Assembly (NCBI GenBank): GCA_023251515.1
Contig: JAHEYQ010000007.1
Span: 50,363-98,417 of the forward strand
Direction: 5' to 3'
From: Bacteroidales bacterium
Lineage (GTDB): Bacteria; Bacteroidota; Bacteroidia; Bacteroidales; JACABE01
DNA length: 48,055 nt
Shown here: positions 1 through 48,055 of the stretch, one piece after another
Layout: the number at the start of each line of letters is the position of its first letter
How positions within the stretch are numbered: the first letter of the stretch is position 1
Translations under genes and position numbers: made by a program
The notes under the pieces: generated by a model
Told to the model about the DNA's origin: nothing
Databases searched by the model: none
What the model saw: only the letters and a program-made list of their open reading frames with translations

Positions 1-1567
1 TTTCAGGATTGCCAACAAAGTTCTGAACTTTCAAATCAGTTTGTTTCAATACCTTTTCGGTAACATAATAACTAAATTGAGAAGCTAACAATTCACCTAA
101 CAGATAATTATGATAATAACATGGAAAAGTAGCAATGTGAATCTTTGTAGCCCAATCAGGTGCATTTCTGTCTGTTGGCTTTTTCATTAGCTGATATTTT
201 TCTACCAAATCCCACCAAAGTTTATTTAGATCCTGATCCGGATTTGCATACATACTTTTCTCAAAACGATACATTACCTGAGCCCAACGGCTGAAAACCA
301 ATTGCTCTAAGCGCAAAGTCTTAAAACAATCTTCAGCGATTTTCTGTTTTTCAGCATCAGAAATTCCTACCATTGTTTTTAACCATTCAGGATTGCTTGA
401 TAATCGACCAAAAAACATTGCAATTGCTTCGGTAGTAAATGTATGCGAAGGTTCTCTTAAGCAAAAAGGTAAACTTCTGTCCATAAATTTATCATAAACT
501 GCATGGCCATATTCATGCAGCATAGTTCCCATCCATTGCTGATTTGGTTTAATATTACACAAAACCCTTACATCACCTTCATTATCAATATCGGTGCAAA
601 ATGCATGTTGATTCTTTCCGGGTTGTTCATATAAATTACTGTTTTTCAACAAATCATCAATTGGCATTCCGATACCTGAAAAATAATCATTTGTTAGTTT
701 TTCTATATTTTGTTTTGCGTAATATTTGTCTAAATCAACTTCATATAATTTGGGAGCTTCCTGAAAAAATCGGTTTTGATGATGCCAGGGCATTAATTCT
801 GCTTTTGAAATTTTATATTTTTTTGCAAAAACTTCATCCATTTCACCTTTCAAAGTTGCAAAAGCGTCTTTGGTTAAGCTATCCAACTCATTGAAAATCT
901 TTTCAATTTCATTAGGATCCTGTTCGCTCAATTGCAAACTCATGGTATGATAATTTTCAAAACCAAGCTCTTTTGCAATTTCATTTCGCATTTTTACAAT
1001 TTTTATAATATCCTGATTTACTAGCGAACCTATTGATTTTTGAGCAAGCCAGGTTTCTTTTAATTCATTAGAATTGGCTGAGGTTTTTAATATTTCTTCC
1101 ACATCATTGTCTGACAGTTTTTTACCTTTAACTTCTGTTCTGAAATTAGAAAATTTCTTCTCAATCTGAGTTTGAAGTTTGATAACCGCATTCAACTTTG
1201 ATGTATCAACCTGAGCACTTAAATATGCATTATAAAGCACTATCAATTCACGCTTCAGCGTTTCATCATTAATGCCATCGGATTCTTTAATTTGCTTTAA
1301 AACAGCGAATGCAGACGGATCTGCGTAAATACCAGTCATTTTCACCATTAAAACTTCGGCTTTGGCATAATCTTCATCTTTACCAGAAATTGCAGCATCC
1401 CAGTAAGCTAAGTTTGCTTCTTTGCTTAATGCAACTGTAAGTGAATCATGCTTTTTAATAAAATCACTTAATTTTTGTTCCATATTTTCTTTCGATTTAT
1501 TTTTACAACTTAATACAGTAATCAGAATTACTATACTTAAAAATGATAATTGTTTGATTTTGTTCAT
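1..1567 (-). CDS. Peptidase family M2 (angiotensin-converting-enzyme-like peptidyl-dipeptidase), N-terminal ~522 aa; 3' end runs off the window
   Basis: Minus-strand ORF starts ATG at 1567 (MNKIKQLSFLSIVILITVLSC... signal/lipobox-like), open to position 1. HEYGHAVYD zinc motif from RC of 503-517, in frame. Downstream LPFCLREPSHTFTTEAIAMFFG parallels ACE HEMGH...LPVALREGANPGFHEAIGD with the third zinc ligand Glu at the same spacing. Confidence 0.8.
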   Translation of the reverse strand, partial: MNKIKQLSFLSIVILITVLSCKNKSKENMEQKLSDFIKKHDSLTVALSKEANLAYWDAAISGKDEDYAKAEVLMVKMTGIYADPSAFAVLKQIKESDGINDETLKRELIVLYNAYLSAQVDTSKLNAVIKLQTQIEKKFSNFRTEVKGKKLSDNDVEEILKTSANSNELKETWLAQKSIGSLVNQDIIKIVKMRNEIAKELGFENYHTMSLQLSEQDPNEIEKIFNELDSLTKDAFATLKGEMDEVFAKKYKISKAELMPWHHQNRFFQEAPKLYEVDLDKYYAKQNIEKLTNDYFSGIGMPIDDLLKNSNLYEQPGKNQHAFCTDIDNEGDVRVLCNIKPNQQWMGTMLHEYGHAVYDKFMDRSLPFCLREPSHTFTTEAIAMFFGRLSSNPEWLKTMVGISDAEKQKIAEDCFKTLRLEQLVFSRWAQVMYRFEKSMYANPDQDLNKLWWDLVEKYQLMKKPTDRNAPDWATKIHIATFPCYYHNYLLGELLASQFSYYVTEKVLKQTDLKVQNFVGNPE

Positions 1568-1596
1568 AATATGTAACTGTTTGTTATTAATACTTA

Positions 1597-2106
1597 TTAT
1601 TTCTTTTTGTAAAATATATATTGTCCGATTATGATAAAAAGCAAAGTAAAAATACTGCTGAAAATAACTCTCCAGAAAGTATAAAAGAATTCATGAAAAG
1701 TAAATACTTCAAGATAAAAATATACGGTATGATGTATTAATACAAGAATAAGAGAATAATTGAAAAACCAATTAAAACCCAGATCTTTAATGCCAGGACT
1801 TAATCCCAATTCATAATCTCTGGTAGAAGAAATCATTCGTAAGACAGATGGTCTGAAGAAAGCCATAAATACTGAGGCTGCTGCATGCATTCCCATTGTA
1901 TCAGTATATAAATCAACAAAAAAACCAATAGAGAATGATGAAATTAATAATAACCATGGTGGTGTTTCGAAAGGAAGTAATAATATAAACATTACATAAA
2001 CATAGGGATTTATATATCCTCTGAAATGTATATTGTTGAATACCAAAACCTGAAGCAGCACCAAAACTACAAAACGTAGAATGTTTTTAATATATATATT
2101 ATTCAT
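1597..2106 (-). CDS. mreD: Rod shape-determining protein MreD (polytopic membrane protein)
   Basis: 169 aa, very hydrophobic with multiple TM segments. Immediately downstream of mreC with an 8-nt start/stop overlap. Canonical mreBCD order. Confidence 0.75.
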   Translation of the reverse strand: MNNIYIKNILRFVVLVLLQVLVFNNIHFRGYINPYVYVMFILLLPFETPPWLLLISSFSIGFFVDLYTDTMGMHAAASVFMAFFRPSVLRMISSTRDYELGLSPGIKDLGFNWFFNYSLILVLIHHTVYFYLEVFTFHEFFYTFWRVIFSSIFTLLFIIIGQYIFYKKK

Positions 2107-2926
2107 GCTGAGATTCTTTAAGTTTTAATTGTTCGTCTTTAAATAAATTTTTAATCACATAAACGTAATCCAATTTATTAAAATCAGTAGAATAATTTAT
2201 TTTAATTTTAAAAAAATTGTCACCCGGATTTAGTTTATAATTAGCTATAGTTCCAATCATTATACCTTCAGGAAAATCAAGTGAAAAACCACTGGTAATT
2301 ACCGTATCTCCTGTTCTGATTTTTATATGAGAAGGGATATCTATTAATGCACCTCTTTTGTAATCTCCACCTTCCCATGCAATTGTGCCGGAAGCGTTAT
2401 TTTTTTTCAGTTTTGCACTGATTTTTATTTCTGAATGCAAAAGAGACATCACTGAACTAAAATTAGCTGATACTCCGCTTACTATACCAACAATGCCATT
2501 TGGGCTTACAACAGCCATATTGTTTCTGATTCCTTGGTTGAATCCTTTATTGAGCATCATGTAATTATTTCTTTTTCCGGTAGAATTGCTTATAATTTTG
2601 GCATCTATGTATTTATATTGAAGCTTATACGTTGTATCATTTACAAATATTTCGTTGTTTGAAAATTTTACATAAGATTGCTCAATCATAGCATGTAAAC
2701 GAGCATTTTCTTCAGCCAATATTTTATTATTTTCTTTTAGATTAAAATAATCAAATATGTTGTTATAGGTCTGATATGTTTTCCCTGTTAACTCATTTGC
2801 GGTGTTTAACACTCTTGCTCCCTGATAATTAAAATTATTTGCAATTAAAATAAATGCAATTATCTCAAGCAGCAGAAACAAGAAAAAGAAATAGTATTTT
2901 AATAAAAAAACAAAAAGTTGTCGCAT
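2099..2926 (-). CDS. mreC: Rod shape-determining protein MreC
   Basis: 275 aa with N-terminal TM/coiled-coil (LLKYYFFFLFLLLEIIAFILIANNFNYQ) followed by a beta-rich periplasmic domain. Position between mreB and mreD. Confidence 0.85.
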   Translation of the reverse strand: MRQLFVFLLKYYFFFLFLLLEIIAFILIANNFNYQGARVLNTANELTGKTYQTYNNIFDYFNLKENNKILAEENARLHAMIEQSYVKFSNNEIFVNDTTYKLQYKYIDAKIISNSTGKRNNYMMLNKGFNQGIRNNMAVVSPNGIVGIVSGVSANFSSVMSLLHSEIKISAKLKKNNASGTIAWEGGDYKRGALIDIPSHIKIRTGDTVITSGFSLDFPEGIMIGTIANYKLNPGDNFFKIKINYSTDFNKLDYVYVIKNLFKDEQLKLKESQHE

Positions 2927-2985
2927 TTATTCTATTAGCAATTTTTGAAACAATATTTGCAAAGTTAGTGTAAAAAATAAAACAT

Positions 2986-3023
2986 AAAAAAAAACACAGA
3001 GATTTCTCTGTGTTTTTTTTTAT
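2986..3023. terminator. Hairpin flanked by A9 and T9 runs between mreB and mreC (bidirectional intrinsic terminator / attenuator-like)
   Basis: ACACAGAGA-TTTC-TCTCTGTGT perfect 9-bp stem with A9 upstream and T9 downstream. Lies in the 108-bp mreB-mreC spacer. Confidence 0.5.
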
Positions 3024-3034
3024 GTTTTATTTAT

Positions 3035-4057
3035 TTACTTTATAAGGAATGTAAACTTATCAAAGTTTTTCAAAGCAATTCCGGTACCTCTGGCAACAGC
3101 TCTTAAAGGATCCTCAGCTACATGTACCTGAAGTTTGGTTTTTTGAGCAATACGTTTATCCAGACCCCTTAACATTGATCCGCCACCTGCTAAATAAATA
3201 CCTGTACGATAAATGTCTGCACATAATTCAGGTGGAGTCATTTCAAGTGCATTTAAAACAGCAGCTTCTATTTTAGAAATCGATTTATCCAAACAATGTG
3301 CTATTTCTCTGTAATTTACATAAATTTCACGTGGAGTGCCTGTAAGCATATCTCTTCCTTGTACTGCATAATCTTGTGGTGGATTGTCAAGTTCAGGAAT
3401 AGCTGCACCTACTTCAATTTTTATTCTTTCGGCAGTACGTTCACCAATTGTGATATTGTGCTGTTTACGCATATATTCCTCAATATCTTGGTTGAAATCA
3501 TCTCCGGCAATACGGATAGATTTGTTACAAACAATACCGCCTAAAGCAATAACGGCAATTTCGCTGGTGCCACCACCAATATCAATAACCATATTTCCGG
3601 TAGGTTCCAAAACGTCAATACCAATACCAATAGCAGCAGCCATTGGCTCATGAATAAGCTTAACTTCTTTTGCACCAGCCTGTTCAGCCGAATCTCTAAC
3701 GGCTCTCTCTTCAACTTCGGTGATACCGGAAGGAATACAGATTACCATTTTTAATGCGGGTGGGAAAAGTGGTTTTTTTGTACTTATCATTTTTATCATT
3801 TCCCTGATCATGTATTCTGCTGACTGAAAATCAGCAATTACACCATCTTTTAGTGGGCGAATTGTCTTAATATTTTCGTGGGTTTTGCCATGCATCAGCA
3901 TCGCTTTTTTCCCTACGGCAATAATTTTTCCGGTAACTCTATCTAATGCTACAATTGATGGTTCATCAACAACAACTTTGTCGTTATGAATAATAATTGT
4001 ATTAGCAGTACCTAGGTCAATTGCTATTTCTTTAGTTAAAAAAGAAAAAATTCCCAT
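3035..4057 (-). CDS. mreB: Rod shape-determining actin-like ATPase MreB
   Basis: 340 aa. MGIFSFLTKEIAIDLGTANTIII... with phosphate-1/adenosine motifs (DLGTANT, DIGGGTSEIAVI) typical of MreB. Confidence 0.95.
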   Translation of the reverse strand: MGIFSFLTKEIAIDLGTANTIIIHNDKVVVDEPSIVALDRVTGKIIAVGKKAMLMHGKTHENIKTIRPLKDGVIADFQSAEYMIREMIKMISTKKPLFPPALKMVICIPSGITEVEERAVRDSAEQAGAKEVKLIHEPMAAAIGIGIDVLEPTGNMVIDIGGGTSEIAVIALGGIVCNKSIRIAGDDFNQDIEEYMRKQHNITIGERTAERIKIEVGAAIPELDNPPQDYAVQGRDMLTGTPREIYVNYREIAHCLDKSISKIEAAVLNALEMTPPELCADIYRTGIYLAGGGSMLRGLDKRIAQKTKLQVHVAEDPLRAVARGTGIALKNFDKFTFLIK

Positions 4058-4131
4058 GTTCTTTTTTATTTGTAAATCTGCATTTTAAGTAACTACCTTA
4101 CGAAAAATCAGAAAATTAGTTACACTTTTTA

Positions 4132-5649
4132 TTAATGTTTAAAATGTCGTTTGCCTGTAAAAGTCATTGCTATCTGATGTTCATCACAATAACTTATTGT
4201 ATCATTGTCTCTTACAGAACCACCCGGTTGAATTACAGCTTTAATACCTTCGTTGTTTGCTATCTCTATTGAGTCTGCAAATGGGAAAAAAGCATCCGAA
4301 GCCATTACAGCTCCTTCTAAATCAAACCCAAATGATTTTGCCTTAGCAATTGCTTGTCGAAGTGCATCAACTCTGGATGTTTGCCCAACCCCACTTGCTA
4401 ATAGCTGTTTATTTTTTACAAGCACAATGGCATTCGATTTTGTATGTTTTACTATAATGTTTGCAAATAATAAATCCTTTATTTGCTCTTTAGTTGCAAT
4501 TGATTTTGTTACCATCTTTAAATCAGACTCTGATTCTTTGTAAGTGTCTCTATCTTGTGCAATTACATCATTTAAAATTGTTTTAAACTGTTTATCGTTT
4601 AATACAAAATCTTTGCGTTGCAAAATTATTCTATTTTTCTTAGATTTTAGTAATTCTAATGCATTTTTTTCAAAATCAGGTGCAATAATTATTTCAAAAA
4701 ATAAACTATTGATTTCCAGAGCAGTATCATCGTCAATTATTCTGTTTGAAATTATTATTCCGCCGAAAGCAGAAACCGGATCAGCTGCCAATGCATCTTT
4801 CCATGCATCAATCAGGTTTGGTCTTGATGCTAAACCACAGGCATTGTTATGTTTAATGATTGCTATTGTAGGTTCTTCAAAATCATTTATTAAATGAATT
4901 GCGGCATCAATATCAAGCATATTATTATATGAAATTTCTTTCCCGTTCAATTGGTTGAAATAATTTGAAATATTTCCATGATAAATAGCTTGTTGATGTG
5001 GATTTTCTCCATATCTCAATGCATTTTGTTGTTTTATACTTTGTTTAAAAACAGAAATTTGCGCAGTTTTATTAAAATAATTAAAAATTTGCGTATCGTA
5101 ATGAGATGAAACATTAAATGCCTTGGCTGCAAGAATTTTGCGGTTTTCTAATGTTGAAAAACCTTCTTGATTTTCAAGAATTTCCATCAGATCAGCATAT
5201 TCATCAGATGAAGGTATAATTACTACATCTTTAAAATTTTTCGCTGCGGCTCTAATTAATGAAATTCCTCCAATATCTATTTTTTCAATAATATCTGCTT
5301 CAATATCAGTCGATCCAACAGTCTTTTCGAAAGGATATAAATCTACAATTACCAAATCAATTTCAGGAATCTGATATTCATTCAATTGCTGAATATCGTT
5401 TTCAAAATCTCTTCTGCACAAAATACCGCCAAAAACTTTTGGATGCAGCGTTTTAACACGACCTCCCAAAATTGAAGGGTAAGAAGTGATTGATTCAACT
5501 GTAATTGCATCAACTCCCATGCTTTTGATATAATCGTATGTACCACCGGTTGAATAGATTAAAACACCTAAGTCATTTAATTTTTTTATAATCGGTGATA
5601 TACCTTCTTTTGAAAATACAGAAATTAATGCACTTTTAATTTTTTTCAT
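4132..5649 (-). CDS. purH: Bifunctional AICAR transformylase / IMP cyclohydrolase PurH
   Basis: 505 aa. N-terminal MGS-like domain (ALISVFSKEGI...GGRVKTLHPKVFGGIL) and C-terminal AICARFT domain. Full length. Confidence 0.95.
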   Translation of the reverse strand: MKKIKSALISVFSKEGISPIIKKLNDLGVLIYSTGGTYDYIKSMGVDAITVESITSYPSILGGRVKTLHPKVFGGILCRRDFENDIQQLNEYQIPEIDLVIVDLYPFEKTVGSTDIEADIIEKIDIGGISLIRAAAKNFKDVVIIPSSDEYADLMEILENQEGFSTLENRKILAAKAFNVSSHYDTQIFNYFNKTAQISVFKQSIKQQNALRYGENPHQQAIYHGNISNYFNQLNGKEISYNNMLDIDAAIHLINDFEEPTIAIIKHNNACGLASRPNLIDAWKDALAADPVSAFGGIIISNRIIDDDTALEINSLFFEIIIAPDFEKNALELLKSKKNRIILQRKDFVLNDKQFKTILNDVIAQDRDTYKESESDLKMVTKSIATKEQIKDLLFANIIVKHTKSNAIVLVKNKQLLASGVGQTSRVDALRQAIAKAKSFGFDLEGAVMASDAFFPFADSIEIANNEGIKAVIQPGGSVRDNDTISYCDEHQIAMTFTGKRHFKH

Positions 5650-5936
5650 TATTCAGAAAACTTTTGAATTTGATACTGAATTTCAGTGATTTGAAAATTT
5701 ATTTTTAATTTGCAAGTATATTAATTATTTTGCCAATAAGCAAGCTTAATAAGTTATTTTTAAGCATCTAATTTTATATATTGATTATTCGATAGTTATA
5801 TTTTGTCAATTCTAATAAAAACAGAATGAAAAAATTCCAAAACTAAATTATTTAGAAAAATTAATTATCATGAGTTTTGCAAAAATTTTTCGAACTGAAA
5901 TGAGTAAATAGAAATATAGTGCTGAATATCAGTATT

Positions 5937-6040
5937 TAAAATAAAAAAAAGAGAGGTATTTACCTCTCTTTTCCCAAAATCTATTAACTCTTTAATTTTA
6001 TGAAAGTATTTATTTATAAATACATTGCAAAGATAATATG
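5937..6040. repeat. Copy 1 of a ~95-100 bp duplicated module: intrinsic terminator hairpin (minus-strand sense) plus conserved palindrome
   Basis: AAAAAAAAGAGAGGTATTTACCTCTCTTTTCCC then palindrome AAAGTATTTAT..ATAAATAC. About 90% identical to the copy at 6297-6400. Confidence 0.7.
5941..5975 (-). terminator. Rho-independent terminator (minus-strand sense: GGGAAAAGAGAGGTAAATACCTCTCT + T8)
   Basis: 9-bp GC-containing stem, 3-nt loop, followed by a T8 run when read on the minus strand. Confidence 0.6.
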
Positions 6041-6296
6041 AAATGGATTGTTTGTCAAGCGATTTAACATATTTTAGTAATATTTTATGAAATTTCAAGA
6101 GAAAGTATTGTATTTGTAAGTTAATCAGTTATATAGAATCTAAAAAATTTAGCAAATATTTGCTATGATTAACATTTGCAAGAAAATTCTATAATATACA
6201 TTGAACAATTGATTTTAATCTTTGCGTTAAAGAATCTATTTTATTTTGGAAATCAGAAAATAATTATATATAATAAAGACAGCAATTTATAAAGTA

Positions 6297-6400
6297 GAAA
6301 ATAAAAAAAGAGAGGTAAATACCTCTCTTTTCCCAAAAATCTATTAACTCTTTAATTTTTATGAAAGTATTTAAATAAATACTTTGCAAAGTTAATATAA
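6297..6400. repeat. Copy 2 of the duplicated terminator+palindrome module
   Basis: AAAAAAAGAGAGGTAAATACCTCTCTTTTCCC and palindrome AAAGTATTTA-AA-TAAATACTTT. Compensatory base changes relative to copy 1 keep the palindrome. Confidence 0.7.
6301..6335 (-). terminator. Rho-independent terminator downstream of the AraC-family gene (minus-strand sense)
   Basis: Same stem-loop as copy 1 followed by a T7-8 run on the minus strand. First terminator after the 6490 stop. Confidence 0.6.
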
Positions 6401-6489
6401 ATATGTTCACTCACCTAAATAATTAACATAAATTTAGTAATAAAGTTTAATGTTGATATTTATAAACGTTTTAAAATACAGTAAAACAG

Positions 6490-7089
6490 TTATATAAGTA
6501 AACTAAATAGTTTAGGATAAATTTCATTTAAAGAAATTCTATTAAAATTTTCCGTTTTCTTTAATTGATTTACTGATAATCCAGTAATATTTTTAAATTG
6601 AGTTGAAAGATATTGAACGCTACTATAACCCATTTTAAATGCTATTTCACTTAAAGTTAATTCCTTATATGATATCAATTCTTTTACTTTTTCAATCCGG
6701 TGCAAAATAATAAATTGCTCCAGAGTTCTGTTTTCTTTTTTAGAAAAGATATTTGAAAGGTATTGATAAGAATATCCTAGTTTTTCAACAAGATAATCAG
6801 AGTTTCTGATTATCGAGTTCATGTTATTCGATTTGTGAATGAGTTCAATAATAGCTATTTTTATTTGTTCCACTAAAATTTCTTCGTTATTTTTTATTAC
6901 TTTAAATCCATTAATACTTAATATCTCTTCAATTTGACTTTCAGTATGTAATTCTAAATCAAATAATACGGTTACTTCACCCGGAATTATTTTTTGAATC
7001 TTAATTTGATTAAAACTGAATAAATATTTAATGGATTTGATGCAACTATCACAAAACATTGATTTTATATAAAATGTTTTAATAACCAT
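6490..7089 (-). CDS. AraC-family HTH transcriptional regulator with N-terminal heavy-metal-associated (HMA)-like domain
   Basis: C-terminal AraC HTH (LSEIAFKMGYSSVQYLSTQFKNITGLSVNQLKK). N-terminus KTFYIKSMFCDSCIKSIKYLFS...ILSINGFKV matches the HMA pattern (M-x-C-x-x-C, ...G(F/Y)). Confidence 0.75.
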   Translation of the reverse strand: MVIKTFYIKSMFCDSCIKSIKYLFSFNQIKIQKIIPGEVTVLFDLELHTESQIEEILSINGFKVIKNNEEILVEQIKIAIIELIHKSNNMNSIIRNSDYLVEKLGYSYQYLSNIFSKKENRTLEQFIILHRIEKVKELISYKELTLSEIAFKMGYSSVQYLSTQFKNITGLSVNQLKKTENFNRISLNEIYPKLFSLLI

Positions 7090-7155
7090 AACTGAAAAAT
7101 AAGAAAACAGAATCTTTTTAAATGTAAAGATTCTGTTTTACTAAATTTATTAAGA

Positions 7156-8304
7156 TTAGAATTTTGAGAATTTTCCTGAAAATTGATTATCAGAATTATA
7201 TATTCTGACTAAATAAGTTCCTTCTGGTAAACTATTAATTGAAATTTTTGAACCTGAATAAATTTCATCTAATGTTGTTATTTCTTTACCTGATAAATCA
7301 ACAATACTTAATCTATATTTCAGATTATCAGATAATATTACAGTTAAATTATCATTTGAAGGATTTGGATAAATATTAATATTCTGATTTAAACCATTTT
7401 TTAAAATTCCCGAGGAAGCAAATTTTGAATTTACAAAGGCCAGATATTTAGTATCTTGAGTAGCAGTATGCCAAAATGAGCCCCCATGAGCCTGACCTGC
7501 TGCCAATTCAAAAACTGCATTTGATGCCCCAATTACTGGCACTAATGCATTATAAAAGTTCTGACCCTGAGTATATGGAATATTCATATCTGCACTACCA
7601 GCAGAAATAAAAAATGCTGCATCATCATTTGATATATAAGTAGTTGGATTTGCTAAAGCTATTCGTTCAGGAATGGTTTGAACTGCTGCTCCCATTAATT
7701 TTGATTCAGGAGAAGTACCTGAATTTGTTGTGATTGTAAAACCCAGTGCTGTAGCTTCAGTATCCATAGTTAAAAAATTGATTGGTCCGAATAAATCAAC
7801 TACAGCATGTACACGACTAGAAACATTGGTATTGCCCAAATGTAATCCTTCCAAATTTGCAACACCAGCAGTAGTTCCTAACATTGAAACAAGATATCCA
7901 CCGGCTGATTCACCTATTACTGCTATTTTATTTGTATCAATATGATATAAAGAAGCATTTGCTTTCAAATAACGAACAGCTGCCTTACAATCGTAAACTT
8001 GAGCTGGCCAAACAGAATCAGTACTTAAGCGATAATTGATATCAGCGCAAACATATCCATTATTGTAAAATGTTGCAAATGAAGGCACTTCGCTACTCCC
8101 TTTACTACCCATCAAAAAAGCACCCCCATGTATATGAATTATTAAAGGACTTGGTGTAGTTACGCTCGTTGGAATATATAAGTCGAGCATTTGTTTTGAA
8201 TTTCCGTTTCCGGCATAATCTAAATTTGTATAAGTTGCTGTTTGTGCTTTTGAATTTAAAGCGATTAATAGAACTAAAATAAAAGGTAAAATTACTTTTT
8301 TCAT
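7156..8304 (-). CDS. Secreted alpha/beta-hydrolase (esterase/lipase fold) with T9SS C-terminal sorting domain
   Basis: Signal peptide MKKVILPFILVLLIALNSKAQ. HGGAF oxyanion-hole motif and GESAGG nucleophile elbow. C-terminal YPNPSNDNLTV...GTYLVRIYNSDNQ is a Por/T9SS CTD. Confidence 0.75.
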   Translation of the reverse strand: MKKVILPFILVLLIALNSKAQTATYTNLDYAGNGNSKQMLDLYIPTSVTTPSPLIIHIHGGAFLMGSKGSSEVPSFATFYNNGYVCADINYRLSTDSVWPAQVYDCKAAVRYLKANASLYHIDTNKIAVIGESAGGYLVSMLGTTAGVANLEGLHLGNTNVSSRVHAVVDLFGPINFLTMDTEATALGFTITTNSGTSPESKLMGAAVQTIPERIALANPTTYISNDDAAFFISAGSADMNIPYTQGQNFYNALVPVIGASNAVFELAAGQAHGGSFWHTATQDTKYLAFVNSKFASSGILKNGLNQNINIYPNPSNDNLTVILSDNLKYRLSIVDLSGKEITTLDEIYSGSKISINSLPEGTYLVRIYNSDNQFSGKFSKF

Positions 8305-8350
8305 TTTTTTTTGATTTTTAAATTATTGTATGTTATTTTTATAAAAAAGA

Positions 8351-8389
8351 TCATTAAAAAATAGCAGGTGTTTTTAATAACACCTGCTA
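8351..8389 (-). terminator. Rho-independent terminator after the lipoprotein gene
   Basis: TAGCAGGTGTT-TTTAAT-AACACCTGCTA 11-bp stem, followed by T6 on the minus strand. Confidence 0.6.
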
Positions 8390-8401
8390 TTATAATATTT
8401 A

Positions 8402-9142
8402 TTATTTTTCGCAAACGATAGTTGCGTCAGCTTTTATGGTAATTTGTTTTCTGTTAGATGATTGATTGATAAATATATTATATTCAATACTACTATCAGC
8501 TAAAGTAAACTTTTCTGCCTTTGGTTTTATAGTAAATCCTGTATATGTATTTGTAATTGCATCAATTACAGTTTGTGGGATAGTTGTAACCGCAATTCTT
8601 TCAGCTCTCAGAACAAATACATTTGCAGTATCAAAAACCAATTTAAAAGGACTGCTTCCAGAAATTCCTATCATTACTTCGGTAACATTTCCAAACTGAC
8701 ACATGGTATCAATTTCAGCATGTAATGAAGAATAGCCTGAATAATTTGTTGAAATATAGTTCAGTATATCAGTAGATAAAGAATCAACAGAAATATCATT
8801 TGCATGATTTCCATGACCGTGATGTCCTCCTCCATGTCCATGATGTCCACCATGACCATGATTTCCGGTTAGAATTGCTGATGAATTTCCCAAATAACTT
8901 CCACTTTTGCTAAATGCAAGTTCTTCACTGGTGTTAAGTGTTAACAGATAATTGGTTTCATCAGAAGTAATAAGAGAAGCTTCTGAAATTGAAGCATCTG
9001 GATAATAGTTGTCAACATATTGAGTAATAGCGGCTGGTAAGCTCGCAATATCAATGCTTTGTTCATTGTAGCTGTTTTCGTCTTTGCTGCATGAACTTAA
9101 AATTGCTGTGCAGATTATTACTGCAAAAATGATCTTTTTCAT
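8402..9142 (-). CDS. Lipoprotein with His/Gly-rich putative metal-binding segment
   Basis: Start placed at the internal Met (MKKIIFAVIICTAILSSCSKD, lipobox LSSC) rather than the upstream ATG of the ORF track. Contains GNHGHGGHHGHGGGHHGHGNH. Confidence 0.5.
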   Translation of the reverse strand: MKKIIFAVIICTAILSSCSKDENSYNEQSIDIASLPAAITQYVDNYYPDASISEASLITSDETNYLLTLNTSEELAFSKSGSYLGNSSAILTGNHGHGGHHGHGGGHHGHGNHANDISVDSLSTDILNYISTNYSGYSSLHAEIDTMCQFGNVTEVMIGISGSSPFKLVFDTANVFVLRAERIAVTTIPQTVIDAITNTYTGFTIKPKAEKFTLADSSIEYNIFINQSSNRKQITIKADATIVCEK

Positions 9143-9307
9143 ACTTGAAATTTTTAAAATTTGTGAATAATTATGACACAAACTTACAATCAAATACAAA
9201 GAATCACTTCTGATTTTTGTGTGAAACGTAAAAAATGAAACTTGAAATGTTGAAAACTGCGAATGAAGTTTTTTTTGATTTGTAAAAAGATGATCAGAAT
9301 ATTGAAA

Positions 9308-10066
9308 TCAGACTTCCTCAAACCATTTTTTAAAGAGTGTAACTTTTTCTCTGCTTATAATAACATCTTCTGTTGACGGAATATGCATTTTAAGTAGTAT
9401 TCTTGAATTAAAATATAAGATGATTTCTTTAATGCTATTTTTTGCAATAATAAATTGACGATTAGCTCTGAAGAATAAAGATGAATCAAGTTGTTCCATT
9501 ATATCATCCATTTTCAAATCAATTGGAAATTGTTCACGGGTAGATAATTGAGCGTAAACAATTCCATCTGAAATAAAAAAATACGCAATAGAATCGACCA
9601 AAACAGGTATTAATTTATCCTGAAAATTTACTAAAAAACTACGTCGAAAAGTTTTTTTATTCTGACTATCTCTTTTTATAAGTTCAAGTATCTTTTGACC
9701 ACTGAATAATTGCTGAGAAGTATATTTTGCAAAGCTGAATTTAAGCATCTCAGGATCAATAGGTTTCAAAAGGTAATCAATGCTATTTAATTTAAAAGCC
9801 TGAATAGCATATTCATCATAAGCCGTTGTAAAAATTATAGGTGCCTGAGTATGAATCTGATCAAATAAAGAAAATGACAATCCATCAGCAATTTGAATAT
9901 CGGAGAAAATCAAATCTGGTTGATGATTGCTATCAAACCATTGAATCCCTGATTTAACACTATCAATTACAGCTAAAATTTCAATACTGTTATCTAATTT
10001 CAACAGCAATGTTTTCAGGTGGTTAGAAGCAGAAACCTCATCTTCAATAATCAAACATTTTGTCAT
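9308..10066 (-). CDS. LytTR-family two-component response regulator
   Basis: N-terminal receiver domain (LIIEDE...LIFSDIQIADG) and C-terminal LytTR DNA-binding domain. 4-nt overlap with the upstream kinase. Confidence 0.85.
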   Translation of the reverse strand: MTKCLIIEDEVSASNHLKTLLLKLDNSIEILAVIDSVKSGIQWFDSNHQPDLIFSDIQIADGLSFSLFDQIHTQAPIIFTTAYDEYAIQAFKLNSIDYLLKPIDPEMLKFSFAKYTSQQLFSGQKILELIKRDSQNKKTFRRSFLVNFQDKLIPVLVDSIAYFFISDGIVYAQLSTREQFPIDLKMDDIMEQLDSSLFFRANRQFIIAKNSIKEIILYFNSRILLKMHIPSTEDVIISREKVTLFKKWFEEV

Positions 10067-11115
10067 TTTTTTTCAATTAATGGTAAAACAACTTCAAACG
10101 TTTTCTTATCACATTTTATTTTAATCTCATTACTTGAAATGGCTTTAAATCTTTCTGTTAAATTTTGCAAACCTATTCCATTTCCTTGTGAGTCTTTTTT
10201 TATCATATAATTATTAATTACATTAATAAACTTTAAATCATCACTTTGTAAAATAGAAATAGTTAAAGGAAATTCTTCAGAGATAATATTATGCTTGATT
10301 GCATTCTCAAGTAAAATTTGTAATGACATAGGAGGAATTTCAAAACCTAATGTATTAATAATATGTTTTTTATAAACTATTTTATCACCAAATCTGATAC
10401 TCAGCAGATGCATATAAGCATCGGCAAGCTCTAATTCTGTAATTAATGGTACAAGAGTGCTTTTTTGCATTTCAATAGATGAACGTAATAAAAATGACAA
10501 TTTATTCAGATAAACCTGACTTTTCTCTTTATCTTCTTCAATTAGCCAACTCAATGTATTTAAGGCATTAAAGAAAAAATGCGGATTAAGTTGATTTTTC
10601 AGAACTTCAATTTGTGAATTTAAATTTTGTTGCTTTAATAGGGAATTATCAATAAAAATCTGTTTGCGATGTTCCTGAATTTTAATGTAATTACTCAGAA
10701 ATATCGAAGCAATCAATATCAAGATTCCACGCGTAATCACCGAACTAATTACAAATGAAATATTATCAATAAAAAATGAACTTATAAATATCAACAATCC
10801 AACAAAAGATAAATAAAGTAATAAGGTAATTGATAATGTTTTCCAGAAAGTTAGTTTGTTTAAGTTAACTGACCATTTATTTTTTTGCAGAAAACTAATC
10901 AACAAATAAGCAAAAATAAATGATAAAACCAATTGGGTAAACATATCGGCAAAAAGACCAATAGGATTAATAACCTCATTAGGTGCATGTTCAAAAGGAT
11001 GATTTTCATTACGCTTAACAGCCATATCCATAATTGGTAGATTTGCCAACAAGCTGATAATTAAAGATGACCAGAAGATAAATACTGAATTTGATTTTTC
11101 TTTTAATGCATTCAT
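10063..11115 (-). CDS. LytS-like sensor histidine kinase (membrane)
   Basis: Multiple N-terminal TM helices. His_kinase domain with NPHFFFNALNTL motif and C-terminal HATPase (GNGIGLQN). Confidence 0.8.
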   Translation of the reverse strand: MNALKEKSNSVFIFWSSLIISLLANLPIMDMAVKRNENHPFEHAPNEVINPIGLFADMFTQLVLSFIFAYLLISFLQKNKWSVNLNKLTFWKTLSITLLLYLSFVGLLIFISSFFIDNISFVISSVITRGILILIASIFLSNYIKIQEHRKQIFIDNSLLKQQNLNSQIEVLKNQLNPHFFFNALNTLSWLIEEDKEKSQVYLNKLSFLLRSSIEMQKSTLVPLITELELADAYMHLLSIRFGDKIVYKKHIINTLGFEIPPMSLQILLENAIKHNIISEEFPLTISILQSDDLKFINVINNYMIKKDSQGNGIGLQNLTERFKAISSNEIKIKCDKKTFEVVLPLIEKK

Positions 11116-11125
11116 ATTGAAATTT

Positions 11126-12832
11126 TTATAGATTTACCCAATCTCCATTTGTTTTGATTAAATCAATTAATTTATCAAGAGCCTCATATTCTGGAATATT
11201 TTTTTCAACCACTTCTTTTCCTTTATAAAGTGTGATTCTGCCATATCCGGCACCTACATAACCATAATGGGCATCAGCCATTTCGCCGGGACCATTTACG
11301 ATACAGCCCATTACAGCAATTTTTAAGCCTTTCAGATGAGAAGTTCGCTCTTTAATCAGTTTAAGTGCATCCATAATTCTGAATTGTGTTCTGCCACATG
11401 AAGGACATGAAATAAATTCGGTTTTACTTATACGTACACCACAGGCTTGCAGAATATTAAAAGAGGTTTTGGTAATAATATCAAGATCGAAATTCGGATT
11501 TTCTATCCAGATTCCATCACAAAAACCATCGACAAGTAATGCATTTAAATCGGCAGCAGCTTTCATTTGAAATTGTTCTAAATCAGCTATATTATAAGTT
11601 TTTTTAATTATAACAGGCGACTCGATCTGATATTTATTTAGCAAACTAAATAATTTACGTTCCTGAAAACTATTTTGATTTTTTAAATTGAAAACTAAAA
11701 TTTTATCTGACAAGTTTTTATATAAAGTGTCATTTTCAAAAAATTCTAAATTATCAACAATCAGATATTCAATTGATAATGTCGTTTTGTTGTTAACTAA
11801 CTGATTGTTAATGCAAGAATAATCAGCTTTGTTATCACCCACAATTTTTACAGCCTGATTACTTCCAATTTCATTAATTAACAGAGATTTTCTTTTGTCG
11901 TATTGATATGGATTGGCCGGAAAAGCCAGTGTTTCTGAAATATTCTCAGAAATTGTTTTTGTATAAAAATCTACAATTTTTCGTGCAACAGGCAATTCAA
12001 ATTCAGGATCTTCTGTTAATGAAACACGTATAGTATCTCCAATTCCATCGTGTAATAATGCTCCAATACCGGCAGCAGATTTAATTCTGCCATCCTCGGC
12101 ATCACCAGCTTCGGTTACACCCAAATGGATAGGATAGTTGAAACCTTCAGTTTTCATTTTTGCGACCAATAATCTGGTTGAAGCAATCATAACTTTTACA
12201 TTACTCGATTTCATGGATAAAACCAGATTATGAAAGTAGAAGCCATTAAGAATTCTGATAAATTCCATGGCTGATTCTGCCATTCCTTCCGGTGTATCGC
12301 CATAACGATTTAATATTCTGTTGGATAGCGAGCCATGATTGGTTCCGATTCTGATAGCAGTCTGATTTTTTTTACAGATTTCAATTAATGGGAAAATACG
12401 TTCAGAAATTTTTTTGAGTTCTTCCTGATATTCTTTATCTGTAAATTCAAATTTACCGATATTCCGGTCAGTATAATTGCCTGGATTGATGCGAACTTTT
12501 TCAACAATTGAAGCTGCTATTTCTGCGGCTTTCGGATTAAAATGAATATCAGCAATTAAAGGTGTCTGATAACCTCTTTTTACCAATTCATTTTTGATAT
12601 TTGCCAGATTTTCAGCTTCCTTTACGCCGGGAGCTGTAATTCTGACATACTCGCAACCGGATTCAATCATTCTGATACTCTGAGCAACCGTAGCTTCGGT
12701 ATTCATGGTATCGGTATTTGTCATCGACTGAATACGAATGGGATTATTTCCACCCAAAGCTGTATTGCCAATTCTAACTTCACGAGTTTTAAATCGTTGA
12801 TAATAATATGGATTTTCGATAAATTGATTCAT
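11126..12832 (-). CDS. ispG: 4-hydroxy-3-methylbut-2-en-1-yl diphosphate synthase IspG (long form with inserted domain)
   Basis: 568 aa. N-terminal TIM-barrel region (VRIGNTALGGNNPIRIQSMTNTDT). C-terminal 4Fe-4S region (SCPSCGRTQF...GCIVNGPGE). The large insert is typical of Bacteroidetes/plant GcpE. Confidence 0.95.
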   Translation of the reverse strand: MNQFIENPYYYQRFKTREVRIGNTALGGNNPIRIQSMTNTDTMNTEATVAQSIRMIESGCEYVRITAPGVKEAENLANIKNELVKRGYQTPLIADIHFNPKAAEIAASIVEKVRINPGNYTDRNIGKFEFTDKEYQEELKKISERIFPLIEICKKNQTAIRIGTNHGSLSNRILNRYGDTPEGMAESAMEFIRILNGFYFHNLVLSMKSSNVKVMIASTRLLVAKMKTEGFNYPIHLGVTEAGDAEDGRIKSAAGIGALLHDGIGDTIRVSLTEDPEFELPVARKIVDFYTKTISENISETLAFPANPYQYDKRKSLLINEIGSNQAVKIVGDNKADYSCINNQLVNNKTTLSIEYLIVDNLEFFENDTLYKNLSDKILVFNLKNQNSFQERKLFSLLNKYQIESPVIIKKTYNIADLEQFQMKAAADLNALLVDGFCDGIWIENPNFDLDIITKTSFNILQACGVRISKTEFISCPSCGRTQFRIMDALKLIKERTSHLKGLKIAVMGCIVNGPGEMADAHYGYVGAGYGRITLYKGKEVVEKNIPEYEALDKLIDLIKTNGDWVNL

Positions 12833-13340
12833 TTTCTTTAAAAAAGACGGAAGACGGAAGACCGAAGACGGAAGACCGAAGTCGGAAGTCGGAAGTCGGG
12901 CTACCGAATGTAAATATTACTGTATTTTCTTTTGAAATGCAACCATCATATTCATTAAATTGAATGCATATTCATAATGTATTAAGAATTCTTTCTCTGA
13001 TATATATTCTCGCCTTTTGGCTTTATGCAAACAAGTAACAACTTCAGCAAGTGAACGTATTGAAAACCCCATAAATCTTTTAAATTCCAGATTAGATTGC
13101 CCAATTGAACCTTCAGATATATTTAATGCAATTGAATCAACTGCTCTTCTTATTTGAGAAGAAAGATTAAATAATTCTTCTTTTGGAAAAGCAGATGTCA
13201 TTTTATGAATGATTTCTCCATAATCCATAGCCATCTGCCAGATAATTAATTTCTCAAATTTGAATTCCATAAATCTGTTTTTGCATTAGTTAAATACTAA
13301 AAGACACAAACTCTACTTTTGACTTCGGTCTTCCCACTTC
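12833..13340. mobile_element. IVS-like element A: heptamer repeats + four-helix-bundle protein gene + inverted terminus
   Basis: Left end has 8 tandem heptamers (GACGGAA/GACCGAA/GTCGGAA, 12846-12900). Right end GACTTCGGTCTTCCCACTTC (13321-13340) is the inverse complement. Fills the whole ispG/peptidase spacer. Confidence 0.6.
12917..13270 (-). CDS. Four-helix-bundle protein (family formerly called 23S rRNA intervening-sequence protein)
   Basis: 117 aa MEFKFEKLIIWQMAMDYGEIIHKMTSAFPKEELFNLSSQIRRAVDSIALNISEG... Characteristic sequence and size of the TIGR02436-type family. Embedded between inverted repeats. Confidence 0.75.
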   Translation of the reverse strand: MEFKFEKLIIWQMAMDYGEIIHKMTSAFPKEELFNLSSQIRRAVDSIALNISEGSIGQSNLEFKRFMGFSIRSLAEVVTCLHKAKRREYISEKEFLIHYEYAFNLMNMMVAFQKKIQ

Positions 13341-14939
13341 TTAAAACATTTCGTCATATTTTGTCCACAGAAAATCGCCTAAATCCCAGGCTTTTTTAAC
13401 AACCTTAGTTCCCCATTCGTTGGTGTATTTATTCAGATTTTCGATGGCTTGTTTATTTTTCTTTTGAGAAATCAGCAAAATAGCATCATTTTCTACTTTT
13501 TTCTGATTTTCAAATAATTCCTTTTGCCATGGATTCCATACTTTGTCAATATCTTTACGCATATCACCCCAACGGTGAGAAGCAAGTGTTCCTAATCTGT
13601 TGAAAGCCCACCATGCAGATTCCATATTATAACCTTTGGTTCTGCCGGGAGTTTTGTATGGTTTTGGCAAATCTAATGATTGACAATACACCGGAACATA
13701 AATAGAGGTTGCTACATTATCCAAAGCAAGCCAAACCACTCCGCCAACTTCGTCGGGCATCCAGCTTCGTGATTGAGTGATGGTTCCGTACATGGTGTAC
13801 CAGCGGGCTATCGGACGTTCGCCACGCCAGCCCCAGCCGCCGTTGATACGCAACATTTTATTCATATCATAAGGCATTTGTGGATTTGCCATAGGTGAAA
13901 TCACCATTTTTCCGCTATCATTGGCTACAAGCAAATCTTTGGTCATATCAAATGGAGTTCCTTCGTAATAATCTTTAAAAATACGAACCATCCATTCCAA
14001 TGTTACTGGTTTATCAGGTTTTACTGAAAAAGGATAATTTTCTGCATTGGGATCTAACTTTAAAGAAGGAGCCATCAAATCAAATACTCTCCATTCTCTG
14101 CGGCGTGATGCCAATGAAGTACGGCTTTCGGGTGCATAAGCATAACAAAAACGGAAAGTTTCGGTTCCTTCTTTATACCAGCCATGTTCTTTGGCAACCG
14201 TATAGATATTTTCTGAAGCCATAAAATAATCCGGTTTACTCAAATCAATTTCTTTAATTGTGCTTGCATTGGCATTTACACCTACCTGATCGTCAGGTAC
14301 ACGCTGAGCAACCCACACTGCTCCTAATTTATCCTTACCCGGACCAACAATTTCGAAATGCCATACTTCTTGTTTATCAGCGATAGTTAAACACTCACCT
14401 GCATCGCTCCATCCGTATTTTTTTGTCAATTCATCAGCCAGTTTAATGGCTTCGCGGGCAGTAGTGCATCGTTCGAGCATCAGTTGACAAAGTTGCTGAC
14501 AATCAATCAATCCTTTGTTTGATTGTAATTCTTCTCTGCCTCCAAATGTAGATTCGCCAATAGCAAGTTGTTTCTCATTCATACAGGGATAAGCAGTATT
14601 GATGAATCCATAAGTTGACTCAACCTGAGGAATTTCACCCACTTTATTGTAAGCATAAGAAGGCATGGGAAAGGTATCGCAAGGTACCCGGCGATAAACG
14701 GGCTGCATAGTGCCAGGCTTATGTTTCATTGCAGGAGTCATATACATTTCAGAACGTGTACGATGACTGTCATCGGTATGTGAAGTTTGAACGCTACCAT
14801 CAACCGAAGCCTTTTTACCAACAGTTATGGAAGTGCATGCATCGGGAAATCCACCCACCCAATCGCTTTTGTCAATTTGGGCAAAACTGCTTATTTGCAG
14901 AGCTAAAATCAGAATAATTGTAAAAATTGTTTTTTTCAT
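13341..14939 (-). CDS. Secreted C69-family dipeptidase (Ntn-hydrolase)
   Basis: Signal peptide, then the DACTSITVGKKASVDGS nucleophile-Cys motif typical of peptidase C69. 532 aa. Confidence 0.8.
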   Translation of the reverse strand: MKKTIFTIILILALQISSFAQIDKSDWVGGFPDACTSITVGKKASVDGSVQTSHTDDSHRTRSEMYMTPAMKHKPGTMQPVYRRVPCDTFPMPSYAYNKVGEIPQVESTYGFINTAYPCMNEKQLAIGESTFGGREELQSNKGLIDCQQLCQLMLERCTTAREAIKLADELTKKYGWSDAGECLTIADKQEVWHFEIVGPGKDKLGAVWVAQRVPDDQVGVNANASTIKEIDLSKPDYFMASENIYTVAKEHGWYKEGTETFRFCYAYAPESRTSLASRRREWRVFDLMAPSLKLDPNAENYPFSVKPDKPVTLEWMVRIFKDYYEGTPFDMTKDLLVANDSGKMVISPMANPQMPYDMNKMLRINGGWGWRGERPIARWYTMYGTITQSRSWMPDEVGGVVWLALDNVATSIYVPVYCQSLDLPKPYKTPGRTKGYNMESAWWAFNRLGTLASHRWGDMRKDIDKVWNPWQKELFENQKKVENDAILLISQKKNKQAIENLNKYTNEWGTKVVKKAWDLGDFLWTKYDEMF

Positions 14940-14952
14940 GGTTTGATATTAA

Positions 14953-15253
14953 GTCGGAAGACCGAAGACCGAAGACGGAAGTAAGGCTACCGTATGTAAA
15001 TGTTATTGTATTTTCTTTTGAAATGTTACCATCTTATTCATTAAGTTAAAAGCATATTCATAATGTTTATTAAATTCTTCTAATGTTATAAATCCTCTTC
15101 TTTTGGAAATTCAGATGCCACCTTATGAATATTTTCACCATATTCCATAGCATTTTGCCAAATAATTAATTTCTCAAATTTGAATTCCATAAGTCTGCTT
15201 TCCTATTATAAAAAATTAAAAGACATAAACCCTACTTCGGTCTTCCGACTTCT
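14953..15253. mobile_element. IVS-like element B: degenerate second copy with the same heptamer/inverted termini
   Basis: GTCGGAAGACCGAAGACCGAAGACGGAAG (14953-14981) and inverse complement CTTCGGTCTTCCGACTTCT (15235-15253). Internal sequence is ~85% identical to element A ends. Confidence 0.6.
15001..15190 (-). pseudogene. Internally deleted four-helix-bundle protein gene remnant
   Basis: RC reads MEFKFEKLIIWQNAMEYGENIHKVASEFPKEEDL-stop, then in another frame HYEYAFNLMNKMVTFQKKIQ-stop. The N- and C-terminal ends of the element-A protein are retained but ~60 central codons are missing. Confidence 0.6.
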
Positions 15254-15359
15254 AACTTTTATGCAAACCTACTAATATTTTTTGATATTTTGCGAAATCA
15301 GATGTGTTTTTCAATCAAAAAACTGTAAATTTGCTTAATAAAAAATCAATCAAATTATC

Positions 15360-16403
15360 ATGATAAATCCTGATTTCACTAAAATTGAAGGCATTGTTCT
15401 GCATAAAATCGGTATTAAACTTAATGAAGAAGGTATACGCTATTCTAAATCACCGATTCGTACCGACGAAACCATAAACGAACTGTTGCTTAAATATTTC
15501 TTTTCGCCGTTCAAACAGAGTGAATATTATAACCTTTATCATGACACCGATTTGAATCTGAACGAAATTTACAGCTATGTAAGTAATATTTTTGCAGATA
15601 CTGCTGAATTGCACGAACAGTCAGTAAACATTGCCAAGCATTTGTACGAACAATCTGTACATCCGAAAATAAAAAGCGGCGAAATGTATGTGGTTTATTT
15701 TAAAGATTGTATGCTTGATGGCGAAAATATGGACGCTGTGGGTATTTTTAAATCGGAAAACCGCGAAACTTACCTTAAGGTTTACCCCAGTGGCGATGGA
15801 TTTGAGATTGATAGCGAAGCCGGTATCAATATTAATAAACTCGACAAAGGTTGCCTAATTTTTAATACTGAAAAAGAAAACGGGTATGTGGTTGCGGTGG
15901 TTGACAACCTTAGTAAAGGTAGTGAAGCTCAGTACTGGATGGATAATTTTCTGCATCTTCGGATCAGGCACGACGAATTTCACAATACACGCGAGGTGCT
16001 GAATATGTGCAAAAGTTTTGTGGTAGAAACAATGCCGAAAGAATACGATGTTTCGAAAGCCGACCAAGCTGATTTGCTGAACCAGAGTCTGCAGTTTTTT
16101 AAGGAAAATGAAACCTTTGAATTTGACGATTTTGCCGAAAATGTGATGAAACAACCCGAAGTAATTGAGTCGTTTAAGCAATTCAAAAGTTTTTATGAAG
16201 ATGAAAAAGAATTAAAGATTGCCGATAGTTTCGATATTTCGGAAGAAGCTGTGAAAAAACAGGCAAGAGTGATGAAAAGTGTAATAAAACTTGATAAAAA
16301 CTTTCATATTTATATCCATGGCAAACGCGAACTGATTGAAAAAGGCTATGAAGATGAAAATAAAATGCACTTTTATAAGTTGTATTTTAAGGAGGAGATG
16401 TAA
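15360..16403 (+). CDS. Nucleoid-associated protein, NdpA/YejK (NA37)-like
   Basis: 347 aa. N-terminal KIEGIVLHKIG resembles the YejK INQIALHQLI start. Size and acidic C-terminal half are consistent. Assignment by eye only. Confidence 0.45.
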   Translation: MINPDFTKIEGIVLHKIGIKLNEEGIRYSKSPIRTDETINELLLKYFFSPFKQSEYYNLYHDTDLNLNEIYSYVSNIFADTAELHEQSVNIAKHLYEQSVHPKIKSGEMYVVYFKDCMLDGENMDAVGIFKSENRETYLKVYPSGDGFEIDSEAGININKLDKGCLIFNTEKENGYVVAVVDNLSKGSEAQYWMDNFLHLRIRHDEFHNTREVLNMCKSFVVETMPKEYDVSKADQADLLNQSLQFFKENETFEFDDFAENVMKQPEVIESFKQFKSFYEDEKELKIADSFDISEEAVKKQARVMKSVIKLDKNFHIYIHGKRELIEKGYEDENKMHFYKLYFKEEM

Positions 16404-16499
16404 TACCTTCTTCATTATAAAATATTACAAATAATTACGACGTGTAAATAATCAAAAAGAGTATCGTATTTATTTTTTATAAATGCTAAATATGTTGTA

Positions 16500-16507
16500 A
16501 ATTTGTT
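16500..16507 (+). promoter_or_regulatory. Bacteroidetes sigma-A -7 box candidate (TAAATTTG = TAnnTTTG) ~28 nt upstream of the 16536 start
   Basis: Motif match to the Bacteroidetes -7 consensus, with appropriate spacing to the ATG. Confidence 0.35.
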
Positions 16508-16535
16508 GATTAAACATTAGTAGGTTTTAGTAAGT

Positions 16536-19448
16536 ATGGCAACAACATTATTTGAGAAAAATATCCTTGATCTTAACTTTTCTTTTTTAACTCAAAAAGG
16601 AGAAAGTGGGATATTATTGACAAATAATTATGTAAATATCAAAAAAGACTTAGCCTCCCCTGACTTACTATTTTCATTGGAAATTGCCAAAACTAAATTC
16701 AATGCAGATGCAGTATATTTCCGTTTTTTTCAGGATGGAAGAGCAGCAGTGCCTCATTTATACTTATTTGATTATACTCAAAAGAATCTTACCACTGAAG
16801 ATAAGAACCGCATTCATATCCAAATGTGGAATGGCTATCAGGTTCCTGCTTATATTATTATTGAAAAATCTACTGTAAGTGTATTTGATTCCAGAAAGAA
16901 GCCTGATGATAAGAGAGATGTTTACGCAAAAGAAATTATAATATTTGCTGGTGAAGCAATTAAGGATTTTAAAGCACATGATTTTGATGATGGCTTATTT
17001 TGGGATGAACAAAACGAGAAAAAAGATTTTAAATTTGAACAATCTGCTACCAAGGATTTAATTAGGGGCTTGAAAAATGTTTATGAAAGTTTTCAAAAAA
17101 AATCAGGATTAAACAGACATGTCGCACTGAAATTACTTGTCCAAAGCCTTCTTATAAAGTATTTGGAAGAACGAGACGAAAAAAGTGCCAGTGGCTATTT
17201 TGCAGGTACATATTTCAAAAATAATTTCCAGTGTGAAAATTTCTGTGCAACTATCAGAAATGGAAAACTTTTGGATTTATTAGACCAATTGGCTAAAGAC
17301 TTTAATGGTAAAATATTTGAATGGCATAAAGAAGAGGAAAAAGAAGAAAGAGATGCAATTAGAAAAACAGGAGTACAACAACTTGCTGATTATTTAGATG
17401 GAAATATTCAGGACAACCAATATATTCTTTGGCGATTATATTCATTTTCGCATTTACCTGTAGAAGTAATTAGCTCTGTATATGAAGAACTATTGACTGA
17501 CAGTAAAGATATTGTTTACACACCAGAAATGATAGTTTGCACTTTGGTGGATGAATGTATGCCTCTAAAATGCCCGAAACAGGATTTTAAATTAATTGAT
17601 GTAAGTTGTGGCTCGGGAATTTTTTTGGTAAAAGCGTATAAACGCATTGTCCAATGGTGGAGATATGAACAATGGTTAAAAACCGGAGAATTAGTTAAAC
17701 CCCCATTATCTGTATTAAAAGAGTTGCTTTTAAAAAGCATACACGGCATAGATATAGAACAGGATGCCATACGATTAACTGTATTTAGTCTGGCATTGGC
17801 AATCTTGGATGAAGTTAATTTAGACCCACCAACATGGCAAGTACTTAAGTTTCCAGATTTAAGTGAGAATATTGTTACAAAAGACTTCTTCAAGTATATT
17901 ACAACATTTCCAAAAGACAGATTTGATTTAGTAATTGGCAATCCTCCATTTAACTTGCAAACTGTTAATGGTAAAGAACCGAACAGAAAAAGATATTTTA
18001 AGGAATTAAAAGAACAAACAGGATACAAAAGCGAGATTAGCATCCCTGATGAAAACCCTGCTTTGCACTTTTTGGTACAATCAATGAATTTATTAGAACC
18101 TAACGCTTTGCTTTGTTTGATTCAACCTTCAGGTCCATTGCTCTACCAAAAGGATATAGATTTTAAGCAGAAATTGTTTTCCAAACATAATCTATTGCAA
18201 GTTATTGATTTTACTAAACTGGCAGATAAACTTTGGGGTAGGAAAAATGTAGCTACTGCTGCAGTATTTATACAAAATTTAACCCCTGATAATGAAGACG
18301 TTCTTCACTTGGTTGCCAATCGTACCTTTTCAAATAAAAACCGTTTATTTTTAGAATTTGACCACTATGATTTTCATTTAGTCAGCAAAGACGCTATTTT
18401 GCAAAATCCATATATTTGGAAAGCAAATTTATTAGGTGGAGGTAGGATTGTGCAATTGATTGAAAGATTATCAAGTTTACGGACACTAGGAGAATTTTTA
18501 AATGGAAAAGAAAACGAAGGATGGATAAAAGGGGAAGGATTTATAGAAAAAGGTGATAAAAATCAAGCAACATATATTACTGGTAATGATTTTTTACCCA
18601 CAGAATCATTTTCTGAAAAAGGTTTTGAAATTGACCATTTCCCTAAATGTACAATCGATTTTTTTCATAGACCTAGAAAAAAAGAATTGTATAGTCCACC
18701 TCATTTATTAATTAGAAAAGTTCTTGGAAAAGAAAAACTAATAACAAAATTCTCTGATTTATATTTAACCTTTCTTAGTGATATTTTTTCAATTTATGCA
18801 CCAATGAAAGACAGAAGTGAATTAATTAATATTTCTAATTATTTAGATTCAACTGGTGAGTTATTACGTTTTTATATCTTAGCGACTAGTAGTAGAGTTA
18901 AAGTCAATAAAGCAACTTCATTATATGATGAAGATATTTTGAATATTCCTTTTCCTTATAATCTATCTGAAGTTATACTTTCAATAGCTGAAAATATATT
19001 ATTAAATGATTCAATGCTATATTTCTTTTGTTCAGATTCTAAAAACGTCTTTGAACAAAGTATTTCAGAAAAACAAATACAGCAATTCTCAAATATTTTC
19101 TGCCAAACATTAAATAGCGTATATCAATCTGAAGGAAAATCTTTTCAACTATTTAAAATACTGGATGCTGGTAAATATTATGCCTTACACTTTGAATATT
19201 CAACAGAAATTATCAATCCTGAAATTGAACAAATAGATAATTTAGAACAATATATAAACGAAATAATTCCTGCAAGAAAAAAAAACCAAGAAAATACTCA
19301 TATCCAGAGAATAATGAAAGTGTATGGACAGGATTGTATCATTTTGGCCAAACCCAAACAATTACGTTACTGGTTACTCTCAATTGCTTTAAGGGATGCA
19401 GATGAAACATTTGCTGACTACATAAAAACCCGTTACCATAATGCTTAA
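16536..19448 (+). CDS. Single-chain Type IIG / MmeI-like restriction-modification protein: gamma-class N6-adenine DNA methyltransferase core with large N- and C-terminal extensions
   Basis: 970 aa. Motif I IDVSCGSGIFLV, then HGIDIEQDAIRLTVFSLALAIL, then motif IV VIGNPPFN, in the same order as MmeI (DPACGCGNFLV / GIEIEEFPAQIAQVALWL / ILGNPPF). N-terminal PAYIIIEKS resembles the MmeI ILLIEMKSRG nuclease segment. ~500-aa C-terminal region would be the TRD. Confidence 0.75.
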   Translation: MATTLFEKNILDLNFSFLTQKGESGILLTNNYVNIKKDLASPDLLFSLEIAKTKFNADAVYFRFFQDGRAAVPHLYLFDYTQKNLTTEDKNRIHIQMWNGYQVPAYIIIEKSTVSVFDSRKKPDDKRDVYAKEIIIFAGEAIKDFKAHDFDDGLFWDEQNEKKDFKFEQSATKDLIRGLKNVYESFQKKSGLNRHVALKLLVQSLLIKYLEERDEKSASGYFAGTYFKNNFQCENFCATIRNGKLLDLLDQLAKDFNGKIFEWHKEEEKEERDAIRKTGVQQLADYLDGNIQDNQYILWRLYSFSHLPVEVISSVYEELLTDSKDIVYTPEMIVCTLVDECMPLKCPKQDFKLIDVSCGSGIFLVKAYKRIVQWWRYEQWLKTGELVKPPLSVLKELLLKSIHGIDIEQDAIRLTVFSLALAILDEVNLDPPTWQVLKFPDLSENIVTKDFFKYITTFPKDRFDLVIGNPPFNLQTVNGKEPNRKRYFKELKEQTGYKSEISIPDENPALHFLVQSMNLLEPNALLCLIQPSGPLLYQKDIDFKQKLFSKHNLLQVIDFTKLADKLWGRKNVATAAVFIQNLTPDNEDVLHLVANRTFSNKNRLFLEFDHYDFHLVSKDAILQNPYIWKANLLGGGRIVQLIERLSSLRTLGEFLNGKENEGWIKGEGFIEKGDKNQATYITGNDFLPTESFSEKGFEIDHFPKCTIDFFHRPRKKELYSPPHLLIRKVLGKEKLITKFSDLYLTFLSDIFSIYAPMKDRSELINISNYLDSTGELLRFYILATSSRVKVNKATSLYDEDILNIPFPYNLSEVILSIAENILLNDSMLYFFCSDSKNVFEQSISEKQIQQFSNIFCQTLNSVYQSEGKSFQLFKILDAGKYYALHFEYSTEIINPEIEQIDNLEQYINEIIPARKKNQENTHIQRIMKVYGQDCIILAKPKQLRYWLLSIALRDADETFADYIKTRYHNA

Positions 19449-20121
19449 AGATAGTCTTCCTTTATATCAACCGCCAAGACTTAATGATCTTAAAGTTGCA
19501 CCGTCTCTTGAGGTCGATAAAATTTTAGTATTTATTGATACAAATATTCCCAATTTTTGTCTTTACTACCAGTCGATAAAAGATTCTGAGAAGGAAAACC
19601 GGATAAGTGATTTGCTGATTCATCATTTTCAACTCTGTAAAACAGAACAGGCTGGTGGCTTTTTCCCTTTTGATTTCAGAAAAAACCCAACACAAGAACA
19701 TTCTACAAAAGAGACTGATATTGGTGTTTTTGTGATGACAAGAAATTCAAAACCTCTTCCGATAATTGAGTTTGAAGCAAAAAGGTTTTCAGAATCATCC
19801 AACAATAAAGAATATGTATGCGGAGATAGAGGAGGTATTGAACGTTTTAAAAGAGGGCATCATTCTTCCCATCTTACTATTTGTGGAATGTTTGGGTATG
19901 TACAAAGTCGAACTTCTGATAAATGGATAACCAAAGTGAATAACTGGATATGTGAATTATCATTAAAGAATACAGATAAAACGATTGAATGGAAAGATAA
20001 AAAAGAATTATTAGTAAAAAAGACTTCTTTTCCTAATATTGAAAAACTTTCTTCTCTTCATTCACGTAAACAATCAAATGATAATATTGCTCTTTGGCAT
20101 TATTTTATCGAACTAAGATAG
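19441..20121 (+). CDS. Hypothetical protein translationally coupled to the RM-like gene; possible PD-(D/E)xK nuclease-fold protein
   Basis: ATG at 19441 overlaps the upstream TAA (ATGCTTAA). Segment DIGVFVMTRNSKPLPIIEFEAKR gives a D-x17-E-x-K pattern. No other recognisable domain. Confidence 0.4.
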   Translation: MLKDSLPLYQPPRLNDLKVAPSLEVDKILVFIDTNIPNFCLYYQSIKDSEKENRISDLLIHHFQLCKTEQAGGFFPFDFRKNPTQEHSTKETDIGVFVMTRNSKPLPIIEFEAKRFSESSNNKEYVCGDRGGIERFKRGHHSSHLTICGMFGYVQSRTSDKWITKVNNWICELSLKNTDKTIEWKDKKELLVKKTSFPNIEKLSSLHSRKQSNDNIALWHYFIELR

Positions 20122-20280
20122 TTTATTTTGATTGTCCTTTTAAAGCAGTATTAATTTATCAAATTAATTAATCCAAGCTGTGTTTAAATCCAAATATAAA
20201 ATTACATTTCAGCTCGACATACTTCTATAAATAAATAACAATTATTTTTAATCCAACTCAATCCATTTATTTTATATAAC

Positions 20281-20303
20281 CATCTATATAAATTATATAG
20301 ATG
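20281..20303. promoter_or_regulatory. Perfect 23-bp palindrome CATCTATATAA-A-TTATATAGATG in the AT-rich spacer
   Basis: Exact inverted repeat read directly. A second near-palindrome ATCAACATCTAT-N9-ATAGATATTGAT lies at 20423-20455. Confidence 0.4.
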
Positions 20304-20493
20304 ATTATTCTTTTTATATAGTTAACTATTAATTTTATATAATAAATTTTATATAATAAATAATCATTTATATAAATAATATAACAGTCTATTCTTTTTA
20401 TATAGATAGTTATTAAAATAATATCAACATCTATATATTTTTAATAGATATTGATACTTTTTTTATAGATTCAGATGTTTTGAATACCTCCCG

Positions 20494-20979
20494 CTATTTT
20501 TTTTCGGGCTCTTGTGGCTTATTTTTAGGACGGCGGCTCACTTCAAAACGGGGTTTCAATAATTCGTAGGCCGTGCGTGAGCCTGATATATTGTTTTTTT
20601 GTGCAAGTTTCACAAAATTATAGATAAATACTGCTGCTTTCATGGCTTCGGAACCAGTTTTCAGACGTGTATCAGATAACTGTGAACTTAATATTCTTAA
20701 CTTGCTTTCTATTGACGACAACTTATCTTCATAATCAAGGTCTTTCTTCATTTCGGCAATATCTACAAAGGGTGGAACTAACTCGTTAAACTCTTTGCCA
20801 ATGCTGTAAGCGTTTTCAACAAAAGAATAACTGCGATCGCCCTTCTTATGACACTTTTTGCGTTCTTTAATCGAAAGCGTTATCAATGACGGAAACAATG
20901 ATGTAAGTTCATCAATCATCAACATTATTTTATTGTAGGTTTCCTGCTCCATTACTGCAGAAACTTCATTATTATTCAT
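20494..20979 (-). CDS. Hypothetical protein (basic C-terminus)
   Basis: 161-aa ORF with no recognisable motif. Sits between the RM-like module and dnaG. Confidence 0.4.
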   Translation of the reverse strand: MNNNEVSAVMEQETYNKIMLMIDELTSLFPSLITLSIKERKKCHKKGDRSYSFVENAYSIGKEFNELVPPFVDIAEMKKDLDYEDKLSSIESKLRILSSQLSDTRLKTGSEAMKAAVFIYNFVKLAQKNNISGSRTAYELLKPRFEVSRRPKNKPQEPEKK

Positions 20980-21193
20980 ATGATACCAAATTAATTTGTT
21001 TTTAATTTCTTACAAATTTAAAAACAATTATTGAAATAAAGAATATTCAGAGAGGTTTTTAAGGCTTTGAAGCAAATTTAAGGTAAAAACCCAACAGATT
21101 TTAACAGATTAAACATATAGCATATTTCATCCAAAATCTTTTAACCAATCCAATGCTTTGCTAAATTTATTTCGTTTTATCGCAAAAACAGCT

Positions 21194-21201
21194 TAATTTT
21201 G
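21194..21201 (+). promoter_or_regulatory. Bacteroidetes -7 box candidate (TAATTTTG) upstream of dnaG
   Basis: TAnnTTTG match 18 nt upstream of the TTG start at 21219. Confidence 0.35.
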
Positions 21202-21218
21202 TAAAAAATATCTGGCTT

Positions 21219-23177
21219 TTGATAAAACAGGAAGACATTCAAACCATTATAGAAACTGCACGCATCGAGGAGGTTGTGGGCGATTATGTTAGTCTGAAAA
21301 AGAGAGGGATTAACCTTTTGGGTTTATGCCCTTTTCATAACGAAAAAACACCTTCTTTTACCGTTTCGCCCGTAAAAGGCATATTTAAATGCTTTGGCTG
21401 CGGCAAAGCCGGCAATGCAGTGAATTTTATAATGGAACACGAACATTTTTCGTATCCTGAAGCATTGAGGCATCTGGCCAAAAAATACAATATTGAACTG
21501 GATGAAGAATTGCCTTCGCCCGAACAAATTGCCGCTTTCGACGAAAAAGAATCGCTCTTTAATATCACCGCTTTTGCTCACAAACATTTTGTTGACAGCT
21601 TGTTTAATACCGACGAAGGCAGAGCTATTGGCCTGTCTTATTTTAAAGAAAGAGAATTTTCTGACGCCACCATCAAAAAGTTTGAACTGGGCTATACCCT
21701 CGATAAATGGGACGAATTTACCCAATATGCAAATAAGAACGGCTATACCATACAACAGCTCGAAAAAGCCGGATTAAGCACTCATAAAGAAGGCAAATCG
21801 TACGACAGATTCAGAGCCAGGGTGATGTTTCCGATACACAGCCTTTCGGGAAAAGTAATTGCTTTTGGCGGACGTATTCTGGATGCCGACAAAAGCAAAC
21901 CCAAATATGTAAATTCGCCCGAAACCGATATTTACAATAAAAGCAAAGTACTTTACGGATTAAATTTTGCCAAAAATGCCATCAGCACTCATGACAATTG
22001 CTTTTTGGTAGAAGGTTATACCGATGTAATTACACTGCATCAGGCAGGTATAGAGAATGTGGTTGCCTCATCGGGCACATCGCTTACCACCGAGCAAATA
22101 AAACTCATATATCGTTACACAAAAAACATTACCATACTTTATGATGGCGATCCGGCAGGTATAAAAGCCAGTTTCAGAGGAATAGATATGATTTTGGAAC
22201 AAGGTATGAATGTGAAAATCGTACTTTTCCCCGATGGGGAAGACCCCGATTCGTTTACCCGCAAAAACCGTTCGGCTGAAGTTCTGGATTATCTTTCGGC
22301 AAACGCTCTTAATTTCATACTCTTTAAAACCAATCTTTTATTAGCCGAAACCGCAAACGACCCTATCAAACGGGCAGGCTTAATCAAAGAAATTGTTTCT
22401 ACCATTTCGCTTATTCCCGATTCGATAAACAGATCGGTATATACCCGCGAATGCAGTTCGTTACTCGATATTCCTGAGCAAACGCTTATACATGAGCTAA
22501 ACAAACTTGCCCGCAAAAAATTATCAAAAGCATTTGAAGCTGAAGGACAGCCTGAATTGCCCGAAGCAGTTGCGCATGTTTTGCCAAAACAAGAAGATGA
22601 AATAGAAACAGATAATGCTGAATTTCAGGAAAAAGATATAATCAGAATTTTGCTCAACCATGGCGATAAAGAACTGTTGATAAAAGCTAAAAATCAGGAA
22701 AATGGAGAAGTTGAAGTAAATGTTACGGTAGCATTTTTGATAATAAACGATTTAACTAACGAGGATTTTGGTTTCAAAAACGAAATTTATCAACAGATAT
22801 TTCAGGAATTTACCGACAGAATACAAGAAGAAAGCATACCAGATAAAACCTTTTTCACCAATCATGAAAATTCGAAAATAAGAGAAACAGCCATAAATCT
22901 GATGAGTTCGCCTTTTACACTAAGCGATAATTGGGATAAGATGCATCATATTTATGTTCCTCAGGAAGAAGATTCAAAAATTCTGGAGCAATCAGTAAGA
23001 CATTCGGTTTTGTCTTTTAAACTGAAGAAAACCGAAGAAGTTCTTAGCCTGAACGCCAAAGAAATAAAAGAAGAAACCGAAGAAGATAATCTGTTGATAT
23101 TAATGTTAAAACAAAAGACATGGCTGGATATTAAAAAAGCCATTTCGGCTGAATTGGGAAGAATCGTAATCAGATAA
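21219..23177 (+). CDS. dnaG: DNA primase DnaG
   Basis: CHC2 zinc finger (CPFHNEKTPSFTVSPVKGIFKCFGCGKAGNAVNF), RNA-polymerase domain and TOPRIM (LVEGYTDVITLHQAG...ILYDGDPAG). The ORF track uses a TTG start; exact start is uncertain. Confidence 0.93.
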   Translation: MIKQEDIQTIIETARIEEVVGDYVSLKKRGINLLGLCPFHNEKTPSFTVSPVKGIFKCFGCGKAGNAVNFIMEHEHFSYPEALRHLAKKYNIELDEELPSPEQIAAFDEKESLFNITAFAHKHFVDSLFNTDEGRAIGLSYFKEREFSDATIKKFELGYTLDKWDEFTQYANKNGYTIQQLEKAGLSTHKEGKSYDRFRARVMFPIHSLSGKVIAFGGRILDADKSKPKYVNSPETDIYNKSKVLYGLNFAKNAISTHDNCFLVEGYTDVITLHQAGIENVVASSGTSLTTEQIKLIYRYTKNITILYDGDPAGIKASFRGIDMILEQGMNVKIVLFPDGEDPDSFTRKNRSAEVLDYLSANALNFILFKTNLLLAETANDPIKRAGLIKEIVSTISLIPDSINRSVYTRECSSLLDIPEQTLIHELNKLARKKLSKAFEAEGQPELPEAVAHVLPKQEDEIETDNAEFQEKDIIRILLNHGDKELLIKAKNQENGEVEVNVTVAFLIINDLTNEDFGFKNEIYQQIFQEFTDRIQEESIPDKTFFTNHENSKIRETAINLMSSPFTLSDNWDKMHHIYVPQEEDSKILEQSVRHSVLSFKLKKTEEVLSLNAKEIKEETEEDNLLILMLKQKTWLDIKKAISAELGRIVIR

Positions 23178-23346
23178 AGCGATTGACCGTTACATTTTAT
23201 TAGAAAGCTTAAGATTAATCAATTCGCTTAAAATAACAATCAATTGGTATTAAAAAAGCAAAACCGAAAGCTGGGTTTTAAGCATTCCCGCCACTGTTTT
23301 TAAATCGGTTAAATCAATAGCCTGATTGAGTTGAGGTATTGCTTGA

Positions 23347-24114
23347 TTATGGTTTGTTATTGTTAAGACTTCCGTTATAATCTCTTGCCGCATCAATAAA
23401 TGCAGCTGCAATACTTAGCGAAAAATCATCATAAATATTCATTCTTTCGGGATGCCACTGCACACCTAATAAAAACGGACGATTTTCGGGATTTTTCCAT
23501 TCAATGGCTTCAATAATTCCATCTTCGGAAGATGCTGACACTTTAAATAAGTCGGCACAGCGGTCGATAGATTGATGATGATATGAGTTAACAATATAAT
23601 TATCAGCAGTTCCAATTGAATACAAAAGTGTTTCAGGAACAATATTGATTTTATGAAAGCATTTTTCTTTTAATTCGTCTTCCAGATGATGCTTAATTTC
23701 AGAAGGATGTTCGCTTGGTATATCGCAAATCAGACTTCCGCCGCAAGCAACATTCAGCATCTGAATTCCACGACAGATTCCCAATATTGGCATTTTCAGT
23801 CCCAAGGCTTTTAAAACCAGCAATAATTCCTGGGTATCTCTCTTGTCATCAATATCTTTACAAAGATATTCCTTTTCCTTTTTATGATAATGAAAAGGAT
23901 GGATATCATTACCTCCACTTAGTAGCAATGCAGCACAATTTTCAAGATGAACTTCAGTTTCAAATTTATTAAGTCCATAAAGGTTAACTAATTCAACACC
24001 TGATTCGCAGGCATTAATCCATTGCTGATATTTTAAATAAGAACCGGAATTGTCGCCTCTGGAAATGGCAATTTTAAGCGGTTTAGAAAAACAATCTGTT
24101 GATAAATTACCCAT
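23347..24114 (-). CDS. Class I glutamine amidotransferase, peptidase C26 (gamma-glutamyl-GABA hydrolase-like)
   Basis: GICRGIQMLNVACGGSL nucleophile motif and HHQSI...WHPE histidine region. Confidence 0.8.
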   Translation of the reverse strand: MGNLSTDCFSKPLKIAISRGDNSGSYLKYQQWINACESGVELVNLYGLNKFETEVHLENCAALLLSGGNDIHPFHYHKKEKEYLCKDIDDKRDTQELLLVLKALGLKMPILGICRGIQMLNVACGGSLICDIPSEHPSEIKHHLEDELKEKCFHKINIVPETLLYSIGTADNYIVNSYHHQSIDRCADLFKVSASSEDGIIEAIEWKNPENRPFLLGVQWHPERMNIYDDFSLSIAAAFIDAARDYNGSLNNNKP

Positions 24115-24504
24115 TTATAATGGATTTCTTTTTGATAAAAACACAGAACCTGTTCTTAATTTTTCAAGACCGGTCCATGTTTTATATTTTACTGCAAAGA
24201 AATAATAACCTGTATCGCAAGGAGCTCCGGTGGCAGTAGTTCCGGTCCATGGTTCTGTTTTATCAAATTTATTGAACACCAATTTGTGAGCAGTATCATA
24301 AATTTTTGCATTAAATTGGTCTTTATCAATCAAATTTAATGAGTCTTTCACCATCCAAAAATCATCAACACCATCGCCATCAGGAGTAAAACGGGTGGGA
24401 ATAATAATATTATCATCATTCGAAATCGGATCTTCATCTTTTCCACAAGCATAAATACTGATTGCAATCACAAATAATACTGCAAAAAATTTAAATGTTT
24501 TCAT
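24115..24504 (-). CDS. Small lipoprotein with T9SS type-B (gliding-motility-associated) C-terminal-domain-like FTPDGDGVDDFW motif
   Basis: Signal/lipobox MKTFKFFAVLFVIAISIYACGKD. FTPDGDGVDDFW matches the FTPNGDGINDxF signature. Stop abuts the start of the downstream C26 gene. Confidence 0.5.
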   Translation of the reverse strand: MKTFKFFAVLFVIAISIYACGKDEDPISNDDNIIIPTRFTPDGDGVDDFWMVKDSLNLIDKDQFNAKIYDTAHKLVFNKFDKTEPWTGTTATGAPCDTGYYFFAVKYKTWTGLEKLRTGSVFLSKRNPL

Positions 24505-24671
24505 ATATACTTTATTGTTTAATTTACTGTTCTATATAAGCATAAATTTAAAGAACCTAAGCGATACTTTTTAATCTGAAATAATTTATCAAAAATAAGC
24601 AAAATTTTATAATAGCGTATATACCTTTATTAATTTTTATTTGCTTAATTTTAAAGTTTAAAAAAATAACT

Positions 24672-25361
24672 ATGTCAAAATTGTTTTTGGTGCCCACACC
24701 TATTGGAAATCTGGAAGATATAACATTCAGAGCAATTAAAATTCTGAAAGAAGCAGATACAATTCTGGCTGAAGATACCCGAAAAACACTTATTTTGTTG
24801 AAACATTACGAAATTTCAACAAGAATGCAATCGCATCACCAGTTTAATGAGCATAAAACTTTGGCTCAAATAATCAGTAGATTACAAAGTGGAGAAAACA
24901 TAGCATTGGTTACCGATGCCGGAACTCCGGGTATTTCTGACCCTGGTTATCTGCTTGTTAGGGAATGTGTAAAAAACAATATTGAGGTAGAATGCCTGCC
25001 CGGAGCAACAGCTTTTGTTCCGGCATTGGTAAATTCTGGTTTTCCGTGCGACAGATTTATTTTTGAAGGCTTTTTGCCTGTAAAAAAAGGCAGACAAACA
25101 AAACTGAAACAATTAACAGAAAATGATTTAACTACTATCTTTTACGAATCGCCTCATCGTTTGCTGAAAACACTGGAGCAATTTGCTGAGTATTTTGGAA
25201 GCGACAGAAATGTAAGCGTTTCGAGAGAAATTACCAAAATGTATGAAGAAACCCAAAGAGGTAGTCTGGCTGATGTAATTGCTTATTATAAAGATAAAAC
25301 AATAAAAGGTGAAATAGTTATTGTACTTGAAGGCAAAACAGATAAAAAAATCGGAAACTAA
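24672..25361 (+). CDS. rsmI: 16S rRNA (cytidine1402-2'-O)-methyltransferase RsmI
   Basis: MSKLFLVPTPIGNLEDITFRAIKILKEADTILAEDTR and the tetrapyrrole-methylase fold, matching RsmI. Confidence 0.9.
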   Translation: MSKLFLVPTPIGNLEDITFRAIKILKEADTILAEDTRKTLILLKHYEISTRMQSHHQFNEHKTLAQIISRLQSGENIALVTDAGTPGISDPGYLLVRECVKNNIEVECLPGATAFVPALVNSGFPCDRFIFEGFLPVKKGRQTKLKQLTENDLTTIFYESPHRLLKTLEQFAEYFGSDRNVSVSREITKMYEETQRGSLADVIAYYKDKTIKGEIVIVLEGKTDKKIGN

Positions 25362-25375
25362 TAACGATAATTAAG

Positions 25376-26866
25376 ATGGCAGACCATAATTTTAACCAGG
25401 ATCTGGAGTTAGAAAATAACTACAAACAATTTAAAATCAAGCTCGAGAGTGTTTTCAGAAAAGTAAAACAAACAACAGATTTAAAACAAGCCAAATCTCA
25501 ATTGATTGAAATTCAATTGGAATTTAAAAATATTAAGTTAAACCGAACTGACAGAGAAGAACTTTATACAAAATTGCAACAAGAATTTGCTATTCTGAAT
25601 CAGAAGGTTGAGCAGGAAAGAACAAGCTATGAAAATGAATGTGCTGCAAATTTTTTAAACCTTAAAACCAAGGTGGAAAATGCAGAATTTATGGCAAATC
25701 ATCCGAAAGATTATAAAGAAAGCTTTAATTTTCTGATAGATGTGCAAAACGAATTTCGCGGAGTTAAATTACTAAGAGAACAAAGAGAAAACTTATACTC
25801 AAGATTGCAGAATGCTTTTGCAACATTAAAGAATTCGCAAACTCAACAAACTGTAATAGTAGAAATTACAGAAGATATTTCTGCCGATGATATTATTAAA
25901 AAGGTATCGGATGTTTGCCGCGAAATTGAATTTACTGATGATTATTATGCAAGCAAAGAAGACTTGATTGAGGTTCAGAATGAATTGCGACAGAGTAAAA
26001 TAAGCAGAGAAGTTAAAGATGATTTATTTGCAAAAATTCAGGATGCTTTTGCAGTATTAAATCTGAAAAGAGAAGAAGAAATACAAAAAACAGCAAATGA
26101 ATCTGAAGGTATTTTGCTTGATTTACAAAAAAAAGTAAGCGAAATATCAGAAGAAATTAAAACAAATAATGACTATAAAACGCTGAGAGACAAACTGAAA
26201 TTGCTTCAGCTGGAAATGAGAGATTTGAACCTGACCAAAGAACACCGTAAGGAAATATCGGAGCAAATACAGCTATGCTTTGAAGAAATTTTCGACTTAC
26301 AGGATAAAGAAAGAGGATATTTTCACAAAGAATCAAAAGAAAATTATATAACGCTTAAAGAGCTGATAAATAAAGCCTATAAGCAAGCAGAAACTACTCA
26401 CGAATACAAAGATACCCGCGAATTTCTGAAAAAAATACAAGGAGAGTTTAAGGGAATTAAACTAAAAAGCGACGAAAGAGAAGAACTTTATACCAAACTG
26501 CAAAAGGCATTTGAAATATTAAATACCCGTGTAGATGAGTATTTTCATACCAAGAAAAAGAATTGGGAAGTACGTATGCAATATAAAATTGCAGAAATGC
26601 AAACAGAAATTGAGAATCTGGAAGATGAAATAGAAGACGAAAAAGAAAATCTGCTTGAACTTGAAGATCAGCTTGATATTATAATAACATCGGGCAAGCA
26701 AACCATTGCAAAAGAAGGACTAATGGCAAGAATATCTTCTTCGAAAATAAGTATTCAGAAGAAAACAGAAAAAATTGCCGAAATGGATGCAGAACTCGAA
26801 AAACTGGAAGAAAGAGTTAACGGTAGCATTGCTGAAGATGCCGCAGAAGATGAATTTAATTCATAA
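25376..26866 (+). CDS. Coiled-coil protein with five ~78-aa internal repeats (DUF349-like architecture), acidic C-terminus
   Basis: Repeats centred on ELYTKLQQEFAILNQK / NLYSRLQNAFATLKNS / DLFAKIQDAFAVLNLK / ISEQIQLCFEEIFDLQ / ELYTKLQKAFEILNTR at ~78-aa spacing. Confidence 0.6.
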   Translation: MADHNFNQDLELENNYKQFKIKLESVFRKVKQTTDLKQAKSQLIEIQLEFKNIKLNRTDREELYTKLQQEFAILNQKVEQERTSYENECAANFLNLKTKVENAEFMANHPKDYKESFNFLIDVQNEFRGVKLLREQRENLYSRLQNAFATLKNSQTQQTVIVEITEDISADDIIKKVSDVCREIEFTDDYYASKEDLIEVQNELRQSKISREVKDDLFAKIQDAFAVLNLKREEEIQKTANESEGILLDLQKKVSEISEEIKTNNDYKTLRDKLKLLQLEMRDLNLTKEHRKEISEQIQLCFEEIFDLQDKERGYFHKESKENYITLKELINKAYKQAETTHEYKDTREFLKKIQGEFKGIKLKSDEREELYTKLQKAFEILNTRVDEYFHTKKKNWEVRMQYKIAEMQTEIENLEDEIEDEKENLLELEDQLDIIITSGKQTIAKEGLMARISSSKISIQKKTEKIAEMDAELEKLEERVNGSIAEDAAEDEFNS

Positions 26867-26872
26867 GCACTG

Positions 26873-28111
26873 CTAAATTCCCAACAATTGCATTACAGGA
26901 TCTTTACCGTTAAACAGCATTTTAGCCGGATTTTCAATCATTTCTTTCACTTTTACCAGAAAACCTACTGATTCGCGTCCGTCAATTACTCTGTGATCGT
27001 ATGAAAGAGCAATATACATCATGGGCTGAATTTTAACTTCACCATTAATAGCCACAGGACGTTCGATAATATTGTGCATTCCAAGTATGGCACTTTGTGG
27101 TGGATTGAGTATCGGTGTTGACATCATACTGCCGAAAACACCGCCATTGGTAATGGTAAAGGTTCCGCCGGTCATTTCTTCAAGCGTTATTTTATTGTCG
27201 CGGGCTTTGGTAGCCAGTTCTTTTATTTTCAGTTCAATTTCGGCTATACTTAAGCTTTCGGCATTGCGAATTACCGGAACTACCAATCCTTTGGGTGCAC
27301 TTACAGCTATACTGATATCGGCATATGATGGAGTTATAAGTTCGTCGCCATTAATCATTGAATTTACATTGGGATATAGGCTTAAAGCTTCTGTAACAGC
27401 CTTAGTAAAAAACGACATAAATCCGATTCCAACTCCGTATTTTTCCTTGAATTTTTCGCCGTATTGTTTTTTCAGATTGAGCAATGCACTCATATTTACC
27501 TCGTTGAAAGTAGTTAGCATAGCCGTTTGATTTTTAACGGCAACCAATCTTTCGGCTAATTTCTGACGTAAAGGAGTCATTTTTTTATGTTCGCTTTCGC
27601 GGGAAAAACTTGCTTTAGTAGTAGCAACAGGCTGAGAAGTGAGGTTTGCCAATTCCTTGCGCGAAATGCGGATGCTGTTGTATTTTTCGATAAGCTGCTG
27701 TTCCGAAATCTGATTTTCTTCCATCACCTTGCGGGCTAATGGCGAAATATGAATATTTACATCGGATGATTTGGCTGTTTTTACCTCAGCTTTTGGCTGT
27801 TGAACTGCTTTAATTTCAGTTTTTACAACTTCTTTAGTTTCAATTTTTGGTTCCGATGCTTTGGATTCGGCTACTACACTGCTATCGATGGTGCAAACCA
27901 CAGCACCAACATTTACTGTATCGCCTTCGGCAGCATGAATTTTAATTTTACCATCTTCGGCAGCATAAATACTTAAAGTAGCTTTATCTGAGTCTATTTC
28001 GGCAATTTCGGCATCTTTTTCCACCATATCGCCATCGGCTACCAGCCATTTCGATAATAAAACCTGTGAAATTGATTCGCCCGGACTCGGAACTTTTACT
28101 TCTATCATCAT
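26873..28111 (-). CDS. sucB: 2-oxoglutarate dehydrogenase E2, dihydrolipoyllysine-residue succinyltransferase
   Basis: Lipoyl domain ([17 protein letters not shown]), Ala/Pro/Lys linker, and catalytic domain with DHRVIDG. Confidence 0.9.
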
Positions 28112-28135
28112 GATATAAATATTTTTTGTTTTTTA

Positions 28136-30901
28136 CTATTCTTTTTCAACACAATGCATATCGCATTCGGTCATTGCCCATTCGCACATACATTTTCCCA
28201 TCGATTTTTCGATAATCTTTTGCTGTCCCGATTTGTGAACCTTACTTGAGCCGGTTGCCGGGCTACCACTTGCACTACGAGCTGCAAATAATATTAATGG
28301 TATATAGTTGATATGACGGCTTAAAAATGTCCATGCTCCCATATTTTCGGGTTCTTCCTGTACCCACAGCCAATGTTGCGAATTTACATATTTTTTCTTT
28401 ATGGCTCTCCATTGTGTATGTGGAATCGGATAAATCTGTTCTACCCTTACGATGGCAATATTGGTTTTGTTGTTTTTAAGTTTTTCTTCCAGCAAATCGT
28501 AATAAATTTTTCCGGTACAGAAAATAACTCTCTCAACCTTAGCCGGGTCGGCATTATTGTCGTCAATAAGTTCCTGAAAACCACCGTTTGTAAAATGGCT
28601 TATAGGCGAAACACACTGCGGATGACGCAACAAACTTTTGGGTGTGAATATAATAAGCGGCTTGCGGAAATTGCGGTAAAGCTGACGGCGAAGTATATGG
28701 AAAAAACTTGCCGGAGTTGAGCAGTTGGCTATCTGTATATTGTTATCGGCACAAAGCGACAAAAATCTTTCCATACGGGCGCTGGAATGTTCGGGTCCCT
28801 GACCTTCGTAACCATGTGGAAGCAACATTACCAGATCGTTCATTACTTTCCATTTTTCTTCGGCACTGCTTATAAACTGGTCGATAATTATCTGAGCTCC
28901 ATTAAAAAAGTCGCCGAACTGTGCTTCCCAAATGGTTAAGGTTTTGGGTGATGTCATGGCATAACCATATTCGAAGCCCAAAACTCCATATTCTGAGAGC
29001 AATGAATTATAAATTTCGAATTTAGCCTGCTTGTCGCTCAGGTGGTTCAATGGAATGTATTTGTCGTCGGAATCGTCGATAGTTAGTGCTGCATGACGGT
29101 GCGAAAATGTACCTCTGCCCACATCCTGTCCGCTCAAACGTACCAGAAATCCTTCTTCGAGTAAAGTACCATAAGCGAGTAATTCGCCCATTGCCCAATC
29201 GAGTTTGCCTTCGCCTTCCAGCATCTGGCGGCGGTCGTCGTGCAGTTTGTGTATTTTGTTAAAGAAAGGAATATCTGATGGCAGTGTAGTAATTTTAGAT
29301 GCTATGCCAAGAAAATTTTCTTTGTTTACAGCTGTTGAAGGCGATAATTCAAAATCTGTAGGGCGGGCTTTTACAATATCCTTCCACTCGTTTTCGAGAA
29401 ATGAAGTAATATGAGCTTTTTCTATTTCTTTCGACTGGCTGAGGTCTTTTTCAAGCAAATCGGTAAATTCTTTTTCTATTTGTTTGGCTTCAGCCTGTTG
29501 TATCATATTTTCCTGTTTCAGCTTTTCGATATAAATATCGCGCGGATTGGGATGTTTTTCGATGATTTTATACAAAATGGGCTGGGTAAAACGGGGTTCA
29601 TCTCCTTCGTTGTGTCCGTATTTGCGGTAGCACAACAAATCGATAAACACATCTTTATGAAATTTCTGACGGTATTCCATGGCAAACTGCATGGCAAAAA
29701 CCACTTCTTCCACATCGTCGCCGTTTACGTGAAATATAGGCGACTGTATAATTTTTGCAATATCAGTACAATAGGTACTTGAGCGGGCATCCAGATAATT
29801 GGTAGTAAAACCAATCTGATTATTAACTACCAGATGTATAGTGCCTCCGGTTTTATAGCCGGGTAGTTCCGACATCTGTAATACTTCATAAACAATACCT
29901 TGTCCGGCTACCGAAGCATCGCCGTGTATCAAAATGGGAACGATATTGTTGTTATCTCCGTTGTAATCCTGATCGATGCGGGCTCTTACGATGCCTTCCA
30001 CCACCGGATTAACGGCTTCGAGGTGAGATGGATTGGGCGAAAGTGTGAGTTTGATTTTTTCGCCGTTTTTAGTAAGTGTATTGGAAGTAAAACCCAAATG
30101 GTATTTTACATCACCCATCAGGCTTTCGTCGTCGTATTCCTTACCTTCAAATTCGCTGAAAATATCTTTGTATGATTTGTGTAATATATTGGCTAATACA
30201 TTCAGGCGACCACGATGCGGCATTCCGATTACAAATTCTTTTACACCCAGTTGCGAGCCTTTTTCTACCACAGCATCCAGGGCAGGTATCATGGCTTCGG
30301 CACCTTCGAGCGAAAAACGCTTTTGACCGGGAAATTTTTTATGGATAAACTTTTCGAACAGAACTGCTTCGCTTAATTTCTGAAGTATCTGTATTTTTTC
30401 ATCTTTATTGTAATGAGGTGTGTTTTTGCTGCTTTCCATACGGGCACGCAACCAATCTGTAATTTCGGGAGTACGTATATAGCGATATTCCACACCCAGC
30501 GAATGGCAATACGTATCCTGCAGGTGCTGAATAATATCCTTCAGTTTGGCAGTACCAATACCAAGCTTATTGCCTGCTTTAAATTCTTTTTCAAGATCGG
30601 CAGCTGTAAGCTCAAAATTTTCGATATCGAGCGTAGGCAAATATTTTCGGCGGATGCGTACCGGATTGGTTTTGGTAAAATAATGACCTCTTTCGCGATA
30701 CGCATTTATGAGGTTAATCACCTTAAATTCAGCAGGAAATTCTTCGGTCTGATTGCCAGCGAAATCGGCTTTTGAAAAATCAAATCCTTCAAAAAACTTA
30801 CGCCAGCCAAAATCGATGCTGTCGGGATTGTTTTTATAAAGCTTATAAAGTTCTTCTATTTGTTGTAAATCAATATTACTCAAATAAGAATAAGTATCCA
30901 T
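28136..30901 (-). CDS. sucA: 2-oxoglutarate dehydrogenase E1 component
   Basis: 921 aa with a ThDP-binding E1o fold throughout. Immediately upstream of sucB. Carries an unusual 20-aa Cys-rich C-terminal tail. Confidence 0.93.
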   Translation of the reverse strand: MDTYSYLSNIDLQQIEELYKLYKNNPDSIDFGWRKFFEGFDFSKADFAGNQTEEFPAEFKVINLINAYRERGHYFTKTNPVRIRRKYLPTLDIENFELTAADLEKEFKAGNKLGIGTAKLKDIIQHLQDTYCHSLGVEYRYIRTPEITDWLRARMESSKNTPHYNKDEKIQILQKLSEAVLFEKFIHKKFPGQKRFSLEGAEAMIPALDAVVEKGSQLGVKEFVIGMPHRGRLNVLANILHKSYKDIFSEFEGKEYDDESLMGDVKYHLGFTSNTLTKNGEKIKLTLSPNPSHLEAVNPVVEGIVRARIDQDYNGDNNNIVPILIHGDASVAGQGIVYEVLQMSELPGYKTGGTIHLVVNNQIGFTTNYLDARSSTYCTDIAKIIQSPIFHVNGDDVEEVVFAMQFAMEYRQKFHKDVFIDLLCYRKYGHNEGDEPRFTQPILYKIIEKHPNPRDIYIEKLKQENMIQQAEAKQIEKEFTDLLEKDLSQSKEIEKAHITSFLENEWKDIVKARPTDFELSPSTAVNKENFLGIASKITTLPSDIPFFNKIHKLHDDRRQMLEGEGKLDWAMGELLAYGTLLEEGFLVRLSGQDVGRGTFSHRHAALTIDDSDDKYIPLNHLSDKQAKFEIYNSLLSEYGVLGFEYGYAMTSPKTLTIWEAQFGDFFNGAQIIIDQFISSAEEKWKVMNDLVMLLPHGYEGQGPEHSSARMERFLSLCADNNIQIANCSTPASFFHILRRQLYRNFRKPLIIFTPKSLLRHPQCVSPISHFTNGGFQELIDDNNADPAKVERVIFCTGKIYYDLLEEKLKNNKTNIAIVRVEQIYPIPHTQWRAIKKKYVNSQHWLWVQEEPENMGAWTFLSRHINYIPLILFAARSASGSPATGSSKVHKSGQQKIIEKSMGKCMCEWAMTECDMHCVEKE

Positions 30902-31095
30902 AAGGTGTGTTTTTACTAAATATGTTTTTTAAAGAACAAAGTTAAGAATTAAAAGTTCATAAACAAGAGGGGGAGAAGAATGGAGGGAGAAATAAACAAA
31001 AGGGATTATTTTATTAACTGATTAACTTCGTTTTTAAGTTTAGGCAAATGATTCTGTAAAATAACCGCTATATTTTCATTCCATGTTATAAACAT

Positions 31096-31422
31096 TTAAG
31101 CACTTTTTCGTTCATAAACCAGTTGTTTATCTCTGTTGATTATTTGAAGGAAAACCGGATTTCTGACGGCTTGTTTTTCTACAATATCAATCTTTCTTTT
31201 TAGCAAGGTTTCCATATTTTCTTTGAAATCCATATAATTATCGAAATAATGATATAAATCTACACCGTTAAACTGCAACAAAATATCGATATCGCTGCTT
31301 TCGTTGAATTTTTCGGTTAAAACCGACCCGAAAACATACAACTCATTTACTTTATATTTAATACATAAAGCAATTATTTCGTTTTTATGTTGTTCTATCA
31401 GATTCATATTGCAAATATACAA
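31096..31422 (-). CDS. MNT-type minimal nucleotidyltransferase (pol-beta superfamily; antitoxin-like)
   Basis: LYVFGSVLTEKFNESSDIDILL is the GS-x9-DxD nucleotidyltransferase motif. ~100 aa. The real start may be the internal MNLIEQH. Confidence 0.7.
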   Translation of the reverse strand: MYICNMNLIEQHKNEIIALCIKYKVNELYVFGSVLTEKFNESSDIDILLQFNGVDLYHYFDNYMDFKENMETLLKRKIDIVEKQAVRNPVFLQIINRDKQLVYERKSA

Positions 31423-31526
31423 AACATTGCGGGAAAGTATATTAAATTCATAAAAAAAAGCAAATTACCGGACAAGCCAGATTTTTATACTGTTGTTAAG
31501 CTTTTTTTTAAAAAGTGAAAAGGTTA

Positions 31527-31763
31527 TTATTTTGAAAGAGCAGCAGAATTATTAAATAAATTGAAGTTTGAAATTGTTTCTAAATCAATATTATCATCAA
31601 AGAAATTGAGAATATCAAGTATGCTTTTAAAAACCCAGAACTTTATCCCATCAAGATTATAAACATATAAAACCTTTTCTAATAAATTGTTTTTTAATAA
31701 AACGGTCTCAATTGTTCTTGATGGGTGTAAATAAGATACATCAATTGCTTTTATTGTGTTCAT
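31527..31763 (-). CDS. Small hypothetical protein (uncertain)
   Basis: 78-aa ORF between the NTase gene and the REC gene, with no motif. Could be non-coding. Confidence 0.25.
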   Translation of the reverse strand: MNTIKAIDVSYLHPSRTIETVLLKNNLLEKVLYVYNLDGIKFWVFKSILDILNFFDDNIDLETISNFNLFNNSAALSK

Positions 31764-31948
31764 TTTCGAAAAATATTATGATAATGAAAATCTAAAAACT
31801 CTTTTGAAGGAAGAAATTTGTCTGGAAGCGTAATAGTCTAATTCTCAAATGCAATAATTAACTTTTTTGATAGTATTTTAAAAAAATCAGTACGAGGAAT
31901 ATAGTTAATGTCATATATAAGTGTTTGGTGAGTATTGATTTCTCAATT

Positions 31949-32878
31949 CTATGCAGGGATTAACAAATTCTTATTTATCGAATCTAATAAAGCACCATAA
32001 AGTTTCAATGCTTTTCTGATTTCACTACAATATTCATCATTGAGCTCTATTTCAGTTGATTTATATACAAAAATCTTCTTGCCATCTTTCATGATAGGAG
32101 TTCCATGAGCAAGGATGTTTCTCGGCTTTGATATACAATTCTTATATGAATTCTTGAATCCATCTTGTTTATGAATTGAGAAAGAATCTGGTAAAATGGA
32201 ATCAAGTATAAATTGAGTTGCATATATTTTTCTTTCTGTGTCAAATAACATATTTTCCTTTAATAACTTTTCTGTATCTTTTTTAGTAGAATACTTTTCG
32301 CATTTTTCTTTTTTTTCAGAAGAGAACTTTGTTGCTTCTTCAAACAAATGATCAGTCAAAGCCTCTTTAAAATCAAGTCTATTCTCTAATACAGTTTTTA
32401 CAATCTGATGCATTTTTTTATCAAGATCACTTGTCTCTGCCAAAATAAGCCCACGCATATTATTTATATCTTGAATTTTTTTGATCGTTGTATGAATAAT
32501 TTTTTCAACCTTCTTTACAAATGAATTACCATCTCTGCTTGAAAAATAGACACCCTCTAGTTCTAAATCTTTTACTTTCTCTAATACCTTACTTACACCC
32601 TCTGAAGAATAAAAGATGATATTAGTAAAAACTTCAAAACTCCGAATTTTTTCAATGAGTTTATCCCCTGTTGGTGACTTCTCCAAATTAAGATCCATGA
32701 GAATTAAATCATACTCAGAAAAATTAATATTTTCAATATTATCCCCATTTTTCTTAAGCAGTGGCAAAGTCATGATAAATCCAAGTTTATCCTCAATTAC
32801 TTCTTTTATGTTATCAATAATTGATTCATACCAATCTTGATCATCTTCAAACCAAAGAATGTTGTAAGCTAGATTCAT
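31949..32878 (-). CDS. Receiver (REC) domain protein with C-terminal HEPN-like domain (Rx4H motif), last gene of the MTase operon
   Basis: N-terminus ILWFEDD...YDLILMDLNL...IIFYSS follows the CheY-like acidic pocket / phospho-Asp / Thr-Ser pattern. C-terminal helical region contains PRNILAHG (R-x4-H). 4-nt overlap with the upstream gene. Confidence 0.6.
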   Translation of the reverse strand: MNLAYNILWFEDDQDWYESIIDNIKEVIEDKLGFIMTLPLLKKNGDNIENINFSEYDLILMDLNLEKSPTGDKLIEKIRSFEVFTNIIFYSSEGVSKVLEKVKDLELEGVYFSSRDGNSFVKKVEKIIHTTIKKIQDINNMRGLILAETSDLDKKMHQIVKTVLENRLDFKEALTDHLFEEATKFSSEKKEKCEKYSTKKDTEKLLKENMLFDTERKIYATQFILDSILPDSFSIHKQDGFKNSYKNCISKPRNILAHGTPIMKDGKKIFVYKSTEIELNDEYCSEIRKALKLYGALLDSINKNLLIPA

Positions 32879-35172
32879 TTTTTCAATTGGATATTTAGTT
32901 CAAAACCTTTTTTATTTTGAGAATTCACAGTAATTAATCCTTTCAGTTCTTTTAAAACAGTATTTGCAACATTATATAACCCTAATCCTGAACCAGATGT
33001 TGTTGTAACTCCTTTTTCGAACACTGAATTTGGAGCATCTAATTTATTGGACAAACCTTTTCCATCATCCCTAATATTTAAACCTAATGTATTAATATCA
33101 ACTTTGAAAATATCTATAAAAATATTGCTTGCATTAGCTTTAATTGAATTGTCTATAATGTTGTCAAACATAAGACTTACTTCTAATGGCTTAAATGGAA
33201 TCACAAAATCAGAATCACTTTTATTCTTAAAATGAACTTTTATATCTGGATAAAATTCTCTTAAAACATTCTCTGAATACTGATCAATAAAAGAAATGAA
33301 ATCAGTATCACGCAACTCCTGACCTGAAAGATTAAAATTTGCTTTAGTTGCGAATCTTGATATTGACAAGATTTTATTATTAGCACGAGAAACTGCCTCA
33401 ACAAATTTTTTCAATTTTTCCTCGTCTACTGTTTTGTTATCTATTTCTTTTGCAATCCTATTGAGCCAATTATTTACAGTACTTGCATGAACTCCAATAT
33501 CATGGTGATATCTAACAATTCTATTTATATCTTGATTATCTACTGATTGTAGAAATAATACTTGTTTTACTTTCTGATCTAATTTTTCTTCAACTACTTT
33601 TTTTTCGGCTCCTATATTTTCATTTTCTCTTTCAGCTTCAATTTTAGCTTCAATTAGTTCTTTAACTTGTTTTTCAGCAGCCTTAGCCTGTTTTACAAGA
33701 TCTGGATTTTGAGTTTCTTGAGCAATTCGATTAAAGTTCTTTACTATTTGAGAGACACTTTTTTCTTGTTTTGCTTCATATATTCTTAAAAAATCCTTAT
33801 CGTAACCAATATCAATTACTTCTTTTGCTTTTGTTAATGTGGAAATAATTTCTAATATCTCTCCTCTTACATCTTCTGGGTTTATGCTTGGACTTATTTC
33901 TCCTGTATCTTTATCCTTTCTCTCATCTCCCCATTTAATAATATCTACCGTATATTTTTCTAGACGTTTAAGAGCTTTATCGTAAAACAAATCTACAAGT
34001 TCATAGTAAGAATCATTTTTAATAAAGCCACCATCTCTACTGGTTGTTTCTTTTAGATTAGATTGTTCTCCTGAAATCTCTATTCTTCCAATTAAGTCTC
34101 TAGTTCCTAAAAATCGATTATATCCTTGTTGCTTTCTTCTATCAATCAGTAATGTGTCATCACCCTCTTCTCCAAAAGGATAAATACGGAAACCATTTTT
34201 ATAAATAAAAACGGAGCCATAATCAACCGACCGAATATCCATTTGCTTTTTAAAATTGATCTTTGCTTCAAAATTTAAAACAAAAAGATTGATTTTAATG
34301 TCTGACAATAAAGGATAATGATTCCGCTCTTTAATCCAATAAATTTCTTTGCCTCTATCAGTTAAGGTTGTTTTTACGACTCCACCGTTTTCTATTATCT
34401 CGACTTTTATTTGAGTTGTTTTTAAACCAAGAGTTTCAAAAACAAAATTTTTTATTTTTCCGTTTAGTCTATTTCGTTCAATTTTTTCATTTTTATCCTG
34501 AACAAGCTCATCGAAAGCAATAATTTCTATATCAAAGTTTTCAATGTCATTCTCTTGAATTGGGTTAATCAATTTTTCTAGTGAAAATTTCAACCGTTTT
34601 ATACGCCCTCTATCCCATACATCTCTCAATCCGGTTATTTCGAGAATAGTTCCTTTTTTGAAATCTTTATAACTTGTTGAATTTAAGATAGAATGAAACA
34701 CTTTAACATCGACAAATTCTTTATTAGAATCCTCTTCAAAATCTGTCCAATCAACAATAAGATTTTCTATCTTTGAATTAGGCTCATCTTTCAATGTAAT
34801 CAAATTCAATTGATCTCCTAGCCTATCACAAGAAAATCTCCCAACTCCTTTTGCTCCAGCAAAAATTCGTTTAGTTTTAATTTTATCACGATAATCTTTA
34901 TCTTCTGTTCCATCATTCTTAGCTGAATATGCAACAAATAACCATTTGTTTTTTAGATCATCAAAGCTCATTCCTCTTCCATCATCCCAAATTGTTATCT
35001 TTGCTGTTTCAAGGTTATACTGATTCTCAAAAATCACTTTTACGTGTTTAGCATTGGCATCAAATGAATTCTTTACTAGCTCAAAAACAGCAACAAACTC
35101 ATCTGTAATTAATTCCTTGCCAATAAGATTCTTTAAGGCTGAACTTATTCTAAACTGCATTTGATTCTCCAT
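32875..35172 (-). CDS. Fusion protein: N-terminal MORC-like GHKL ATPase (HATPase_c_3-type) + C-terminal histidine-kinase core (HisKA_3-like H-box + HATPase_c)
   Basis: N-terminal Bergerat motifs ELVKNSFDANA, ITIWDDGRGM and GAKGVGRFS. C-terminal RIVRYHHDIGVHASTVNNWLNRI resembles the NarX-type H-box RIARELHDSIGQ. HATPase_c boxes DNIIDNSIKAN, IRDDGKGL and GSGLGLYNV. Confidence 0.7.
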   Translation of the reverse strand: MENQMQFRISSALKNLIGKELITDEFVAVFELVKNSFDANAKHVKVIFENQYNLETAKITIWDDGRGMSFDDLKNKWLFVAYSAKNDGTEDKDYRDKIKTKRIFAGAKGVGRFSCDRLGDQLNLITLKDEPNSKIENLIVDWTDFEEDSNKEFVDVKVFHSILNSTSYKDFKKGTILEITGLRDVWDRGRIKRLKFSLEKLINPIQENDIENFDIEIIAFDELVQDKNEKIERNRLNGKIKNFVFETLGLKTTQIKVEIIENGGVVKTTLTDRGKEIYWIKERNHYPLLSDIKINLFVLNFEAKINFKKQMDIRSVDYGSVFIYKNGFRIYPFGEEGDDTLLIDRRKQQGYNRFLGTRDLIGRIEISGEQSNLKETTSRDGGFIKNDSYYELVDLFYDKALKRLEKYTVDIIKWGDERKDKDTGEISPSINPEDVRGEILEIISTLTKAKEVIDIGYDKDFLRIYEAKQEKSVSQIVKNFNRIAQETQNPDLVKQAKAAEKQVKELIEAKIEAERENENIGAEKKVVEEKLDQKVKQVLFLQSVDNQDINRIVRYHHDIGVHASTVNNWLNRIAKEIDNKTVDEEKLKKFVEAVSRANNKILSISRFATKANFNLSGQELRDTDFISFIDQYSENVLREFYPDIKVHFKNKSDSDFVIPFKPLEVSLMFDNIIDNSIKANASNIFIDIFKVDINTLGLNIRDDGKGLSNKLDAPNSVFEKGVTTTSGSGLGLYNVANTVLKELKGLITVNSQNKKGFELNIQLKK

Positions 35173-36378
35173 CTATAATATAATTTCTTTTAAAGCCAAA
35201 CCCGCAAGTTCTGCAAACAAAGGTGGAATTGCATTTCCGATTTGAGTATATCGAGGTACTTCAACTTTACGCATTTGTCCACCTGTAGTATATTTCTCTT
35301 TTATTTCATACCAATCAGGAAATGTTTGTATTCTAGCATATTCCCGAACAGTTAATATTCTGGGTTCTGAATAATGAATATAATCATCAGGATGAGTTGT
35401 CAGAGTTGGTGAAATTTGTTTTGAATCCAATAAAGTTATCCCTCTTTTTTTTATTTTCCAGTGTTCACGTTCCTTGTTTGCAATTCTTTTACCTTTAATT
35501 GGATAATACTCTATTATTGATGAGAAAACGTTCACTGTTTCTCCGTTATGATTCGCAAAGCTATGACTGTCAGGAATTGTGTTTTTCTGAGTATAGTCTC
35601 CACGCATTAGAGTTTGAAAATTAGAGTTTGATTTACCATAAAATCCAGATTTGAAACTTTTTCGGTCAGGTGTTTTAACAGTGCCATTAGAACTGAGTAA
35701 ATCTGAAATAGCATCTCCAATTGTTGTAGTGTCTTTTATCCCTTTTTCTTCCAAGTAAACTTGTTTTAGCTTATCAATTGTTGGTTCAAAATCTGATGCT
35801 TTTCCATTCAAAGATCCTACTAAAATAAAGCGTTTCCTTCGTTGAGGTACGCCATATTTTGAAAAATCTATAATATGAGGTTTTACACAATACCCTAATT
35901 CATTTAGTTTATCAATAACTATTTTTGAATATGGAACAGCATCGTTTTCTCCTTTTTTATTAAATGCATATGTAAATCCCTTCACATTCTCAAAAAGAAT
36001 CATCTTTGGACGAACTAATTCAATAAAGTTTATATATGAATAAACTAATTGATTTCGCATATCTTCTTCAACTCTTTTCCCTGCCATTGAAAATCCTTGA
36101 CAAGGCGGTCCCCCAGCCACTAAATCAACAGTACCTCTTAGTCCTCTTAAATCCTTAGCGTGATTCTTTAAAACTTCATTAATATCATGATTTTCAGGTT
36201 TTAGCCAATCAGGCCATTCAAAATGTTTTTTATTGTCTATCAAATTGAATTTCAATGTTTCAAAGGCAAAGGGACTTTTTTCTATAGCAAATAATCCTTT
36301 CCAACCTGCATTATGCAAGCCCAAAGAAAGACCGCCACAACCAGCAAAAAGATCTATATAAGAAAAATTTTGATTCAT
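35173..36378 (-). CDS. DNA (cytosine-5)-methyltransferase
   Basis: Motif I DLFAGCGG, motif IV GGPPCQGFS, motif VI ENV, motif X QIGNAIPP. 401 aa. Stop directly abuts the start of the ATPase-kinase gene. Confidence 0.9.
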   Translation of the reverse strand: MNQNFSYIDLFAGCGGLSLGLHNAGWKGLFAIEKSPFAFETLKFNLIDNKKHFEWPDWLKPENHDINEVLKNHAKDLRGLRGTVDLVAGGPPCQGFSMAGKRVEEDMRNQLVYSYINFIELVRPKMILFENVKGFTYAFNKKGENDAVPYSKIVIDKLNELGYCVKPHIIDFSKYGVPQRRKRFILVGSLNGKASDFEPTIDKLKQVYLEEKGIKDTTTIGDAISDLLSSNGTVKTPDRKSFKSGFYGKSNSNFQTLMRGDYTQKNTIPDSHSFANHNGETVNVFSSIIEYYPIKGKRIANKEREHWKIKKRGITLLDSKQISPTLTTHPDDYIHYSEPRILTVREYARIQTFPDWYEIKEKYTTGGQMRKVEVPRYTQIGNAIPPLFAELAGLALKEIIL

Positions 36379-36547
36379 AGTAATATTTATGATACAAAAC
36401 TACAAAAAATAGGATTAAAAATTATATTTATTTTATATTTAGATAAAATCTGTTTAATATATTCAAAAACAATTGATTAACATCCTTAAATAAACTTTCC
36501 ATAGCTTTCATTTTTTCTTGAAAATTTATATTTATACACGCATAGCC

Positions 36548-36830
36548 GGGCTGAAAACTTCCGATGGAGATATTTTAAGCTTCGCTGTCAGGGGAAAAAC
36601 TTCCGATGCCGATACTAAAAGACTCAATGTAGGGGCAAAAAGATTCCCCGTCGATATTAAAAGACCCGGCGGAGATACCAAAAGACTCTTTGCCGGAGTA
36701 TAAATACTCTCTGTCGTAGCAAAAAGACTCGGTGGAGATATAAAAAGATTCGGCACCGAGGAAAAAAGACTCTGTCGAGATATAAAAAGACTCTAGGTCG
36801 AGGTAAAAAGTATCTCCATCGGGTCTTTTG
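36548..36830. repeat. Degenerate ~40-bp-period repeat array (repeat family 1), core GGAGATAyaAAAAGACTC, at least 7 copies, one inverted
   Basis: Copies at 36566, 36609, 36650, 36671, 36734, 36775. Inverted copy AAAAAGTATCTCC near 36805. Confidence 0.65.
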
Positions 36831-36834
36831 ACAC

Positions 36835-36864
36835 CAGGGGGGGTGGGTAAACCACCCCCTGAGA
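36835..36864. other. G/C-rich hairpin CAGGGGGGGTGG-GTAAA-CCACCCCCTG separating the two repeat families
   Basis: ~10-bp GC stem with a bulge, in an otherwise AT-rich spacer. Confidence 0.5.
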
Positions 36865-37060
36865 GGTAAATAGATGCTTTGAGGGTGTAAATACCTGCTC
36901 AGAGGATATAAATAGATGCTCTAAAGGGTGTCGATAGCTGCCCGGAGGGTATAAATACATGCTCTGTAGGGGGTAAATAGATGCTCTATAGGATCTAAAT
37001 AGATGCTCTATAGGGTGTCGATAGATGCCTGGAGGATATATACAGATGCTTTAGTGGGGG
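36864..37060. repeat. Tandem ~21-22-bp direct repeats (repeat family 2), consensus TAAATAGATGCTCTATAGGGTG, ~9 head-to-tail units, no spacers
   Basis: Units start at 36866, 36887, 36908, 36930, 36951, 36973, 36995, 37017 and 37038, with progressive degeneracy. Confidence 0.7.
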
Positions 37061-37152
37061 TTGGTTAAATAAGTAAATATAAAAATGGGTATTTTTCTGA
37101 ACGTTTCCCGATTTCAGTTGTAATCATAGTATAATTCAAAAAAATAAATATC

Positions 37153-38325
37153 ATGAACAATATTAAAAAAATCAACATTCTTATATTCCTTATCGGAATT
37201 TATCTGCTGCCGCTTAATGCCCAAAAACCCGAAAAGGTGTATTCCATTGTAAAACAAATAAAATCAATCGACTGGTACCGCACTCAGGCAAAACTCTGGA
37301 AACAGGAAATTGCCAAAGATACTGCCAACGAAACCGCATGGATAAATTATTATGCAGCCAATCGAATGGCAAGAATGACAGATGCCGGATTGTGGAATAA
37401 AGAAAAAGGGGATTATTTTCTCGATTTAAAGACCATAGTGAGCAAAGCTGAAAAAGCCATTCCCGAAACCTATGAGTTTTATCATATGAATGTATGGGAT
37501 AAGGGAATTTACGACATAAAACAGGCCGATTTTATGTTCAAAGCTATGAAAATGTATCCCGACCGCATGGATATGATAAGTAATTATGTAAACTATTACG
37601 AAATAAACCGCGATAAGGAAAATATGAAGAAATATTGCAGCAAATGGTTTAGCAGCAACGAAATTTCGCCGGGAATACTGGCTTATAATTATAATGTATT
37701 AAGCACTTTAGAAGACAATGCCATTATTTTTACCAATGGCGACAACGATACCTATCCGCTCTGGATACTGCAATATGCCAAAGGTATAAAAAAGGAAGTA
37801 AGTGTTTTTAATGTAAGTTTGCTGCAGATAGATAGCTACAGAGATAAATTGTTTGCCGAAATCAGAATACCGGCTTTCGATACCGCAAAATTTATGAAAA
37901 CCTATAAAACAGAAATGGATTATCCACAGGCAATTATCCGTCACATTATCCAGAATACCGATCGGCCGGTGTATATGGCTTCAACCATGAGCAATGAATA
38001 TTACAAAGAATTTGAAAAAGACCTTTATCTTACCGGATTGGCTTTCCGCTACAGCAAATCGGATATAGACAATACGGCCTTTATCAGAAAAAATTATGAA
38101 AAAAACTTCCTTCTTGATTATATAAAGATTAATTTTACAAATGATTTGTCGGAAACGGTAGTAGCTCAGATGAATATGGGTTATCTGCCGGTATTATTCA
38201 AATTGTATGAACATTATGGATTGACAGGCGAAACCGAAAAAAGAGCAGAAGTTAAAAAACTTGCAGCAATAATTTCAGCAGCAGCAGATAAAGAAACAGA
38301 AGTAATGCCCTGGTTCGAAAAATAG
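37153..38325 (+). CDS. Secreted hypothetical protein, first gene of a putative operon with the ECF sigma/anti-sigma genes
   Basis: Signal peptide MNNIKKINILIFLIGIYLLPLNAQ. 390 aa with no recognised catalytic motif. Only 5 nt precede the sigma-factor start. Confidence 0.5.
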   Translation: MNNIKKINILIFLIGIYLLPLNAQKPEKVYSIVKQIKSIDWYRTQAKLWKQEIAKDTANETAWINYYAANRMARMTDAGLWNKEKGDYFLDLKTIVSKAEKAIPETYEFYHMNVWDKGIYDIKQADFMFKAMKMYPDRMDMISNYVNYYEINRDKENMKKYCSKWFSSNEISPGILAYNYNVLSTLEDNAIIFTNGDNDTYPLWILQYAKGIKKEVSVFNVSLLQIDSYRDKLFAEIRIPAFDTAKFMKTYKTEMDYPQAIIRHIIQNTDRPVYMASTMSNEYYKEFEKDLYLTGLAFRYSKSDIDNTAFIRKNYEKNFLLDYIKINFTNDLSETVVAQMNMGYLPVLFKLYEHYGLTGETEKRAEVKKLAAIISAAADKETEVMPWFEK

Positions 38326-38330
38326 CAGGA

Positions 38331-38909
38331 ATGGGAATTTTTCAGAAAAACTACACAAAGTACAGCATAACAGAGCTGATGCAATTCGTCAGAAGCGGAA
38401 ACAAAGCCGCTTTTGATGAATTGTATAACAGATATGCCCAAAAAATGCTGATGTTTTTTTACCGTATGCTTGCCAATGATAAAGATAAGGCTCAGGATTT
38501 TACCCACGATTTGTTTCTGAAAATTATAGAAAAACCCGAACTTTATGATACAAACCGTAGTTTCGATACATGGATTTTTACACTGGCCTACAATATGTGC
38601 AAAAACGAATATAAAAAACTCAAAATCCGTCAGGAACATCAGAAAGAACAACAACTTACGGCAGAAAATACAGTTTATATAAATGATGGTTTCGACAAGG
38701 AACTTTATCGCAAACAACTCGAGCAGCATCTGCAGCAAATGGACGAAGAACACAAAAGCATTATTATCCTTCGTTTCGAAGAAGAACTCAGTGTAAAAGA
38801 AATTGCTCAGATAGTAAATTGCCCGGAAGGAACCGTAAAATCCAGAATTTTTTACACCTTGCAGGCGCTGTCAGTCAAATTATCCGTCTTTAATCCATTA
38901 AACAATTAA
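38331..38909 (+). CDS. RNA polymerase ECF-type sigma-70 factor
   Basis: Region 2 (DFTHDLFLKII...SFDTWIFTLAYNMCKNEYKK) and region 4 HTH (ILRFEEELSVKEIAQIVNCPEGTVKSRIFYTLQAL). Confidence 0.85.
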   Translation: MGIFQKNYTKYSITELMQFVRSGNKAAFDELYNRYAQKMLMFFYRMLANDKDKAQDFTHDLFLKIIEKPELYDTNRSFDTWIFTLAYNMCKNEYKKLKIRQEHQKEQQLTAENTVYINDGFDKELYRKQLEQHLQQMDEEHKSIIILRFEEELSVKEIAQIVNCPEGTVKSRIFYTLQALSVKLSVFNPLNN

Positions 38910-38914
38910 GCCTT

Positions 38915-39550
38915 ATGCAAAAAGATATATTTCAACAGATTCCCGATTTCGACCAATTGCTCGAAACCAAAACTTTTGATGAATTAAGCATTTCTGAAAA
39001 AGAAAAGGTATTGCAACATATTAGCCCCGAAGACTATGAACAATACCGGAATGCTTTTTTTATGCTAAAAACCGGAATAAATCAACAGCAATTAAAACCC
39101 GATATGCTAAGAAAAAAAGCTTTAATGCAGGCTTTCGACCAAAAACACAGCCACAAATCCGATACATTTATAATGCGGTTTGTCAATTATAAAATACCAC
39201 TATATCAGACTGGTATTGCAGCTGCTTTGATACTGGCTTTTGTATGGTTTTTTAATAATCCTGCCGAAAAAATCAAATATGTGAATACCACCGATACAGT
39301 TTATGTGGAAAAACCGGTTTATGCCGAAGTGGTGAAAAATCAGGATGTTATTGATGACATTAAACCTACACAGAAAACATCAGTAAAACAAGCAAGCAAA
39401 AAAACCTTACCAACAGAAAAACCCAATTATTACAAAGAATATCTGGCAAATAATATTTTATCGAAAATACAGAGTGTTCACCAAATGAAACGAGGCAATA
39501 ATATAGGTAAAGATTCGGTTCTGCTGGCATGGATAATGCCTGTAAGGTAG
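38915..39550 (+). CDS. Putative anti-sigma factor (single-pass membrane protein)
   Basis: Follows the sigma gene after 5 nt. One central TM helix (IAAALILAFVWFF). Typical ECF anti-sigma architecture. Confidence 0.55.
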   Translation: MQKDIFQQIPDFDQLLETKTFDELSISEKEKVLQHISPEDYEQYRNAFFMLKTGINQQQLKPDMLRKKALMQAFDQKHSHKSDTFIMRFVNYKIPLYQTGIAAALILAFVWFFNNPAEKIKYVNTTDTVYVEKPVYAEVVKNQDVIDDIKPTQKTSVKQASKKTLPTEKPNYYKEYLANNILSKIQSVHQMKRGNNIGKDSVLLAWIMPVR

Positions 39551-39748
39551 TTGTTTGTAATTTTTACTAACCATAAAAGTAACATCTTAATCAGAATTTA
39601 TTATTCTAAAAGGAAATAATATATTTGCAAGTTATATTATAAATTCAAACAATTATTAATAAAAACAAAAGAATATGTATTCAAAAGAATTGATTCTGTT
39701 TTATGTTTTTGTGGAAATTTACAAGCAAAATTAAGATTAACTCGAAGA

Positions 39749-39910
39749 GTTTAATTTACATAACCCCCAATTTTATTGGGGGAAAGAAAGTAAATACGTG
39801 CATAACCCTTTAGGGTTGAATTATTTATTTGATAGTTCAACCCTAAAGGGTTGTTGCTTTTAAAAAGCTTTATAACCCCCAATATTATTGGGGGTTATGT
39901 AAATTCAGTC
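39749..39910. mobile_element. ~160-bp nested inverted-repeat element (MITE/REP-like)
   Basis: Outer arms AATTTACATAACCCCCAAT ... ATTGGGGGTTATGTAAATT. Two internal CCCCCAAT-(T/A)TTA-TTGGGGG hairpins. Central inverted pair CAACCCTTTAGGGTTGAA / TTCAACCCTAAAGGGTTG. Confidence 0.55.
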
Positions 39911-40185
39911 CTACTGACTGTTTTGTTACAATATTCATTTTTCCACAGAACTTTTTAAATTAAAACTAATACAAAAGAAATGTAATTCTCTTGATTTTGT
40001 ATCAGATGGAATAAAAATTTCTGATTAAAAAATTAGTTTTATTGTATACACTAAAATAGTTAGTGTTGATACAAATAATGTTGATTGTCAGATTAAAAGA
40101 CCAAAACCGAAAACAAATATGAAAATTATTGTTTCTAATTTTGGAAACTTTTTTATCTTTGTAGCGTTAAACAAGACAATATTGT

Positions 40186-40527
40186 ATGAGATATTTCGAG
40201 ACAAAATTTTTAGAAGAAGCAAACGAGTTCATTTCGCATCTCGACTCTAAGAATATTAAGAAAATCTTTTACAATATTGACCTTGCAGAACAGACAAATG
40301 ATCCAAAACTTTTTAAGAAACTACAAAATGACATTTGGGAGTTTCGGACAAAGTTTGCAGGACTTCAAATCAGACTTCTTGCATTTTGGGACAAAACAGA
40401 TAACAAAGAAACCTTGGTAATAGCAACCCACGGTTTCATAAAGAGAGTTGACAAAGTTCCGGCAAACGAAATAGACCGGGCAGTAAGGCTGAAGGATAAA
40501 TATTTTGATAAAAAACAAAAAAAGTAA
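40186..40527 (+). CDS. Type II toxin-antitoxin system toxin, RelE/HigB (phage Gp49-like) family
   Basis: IWEFRTKFAGLQIRLLAFWDKTDNKETLVIATHGFIKRVDKVPANEIDRA matches the Gp49/HigB-like killer-protein pattern. 113 aa. Confidence 0.7.
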   Translation: MRYFETKFLEEANEFISHLDSKNIKKIFYNIDLAEQTNDPKLFKKLQNDIWEFRTKFAGLQIRLLAFWDKTDNKETLVIATHGFIKRVDKVPANEIDRAVRLKDKYFDKKQKK

Positions 40528-40531
40528 TTAT

Positions 40532-40858
40532 ATGGCAACTAAAGAATTAAAGACTTACACTCTTGCCGAGATGAAAGACAAGTATATCGGAAAAGTTGGG
40601 ACAACAGAACGCGACGAATATGAATATGAACTTCGTATGGACGTTTTAGGAAAGATGATTAAAGCTGCCCGACAAGAAAGAAACTTGACACAAGAAGAGC
40701 TTGGACGACTTGTAGGAGTTCAGAAAGCTCAAATTTCAAAACTTGAAAACAGTACCAACAGTGCTACAATTGATACTATTTTGAAAGTTTTCAGAGCATT
40801 GAAAGCAGAAATCAACTTTAACATAAAACTTGAAGACAACTTTGTTAAACTTAGCTAA
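40532..40858 (+). CDS. XRE-family HTH antitoxin (HigA-like)
   Basis: Start placed at MATKELK, 4 nt after the toxin stop. HTH LTQEELGRLVGVQKAQISKLENS. Confidence 0.7.
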   Translation: MATKELKTYTLAEMKDKYIGKVGTTERDEYEYELRMDVLGKMIKAARQERNLTQEELGRLVGVQKAQISKLENSTNSATIDTILKVFRALKAEINFNIKLEDNFVKLS

Positions 40859-40931
40859 CAGAAAAGAATACCGGGTGCACAATATTCACTTATCGCAACA
40901 ACTGCTTAAGTGGTTAAATCAGGTGCAGTAC

Positions 40932-41630
40932 TTACCTCTCTAACAACCTGAAACCATTGCCATGCAGATTCATAATTTCGATATTACTGTCATCTTTAAA
41001 TAATTTGCGGAGTTTGGTAATATACACATCCATGCTTCGGGTTGTGAAATAGTTATCATCGCCCCAAATGGTTTTCAGAGCCAGTTCGCGGGGTAGCAGA
41101 TTATCCTGATGCAAAAAAAGCAATCGTAGCAATTCGGCTTCTTTTGGCGACAAATTGTAAATTCTTTCGCCATCATAAACTTCTCTCAACTTGTATTTAA
41201 ACAAATATTTACCTATACTGAAGTCCTGCTGTACTTCAGTTTTAGCCCCCTCGAAATGATGCTGGGCTTTAAATATTGCTTTTATTTTGAAAAGAAAAAT
41301 TTCGGTATCGAAAGGTTTGGTTATATAATCGAAAGCACCCAGCTTATAGCCTTCGAGTATATCTTCCTTAAGCGTTTTGGAAGTTAAAAACACAAAAGGA
41401 ATATCGGGATTTATTTTTGTTATTTCTTTAGCCAGCTCAAAACCATCCATATAAGGCAGCATTACATCCAGAATGCAAAGGCTGAAACGTTCTTTGATAA
41501 ATGCCGACAAACCCTGATTGCCATCAGTTTTCAGAACAACCTCGTAATCGCTTAATTGTAAATATGATTTCAGTACCGAACCAAAATTAACATCATCTTC
41601 TACCAGTAGTATTCTTTCTTTATTTTGCAT
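40932..41630 (-). CDS. OmpR-family two-component response regulator
   Basis: Receiver domain (ILLVEDDVNFG...LCILDVMLPYMDG) and winged-helix trans_reg_C output domain. Confidence 0.9.
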   Translation of the reverse strand: MQNKERILLVEDDVNFGSVLKSYLQLSDYEVVLKTDGNQGLSAFIKERFSLCILDVMLPYMDGFELAKEITKINPDIPFVFLTSKTLKEDILEGYKLGAFDYITKPFDTEIFLFKIKAIFKAQHHFEGAKTEVQQDFSIGKYLFKYKLREVYDGERIYNLSPKEAELLRLLFLHQDNLLPRELALKTIWGDDNYFTTRSMDVYITKLRKLFKDDSNIEIMNLHGNGFRLLER

Positions 41631-43197
41631 GGTTATCCTTATTTATTAATGGCAAAATTACATCAAAACAACTTCCTTTACCCAATTCACTTTTCACTTT
41701 AATATCTCCGTTATGCGCCATCACTATGGCTTTTACATAGCTTAATCCCAAACCGAAACCTTTTACATTGTGCACATTACCTTTGGCTACACGATAGAAT
41801 TTATCGAATATTTTTGACAAGTGTTCTTTTGACATACCAATACCATTATCGCTGACTGAAACGATTACTTTTTGCTGGTAAATAATGGTTTTAATACGTA
41901 TTTCGGGCGAAGTTTCAGTATATTTAATGGCATTTTCGAGCAAATTAATAAAAATATTAAGCAGATGGTTGTAATCTCCGTTTATTTCAACTGCTTTATC
42001 AGCAAAATCGTCAAGAATTTTCCCATGTTTGCTTTCTGCCTGAAGCTTTATTTTTGAGATGGCATCTTTCAGCAATGTATGTAAATCAATGTTTTCGGGT
42101 TTCAGGTTAAATTCTTTTTTCTCGAGCAAAGCCATTTGCAGCACATGTTCTACATGGGTATTCATACGCTGGTTTTCTTCTTTTATAATACGTACAAAAT
42201 CCGTTATCTGAGTTTTATCACTAATTACCTTTTCGTTGATTATGGCATCGGAAGCAAGTGAAATAGTTGCAATGGGAGTTTTAAACTCATGTGTCATATT
42301 ATTTATAAAATCCGTTTTTACATCCGATAGTTTTTTTTGCCTGATGATGTATAAAATGGTATAAATAAAAGTAGCCACAATTACCGAACTGAATAAGAAA
42401 GAAGCAATCAGCATAATCCACATGCTTCCGATAATATAATTCTGTTTCCCGCTAAATGTAAGCAACAGATAGTCGGGTTTGTTGATGAGGTCGTTTGGAA
42501 ATAGATTTACTTTATAGCTTTCGTTTTTGTGGGTTTTATCCGATTTGCTTGCTTCGGCTTTATTGCATATCTGAAATTCGAAAGGAAGATTAATATTTTG
42601 TTCTTTAAACTCCAGATTAAGGAGTTTTGTCAGTTCTTCTTTGTCAATTCTTTGCAAAACCGACGAATTTCTATTGGTGTATTCCATCACCATCTGATCA
42701 ACAATTTTCAGAAAATTATTTTTCTCCTGATTATCTGACGATGATTGCTTATTGCTTTTATTATCAGCAAACTTGATAATGGTTTTTGTTTTCAGTTTTT
42801 GAGGTAAACTATCTTCATTTATTTTTATAGAACAGCAATCTTTATTAATTACGATTTTAATTTTGTCTTTGCACTGGTTTTCATCTTCTTTTTCCGATTC
42901 ATCAAAAAATTTTAAAGATTGAATCAAGGTATCAGTAAAATTATCAATTTTATCAGTAATAATTCTGTTTATCATACCTTTGCTATCGATAGAACTGGTA
43001 ATAAATGTAACAACATCCTGCTTATTGAGTTTATCAACGGCTTTGTTCATCGCTTCAAGGCAGGATCTGTCGAATTGTTCTTGCTTCAGTTGATAGGCGT
43101 TGCTTATCCATTTTATCTGAAAACCAATAATTACAACTAAACAAATCAGTTGAAGTATGATGATTATTTTTATTTTTTTACTACTCATAAATATCAA
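41620..43197 (-). CDS. Sensor histidine kinase (HisKA + HATPase_c) with N-terminal TM/periplasmic sensor region
   Basis: H-box NMTHEFKTPIATISLASDAI. N/G boxes (LLENAIKYT, SDNGIGM, GFGLGLSYVK). Two TM helices. 11-nt overlap with the regulator gene. Confidence 0.9.
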   Translation of the reverse strand: MIFMSSKKIKIIIILQLICLVVIIGFQIKWISNAYQLKQEQFDRSCLEAMNKAVDKLNKQDVVTFITSSIDSKGMINRIITDKIDNFTDTLIQSLKFFDESEKEDENQCKDKIKIVINKDCCSIKINEDSLPQKLKTKTIIKFADNKSNKQSSSDNQEKNNFLKIVDQMVMEYTNRNSSVLQRIDKEELTKLLNLEFKEQNINLPFEFQICNKAEASKSDKTHKNESYKVNLFPNDLINKPDYLLLTFSGKQNYIIGSMWIMLIASFLFSSVIVATFIYTILYIIRQKKLSDVKTDFINNMTHEFKTPIATISLASDAIINEKVISDKTQITDFVRIIKEENQRMNTHVEHVLQMALLEKKEFNLKPENIDLHTLLKDAISKIKLQAESKHGKILDDFADKAVEINGDYNHLLNIFINLLENAIKYTETSPEIRIKTIIYQQKVIVSVSDNGIGMSKEHLSKIFDKFYRVAKGNVHNVKGFGLGLSYVKAIVMAHNGDIKVKSELGKGSCFDVILPLINKDNHAK

Positions 43198-43462
43198 ATA
43201 TGAAATACAAAAATAAACAATTATCTGCTACATTCTTAATAGTTTAACCTATGTTAAGTGAGTTTTAACTTTTCTTTAAGGTGGCTCACTATCATACTGC
43301 ATGAATAGCAATTGTTTTTATAAATGCAAAGTAATAAGGCAATTAAACTTTAACTTTGCTTTCAGGATTTTTAAGGCAGGTTTAACCCATGTAAGAGCTT
43401 AGTTGATATAATTTTGTGAAAAAATATTCAAACAATTTTATTAATTAAATACATATTTAAAA

Positions 43463-44353
43463 ATGAAAACTCAGATTAAAAATTTACTGCAATCCGGAAT
43501 ATTAATTCTCATATTGGTAACCTCAGTTCTGAATCCGGTAAAAGCTCAGGAAAAAAAGAAAGAAACAGTTCGCATTAAAGTAATTTGCAGCGAAAATGGT
43601 AACCAGACTACTTTAGACACTACATTTACAAACAACAATATGGATATAAGCAGCATTATAAACAATCTGAACATACCCGGTTGCGGTGGATCAATCGGAG
43701 ATGTGAACATAGATTCGATTGTAAATGTGGCATTAAGTGCAATAAATTTAGATAGCATTGTTGAAAGTATAAACGATGATTCAAACGAAGACGATGTAAT
43801 GATTATAAATGAAAACGAAGACGAAAACAGCGGTAAAAAATGCAAAATGATCCGCATAAAAATGGATGGCGATTTTAAAACAGATTCTTCTTATTCATTT
43901 GTTTTTAATGATTTGGATTCCTTAATTGATAAAGAAGCTGTTAAGGTAATTATTAAAGACTTTGATAATAATGATGAATCGGGAAATAAGGTTATAAAAA
44001 AGAAAATAGTGATATGCAAAATCCTTATGCTCGAAACTGATAAAACGGATAATCAAATAATAAAAAAGTCGGTTAAAAACATTGATAACAATACGTTGGA
44101 AGTTGAAAAGATGTCATTTTATCCGAATCCTACATCGGGAAAATTCAAGCTTGATTTTTCACTTGAATCAGAACAGGATGTAAAAATTAAAATATTGGAT
44201 GCGGCCGGAAAAGAAGTTTATAACGAGGAATTGAAAGATTTTTCGGGTTGGTATTCAAAAGAAATAGATATTTCGGGTAACAAAAAAGGAGTTTATTTTA
44301 TAATTATCAATCAGGGAGATAAGTATAAATCGAAAAAAATAGTATTGGAATAG
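43463..44353 (+). CDS. Secreted acidic (Asp/Asn-rich) protein with T9SS C-terminal sorting domain
   Basis: Signal peptide. C-terminal MSFYPNPTSGKFKLDFSLESEQDVKIKILDAAGKEVY...GVYFIIINQG matches the Por CTD. Confidence 0.7.
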   Translation: MKTQIKNLLQSGILILILVTSVLNPVKAQEKKKETVRIKVICSENGNQTTLDTTFTNNNMDISSIINNLNIPGCGGSIGDVNIDSIVNVALSAINLDSIVESINDDSNEDDVMIINENEDENSGKKCKMIRIKMDGDFKTDSSYSFVFNDLDSLIDKEAVKVIIKDFDNNDESGNKVIKKKIVICKILMLETDKTDNQIIKKSVKNIDNNTLEVEKMSFYPNPTSGKFKLDFSLESEQDVKIKILDAAGKEVYNEELKDFSGWYSKEIDISGNKKGVYFIIINQGDKYKSKKIVLE

Positions 44354-44377
44354 AAATTATCAGGATTAAAAGAAGAA

Positions 44378-44411
44378 AGGCTGATTCTATTAAGAGTCAG
44401 CCTTTTTTTAT
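44378..44411 (+). terminator. Rho-independent terminator
   Basis: AGGCTGATTCT-ATTA-AGAGTCAGCCT stem (1 mismatch) followed by T8. Confidence 0.6.
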
Positions 44412-44599
44412 TAAAAAATATTTTTTGAATTTATCTGCTAATATTGGTAATTTTTATACATTTGTTGGCTGATAGATTTTAAGTAATTTCATTGTATGAA
44501 TATTGTTTATAATTTATTAGAATACAAATAAATAAATCACAAAAACAGAATAATATTTGTAAGCAATTTGAAAATTTATTAATTAAAAAATAAAAAATT

Positions 44600-46564
44600 A
44601 TGGCAAACTATTTATTAAATTATTGGTGGGTATTAGTAATTATACTCAGTCTTGTATTATACAAATTTATTTTTCGTTTTCTTTTGGGAATGGTCATCGT
44701 TCCGGAGGACAAGATAGGGCTGGTAACCAAAAAGTTTGTGCTTATAGGCGCAAACAAAGAACTACCCGATGGCAGAATTATTGCAACTTTGGGAGAAGCC
44801 GGATTTCAGGCAAAATCATTGGCTCCGGGATTATATTTCTGGAAATGGGTTTGGCAATATGACATTACCATGGAATCTTTTACAATAATACCTGAAGGAC
44901 AAATTGGTCTGGTATTGGCAAGAGACGGTTCAGAAATTCCGACCGGAAATATTTTGGCACAACGAGTTGATAGTGATAATTTTCAGGATGCAGAGAAATT
45001 TCTTTCAAATGGCGGACAACGAGGTCGTCAGGTAAATTATATAACCGCTGGTTCTTATCGTATTAATACCATGCTTTTTCAGGTTTCGGTTACCGATATG
45101 ATTCGTATTCAGGAAAGTATGGTTGGAATTGTAACTACATTGGATGGTCTTCCTATTGAAGCTGGCCAGATTGCAGGTAAACTAATTGATAACCATAATA
45201 ATTTTCAGAACTTTGATAGCTTTATCAAGAATAATGGAAATCGTGGTTTACAACCACAGGTTATCCTTGCCGGATCGTATAATCTTAATCCTTGGGCAAT
45301 TCAGATTGAAGAAATCCCAATGACAGAGATTCCGATTGGTTATGTCGGAGTTGTAATTTCTTATATTGGTCAGGAAGGTAAAGATTTGACTGGTAATGAT
45401 TTTAAACATGGTAATATTGTTGAAAAAGGATTTAAAGGTGTTTGGCTTGAACCACTCGGACCGGGTAAATATCCTATCAATAAATACACCATGAAAGTTG
45501 AACTGGTACCAACTACCAATTTGGTTTTAAATTGGGCTACCGCACGAAGTGAGGCTCATAATCTGGATAAAAATCTTTCAACCATTACAGTACGTTCAAA
45601 GGATGGTTTCCCTTTCAATCTCGATGTAGCACAAATTATTCATGTACCATCTTCAGAAGCCCCAAAAGTGATTGCACGTTTCGGTAATATGGTAAATCTG
45701 GTCTCTCAGGTTTTGGAACCAACCATTGGCAACTATTTCCGCAACTCAGCTCAGGATAGTGATGTTATCGCATTCCTGAGTACCCGTAAAGAACGTCAGG
45801 ATTCTGCCAAAGCTCATATAAAGAAAGTTTTGGACGAATATAATGTAAATGCAGTAGATACACTAATCGGAGATATTGTACCTCCTGAAACACTGATGAA
45901 AACATTAACCGATCGTAAAATTGCTGAAGAACAGAAAATAACTTACGATACTCAGAAAAAAGCTCAGGAAACACGACAAGGGATGGAAAAAGAAACAGCC
46001 ATTGCCGATATGCAAAAAGATATTGTAAAAGCACAACAAAGTGTTGAAATATCGGAACGTACTGCCAATGCAACTGTTAAGAAGGCTGAAGGAGATGCCA
46101 CAAGTGTAAAACTTGCAGTTAGCGCCGAAGCTGAAGCCACAAAAATGCGTGCACATGCCGAAGCTGAATCTACCAGAGCCAGAGCCGAAGCCGAATCGGA
46201 AGCTATAAAACTAAAAGCATCAGCTCAGGCAGAACAGATTTCATTAACAGGTGATGCCGAAGCCGGTAAAATTTTAGCAATCGGTAAATCAACAGCTGAA
46301 GCGTATGAGTTGGCCGTTAAAGCTTTAGGTGGAGAGAACTTTACCCGTTATAAAATTACAGAAGAACTTTCAAAAGGTAATATCAAACTGATACCAGATG
46401 TTTTAATTGGTGGCAATAATTCAAATGGTTCGGCAATTGATGGTCTTTTAGGTTTGAAGCTAATGGAAATGATGGATCCTAACAATAAACAATTGGTATC
46501 TGAAAACAAGCCGGATACAGCAATAAAACCTGTTTCTGATTCAAATAAAAATACCAGAATATAA
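44600..46564 (+). CDS. Flotillin-like SPFH/band-7 family protein
   Basis: N-terminal TM. SPFH domain. C-terminal Ala/Glu-rich coiled coil (AEAESTRARAEAESEAIKLKASAQAEQ) and GGENF tail typical of flotillins (YqiK/FloT-like). Confidence 0.85.
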   Translation: MANYLLNYWWVLVIILSLVLYKFIFRFLLGMVIVPEDKIGLVTKKFVLIGANKELPDGRIIATLGEAGFQAKSLAPGLYFWKWVWQYDITMESFTIIPEGQIGLVLARDGSEIPTGNILAQRVDSDNFQDAEKFLSNGGQRGRQVNYITAGSYRINTMLFQVSVTDMIRIQESMVGIVTTLDGLPIEAGQIAGKLIDNHNNFQNFDSFIKNNGNRGLQPQVILAGSYNLNPWAIQIEEIPMTEIPIGYVGVVISYIGQEGKDLTGNDFKHGNIVEKGFKGVWLEPLGPGKYPINKYTMKVELVPTTNLVLNWATARSEAHNLDKNLSTITVRSKDGFPFNLDVAQIIHVPSSEAPKVIARFGNMVNLVSQVLEPTIGNYFRNSAQDSDVIAFLSTRKERQDSAKAHIKKVLDEYNVNAVDTLIGDIVPPETLMKTLTDRKIAEEQKITYDTQKKAQETRQGMEKETAIADMQKDIVKAQQSVEISERTANATVKKAEGDATSVKLAVSAEAEATKMRAHAEAESTRARAEAESEAIKLKASAQAEQISLTGDAEAGKILAIGKSTAEAYELAVKALGGENFTRYKITEELSKGNIKLIPDVLIGGNNSNGSAIDGLLGLKLMEMMDPNNKQLVSENKPDTAIKPVSDSNKNTRI

Positions 46565-46574
46565 TTGGGATAAT

Positions 46575-46613
46575 AAAAAAGAGGCTTCACATTTTCTGTT
46601 AGGCCTCTTTTTC
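46575..46613. terminator. Bidirectional terminator-like hairpin between convergent genes
   Basis: A6 - AGAGGC...GCCTCT stem - T5. The stem is short with a long loop. Confidence 0.4.
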
Positions 46614-46614
46614 T

Positions 46615-47226
46615 TTATTCTTCAATTCCCTTAATTTTTCTGATCCATTTTTCCTGCGATGGGGGTTGATATTCACGCATTTTCGTCAATAAAATAATTT
46701 CATTTTCATCGTCGAGCATCATTTGTCGGTGAATTGGTTTCATAAATTTTTCTGTTTCCATTTTGTCAACCTGCATTATCAATGCATCATAAAAATGATT
46801 GACATTAAGCAATCCAACCGGTTTTTTATGCAAATCCAATTGAGATGAGGTCATCATTTCGAATAATTCATCTAAAGTACCAAAACCTCCGGGCATGGCA
46901 ATAAATGCATCCGAACGCTCAGCCAGAATAGCTTTGCGTTCTGCCATTGATTTAACATAAATTAGTTCTGTTAGTTGATTATGAGCTATTTCTTTATCAG
47001 AAAAAAAATCAGGAATTACACCAATGGCTTGTCCTCCATGATTTAAAACTTCATCGGCAATAATGCCCATTAATCCTACTTTGGCACCACCATAAACCAA
47101 AGTAATTCCTTCTTTTATAAATAATTGCCCAAGCTTTTTTGCAGCTTCACTATAAATTTTGTTTTCACCTGTGCTAGAACCGCAAAAAACACAGATAGAT
47201 TTTATTTCATTCATCATCATTACCAA
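46615..47226 (-). CDS. LOG-family (TIGR00730) cytokinin riboside 5'-monophosphate phosphoribohydrolase-like Rossmann protein
   Basis: PGGFGTLDELFE motif and GGAKVGLMG. Confidence 0.85.
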   Translation of the reverse strand: MVMMMNEIKSICVFCGSSTGENKIYSEAAKKLGQLFIKEGITLVYGGAKVGLMGIIADEVLNHGGQAIGVIPDFFSDKEIAHNQLTELIYVKSMAERKAILAERSDAFIAMPGGFGTLDELFEMMTSSQLDLHKKPVGLLNVNHFYDALIMQVDKMETEKFMKPIHRQMMLDDENEIILLTKMREYQPPSQEKWIRKIKGIEE

Positions 47227-47771
47227 TTGTTATAATGTATTCTCTCTTTGATAAAACGTTCGGGTTGGGCTTTTTGTTCGTTGGTATAACCGATTGCAAT
47301 GATTGAAAGCGGCTGAATATTTTCCGGCAGATTAAATAATGTTTTGACTGCCAACATTCTTTCATCACGAGGATATACACCCAACCATACCGAACCCAAA
47401 CCCATTGCATGAGCCGAAAGCAGAATATTCTGAGTTGCAGCCGAACAATCCTGAACCCAATAACCTTCTGTTTTCTCAATATTTATATCTGCCAAAACCA
47501 CTATTGCAAGCGAAGCATCTTTAAGCATAGCAGCATAAGGATGCGATTGCATGATTTTATTGAGCATTTCTCTGTCAGTTACAGCAATAAAGTGCCAGGG
47601 TTGCTCATTTCGGGCAGAAGGTGCAAACATGGCAGCCTCCAGTAATATATCAATCTGTTCCTGATTTACAGCTTGCTTTAAATATTTTCTGATACTACGA
47701 CGAGTCGTAATTATTTCCTGAAAATTTGTCATTCGTATATTTTTTACAAAGATAAAAAAGAAAGTTATCAT
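47220..47771 (-). CDS. Nitroreductase-family flavoprotein
   Basis: ITTRRSIRKY N-terminal FMN-binding motif. 183 aa. 7-nt overlap with the LOG gene. Confidence 0.85.
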   Translation of the reverse strand: MITFFFIFVKNIRMTNFQEIITTRRSIRKYLKQAVNQEQIDILLEAAMFAPSARNEQPWHFIAVTDREMLNKIMQSHPYAAMLKDASLAIVVLADINIEKTEGYWVQDCSAATQNILLSAHAMGLGSVWLGVYPRDERMLAVKTLFNLPENIQPLSIIAIGYTNEQKAQPERFIKERIHYNNW

Positions 47772-48055
47772 TCGGATTAAATTGTTTGAAGAGGCGGTCT
47801 AAAAGAATAGTCACTGAACTTGTTAATGCGACATAATACTGAATTTCAATAGGTCATTTAGTCAAACCCGATAATTTGATCTGCTATATGGATTATCCCT
47901 TTCTGCAGAATATTGTCCTTGCTTTTACATCATCTAATACTAAACCGCTAACAAGTAACTGAATTAATCCAATTGAAATTACACATAGATTTCATAATTT
48001 CTTTTTCATTATGCAAATCACATAAGACTTTACAAAGTTGTATCTCAACATCATT

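Follow-up and report, generated by a model that had tools for sequence, protein, structure and literature searches.

Two copies of an intervening sequence-like cassette, one intact (element A) and one decaying (element B), flank a C69-family dipeptidase gene in a 48,055-nt stretch of Bacteroidales bacterium DNA (hereafter the window), and we put the chance at roughly 55% that they represent a widespread, promoter-less selfish element that is transcribed by its host and whose arms form an RNase III-type stem. Such a cassette would consist of a purine-rich heptamer array, a short leader, a 117-codon S23p/Avd-like gene and a complementary pyrimidine-rich array. It appears to be of the same kind as the ORF-bearing intervening sequences (IVSs) of 23S rRNA, here situated in spacers within a transcription unit of protein-coding genes.

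Four-helix-bundle elements with inverted heptamer termini around the C69 gene, as described in the original prediction, were present in the sequence with small corrections. The features of the locus are listed below.

11126-12832, minus strand: ispG (GcpE), directly downstream and co-oriented; probably transcribed by read-through of element A
12833-12843, minus strand: U6 tract and A-rich leader UUUUUUAAAGAAA, joining the element A 3' arm to the ispG ATG
12838-13340, minus strand: element A, enclosing the intact 117-aa PF05635/TIGR02436 gene
12844-12899, minus strand: element A 3' arm, eight tandem heptamers (TRF: period 7, 8.0 copies, 89% matches, score 77)
12900-12916, minus strand: element A spacer from stop codon to 3' arm, with a CGGTAGCC box common to A, B and locus L001
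12917-13270, minus strand: four-helix-bundle gene of element A, 117 aa, intact (PF05635/TIGR02436)
13014-13186, minus strand: element A segment missing from B, bounded by two CTTTTGG copies with a spacing of exactly 166 nt (13014-13020, 13180-13186)
13271-13315, minus strand: element A leader from 5' arm to ATG, AT-rich, conserved with element B and L001
13316-13340, minus strand: element A 5' arm, GAAGTGG GAAGACC GAAGTCA AAAG, part of an inverted repeat of 26 nt with 85% complementarity to 12864-12889
13341-14939, minus strand: secreted C69-family dipeptidase, 532 aa, between the elements (PF03577, E 4e-65)
14951-15259, minus strand: element B, the same unit as A with a 166-nt frameshifting deletion
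14951-14984, minus strand: element B 3' arm, a pyrimidine-rich complement array on the transcript (14957-14981 holds 3.6 copies)
14985-15234, minus strand: element B interior, leader and a PF05635 pseudogene that keeps codons 1-32 and, in another frame, codons 84-117
15235-15259, minus strand: element B 5' arm, AAAGTTA GAAGTCG GAAGACC GAAG on the transcript, purine-rich, 17/17 complementary to 14951-14967
15264-15271, minus strand: -7 box of promoter-like sequence, TAGGTTTG (Bacteroidetes consensus TAnnTTTG), a few nucleotides before element B

All genes of this unit lie on the minus strand, and the PF05635 ORF is sense to the host transcript. In element A, a purine-rich (GAAGWCS)n array lies 5' of the gene and the complementary array lies 3' of it (transcript strand CGACTTC CGACTTC CGACTTC GGTCTTC CGTCTTC, followed by more units). 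The elements had been thought to leave zero spare nucleotides beside their neighbors; this holds at the peptidase stop codon, 0 nt past which the 5' arm of element A begins, whereas 11 nt separate the 3' array of element A from the ispG ATG, the 3' array of element B from the peptidase ATG, and the 5' arm of element B (start 15252) from the promoter-like box, the last distance being 4 nt for the extended array (15259). With at most two mismatches, GAAGWCSGAAGWCSGAAG occurred 12 times in the window, always within the four arms of A and B, and none was found in 100 shuffles of the window. The expectation that the termini pair as a long stem agreed with minimum free energy (MFE) folds, in which a terminal stem closed the whole element in both cases (22 pairs in three helices in element A; ~24 pairs, 17 of them perfect, in element B), with modest whole-element z-scores of -2.1 and -3.0. 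In L001, the counterpart of the U run pairs with an A run preceding the 5' arm. An Rfam scan of positions 12500-15600 with E values up to 10 gave four chance-level matches, with no family and no rRNA among them.

The 117-aa protein is, by sequence, a member of the PF05635/TIGR02436 family (S23p, '23S rRNA IVS protein'), matching PF05635 over residues 6-109 (E 5.6e-29, 100.9 bits against a cutoff of 33.8) and NCBIfam TIGR02436 with 97.3 bits (cutoff 24). The nearest solved structures in a PDB search were 2GSC (XCC0516, a homopentameric four-helix bundle; E 7.9e-13 in the single-sequence search and 5.5e-32 in the profile search) and 2RLD (2.7e-14), a relation at the level of sequence. The PDB profile search with this subfamily did not reach bAvd (4DWL), so the link to Avd, the accessory protein of diversity-generating retroelements (DGRs), rests on the literature, according to which Avd resembles the PF05635/'S23 ribosomal protein' fold, forms a positively charged pentameric barrel and acts on an RNA that folds into a duplex and stem-loops through its upstream and downstream segments (PMC10053308; bioRxiv 10.1101/2023.10.23.563531). 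The window cassettes differ from DGRs in having no reverse transcriptase (RT), template repeat (TR) or variable repeat (VR) nearby, and a DGR fragment was rejected as an interpretation because the window had no RT domain and there was no TR/VR pair, the only long repeats near the 117-aa ORF being the two cassette copies and their arms. The gene is under purifying selection (pN/pS 0.20 over 77 ORFs; dN/dS 0.19 in comparison with L001), and its ORF was intact at exactly 117 codons in 76 out of 80 surveyed loci. The family is large, with 4247 clusters at 90% identity near this protein and 9501 at 50% identity. No homolog could be identified by tblastn in 50,697 phage records. The homolog of Aquipluma nitroreducens was found in one place only, and the 20 cluster members came mostly from other samples.

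Element B was expected to be the same unit lacking ~60 central codons. It is the same unit and central codons are gone, but the loss amounts to ~51-55 codons. The two elements aligned with 81-84% identity on either side of a single 166-nt gap, and the tblastn matches to residues 1-32 and to residues 84-117 lie in separate frames; what remains is a pseudogene with a frameshift. Since the gap equals the distance between the two CTTTTGG copies in element A, the sequence suggests a deletion by microhomology or slippage between them. Both A and B are old copies, as their identity is only 81-84% and a related MAG already contains both; the idea that the element was duplicated around the peptidase gene as a local event is not demonstrable. 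The two copies could in principle recombine and so remove the peptidase gene, as had also been envisaged, but no such deletion was observed.

Another suggestion was that the elements provide the terminator and promoter of the peptidase gene. This was not borne out: no TAnnTTTG box was present on the coding strand within element A, no local terminator-like hairpin was found in element A or B, and the only good promoter-like box, TAGGTTTG, lies outside element B, on its upstream side. This box is the sole minus-strand TAnnTTTG within ~700 nt upstream of the peptidase gene, and L001 has the same promoter-like box ahead of its B-site hairpin. It is likely to mark the start of a transcription unit containing the B remnant, the peptidase gene, element A and ispG. 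The assignment as a promoter comes from a match to a short consensus sequence. A scan for sigma-70 promoters and intrinsic terminators, whose model is unsuited to Bacteroidota, returned shuffle-level counts and none in the arms. On the whole, the cassettes look dependent on host transcription and not like suppliers of it.

To place the elements in a wider context, we surveyed related cassettes. The loci were chosen by protein similarity, and those outside Bacteroidota came from one plasmid collection, which makes the following counts a description of relatives and not an unbiased census. Among 80 Bacteroidota loci from several orders, a sense array was present within 250 nt upstream of the gene in 73 and a complement array downstream in ~64, and the arrays comprised 3 to 41 units. 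Taken together, these loci and the window contained 202 arrays, compared with 8 after shuffling, and few were located elsewhere in the same loci. In Cyanobacteria, Gemmatimonadota and an Azospirillum 23S IVS, arms made of inverted tandem arrays with other units, each 7-8 nt long, were observed in 13 out of 16 loci. The arms thus covary, inverted arrays being kept although the unit sequences differ. Examples of such unit pairs are GGGAACA/TGTTCCC, GGTGACA/TGTCACC, GGGAAAA/TTTTCCC, GGGTGTA/TACACCC, GGAGATA/TATCTCC and the octamer pair GGCAGGAG/CTCCTGCC, and a paralog between cysD and cysN (40% identical) has arms of GCTNTTW and its complement. When own and foreign arms were compared in 73 loci, own arms matched better, the observed value exceeding those of all 10,000 permutations; among 23 elements with different units, the mean score was 17.1 for own arms and 8.2 for non-own arms, the own arm being the best in 13. 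In Azospirillum lipoferum (locus L088), a PF05635 ORF interrupts a 23S rRNA gene (2464 bits against Rfam LSU), with arms of GAGGACG GATGACA and further units plus their complement.

These results bear on whether the unit deserves the status of an element at all. The window holds only two cassette copies in 48 kb, both in one operon, as would be expected if a spacer and its gene had simply been duplicated locally. However, 80 genomes from several Bacteroidota orders carry this unit at sites that are not related to one another, and versions with other repeat units are present in further phyla and in a genuine 23S IVS, as the original prediction of an element beyond this locus implied, and the cluster counts given above point in the same direction. 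The unit of ORF and inverted arrays is not a local duplication; that explanation was rejected on the recurrence in the Bacteroidota loci and retains an almost negligible probability.

With gene orientation and starts assigned by a longest-ORF heuristic in the 80 loci, the downstream gene was co-oriented in ~70 out of 72 loci, the median distance from the upstream stop codon to the first array was 3 nt and that from the end of the 3' arm to the next ATG was 34 nt (6-60 nt in most loci), so that cassettes fill the spacer. Their sites include nuoJ-nuoK, cysD-cysN, cas6-cas4, cmr2-cmr3 and the leuS leader. Cultivable strains among the carriers are Lutibacter oricola DSM 24956 (at nuoJ-nuoK), Draconibacterium aestuarii Z1-6, Aquipluma nitroreducens and Flagellimonas amoyensis. 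The short distance to the downstream start codon would suit a regulatory device that benefits the host, in which the paired arrays act as an mRNA processing, stabilizing or attenuating hairpin and slippage tunes expression in the manner of a contingency locus, with a secondary role for the ORF. Array copy number does vary between close relatives (8 and ~3.5 units in the window compared with ~5 and 7 in L001), and arms outlast the ORF, as in element B and in L001, whose B site carries a 130-nt ORF-less hairpin; in addition, the heptamer pairs of Xanthomonas are reported to be transcribed and positionally stable (PMC4692102). On the other hand, 79 of the 80 loci of peptidase homologs lack the arrays, as does nuoJ-nuoK of close relatives, indicating that the host genes do not need such a device; moreover, the host genes that carry them are mutually unrelated (nuo, cys, leuS, cas, tra and par), and purifying selection acts on the ORF, which moves together with the arms. 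We therefore regard a primarily regulatory role as quite improbable.

The distribution of cassettes is better described in terms of gain and loss, in line with the predicted mobility. The nuoJ-nuoK site was filled in 7 loci and empty (spacer of 5-12 nt) in relatives whose NuoK is 82-95% identical. Among 80 metagenomic loci of peptidase homologs (61-72% identity), none had a PF05635 gene and one had an ORF-less array hairpin past the peptidase stop codon. These 80 loci also lacked ispG synteny, and they indicate lineage-specific presence and not a precise empty site. Besides the L001 hairpin, ORF-less derivatives were found in L126 and L031.

Filled and empty sites, lineage-specific presence beside the peptidase gene and MITE-like ORF-less derivatives could also be produced by an element that moves as DNA, with the arrays serving as terminal inverted repeats (TIRs) or as cruciform or hairpin DNA for a recombinase or transposase encoded elsewhere, the gene being a passenger or accessory and the RNA stem incidental. 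The mismatches of the arms fit this equally well: the arm helices (median length 27) contain ~14% mismatches, mostly A/T transversions between unit variants, and G.U mismatches were not in significant excess over A.C (56 versus 45, p = 0.32), which fails to distinguish RNA from DNA pairing. Several observations argue against it. Neither hallmark of a MITE or TIR transposon was found: target-site duplications, which the original prediction had proposed to look for, were not visible at the filled and empty junctions of nuoJ-nuoK, the one site where both states could be compared and where divergence could hide 1-3 nt, and none of the window ORFs of at least 180 aa (n = 31) had a transposase, integrase or RT domain. 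The arms vary freely between lineages while the ORF is conserved, which is unexpected if a separate transposase must recognize the ends; DNA transposition alone does not predict the co-orientation seen in ~70 out of 72 loci; and the same architecture occurs within a 23S rRNA helix, where the documented behavior of the family is excision at the RNA level. A DNA-level element appears rather unlikely on this evidence.

The closest known relatives of the cassettes are the 23S rRNA IVSs encoding S23p in Leptospira and in Coxiella burnetii, whose protein belongs to the same family, PF05635 (PMC4990558). Both have complementary termini around a leader and an ORF of ~120 codons (the stems in the window reach the ~20 bp by which such IVSs are recognized), a sense orientation in the host transcript, a sporadic distribution suggesting mobility and ORF decay in some copies, and the arms of the genuine 23S IVS of Azospirillum are likewise built of heptamers. 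They differ in location, as IVSs are inserted in helix 9, 25 or 45 of 23S rRNA whereas the window elements lie between the C69 peptidase gene, ispG and the promoter region, and in their arms, which are overt tandem heptamer arrays of variable length in the window type. RNase III excision is documented for rRNA IVSs and would be expected by analogy for the window elements, where excision from mRNA would separate cistrons and not fragment rRNA.

Two other groups of repeats show partial resemblance. Correia/NEMIS elements of Neisseria and similar co-transcribed MITEs are short inverted-repeat insertions in transcribed spacers, and their hairpins are cut by RNase III; the TIRs of Correia elements are fixed and ~26 bp long, their target-site duplication is TA, and they carry no ORF. 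They are functional analogs of the ORF-less derivatives (the L001 B-site hairpin, L126 and L031), whereas the cassettes have tandem-repeat arms, no visible duplication and an ORF-bearing parent. As for heptamer repeats, the STRR heptamers of cyanobacteria were reportedly described by Mazel et al. in 1990. Heptameric simple sequence repeats (SSRs) also include GGGAATC in Xanthomonas, with 70-75 pairs in convergent (inverted) orientation, GGGGAYT in Nostoc (PMC4692102) and TAACTGA repeats (PMC4679880). Like the arrays here, such SSRs are tandem 7-nt units in spacers, often within operons, and vary in copy number between relatives; they are transcribed, as the arrays probably are; unlike the arrays, they are not the two ends of a gene cassette, and the TAACTGA repeats are direct, unpaired and located right at start codons (PMC4679880). 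In both papers the repeats are discussed as G-quadruplex or regulatory SSRs with no link to PF05635, and neither text contains '23S', 'S23' or 'helix bundle' (PMC4692102; PMC4679880). Searches by family names, heptamer-repeat terms and literal repeat strings, which covered literature other than subscription-only papers, found no published link between heptamer arrays and the PF05635 gene. Thus, the known kind is the ORF-bearing IVS, and what seems new, with no published description found, is the combination of heptamer-array arms and an operon-spacer setting.

On the preferred reading of a host-transcribed IVS-like cassette, the following sequence of events is proposed. First, read-through from the host promoter would transcribe the cassette, as suggested by the strict co-orientation, the lack of an internal promoter box and sites such as nuoJ-nuoK and the leuS leader. 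Second, the arrays would zip together in the transcript into a stem of ~20-50 bp that closes off the cassette, a step consistent with the complementarity, the MFE folds and the unit-level covariation across phyla; because both arms are tandem repeats with many pairing registers, the stem could survive slippage and indels. Third, RNase III may cut the stem, freeing the cassette RNA and leaving the host cistrons intact. RNase III excision has reportedly been demonstrated for the rRNA IVSs of Leptospira. In Coxiella, an S23p-IVS with a 28-bp terminal stem is also excised in this way (PMC4990558). Fourth, the conserved protein would serve the element, most likely by nucleic-acid binding, given its purifying selection and its kinship to the RNA-binding DGR protein Avd. 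Finally, copies would be gained at spacer sites directly past stop codons and slowly lost by internal deletion with the arms kept, as in a path from element B to the 130-nt L001 hairpin. It should be noted that the ~430-nt loop between the arms would slow co-transcriptional stem formation relative to a local hairpin. The arm helices are also imperfect, and their neutral mismatch asymmetry is compatible with DNA-level or antisense pairing.

Among the small genes of Bacteroidota and Cyanobacteria that still lack an explanation, 'four helix bundle protein' is one of the most frequent, and to our knowledge rRNA IVSs have been without an origin or mechanism for 30 years. Our results offer propositions that can be tested with RACE, an rnc mutant and gel shifts: that the PF05635 gene normally travels as a cassette between inverted heptamer arrays, that this cassette lodges in the sense direction within operons and, at least once, within 23S rRNA, and that it is gained and decays as a selfish element would. 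They provide a straightforward account of some of the excess of heptamer repeats seen in bacterial spacers and may explain the reported statistical 'association' of the PF05635 gene with CRISPR-cas loci. Annotators should be aware that the cassettes interrupt operons and replace the 3' ends of the genes next to them, as seen with NuoJ, and that they are a possible cause of broken metagenome assemblies. In a broader and decidedly speculative extension, to which we attach little weight, PF05635 cassettes would together form a single, very large class of mobile elements acting at the RNA level, in which an Avd-like pentamer binds its own array duplex and recruits host reverse transcriptase or recombination, the excised RNA is copied back into transcribed spacers just past stop codons or into rRNA helices, and the arrays are made or repaired by slippage in a 7-nt register. 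If true, such a class would unite rRNA IVSs, stand-alone 'four helix bundle protein' genes and much of the unexplained heptamer-repeat excess in spacers.

The minus strand carries every gene of the region, with elements B and A, the decayed and intact copies of the PF05635 cassette, on either side of the peptidase gene. The features are given here in transcript order.

Features of the locus (window coordinates)
15271-15264, minus: promoter-like box TAGGTTTG, matching the Bacteroidetes -7 consensus TAnnTTTG
15259-14951, minus: element B
14939-13341, minus: secreted C69 dipeptidase gene (PF03577, E 4e-65)
13340-12838, minus: element A
13340-13316, minus: element A 5' arm, purine-rich, GAAGTGG GAAGACC GAAGTCA AAAG
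45 nt between 5' arm and ORF, minus: element A leader
13270-12917, minus: element A intact ORF, 117 codons (PF05635, TIGR02436)
17 nt between ORF and 3' arm, minus: element A spacer
12899-12844, minus: element A 3' arm, eight tandem heptamers complementary to the 5' arm, then U6 (TRF period 7, 8.0 copies)
12832-11126, minus: ispG (GcpE, E 4e-123)

The element A ORF scored 100.9 bits against PF05635 (cutoff 33.8) and 97.3 bits against TIGR02436 (cutoff 24). Element B shares the arms of element A (15235-15251 and 14951-14967 are complementary at 17 of 17 positions), and its interior aligns with element A at 81-84% identity apart from a single 166-nt gap, which equals the spacing of two CTTTTGG copies in element A (13014-13020 and 13180-13186); the remnant ORF is frameshifted. 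The heptamer pattern occurred 12 times in the window, confined to the four arms of the two elements, and was absent from 100 shuffles of the window. In the predicted folds of both elements, a terminal stem closed the entire element. Taken together, the family matches, arm complementarity, arm-only heptamers, shuffles and folds confirmed the architecture proposed in the original prediction, namely an ORF, inverted heptamer arms, an internal deletion in element B and termini able to pair as a closing stem.

The window has ordinary chromosomal content (mreBC, purH, sucAB, dnaG and T9SS-tailed proteins), and none of its 31 ORFs that reach 180 aa encodes an RT, transposase or integrase. The gene for NA37, a 37-kDa nucleoid-associated protein, and then that for a 970-aa Eco57I/MmeI-like fused restriction-methylase (15360-19448) diverge in transcription from the promoter region of element B. 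Elsewhere, degenerate tandem repeats span about 500 nt (36554-37061), first as 21-nt AAAAGACTC...GAGATAT units and then as 22/43-nt TAAATAGATGCTCTNNAGGGTG units. This tract sits in a divergent spacer of 770 nt, flanked on one side by a C5 cytosine methylase gene (35173-36378, minus) and on the other by an ORF of 390 aa without Pfam match (37153-38325, plus), after which comes the gene for an ECF sigma factor.

Relatives of the 117-aa protein numbered 4247 among 90%-identity clusters (word-indexed search), and 9501 of the 50%-identity clusters matched it (exhaustive search), many representatives being truncated. We collected 80 Bacteroidota loci from Bacteroidales, Cytophagales and Flavobacteriales genomes, picked by protein similarity to the element A subfamily (71-96% identity), and detected their arrays by one regular expression. 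In 73 of the 80 loci, three or more GAAG-type heptamers formed a sense-strand array no more than 250 nt upstream of the ORF; a complementary array followed the ORF in about 64, and array length ranged from 3 to 41 units. Across these loci and the window, 202 arrays were found in real sequences vs 8 in shuffled ones, and few were distant from a PF05635 gene. The original prediction had allowed for a heptamer-flanked unit found only here; its recurrence in 80 Bacteroidota loci and, with other repeat units, in other phyla refutes this reading, and a simple local duplication is excluded.

Minority units kept their complementarity: GGGAAGT/ACTTCCC (L027 and L047), GGAAGTT/AACTTCC (L031) and GACGGATGACC/GGTCATCCGTC (L058). 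Arms matched their own partners better than those of other elements, and the observed value was reached in none of 10,000 permutations. In the arms of a 40%-identical paralogue between cysD and cysN (L079), the heptamer is instead GCTNTTW, with the complement in the opposite arm. Intact ORFs of exactly 117 codons were found in 76 of the 80 loci, with a pN/pS of 0.20 and a dN/dS of 0.19 against the related MAG L001; the ORF is under purifying selection. Some cassettes have heptamer arrays of 200-290 nt (L044, upstream, 41 units; L064, 37 units; L059, 30 units), and many close homologues lie on contigs only 500-700 nt long, which is consistent with long arrays breaking short-read assemblies.

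Loci outside Bacteroidota came from one plasmid collection, in which tblastn matched 25 records. Among the 16 examined, 13 had inverted tandem arrays around the ORF, and the sense-strand 5' array was purine-rich in every array-bearing case.

Arm units in plasmid-borne cassettes (5' unit; 3' unit)
Two Nostoc plasmids: GGGAACA; TGTTCCC
Anabaena sp. 90: GGTGACA; TGTCACC
Geminocystis: GGGAAAA; TTTTCCC
Nostoc ATCC 53789: GGGGAAA; complement
Picosynechococcus: GGAGATA; TATCTCC
Calothrix: GGGTGTA; TACACCC
Stanieria: GGCAGAG; CTCTGCC
Aulosira, Trichormus, Nostoc: GGAGTCA; short complement
Gemmatirosa: GGCAGGAG (octamer); CTCCTGCC

The match in Azospirillum lipoferum (L088) interrupts a 23S rRNA gene (2464 bits against Rfam LSU_rRNA_bacteria); carrying an ORF (PF05635 E 9e-30), it is a genuine IVS, with arms GAGGACG GATGACA GAGGACG... 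and their complement. In 23 elements with differing units, the mean arm score was 17.1 for own vs 8.2 for non-own partners, and the own arm was the best partner in 13. Arm covariation is compensatory change of whole repeat units, and on this basis the window elements belong to the same class as S23p-encoding rRNA IVSs, the latter being hosted by rRNA, whereas the former reside in mRNA spacers. The simple inverted-arm rule is broken in Pseudanabaena (L087, 1300-2060), where about 20 AAAAGCT units precede the ORF and about 10 AAAAGCC units follow it without a change of orientation, and the complementary AGCTTTT array is further upstream. In the Aulosira, Trichormus and Nostoc plasmids (L184, L186 and L187), the GGAGTCA arm ends 5-10 nt before the ATG (…caggagtcagaataaATG), so that in cyanobacteria this purine-rich arm might also serve as a Shine-Dalgarno sequence.

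Cassettes were nested in the sense orientation: by a longest-ORF heuristic for gene orientation and starts, of 72 loci, about 70 had a downstream gene, and about 59 an upstream gene, in the orientation of the cassette. The spacer is filled by the cassette: the distance from the upstream stop codon to the first array had a median of 3 nt (interquartile range -3 to +9), the host ORF terminated within the array in 19 of 60 loci, and the median distance from the end of the 3' arm to the following ATG was 34 nt. Recurrent sites were nuoJ|nuoK (Lutibacter and relatives), the leuS leader directly after a TAATTTCG box (nine Bacteroidales MAGs), cysD|cysN, and cas6|cas4 and cmr2|cmr3 on cyanobacterial plasmids. 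Co-oriented cassettes in type I-D cas6-cas4 and type III-B cmr2-cmr3 were those of Anabaena sp. 90 pANA02 (L084), Pseudanabaena (L087) and Picosynechococcus (L085). The FLSHclust survey placed '23S rRNA IVP' among CRISPR-linked domains (PMC10910872), an association that would follow from, and may be explained by, cassettes nested in cas operons. A location just upstream of start codons also fits a host regulatory hairpin with arrays tunable by slippage, although the device precedes unrelated genes.

In 13 loci from relatives (NuoK 82-95% identical), nuoJ and nuoK lie 5-12 nt apart without a cassette, demonstrating gain or loss at a defined site. At filled sites (L054, L067, L070, L071, L078 and L080), the NuoJ frame enters the 5' heptamer array and stops there, so that the few C-terminal residues of NuoJ, a respiratory-complex subunit, are element-encoded (for example, ...AKGKRLSEDGSPKTEVKN vs ...AKGKKLTEKN). 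Such cassette-free orthologous sites in close relatives argue against the regulatory hairpin, although the differing array copy numbers of the window and L001 would fit it. Target-site duplications, which the original prediction had proposed to look for, were not visible at filled vs empty nuoJ-nuoK junctions. A DNA-level TIR element mobilised in trans is possible given the insertion polymorphism and arm mismatches without strand asymmetry (G.U 56 vs A.C 45, neutral on RNA vs DNA pairing), but it leaves unexplained why cassettes are so strictly co-oriented, why arm sequence drifts freely beside a conserved ORF and why no target-site duplication is visible.

Of 80 loci encoding homologues of the peptidase (61-72% identity), none carried a PF05635 gene and one had an ORF-less array hairpin. 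L001 (about 86% nucleotide identity) shares synteny with the window and has an intact element A; nothing more than a hairpin of 130 nt (array, 60 nt, complement) occupies its B site. Thus, intact cassette, internally deleted window element B and ORF-less hairpin form a decay series in which the arms are retained throughout. Compared with L001, the window is 95-98% identical in nucleotides over the element A ORF region (12852-13251), 94-99% over the initial 300 nt of the peptidase gene (14631-14930) and about 85% over the surrounding host genes; the high-identity patches may reflect recombination beside elements or extra constraint.

On the cassette strand, no TAnnTTTG box was found inside element A; the one good match to this consensus is upstream of element B. 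This suggests that the cassette lacks a promoter of its own and would be expressed through host read-through. The arms would then pair in RNA as a stem of about 20-50 bp; the roughly 14% mismatches in the arm helices and the modest whole-element folding z-scores are at best neutral for such pairing. By analogy with homologous rRNA IVSs, this stem would be cut by RNase III, as demonstrated experimentally for the Coxiella IVS (28-bp terminal stem) and reported for that of Leptospira (PMC4990558). Tandem-repeat arms would pair in many registers and keep the stem robust to slippage, which, we suggest, may be why repeats are used instead of unique inverted sequences. Relatives of the protein form pentameric barrels. 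Since Avd, a DGR relative, acts on RNA with flanking duplex and stem-loops, the most economical guess is that the PF05635 protein would bind the arm duplex.

Rfam has no family for the cassette, and no paper linking PF05635 genes to flanking heptamer arrays was found in the openly searchable literature. Heptamer SSRs have been described without a PF05635 gene, both TAACTGA (PMC4679880) and GGGAATC/GGGGAYT (PMC4692102). Xanthomonas campestris, the source of the solved PF05635 structure 2GSC (XCC0516), is reported to have 70-75 convergent pairs of GGGAATC arrays in strain ATCC 33913 (PMC4692102); these pairs probably belong to elements of this class or to remnants that have lost the ORF. The IVS-type cassette is the known part, and its location outside rRNA and the tandem-heptamer arms appear to be new; such arms are apparently a class-wide, unreported feature of IVS-type cassettes.

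Follow-up and report, generated by a model that had tools for sequence, protein, structure and literature searches.

In silico work by Bellieny-Rabelo, Pretorius, and Moleleki (Genome Biol Evol 2021, PMC8011034) described cassettes that combined a C5 cytosine methyltransferase (C5-MTase), a protein with HATPase_c_3, DHp-like, and HATPase_c domains, and a response regulator-like (RR-like) protein. Such cassettes were counted in 644 regions, they were tied to restriction-modification (R-M) systems and paraMORCs, and the Pfam models PF19191 and PF19192 were deposited. The RR-like proteins were reported to carry no further known domain, and the cassettes were proposed to regulate R-M, not to deliver an RNase effector. 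We found no experimental study of any member of the cassette family in the literature. The GHKL paraMORCs are established R-M partners (PMC2292703), and for one of them, paraMORC1, a conserved extension at the C terminus and HNH neighbors were described (Iyer, Abhiman and Aravind 2008). Anti-phage activity has been validated for a GHKL-nuclease Shedu, and it has also been validated that the GHKL domain of VcSduA (paraMORC3/Shedu) gates a C-terminal nuclease (PMC12137116). A further system, Detocs, acts against phages through a two-component relay; its kinase switches on a receiver that carries a toxic effector as a fusion partner (PMC11728103).

The cassette analyzed here is located in a 48,055-nucleotide stretch of Bacteroidales DNA, the whole of which we refer to as the window. 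It consists of three minus-strand genes: gene 1 (35173..36378), which comes first and encodes a 401-aa Dcm-type C5 cytosine DNA methyltransferase, gene 2 (32875..35172), which encodes a 765-aa soluble GHKL ATPase with a histidine-kinase core, and gene 3 (31949..32878), which encodes a 309-aa protein with a receiver and a helical output domain. The gene 1 stop codon (TAG) immediately adjoined the gene 2 ATG, and genes 2 and 3 overlapped by 4 nt (ATGA), exactly as a preliminary description of this DNA had placed them. That description also took the architecture to be a candidate for an undescribed one. We dropped this reading, as cassettes with a C5-MTase, a HATPase_c_3 histidine kinase, and an RR-like protein were known from the 644 regions noted above. 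The window cassette belongs to a sister branch of the PF19191/PF19192 cassettes, and that work did not recognize this branch as a family. Specifically, both models were in our library and neither matched the window proteins or their relatives (more than 180 proteins tested); a HEF_HK-type example that we verified on a Pantoea plasmid matched PF19191/PF19192. The gene 2 and gene 3 proteins matched no PADLOC model at E ≤ 1, and the release used here presumably included Detocs models. We lean modestly toward the view that the locus is a self-contained, mobile, R-M-like cassette serving immunity or addiction. Its "restriction" arm would be a two-component phosphorelay with an RNase as the last step.

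The three genes had been read as one unit, and a survey of synteny bore this out. The order Dcm, kinase, regulator, abutting and on one strand, was found in 68 of the 69 related loci that had at least 3.7 kb of upstream sequence, and the kinase gene was directly upstream of the regulator gene in 72 of 73 loci. This near-obligate linkage extended over at least 10 bacterial phyla (the loci came from Bacteroidota, Spirochaetota, Bacillota, Pseudomonadota, Campylobacterota, Verrucomicrobiota, Acidobacteriota, Desulfobacterota, Calditrichota, Fibrobacterota, and Patescibacteria) and two archaeal lineages. The genes flanking the cassette varied by locus, and integrases were common among them. We read the three-gene cassette as horizontally mobile. 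A search of 2.9 million viral contigs, which rested on short peptide patterns, found no relatives of the cassette, and by this search the cassette is not phage-borne.

An alternative is that the cassette is mainly a selfish addiction (post-segregational killing) module that serves integrative elements, and not primarily a defense against phages. After loss of the cassette, the methylase would be diluted, host DNA would become unmethylated, and a long-lived sensor would fire, with the RNase arresting the cured cell. The parts list would be identical to that of the reading we favor, R-M systems are known to behave in this way (discussed in PMC8011034), and the spread over phyla and archaea was patchy. 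In elements of gut Bacteroidales, the cassette was placed between integrases, and integrase fragments were present at five further loci. The window copy, however, had housekeeping genes on both sides, and the region examined around it (28-40 kb) contained no integrase. Addiction and defense are not separable by sequence, and many R-M systems do both. We consider a mainly selfish role unlikely.

The window copy had sucAB on one side and an ECF sigma factor locus on the other, and the only defense-type neighbor was an MNT gene. The proposal of a defense island was thus overstated. The MNT gene (Polbeta, 1e-15; PADLOC match PDC-S09) was indeed an orphan, in that no HEPN partner ORF adjoined it among the ORFs of the window. 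The large repeat array reported at the flank was resolved into two degenerate arrays of 21-22-nt units at 36554-36821 and 36860-37061. The cassette was more AT-rich than sucAB, as had been noted (GC of 0.26-0.32 and 0.38-0.41, respectively), but this is a weak sign of foreign origin because the whole window averages about 0.32.

Gene 1 matched PF00145 (5e-61), TIGR00675 (5e-49), and the PADLOC type II MTase model (6e-83), and its translation contained FAGCGG, GPPCQGFS, ENV, QRRKR, and GNAIPP. These five motifs and the PF00145 match agreed with the earlier assignment of a complete Dcm-type C5 methyltransferase. The median identity to the Dcm proteins of 72 related cassettes was 56%. Repair genes recurred beside the cassette, namely Vsr in six loci and an HhH-GPD glycosylase in six loci. 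Deamination of 5mC calls for repair, and Vsr or glycosylase neighbors are expected where it occurs. Because these genes recur next to the cassette, the methylase is predicted to be active in vivo.

The N-terminal part of gene 2 encodes a MutL/MORC-class GHKL ATPase domain (aa 27-175; 34648..35094, minus strand), as had been claimed, with a match to PF13589 (HATPase_c_3) at 3e-24. The invariant residues were E31, N35, and D38 in motif I, D63xGxG67 in motif II, G106xxGxG111 in motif III, and G174-T175. This region also matched, more weakly, the NCBIfam model for the BbrUII/HgiDII restriction enzyme at 3e-19 (69 bits, far below the cutoff of 550), a resemblance which suggests that the cassette has R-M ancestry. 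Other weaker matches were obtained to the MutL and MzaB models, and a PDB search gave weak matches to PMS1, MutL, and MORC3 chains. The MutL matches and the recurring Vsr and HhH-GPD genes would also fit a 5mC-linked DNA repair or chromatin module, in which the ATPase works with Dcm, Vsr, and glycosylases on T:G mismatches or DNA topology, and the kinase and regulator do no more than signal that DNA is damaged. We regard such a module as highly improbable: only about 12 of the roughly 70 loci had Vsr or a glycosylase, repair does not need an R-x4-H effector domain, the sporadic mobile distribution is atypical of core repair, and GHKL proteins beside methylases have been assigned to R-M and defense contexts (PMC12137116, PMC2292703).

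The ATPase domain was followed by a conserved middle region (aa 176-540; 33553..34647, minus strand) whose sequence matched nothing in Pfam, NCBIfam, or the PDB. It contained a dense invariant block, N326-G327-F328-R329-I330-x-P332-x-G334-E335...R346..Q349-G350..R353..G356..R358...S378-R379..G382, and may comprise an S5/clamp or DNA-contact module with a coiled-coil linker after it. The remainder of the protein (aa 541-765; 32878..33552, minus strand) was a histidine-kinase core, as had been claimed. In a family profile, aa 533-757 covered the whole DHp and CA of HK853 (residues 6-244; 4jas, 2c2a, and 3dge) at an E value of 4e-13, and the invariant H557 (codon at 33502-33504, minus strand) aligned with the HK853 phospho-His, the H in H-E-L-R-T-P; it is the predicted phospho-His. 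The CA domain (aa 664-764, minus strand) matched PF02518 (HATPase_c) at 3e-18, and the conserved boxes were N675 (N box), D702xGxG706 (G1), and G727xGxG731 (G2). The NarX/HisKA_3-like label given to the H-box was not supported, as gene 2 matched no DHp Pfam model and the residue after the conserved His varied in the family (HHD, QHH, HHQ). A search with gene 2 returned more than 7,600 proteins at E ≤ 1e-3, a number that includes generic histidine kinases, which are picked up through the ATPase domain they have in common with gene 2. Each of the best 120 matches covered at least 95% of the protein, with identities of 55-94%.

The receiver of gene 3 (aa 1-127; 32498..32878, minus strand) scored 29.2 bits against Response_reg, 1 bit below the cutoff of 30.2. 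Asp62 (codon at 32693-32695, minus strand) is the predicted phospho-acceptor. The canonical Lys after beta-5 was not evident; R115 was invariant in 35 close relatives and not in the wider set. When the output domain (aa 128-309; 31952..32497, minus strand) was modeled alone (pLDDT 89), its core consisted entirely of helices and carried an insert, and the best structural matches were HEPN proteins. The motif R253-N-I-L-A-H258 (RNILAH; 32105-32122, minus strand) lay where the penultimate core helix ends, and its R is followed by a polar residue, which matches the definition of the HEPN superfamily, and a three-stranded beta-sheet insert came after the motif. No HEPN Pfam model reached threshold with the output domain; sub-threshold matches were obtained to HEPN_MAE_28990, HEPN_Swt1, HEPN_RiboL-PSP, HepT-like, and Abi_2. 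A Foldseek search of the domain against the PDB gave nothing significant. The MAE_28990 HEPN family is reported to share operons with DNA methylases (Table 1, PMC3710099), and a receiver-HEPN fusion was not among the architectures in the 2013 HEPN survey. The domain was found almost exclusively behind a gene 3-type receiver (951 clusters), with the approximately 300-aa architecture in nearly all of the best 150. Only D62, Y90, R142, G143, and H258 were invariant among 127 regulators drawn from 50%-identity clusters, and R253, N254, and E148 were at least 90% conserved; these residues appear to represent the phospho-acceptor plus the HEPN motif. The results provided moderate evidence for HEPN identity and, based on modeled fold and motif, the output is probably a HEPN-superfamily RNase domain, as had been suggested. 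A HEPN-type output domain is new relative to PMC8011034.

According to the published reading for the sister family (PMC8011034), a cassette of this type would be a two-component system tuning R-M: the kinase would sense a cytoplasmic cue such as the NTP level, and a non-catalytic output domain would control the methylase or a nearby nuclease by protein contacts. AAA_5 (McrB-like), HNH_2, and extra C5 methylase genes downstream of a minority of the related cassettes fit this idea, as does the moderate strength of the HEPN evidence. However, most cassettes had no nuclease to control; HNH_2 followed the cassette in only eight loci and was absent from the window, and no DNase was part of the conserved core of related loci. 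In addition, we found no DNA-binding domain in the gene 3 regulator, and the triplet stayed intact while its flanks changed. R253, N254, and H258 look catalytic rather than like an interaction surface because they are near-invariant across 127 divergent members. Tuning of R-M is therefore quite unlikely in our judgment.

All six modules of the cassette were present with intact signature residues. Divergence across 72 loci was correlated between the kinase core and the receiver (rho of 0.40) and not between the kinase core and the N-terminal ATPase (rho of -0.03), and the middle region followed the ATPase (rho of 0.55) rather than the kinase core. In the case of one related cassette (L008), a single 1143-bp tract was 76.9% identical to the window, and the remaining operon was at most 70% identical or unalignable. 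The tract began 41 nt ahead of the kinase core and stopped 47 nt past the receiver; core and receiver have been exchanged as a unit between the two cassettes. The kinase core and receiver are a cognate, co-inherited pair. No Hpt or buffer protein was conserved among the related cassettes, consistent with the earlier remark that a separate Hpt was lacking.

These features make the following relay plausible. Dcm would 5-methylate host DNA at its target motif as a self mark, and the gene 2 ATPase and middle region would form an ATP-driven clamp or sensor that reports unmodified DNA (incoming or post-segregationally unmethylated) or a related invasion cue. The engaged sensor would activate the kinase core, leading to autophosphorylation of His557 and phosphoryl transfer to Asp62 of the receiver. 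The HEPN domain might then dimerize or be released to create a composite R-x4-H active site, and RNA cleavage would stop infected or cassette-cured cells from growing. The cassette probably acts as an R-M-like immune switch.

Compared to the HEF_HK/Response_reg_2 cassettes (PF19191, PF19192), the window cassette had the same order (C5 methylase, soluble kinase, receiver-like protein), the same type of soluble kinase (N-terminal HATPase_c_3, DHp-like helix with a conserved His, C-terminal HATPase_c), and related loci with the same accessory neighbors (HNH_2, Vsr, and further R-M genes). In contrast, its kinase and regulator were smaller (765 aa versus 989 aa and 309 aa versus 629 aa, respectively), its receiver was nearer to canonical Response_reg, and its output domain was unrelated to the one with a T-P-x-C-D motif shared by the Pantoea and Campylobacter regulators. 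The MORC and paraMORC proteins (Iyer, Abhiman and Aravind 2008) share the N-terminal GHKL domain, the intact ATP motifs, and the cytosine methylase, Vsr, and HNH neighbors, and paraMORC1 may be the gene 2 family; MORC/paraMORC are defined by the S5 domain, and gene 2 is likened to them through the GHKL domain. The gene 2 C terminus is a histidine-kinase core, whereas that of paraMORC3/Shedu VcSduA and BbrUII/HgiDII is a nuclease, and the effector of the window cassette is part of a second protein, the predicted phosphoryl acceptor, rather than a fused nuclease as in VcSduA-type systems. In the HEPN effectors HepT/MntA, AbiF/AbiD, RloC/PrrC, and Csm6/Cas13, the penultimate core helix ends in R-[polar]-x3-H, as it does in gene 3. 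Detocs, with its histidine kinase (DtcA), phosphate buffer (DtcB), and regulator with effector (DtcC), resembles the window relay in outline. The window cassette differs in that it has no conserved DtcB-like buffer gene, it uses a GHKL ATPase as the sensor, it has a methylase as an obligate partner, and its effector is HEPN-like, whereas the DtcC effector is of the nucleoside-phosphorylase type.

The preliminary description placed three tightly packed minus-strand genes in the window and read them as a candidate undescribed defense operon. All three open reading frames were recovered at identical coordinates: a Dcm methylase gene (gene 1; 35173-36378, 401 aa), an ATPase-kinase gene (gene 2; 32875-35172, 765 aa), and a regulator gene (gene 3; 31949-32878, 309 aa). 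The Dcm stop codon touched the ATG of the kinase gene, and the kinase and regulator genes shared an ATGA overlap. Gene 1 encoded a complete C5 methyltransferase, as first proposed. Its product matched PF00145 (5e-61, 207 bits; curated cutoff, 22) and TIGR00675 (5e-49, 168 bits; cutoff, 100.65), and its translation contained the full catalytic motif set, namely motifs I (FAGCGG), IV (GPPCQGFS), VI (FENVKG), VIII (PQRRKR), and X (GNAIPP). When 64 Dcm proteins taken from related loci were aligned, the results indicated that the cassette methylase was unusually conserved, with a median identity of 56% across phyla, and that its target-recognition region (amino acids ~200-320) was still alignable, with per-block identities of 0.26-0.59. 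This conservation hints that the cassettes methylate similar targets, whereas typical restriction-modification (R-M) systems diversify.

Gene 2 had been described as a GHKL ATPase fused to a histidine-kinase core, and our searches supported both parts. HATPase_c_3 (PF13589) matched amino acids 27-175 (3e-24, 86 bits; cutoff, 25), and HATPase_c (PF02518) matched amino acids 664-764 (3e-18, 66.8 bits; cutoff, 26.4). In the N-terminal ATPase, GHKL motifs I to IV of the MutL/MORC class were intact and invariant in the homologue alignment, and the domain resembled MutL, PMS1, MORC3, and the N terminus of BbrUII/HgiDII-family restriction enzymes. The middle 365 residues (amino acids 176-540) contained a very strongly conserved block, NGFRIxPxGE...R..QG..R..G.R...SR..G, and sequence searches of Pfam, NCBIfam, and the PDB found no relatives of this region. 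A profile built from an alignment of 13 homologues (A2) aligned at positions 533-757 with nearly the whole DHp and CA domains of Thermotoga HK853 (4jas, 2c2a, and 3dge; E, 4e-13). His557, which was invariant in A2, fell on the phospho-His of HELRTP in HK853, and the CA boxes N675, D702xGxG706 (G1), and G727xGxG731 (G2) were conserved in the 13 homologues. The original "HisKA_3-like" label was unsupported because none of the Pfam DHp models (HisKA, HisKA_3, and HEF_HK) matched gene 2 and the residue following the His varied.

A receiver had been assigned to the N terminus of gene 3, and the window protein scored just under the Pfam gathering threshold for Response_reg (PF00072; 29.2 versus 30.2 bits). 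Among gene 3 relatives, 109 of 127 matched Response_reg at an E of ≤0.1 (best, 5e-12). The window domain had a (beta-alpha)5 fold with an acidic pair (E11 and D12) after beta-1, and D62 aligned with CheY D57 at the end of beta-3. S91, a candidate for the Thr/Ser residue after beta-4, was at least 90% conserved. The canonical receiver Lys after beta-5 was not apparent in the gene 3 family (alignments A1 and A4; amino acids 109-115, GVYFSSR), and R115, two residues further on, was invariant in 35 close relatives but not in the wider family; thus, the phosphorylation-coupled switch may be atypical. In 127 regulators representing 50%-identity clusters, only D62, Y90, R142, G143, and H258 were invariant, while R253, N254, and E148 were at least 90% conserved.

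The remainder of gene 3 had been read as a HEPN RNase domain. In HEPN domains, the active-site motif is R-x4-6-H with a polar residue after the R, and it is located where core helix 3 ends (PMC3710099). We modeled the C-terminal 181 residues of gene 3 separately (pLDDT, 89). In the model, R253-N-I-L-A-H258 was at the end of helix 240-258, which was followed by a loop, an insert, and the last helix (281-305). The motif, with polar N254 directly after R253 and the invariant H258, ended the penultimate core helix of the output domain and agreed with the published HEPN motif in both position and form. A Foldseek comparison of the model with the PDB yielded no significant match, and the output-domain sequence profile found no relative among all PDB chains, with one chance match to a viral capsid protein (E, 0.86). 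HEPN-clan models produced no match in the window protein and only sub-threshold matches in its relatives: HEPN_MAE_28990 in 5 of 35 (best, 7.7e-4 and 20 bits; cutoff, 26.8), HEPN_Swt1 in 8 of 127, RiboL-PSP in 4 of 127, and HepT-like and Abi_2 in one each. HEPN-clan families (five different ones) were the commonest class of non-receiver match among gene 3 relatives. The motif part of the initial assignment stood, but no HEPN-clan match reached significance. We consider it likely that the output domain is a HEPN domain, a putative assignment that is well motivated, though not proven. One relative protein, P0314 (435 aa), had a rare extended architecture, with leucine-rich repeats (LRR_8, 1e-11) at the C terminus after the receiver and HEPN-like domain.

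The regulator family comprised 193 close homologues, each about 300 aa in length. Searched against 1.84 billion representatives, the output-domain profile identified 951 clusters; nearly all of the best 150 had the same receiver-plus-domain architecture. When one genome was scanned for each species, 148 relatives were recovered, and the 80 loci that were kept spanned at least 10 bacterial phyla, as well as Methanosarcinales and Aenigmatarchaeota. Linkage was near-obligate: the GHKL-kinase gene was directly upstream of the regulator gene on the same strand in 72 of the 73 loci with enough upstream sequence, and the order Dcm, kinase, regulator was kept in 68 of the 69 loci in which it could be read upstream. 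Co-localization of the three genes held in other genomes. The sole deviant, L040 (Tenacibaculum sp., chromosome OZ251501.1), contained the regulator gene and an upstream kinase-core fragment, without the GHKL domain or Dcm. The kinase gene appeared to be shortened in L068 (SUP05), and these two loci may be decayed or minimal versions of the cassette. Annotation pipelines call genes 2 and 3 only "sensor histidine kinase," "response regulator," or "hypothetical protein."

Accessory genes were located downstream of the cassette in a minority of loci and encoded further C5 methylases (12 loci), HNH_2 (8 loci), McrB-like AAA_5 (7 loci), Vsr (6 loci), HhH-GPD glycosylase (6 loci), or metallophosphatase (4 loci). 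A role in 5mC repair or chromatin, for which the Vsr and glycosylase genes of these few loci and the weak MutL likeness of gene 2 would speak, is very improbable. Because the accessory genes were present only in a minority of loci, the conserved core contained no DNase; its sole candidate effector is the HEPN-like domain. In one Bacteroidales locus (L002:8894-16891; ENA ERZ27256869), the cassette was followed by genes for HNH_2, two additional C5 methylases, an MTaX1-domain protein, and a McrB-like AAA_5 protein. Judging by gene content, clusters of this type in some gut Bacteroidales appear to be larger composite R-M or defense clusters.

The kinase core of gene 2 and the receiver of gene 3 were inherited together. 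When the window was compared with L008, another Bacteroidales cassette, a single continuous tract of 1143 bp (window 32451-33593; L008:6286-7428) showed 76.9% nucleotide identity. Its ends lay 41 nt upstream of the kinase core and 47 nt downstream of the receiver. Because it covered the kinase core and receiver, and the sensor, methylase, and output domain outside it were ≤70% identical or unalignable, the pattern indicates that the pair was probably swapped as one module by recombination. Across 72 loci, and uncorrected for phylogeny, kinase-core divergence was correlated with receiver divergence (Spearman, 0.40) and not with divergence of the N-terminal ATPase (Spearman, -0.03), while the N-terminal ATPase and middle region diverged together (Spearman, 0.55). 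Furthermore, the related kinase P0122 showed 76% overall identity with the window protein, yet its C-terminal core was of a different type. Taken together, the tract, the divergence correlations, and P0122 suggest that DHp-CA plus REC behaves as an exchangeable module, as expected of a specificity-determining phosphotransfer pair.

The surroundings of the cassette had also been read as consistent with a defense island. This was an overstatement because sucAB flanks the cassette on one side and a locus for an ECF sigma factor on the other. GC content was a weak sign of foreign origin, since the values for the cassette (0.26-0.32) did not stand out from those of the window. The neighboring MNT nucleotidyltransferase gene was indeed present (31096-31422, minus strand); it was solitary, and its product matched Polbeta (1e-15) and PADLOC PDC-S09 (5e-27) and scored 47.5 bits against an MntA-like model (cutoff, 60). 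A 78-aa open reading frame with no family match preceded it (31527-31763, minus strand), and no HepT/HEPN partner open reading frame was found for the MNT protein. We rejected the idea that the MNT protein controls the HEPN-like domain in an MntA/HepT-like manner: none of the 80 related loci contained a homologue of the MNT gene or of the 78-aa open reading frame, which places both outside the cassette.

In the repeat-rich region noted on the other side of the cassette (36554-37061), degenerate direct repeats formed two neighboring arrays. Array 1 (36554-36821) contained about 12 units of 21 nt resembling AAAAGACTCnnnGnnGAGATAT, array 2 (36860-37061) contained about 9 units of 21-22 nt resembling TAAATAGATGCTCTnnAGGGTG, and a G/C-rich inverted repeat, GGGGGGTGGGTAAACCACCCCC, was located between them (~36838-36860). 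The arrays were intergenic, with the Dcm start at 36378 on one side and a plus-strand open reading frame at 37153 on the other. With no unique spacers, the arrays were not CRISPR-like; they could serve, upstream of the cassette, as iterons or as binding sites for a regulator, or they could be an insertion-boundary remnant. Rfam produced no credible match in the cassette and repeat region, and a promoter and terminator scan, which used a consensus ill-suited to Bacteroidota, showed no enrichment over shuffled sequences.

The best-supported reading, to which we give somewhat better than even chances, is that the cassette works as a switch for immunity or addiction and resembles an R-M system. 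Dcm would mark self DNA, and the GHKL ATPase and middle region would detect unmodified DNA or some other sign of invasion. The kinase core would then autophosphorylate His557 and pass the phosphate to Asp62. The activated receiver would dimerize or free the HEPN domain, leading to RNA cleavage and cell arrest. A narrower proposal, which we put forward tentatively and at a little under even chances, is R-M without a DNase: the MutL/MORC-type ATPase would read the absence of the cassette's own 5mC mark on DNA and signal through a His-Asp relay to a HEPN RNase, and the kinase core and receiver would serve as an exchangeable insulation module.

The cassette was mobile, with flanking genes that were unrelated from locus to locus and frequent integrases, and a search of 2.9 million viral contigs with short peptide patterns found no relatives. 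An addiction module, rather than phage defense, would use the same mechanism for a different selective benefit, and we consider it unlikely. In human-gut Bacteroidales, the cassette was common (one regulator variant was present on 110 contigs, and 294 contigs carried one kinase variant), so, if the mechanism holds, it could influence how phages and mobile elements move through the gut. If the narrower proposal is correct, the cassette would be the first two-component pathway that responds to the methylation state of DNA, an abortive-infection or addiction switch under epigenetic control, and its insulation module would let several cassettes share one cell without cross-talk. If the R-M-like switch operates as proposed, the cassette would join the well-studied themes of epigenetic self-marking, GHKL/MORC ATPases, and two-component signaling in one compact operon. 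MORC-type ATPases also act in the eukaryotic silencing of methylated DNA, and the coupling of DNA state to a downstream signal by such an ATPase would become testable.

The preliminary description did not recognize the architecture as described, but a closely similar one had been published. Bellieny-Rabelo, Pretorius and Moleleki (Genome Biol Evol 2021; PMC8011034) reported 644 genomic regions in which the linkage of an RR-like gene to a gene for HATPase_c_3, a DHp-like "HEF_HK" domain, and HATPase_c was 91.6%. A C5 methylase was mostly upstream, HNH_2 and Vsr were close by, a link to paraMORC was drawn, and PF19191 and PF19192 were deposited. The window cassette likewise has HATPase_c_3, DHp, and HATPase_c, with an adjacent receiver-like gene and a C5 methylase upstream. 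It differs in its canonical-type receiver and its HEPN-like effector, which is absent from PMC8011034; according to that study, its RR-like proteins lack any further known domain. The published kinase/RR-like pair was proposed as an R-M regulator. For the window cassette, we consider a purely regulatory two-component system quite unlikely.

PF19191 and PF19192 matched no window protein at an E of ≤1 and none of more than 180 relatives at an E of ≤0.01-1. As a positive control, both models matched a Pantoea dispersa plasmid (26.9 and 70 bits), the cassette of which encodes Dcm, a kinase-like protein of 989 aa (PF19191), and a regulator of 629 aa (PF19192). A shared output domain was rejected for the window family and the Pantoea and Campylobacter regulators (hhalign probability, <1%). 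Because the two models never match and the output domains are unrelated, the window cassette is best regarded, on sequence grounds, as a branch sister to the published class. The Pantoea and Campylobacter plasmid regulators, which belong to sister families, had a different C-terminal domain in common, with a G-x-I...T-P-x-C-D motif, which is probably an alternative effector. This domain was unannotated in the regulators of the P. dispersa plasmid (L088:7963-9852) and the Campylobacter jejuni conjugative plasmids (L089:3580-4602; 43 records), and the motif read GDIVKK..FFIILTPSCDIV in one regulator and GHIFRL..WWVCATPACDLQ in the other. In the Campylobacter version, dcm was downstream on the opposite strand.

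Genes 2 and 3 matched no defense model in PADLOC and NCBIfam scans, in which only the methylase and the MNT protein matched known or candidate models. The cassette resembles Detocs in its phosphorelay logic but differs in that genes 2 and 3 had no PADLOC match, in a release that presumably carries the Detocs models, and in that a DtcB-type buffer protein was not conserved; no third signaling gene was conserved alongside the cassette in the 80 loci. If the proposed relay is correct, the cassette would be a second phosphorelay-based immunity family, unrelated to Detocs. The N-terminal GHKL domain of gene 2, with its MutL/MORC-class motifs I to IV, resembles MORC and paraMORC proteins; the 2013 HEPN survey listed paraMORC-HEPN (Ymh) fusions and not a receiver-HEPN architecture. 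One figure legend of the DefensePredictor paper mentions a system, predicted but not validated, that contains HATPase and REC domains and may or may not be the same as the cassette. A literature search found no experimental work on any cassette member. The published description of the related class missed the effector domain, and PF19191 and PF19192 are blind to the window branch. What the present analysis adds to the literature is a probable HEPN effector, a sister branch that is invisible to current Pfam models, its wide spread over bacterial phyla and archaea, and an exchange of the kinase-core/receiver module that follows domain limits exactly.

Follow-up and report, generated by a model that had tools for sequence, protein, structure and literature searches.

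The described system with which the locus reported here is most readily compared is BrickBuilt of Porphyromonas gingivalis, a minisatellite/MITE composed of 1-22.8 imperfect repeats of 23 nt, with a total length of 84-991 nt and with a unique leader on one side and a unique tail on the other (Klein et al., 2015; PMC4596501). Intergenic repeats of the TAACTGA heptamer are common to Cyanobacteria, Beggiatoaceae, and Bacteroidetes, and horizontal spread has been proposed for them (MacGregor, 2015; PMC4679880); the STRR of Cyanobacteria are related short tandem repeats. Regularly spaced repeats also serve as binding sites, and for LytTR regulators the bound elements are 9-bp repeats with a 12-bp spacer between them (PMC2766830). 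The LytTR sites recognized by AgrA, ComE, and SilA are 9-bp direct repeats with a centre-to-centre distance of 21 bp, and such sites are known in pairs. Among plasmids, the gamma origin of R6K contains seven 22-bp iterons, sopC of F comprises 12 x 43 bp, and parC of R1 consists of two iteron blocks around a promoter.

Here we analyze a non-coding tandem-repeat segment of ~680 bp (36410-37091) from a Bacteroidales bacterium, located between a methylase cassette and an ECF sigma operon in a stretch of 48,055 nt (the window, to which all positions refer) whose context is chromosomal housekeeping, with mreBC, purH, ispG, dnaG, and sucAB. Direct reading of the sequence bore out the preliminary description of two tandem-repeat families, here termed F1 and F2, split by a G-rich hairpin, and likewise confirmed the flanking genes, namely a C5 DNA methylase on the minus strand with its start at 36378 and, from 37153, a 390-aa protein with an ECF sigma factor. 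The features of the locus are as follows:

31947-36409, minus strand: acquired three-gene cassette encoding a REC-like protein (309 aa), a HATPase_c_3/HATPase_c protein (765 aa), and a C5 DNA methylase (401 aa), assigned from Pfam and relatives
36395-36402, minus strand: cassette promoter candidate TAGTTTTG, which conforms to the -7 box of Bacteroidetes (TAnnTTTG) and precedes the methylase ATG by ~20 nt
36410-36547, no strand: AT-rich, unique left flank in a leader-like position, with no homology to relatives of the cassette or of the ECF operon
36548-36820, plus strand: F1, 13 units of exactly 21 bp (TRF, in-register layout, lag identity)
36807-36829, minus strand: one F1 unit in inverted orientation, reading AAAAGACCCGATGGAGATACTTT on this strand, which closes F1 on the right (inverted-repeat pairs I1, I3, I4, and I6; regex count)
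36835-36861, no strand: G-rich hairpin CAGGGGGGGTGG-GTAAA-CCACCCCCTG, unique in the window
36867-37060, plus strand: F2, nine units of 21/22 bp with the consensus TAAATAGATGCTCTAGAGGGTG (TRF, unit alignment, lag identity)
37061-37091, no strand: right flank of short, unique sequence up to the rearrangement junction 37091/37092
37098-37128, plus strand: putative ECF-type promoter TGAACGTTT-N9-TCAG-N-TGTAATC, with columns invariant in the window and in three relatives (L002, L003, L004)

Neither family was found elsewhere within the 48-kb window. An F1 15-mer searched with up to two mismatches gave six matches in the window, five of them in the repeat region, against 0.37 expected, and an F2 22-mer with up to three mismatches gave four against 0.00 expected in the window, counts so far above expectation that chance is excluded. 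The segment is not an assembly artefact, a condition raised by the preliminary description: a Logan contig from run SRR14366783, possibly the window's own source, is 100% identical over 32153-39766, and since the longest exact internal repeat of the region is 19 nt and none of its 25-mers recurs in the window, short-read assembly is unambiguous here. This contig is the only other assembly that carries the locus.

Each F1 unit consists of a 9-bp box, AAAAGAYTC, followed by 12 variable bp, and the array covers 273 bp with zero indels over its 13 units. The periodic array reported earlier at a period of ~40 bp is present, whereas its base period is 21 bp, with a super-unit of 42 bp in which GATAY.. 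and GRGG.. units alternate; TRF returned periods of 42 and 21 across 36554-36809, and lag identity was 0.53 at lag 21 and 0.60 at lag 42, compared with ~0.18-0.27 at other lags. Mean unit identity is 56% (0.38-0.67 between adjacent units), and positions 7-10 and 15 of the unit are the most informative. The earlier count of at least six direct copies and one inverted copy of a core held for a short core, AAAAGACYC occurring six times directly and once inverted at 36829 (minus strand), but not for the full 18-mer GGAGATA(c/t)(a/c)AAAAGACTC, which has a single exact match at 36671; the 9-mer AAAAGAYTC occurs seven times directly. In a Bolshoy-Trifonov wedge model, F1 supplies the 126-bp stretch with the strongest curvature in the 48 kb (end-to-end/contour ratio of 0.48, median 0.95), and in the De Santis model it falls within the top 2% of the window, a rank that varies with the model. 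F1 has stayed free of indels at ~44% pairwise divergence and has kept a sharp 9-bp box, which points to a degree of constraint on its phase and its box, features not obviously expected to persist in a relic that is purely neutral.

The nine head-to-tail F2 units of 21/22 nt agree with the earlier estimate of about nine copies of 21-22 bp. The array has higher-order periods of 43 and 87 nt (identity of 0.66 at lag 87) and a sub-period of 11 bp (identity of 0.38 at lag 11, ~0.2 at other lags), and its core, ATAGA-TGC-TCTAT, is palindromic. Its units are 73% identical on average (0.55-0.91 between adjacent units), its 87-nt blocks match one another at 81%, and two adjacent units have 19 nt exactly in common. 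The exact 19-mer yielded no match in viral contigs and one unrelated single match without an array in JGI metagenomes (L127, attributable to chance). The periodic pattern ATAGATGC-N13/14-ATAGATGC had more than 120 matches in viral contigs, which were set aside as a coding motif, P-I-D-A-x-N-H-x-I-D-A, rather than repeats; we take it to be a phage terminase motif. Derivation of F1 and F2 from a single diverged family was likewise rejected, as the alignment score of their consensuses was reached by 307 of 2000 shuffles and is not significant. The hairpin between them folds at about -10 kcal/mol as DNA and holds a run of seven G, two of which are unpaired; no T-run accompanies it on either strand and a terminator scan was empty. 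Neither the hairpin nor the T-rich strand of the units was retained as a terminator candidate, there being no T-run at the hairpin and a mixed orientation, relative to genes, of the related arrays considered below.

The early impression that the repeats lie at the edge of an acquired island proved sound, as the cassette recurs at 87% nucleotide identity in unrelated contexts and the repeats lie within a unique junction segment. The three other copies of the cassette, all in other gene contexts, share 87% (L124 and L125) or 84.5% (L126) nucleotide identity with it; homology stops at 36360-36409, and no repeats were found upstream of the methylase cassette in any of the three. TAnnTTTG is the -7 promoter consensus of Bacteroidetes. 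The box at 36402 (minus strand) is its sole occurrence on either strand of 36300-37200, and equivalent TATATTTG boxes are present in all three copies. The Pfam domain of the methylase begins at residue 5, and the protein has no N-terminal DNA-binding extension. The cassette was not retained as an assigned defence system, PADLOC matching the methylase alone, as a generic type II MTase. PADLOC also matched a nearby NTase to PDC-S09. An AT-rich stretch lies alongside the arrays at 36380-36540.

On the right, the operon encodes the 390-aa protein, the ECF sigma factor, and a 211-aa protein, and homology with four relatives (L002, L340, L341, and L342; 95.4-95.9% nucleotide identity) begins sharply at 37092. 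Six DNA loci from relatives of this operon (these four with L003 and L004) all contain the conserved promoter-like element and a DEAD-box helicase gene upstream of the 390-aa gene, and no repeats were found in their spacers of ~225-285 bp; a seventh relative known from a gene table only (P0002, 89% amino acid identity) has the same helicase neighbour and a gap of ~215 bp. Judged by this conservation, the element at 37098-37128 is the putative ECF-type promoter of the 390-aa operon. It lies 37 bp from the arrays, and the TAnnTTTG box lies ~146 bp from them. Homology of the sucAB block with relatives ends at 30967, and in relatives the flanking blocks have other neighbours, GlnS beside sucA and the DEAD-box helicase beside the 390-aa gene. 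By these comparisons, the segment 36410-37091 is strain-specific, its arrays having no counterpart in any close relative examined. The array-less relatives indicate that the element is dispensable, a finding compatible with a function in this strain.

Arrays with a similar layout occur well outside this lineage. A two-unit F1 pattern searched in GTDB genomes identified at least 32 Nostocales loci and at least about 9 Bacteroidota loci with 21-bp arrays, the exact 21-nt period and the AAAAGAYTC box being imposed by the pattern and hence carrying no independent weight for the membership of F1. The Bacteroidota arrays among the matches listed belong to Chryseobacterium, Epilithonimonas, Aquimarina, Flavobacteriales UBA720, Saprospiraceae, and Chitinophagaceae, and single GTDB matches are, among those listed, mostly chance or coding K-D-S/K-R-L repeats. 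In viral contigs, most matches to this pattern were isolated and uninformative, with short 21-nt box arrays in a few giant-virus and other contigs. Among the matches listed, a unit of the class arrays usually contains a GAGT(AT) arm 6 nt past the box, with which it can form an ACTCN/NGAGT hairpin of 4-5 bp, and the arrays are intergenic, in either orientation, and beside unrelated genes, which fits DNA-level or selfish elements. Relative to their neighbours, 10 of the listed arrays are opposite/opposite, six same/same, five convergent, and two divergent, and no recurrent neighbour gene was found among them (PolA, DinB, an ABC transporter, and an RHS protein are among the neighbours). At four stem positions, the class arrays pair in fractions of 0.6-1.0 throughout, compared with 0.0, 0.3, 0.8, and 1.0 in F1 (CTC/GAG only). 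Scored against class profiles, the F1 tails were beaten by shuffled tails in 4 of 2000 and 3 of 2000 trials, with scores that were negative and barely above those of circular shifts.

A literature search did not find the Nostoc or Flavobacteriales unit sequences, or such 21-bp arrays, described. The TAACTGA/STRR repeats resemble the class in their patchy cross-phylum distribution (Nostocales and Bacteroidota), intergenic position, and a unit length related to seven (21 = 3 x 7), but a class unit, unlike a simple heptamer, is 21 nt long and contains a box, to which a hairpin is added in genomes other than this one, and the arrays show no preference for sites just upstream of start codons. It seems distinctly unlikely, on the present comparison, that F1 belongs, as a diverged member, to a hitherto undescribed cross-phylum class of 21-bp-phased arrays that spread horizontally and whose phase is selected for docking of LytTR-like or nucleoid-associated proteins, or for an architectural or insulator function of curved DNA. 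With part of the similarity imposed by the search pattern, we regard the wider class as a lead.

The reading that we prefer, and to which we give an even chance, is that the segment is decayed minisatellite-type junction DNA, closest to BrickBuilt, with arrays brought in by rearrangement and a present role that is likely passive. The arrays would have grown by replication slippage or unequal recombination, with the 21/22-bp units multiplying in 42-, 43-, and 87-bp blocks, and the units may then have diverged until mean identity fell to its present 56% (F1) and 73% (F2). Rearrangement or island building would have joined the acquired Dcm-ATPase-REC cassette to the 390-aa/ECF-sigma/211-aa operon and so placed the arrays, 37091/37092 probably being the right junction of this event. 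The youngest internal duplications have diverged (81%), whereas the array-less relatives differ by ~4-5%, which suggests that the arrays are older than the junction and were not built in situ since the split. Their present activity would most likely be passive and exerted at the DNA level. The 9-bp box and A-tract of F1 would lie on one helical face every two turns over 273 bp, a phasing from which intrinsic curvature and a multi-site docking surface are predicted; F2 would present its 13-bp palindrome at intervals of ~21.6 bp, with a sub-period of 11 bp like that used by OmpR/PhoB-type dimers, and together the two families may separate the divergent promoters as a long, structured spacer. This geometry is suggestive of a generic DNA-binding array, for which the segment is a candidate.

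The comparison with BrickBuilt is drawn from layout, the 23-nt unit of the latter having been published as a figure logo alone: both elements occur in Bacteroidota, are intergenic, and consist of spacer-less imperfect repeats of ~22 nt with conserved and variable positions, and they are similar in copy number and total length and have unique flanks on both sides. Unlike BrickBuilt, the segment unites two unrelated families joined by a hairpin. BrickBuilt has promoter activity, whereas no promoter motif lies inside the arrays, and the hallmark of BrickBuilt and MITEs is dispersed copies sharing leader and tail with terminal inverted repeats, whereas the 48-kb window holds one copy. As a terminal inverted repeat the segment offers a single candidate, a perfect 11-mer that is AT-rich and of low complexity (36431-36441 and 37074-37084), and a target duplication was not seen.

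Some of the alternatives to decayed junction DNA assign the repeats a function as protein-binding DNA. If the arrays were functional docking or decoy sites for response regulators, F1 would offer 13 LytTR-type sites and F2 nine OmpR/PhoB-type 22-bp double half-sites, and the bound or titrated regulators would shape the DNA architecture and the output of both divergent promoters. We consider this unlikely, though not far-fetched: a 9-bp box with a 12-bp spacer in an exact 21-bp phase, kept without indels, is the LytTR rule and the same unit plan as that of the AgrA, ComE, and SilA sites, F2 has its 11-bp sub-period, and the window encodes both a LytTR response regulator with a kinase (9308-11115) and an OmpR-type regulator with a kinase at 40932-43197, ~4 kb from the arrays. 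The LytTR consensus given by Nikolskaya and Galperin in 2002 is reportedly [TA][AC][CA]GTTN[AG][TG], which the F1 box, compared by eye, misfits on either strand. Known LytTR and PhoB targets comprise 2-4 sites as against 9-13 here (F1 alone is a run of 13 with a box off consensus, where LytTR sites come in pairs), the arrays are missing from every close relative, Flavobacteriales arrays of the same type have unrelated neighbour genes, and no regulator gene adjoins the arrays or co-varies with them, the LytTR response regulator being encoded 26 kb away. In the preliminary description, the repeats were read chiefly as iterons or operators, possibly serving the neighbouring ECF sigma/anti-sigma pair or a regulator that acts on the methylase operon. 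Their position between two divergent operons would suit this reading, and so would direct repeats spaced at two helical turns with a single inverted copy, an arrangement shared with autoregulated iteron systems. Both operons are array-less in relatives, however, each with a promoter-like element outside the arrays, the ECF-type motif TGAACGTTT..TGTAATC is absent from the repeat units, and the methylase, as noted above, has no DNA-binding extension; on these comparisons, the arrays do not belong to the conserved control region of either flanking operon and are probably not an operator for them, and we consider the operator explanation very unlikely. Highly unlikely, too, is a relic of a mobile replicon, whether the iterons of a plasmid or ICE or a centromere of the sopC/parC type that remained after integration. 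The spacer-less head-to-tail repeats of 13 x 21 and 9 x 21/22 bp have iteron-typical sizes (17-22 bp, ~22-bp spacing), two-helical-turn phasing, and an inverted end copy, the F2 super-unit, at 43 bp, is reminiscent of the sopC unit of equal length, the pair of arrays around a central element resembles parC of R1, and the AT-rich stretch lies beside them. Yet no rep, par, integrase, or relaxase gene occurs in the 48 kb (Pfam found no Rep, ParA, or ParB among the 44 main ORFs of at least 78 aa, and ParR is likewise lacking), no DnaA box (TTATCCACA-like) was found in 36380-37150, a 'distant' blastn search with 36480-37100 against 72,556 plasmids and 50,697 phages gave no match, the neighbours are chromosomal housekeeping genes, and the units are far more diverged than those of functional iterons usually are. 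The segment shares short direct repeats and a nearby defence-type cassette with CRISPR loci but is not a CRISPR array, for its diverged units stand head to tail without unique spacers and cas genes are absent from the 48-kb window; the preliminary description had concluded as much for F2 from the missing spacers.

That description had also allowed for a phase-variable or expandable tract. The segment is unlikely to be phase-variable, its units being 56% (F1) and 73% (F2) identical and its exact repeats at most 19 nt long, and we find it highly improbable that it is a contingency tract in which frequent changes in copy number tune promoter spacing: the tandem repeat does lie between divergent promoters, with the G7 homopolymer in the hairpin and the 19-nt exact match between adjacent F2 units, but adjacent-unit identity is low, the two assemblies are exactly alike, and the promoter-like elements lie outside the tract, so that copy number would leave -35/-10 spacing unchanged. 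A quite improbable alternative is a non-coding RNA, either a structured or protein-sponging RNA from the plus strand or a long 5' leader of the 390-aa gene. The plus strand folds at -188 kcal/mol (z = -6.1) compared with -142 (z = -3.8) for the minus strand, is favoured by G-U pairing, and is G-rich (G:C of 0.30:0.13 in F2), and in the related Flavobacteriales and Nostocales arrays the ACTCN-loop-NGAGT hairpins carry compensatory changes. A low folding energy is, however, trivial for repeats that include an inverted unit, the per-unit stems of F1 have only 2-3 bp, and this type of array occurs in either orientation relative to neighbour genes. The region contains no sigma-70-like promoter or intrinsic terminator, the arrays contain no Bacteroidetes -7 box, and no promoter of either type points into the region. 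Rfam 15 (including STAXI and tandem-hairpin motifs) gave no gathering-score match in the whole window, a best sub-threshold match of 22 bits against a cutoff of 49.5 in the region at E up to 10, and no match in eight loci with related arrays. Nor does the segment encode protein. The predicted 61-aa ORF only mirrors the DNA periodicity, as originally proposed, since four of the six frames have at most two stops and unit conservation shows no third-codon-position pattern. A decayed coding heptad repeat with seven codons per 21-nt unit (e.g., xxKRLxx), now a pseudogene, would account for the indel-free period divisible by three and for the AAA-AGA-CTC frame with two stops in 91 codons, but three other frames are equally open, conservation forms a contiguous 9-nt block (mean information by phase of 1.11, 0.81, and 1.10), F2 units switch between 21 and 22 nt, and similar arrays elsewhere contain stops and overlap real genes. 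We judged it extremely unlikely and rejected it on stop counts and the absence of codon periodicity.

The main value of the locus is corrective: operator of the ECF sigma or methylase operon, origin, CRISPR array, and gene are all annotations that the segment should not receive. What its repeats indicate is the site of a rearrangement within mosaic, island-like DNA. Among bacteria, minisatellites phased strictly at two helical turns have been poorly catalogued. Should the arrays of Flavobacteriales, Chitinophagales, and Nostocales prove to form one functional class, they would represent a new architectural or docking element acting at the DNA level, and such a class would also account for some contig breaks in MAGs, as two Bacteroidota contigs end within arrays of this kind.

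The region from 36378, where the methylase starts on the minus strand, to 37153, where the 390-aa gene starts on the plus strand, is a divergent intergenic spacer, and our read-out of its sequence agreed with the preliminary description of two tandem-repeat families and a hairpin, refining it in detail:

36548-36820, family 1 (F1), 13 successive 21-nt units
36807-36829, minus strand, inverted F1 unit at the right-hand end of the F1 array
36835-36861, hairpin CAGGGGGGGTGG-GTAAA-CCACCCCCTG, occurring once in the window
36867-37060, family 2 (F2), nine units, each of 21 or 22 nt

Tandem Repeats Finder (TRF) assigned F1 periods of 42 and 21 (span 36554-36809). Because the units from 36548 keep perfect register with no insertions or deletions, and self-identity reaches 0.53 at lag 21 and 0.60 at lag 42 (neighbouring lags, 0.18-0.27), the base period is 21 bp; the ~40-bp period noticed earlier stands as a 42-bp alternation of GATAY.. 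and GRGG.. units, not as the base period. Information content is highest over unit positions 7-15 (AAAAGACTC), which form a single contiguous block; the remaining 12 positions are variable. AAAAGAYTC occurs seven times in direct orientation, and AAAAGACYC six times directly and once inverted; the earlier count of six direct copies and one inverted copy thus holds for this short motif but not for the full 18-mer core, which matches exactly only once. F2, for which about nine units of 21-22 bp had been counted correctly, has a higher order of 43 and 87 nt, a sub-period of 11 bp and a palindromic core (ATAGA-TGC-TCTAT). Unit comparison demonstrated no kinship between F1 and F2. The hairpin has a predicted DNA folding energy of about -10 kcal/mol and is followed by no T-run on either strand.

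The window comes from the chromosome of a Bacteroidota organism, whose closest named relative is a Chitinophagales MAG, and includes the housekeeping genes mreBC, purH, ispG, dnaG and sucAB. To the left of the repeats, a C5 DNA methylase, a 765-aa HATPase_c_3/HATPase_c protein (a double-GHKL ATPase annotated 'histidine kinase') and a REC-like 309-aa protein form an operon (the cassette), beyond which lie a nucleotidyltransferase with a 78-aa ORF, from their position possibly a toxin-antitoxin-like pair, and then sucA. To the right, the ECF operon encodes a TMEM260_2-like protein of 390 aa, an ECF sigma factor and a protein of 211 aa; beyond it come a pair of HigB/HigA-like genes and a two-component system of OmpR type.

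The same three cassette genes were found in unrelated contexts in three other contigs, L124 and L125 (87% nucleotide identity) and L126 (84.5%):

31947-36409, minus strand, cassette in the window
5436-9867 of L124, cassette copy
6790-11215 of L126, cassette copy

Homology to the window is limited to 31947 through 36360-36409, and repeats upstream of the methylase are absent from all three relatives, each of which carries a TAnnTTTG Bacteroidetes-type box ~20 nt before the methylase ATG. The window's equivalent, TAGTTTTG (36402, minus strand), has no counterpart elsewhere in 36300-37200. The cassette is a mobile unit, tightly linked with its own putative promoter; homologues of its ATPase number more than 7,600 and occur in Phocaeicola among others. 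PADLOC matched the methylase alone, as a generic type II MTase, and the cassette may be an unclassified methylation-linked system.

On the other side, a divergent DEAD-box helicase gene lies upstream of the 390-aa gene in four close relatives (L002, L340, L341 and L342; 95.4-95.9% nucleotide identity), likewise in a relative represented by contigs L003 and L004 (83% amino-acid identity) and, according to its gene table only, in an 89% relative (P0002; ~215-bp gap). No repeats were found in the helicase/390-aa spacer (~225-285 bp) in any of the six loci with DNA, and window homology starts at exactly 37092 in all four close relatives. The TGAACGTTT-N9-TCAG-N-TGTAATC block at 37098-37128, invariant across the sequences compared, is a putative ECF-type promoter of the ECF operon.

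Homology of the sucAB block stops at 30967, and GlnS occupies that place in relatives. On sequence grounds, 30968-37091 is mosaic, island-like DNA, and its repeat-bearing 680 bp (36410-37091) is part of neither conserved neighbour; the proposal that the repeat tract borders acquired DNA was thus upheld, cassette homology ending no later than 36409 and the repeats lying in a separate segment. Within the mosaic interval, 30968-31946 holds the nucleotidyltransferase (Polbeta/NTP_transf_2; PADLOC PDC-S09 match) and its 78-aa partner, and a Gp49/HigB-like and HTH/HigA-like pair lies at 40186-40858; both pairs fit the picture of an island-like hotspot surrounding the ECF operon.

In the window scan, the F1 and F2 unit patterns were far more frequent than chance and restricted to the repeat region. 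A Logan contig from run SRR14366783, whose reads may be those behind the window, is 100% identical to it over 32153-39766. The longest exact repeat inside the region is 19 nt and none of its 25-mers recurs in the window, so that an assembly artefact by collapse or expansion is excluded. The youngest internal duplications, the 87-nt blocks, are yet only 81% matching, and units average 56% identity within F1 and 73% within F2. Since the DNA adjoining the arrays differs by only ~4-5% from array-less relatives, the arrays were not built in place since the split; they appear to have pre-existed, either carried to their present position or resident in DNA that the ECF block entered.

The repeat segment is dispensable, strain-specific, non-coding junction DNA of old tandem duplications, and we infer a minisatellite-type element without an operon-specific regulatory role, whose units slippage or unequal recombination would generate. 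A coding reading was rejected (at most two stops in four of six frames; conservation without codon periodicity), as were a known RNA (no Rfam matches), plasmid or phage DNA (no match) and, as already recognized, a CRISPR array, the units being head-to-tail without spacers. The operator or iteron array proposed for the adjacent sigma factor or the defence operon is contradicted by relatives that carry both operons without arrays and by the absence of rep/par genes from the 48 kb and of a DnaA box from the region. A phase-variable contingency locus is likewise unlikely, because the units are too divergent and the promoter-like elements lie outside the tract. That the region acts as RNA would accord with stronger folding of the plus than of the minus strand (z = -6.1 vs -3.8); however, promoter motif, terminator and family match are all absent and F1-type arrays are variably oriented relative to neighbouring genes, which keeps its probability low.

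Several features argue for more than junk. F1 keeps a phase of exactly 21.0 bp (two helical turns) and its 9-bp box despite heavy divergence, which would set A-tract and box on one helix face across 273 bp. It is the window's most curved 126-bp stretch under the Bolshoy-Trifonov wedge model (ratio 0.48; median 0.95) and within the top 2% under the De Santis model, a ranking that is model-dependent. The 9 + 12 plan of F1 resembles that published for LytTR regulator sites (PMC2766830). A LytTR regulator gene is present at 9308-10066. Known targets have two to four sites, and the F1 box presumably does not fit the LytTR consensus. Similarly, the 22-bp unit and 11-bp sub-period of F2 resemble the geometry of OmpR/PhoB-type sites, and an OmpR-type regulator is encoded 4 kb from the repeats.

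Other repeats and genes were observed elsewhere in the window. Heptamers at 12844-12899 and 14957-14981 (AAGACGG/AAGTCGG, x8; GAAGACC, x3.6) each adjoin the same ~40-nt sequence (GGCTACCG.ATGTAAAT.TTA.TGTATTTTCTTTTGAAATG), which forms the 3' terminus of two gene copies for a 23S-rRNA-intervening-sequence protein (PF05635), one at 12917-13270 and the second near 15000-15200; on the far side of the second copy is an inverted heptamer run (15236-15258), so these small genes appear bracketed by heptamer inverted repeats. The 15360-19448 stretch holds genes for NA37, a 37-kDa nucleoid-associated protein (15360-16403), and a 970-aa Eco57I/type IIG-like restriction-methylase (16536-19448), next to a 226-aa ORF. 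A very AT-rich intergenic stretch (20280-20460), with TATAGAT palindromes (CATCTATATAA-A-TTATATAGATG) and 21-nt-period TRF rows, lies ~0.8 kb upstream of dnaG, an opposite-strand 161-aa ORF (20494-20979) intervening; the second-highest predicted curvature peak (~21186) is near dnaG. Between the 211-aa and HigB-like genes, 39764-39898 is a cluster of palindromic hairpins (CCCCCAAT-TTT-ATTGGGGG; AACCCTWWAGGGTT x2; ATAACCCCCAAT-ATT-ATTGGGGGTTAT). The Logan contig, L340 and L342 (~95.5% identical relatives) each break off within the first hairpin, at 39766-39768, which suggests a multi-copy REP-like repeat.

We scanned one genome per GTDB species for AAAAGAYTC-N12-AAAAGAYTC; among the matches listed, isolated hits mostly reflected chance or coding sequence. 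Genuine 21-nt arrays of 5-22 units were found by TRF on the loci listed in at least 32 Nostocales loci and, among the matches listed, in at least about nine Bacteroidota loci:

Nostocales: L010, L012, L013, L020, L024, L029, L034, L038, L043, L049, L055, L056, L065, L071, L075, L081, L084, L085, L088, L094, L097, L099, L100, L105, L108, L112, L115 and others
Chryseobacterium: L058, 3008-3196; L067, ~4660-4850
Epilithonimonas: L098, 3495-3655
Aquimarina: L057, 977-1071; L095, 3083-3286
Flavobacteriales UBA720: L048, ~1850-2040
Chitinophagaceae: L118
Saprospiraceae: L019, 3130-3433, contig ending inside the array
Unclassified Bacteroidota: L052, 1175-1300, contig ending inside the array

Nostoc, Mojavia, Spirirestis, Westiellopsis and Tolypothrix have many intergenic arrays, with 9-22 copies of the unit; typical Nostocales units (CGAGTATAAAAGACTCGTTCA and ACGGAGATAAAAGACTCATTA; 42/63-nt higher order) consist of a 4-5-bp hairpin and an A-rich linker. 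The L019 and L052 arrays are near-perfect (units GTGAGACTCCTCAAGTACTTC and GACAAAAGATTCCTGCGGAAG), and such arrays probably break short-read assemblies. Flavobacteriales arrays have diverged units in exact 21-nt phase on the plan AAAAGACTC-N6-GAGTAT, sometimes inverted units at one end, unrelated neighbours (PolA, DinB, ABC transporter, RHS), and a 15-mer, GAGTATAAAAGACTC, in common with Nostoc arrays. The GAGT(AT) arm 6 nt past the box, which was not part of the scan pattern, gives an ACTCN-loop-NGAGT hairpin whose G-C to A-T changes are compensatory. A strong excess of ATAGATGC-N13-ATAGATGC in IMG/VR viral contigs (L220-L339) arises because it encodes a conserved P-I-D-A-x-N-H-x-I-D-A motif, which we take to be that of a phage terminase; it is a pitfall for repeat-pattern searches.

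Among the matches listed, F1-like arrays are all intergenic, in either orientation and beside unrelated genes; they match no Rfam family, and the literature searched yielded no description of the Nostocales or Bacteroidota arrays. F1 shares with them a CTC...GAG remnant as well as period and box, the latter two imposed by the pattern; the F1 stems reach just 2-3 bp, and the fit of its spacers to the array-class profiles is weak, so F1 is no more than a possible member of this class. A cross-phylum class of 21-bp arrays is possible and, for now, no more than a lead. As to known kinds, the repeat segment appears to be a bacterial intergenic minisatellite, the closest described element being BrickBuilt of P. 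gingivalis, which is intergenic, totals 84-991 nt, is built of 1-23 imperfect repeats of 23 nt that lack spacers and have a conserved and a variable half, and is flanked by a unique leader and tail (PMC4596501). The likeness is drawn from 48 kb; a MITE is further defined by multiple copies, common flanks and terminal inverted repeats, and for the last of these the single candidate here is an AT-rich 11-mer. The segment would represent a BrickBuilt-like minisatellite at a strain-specific junction.
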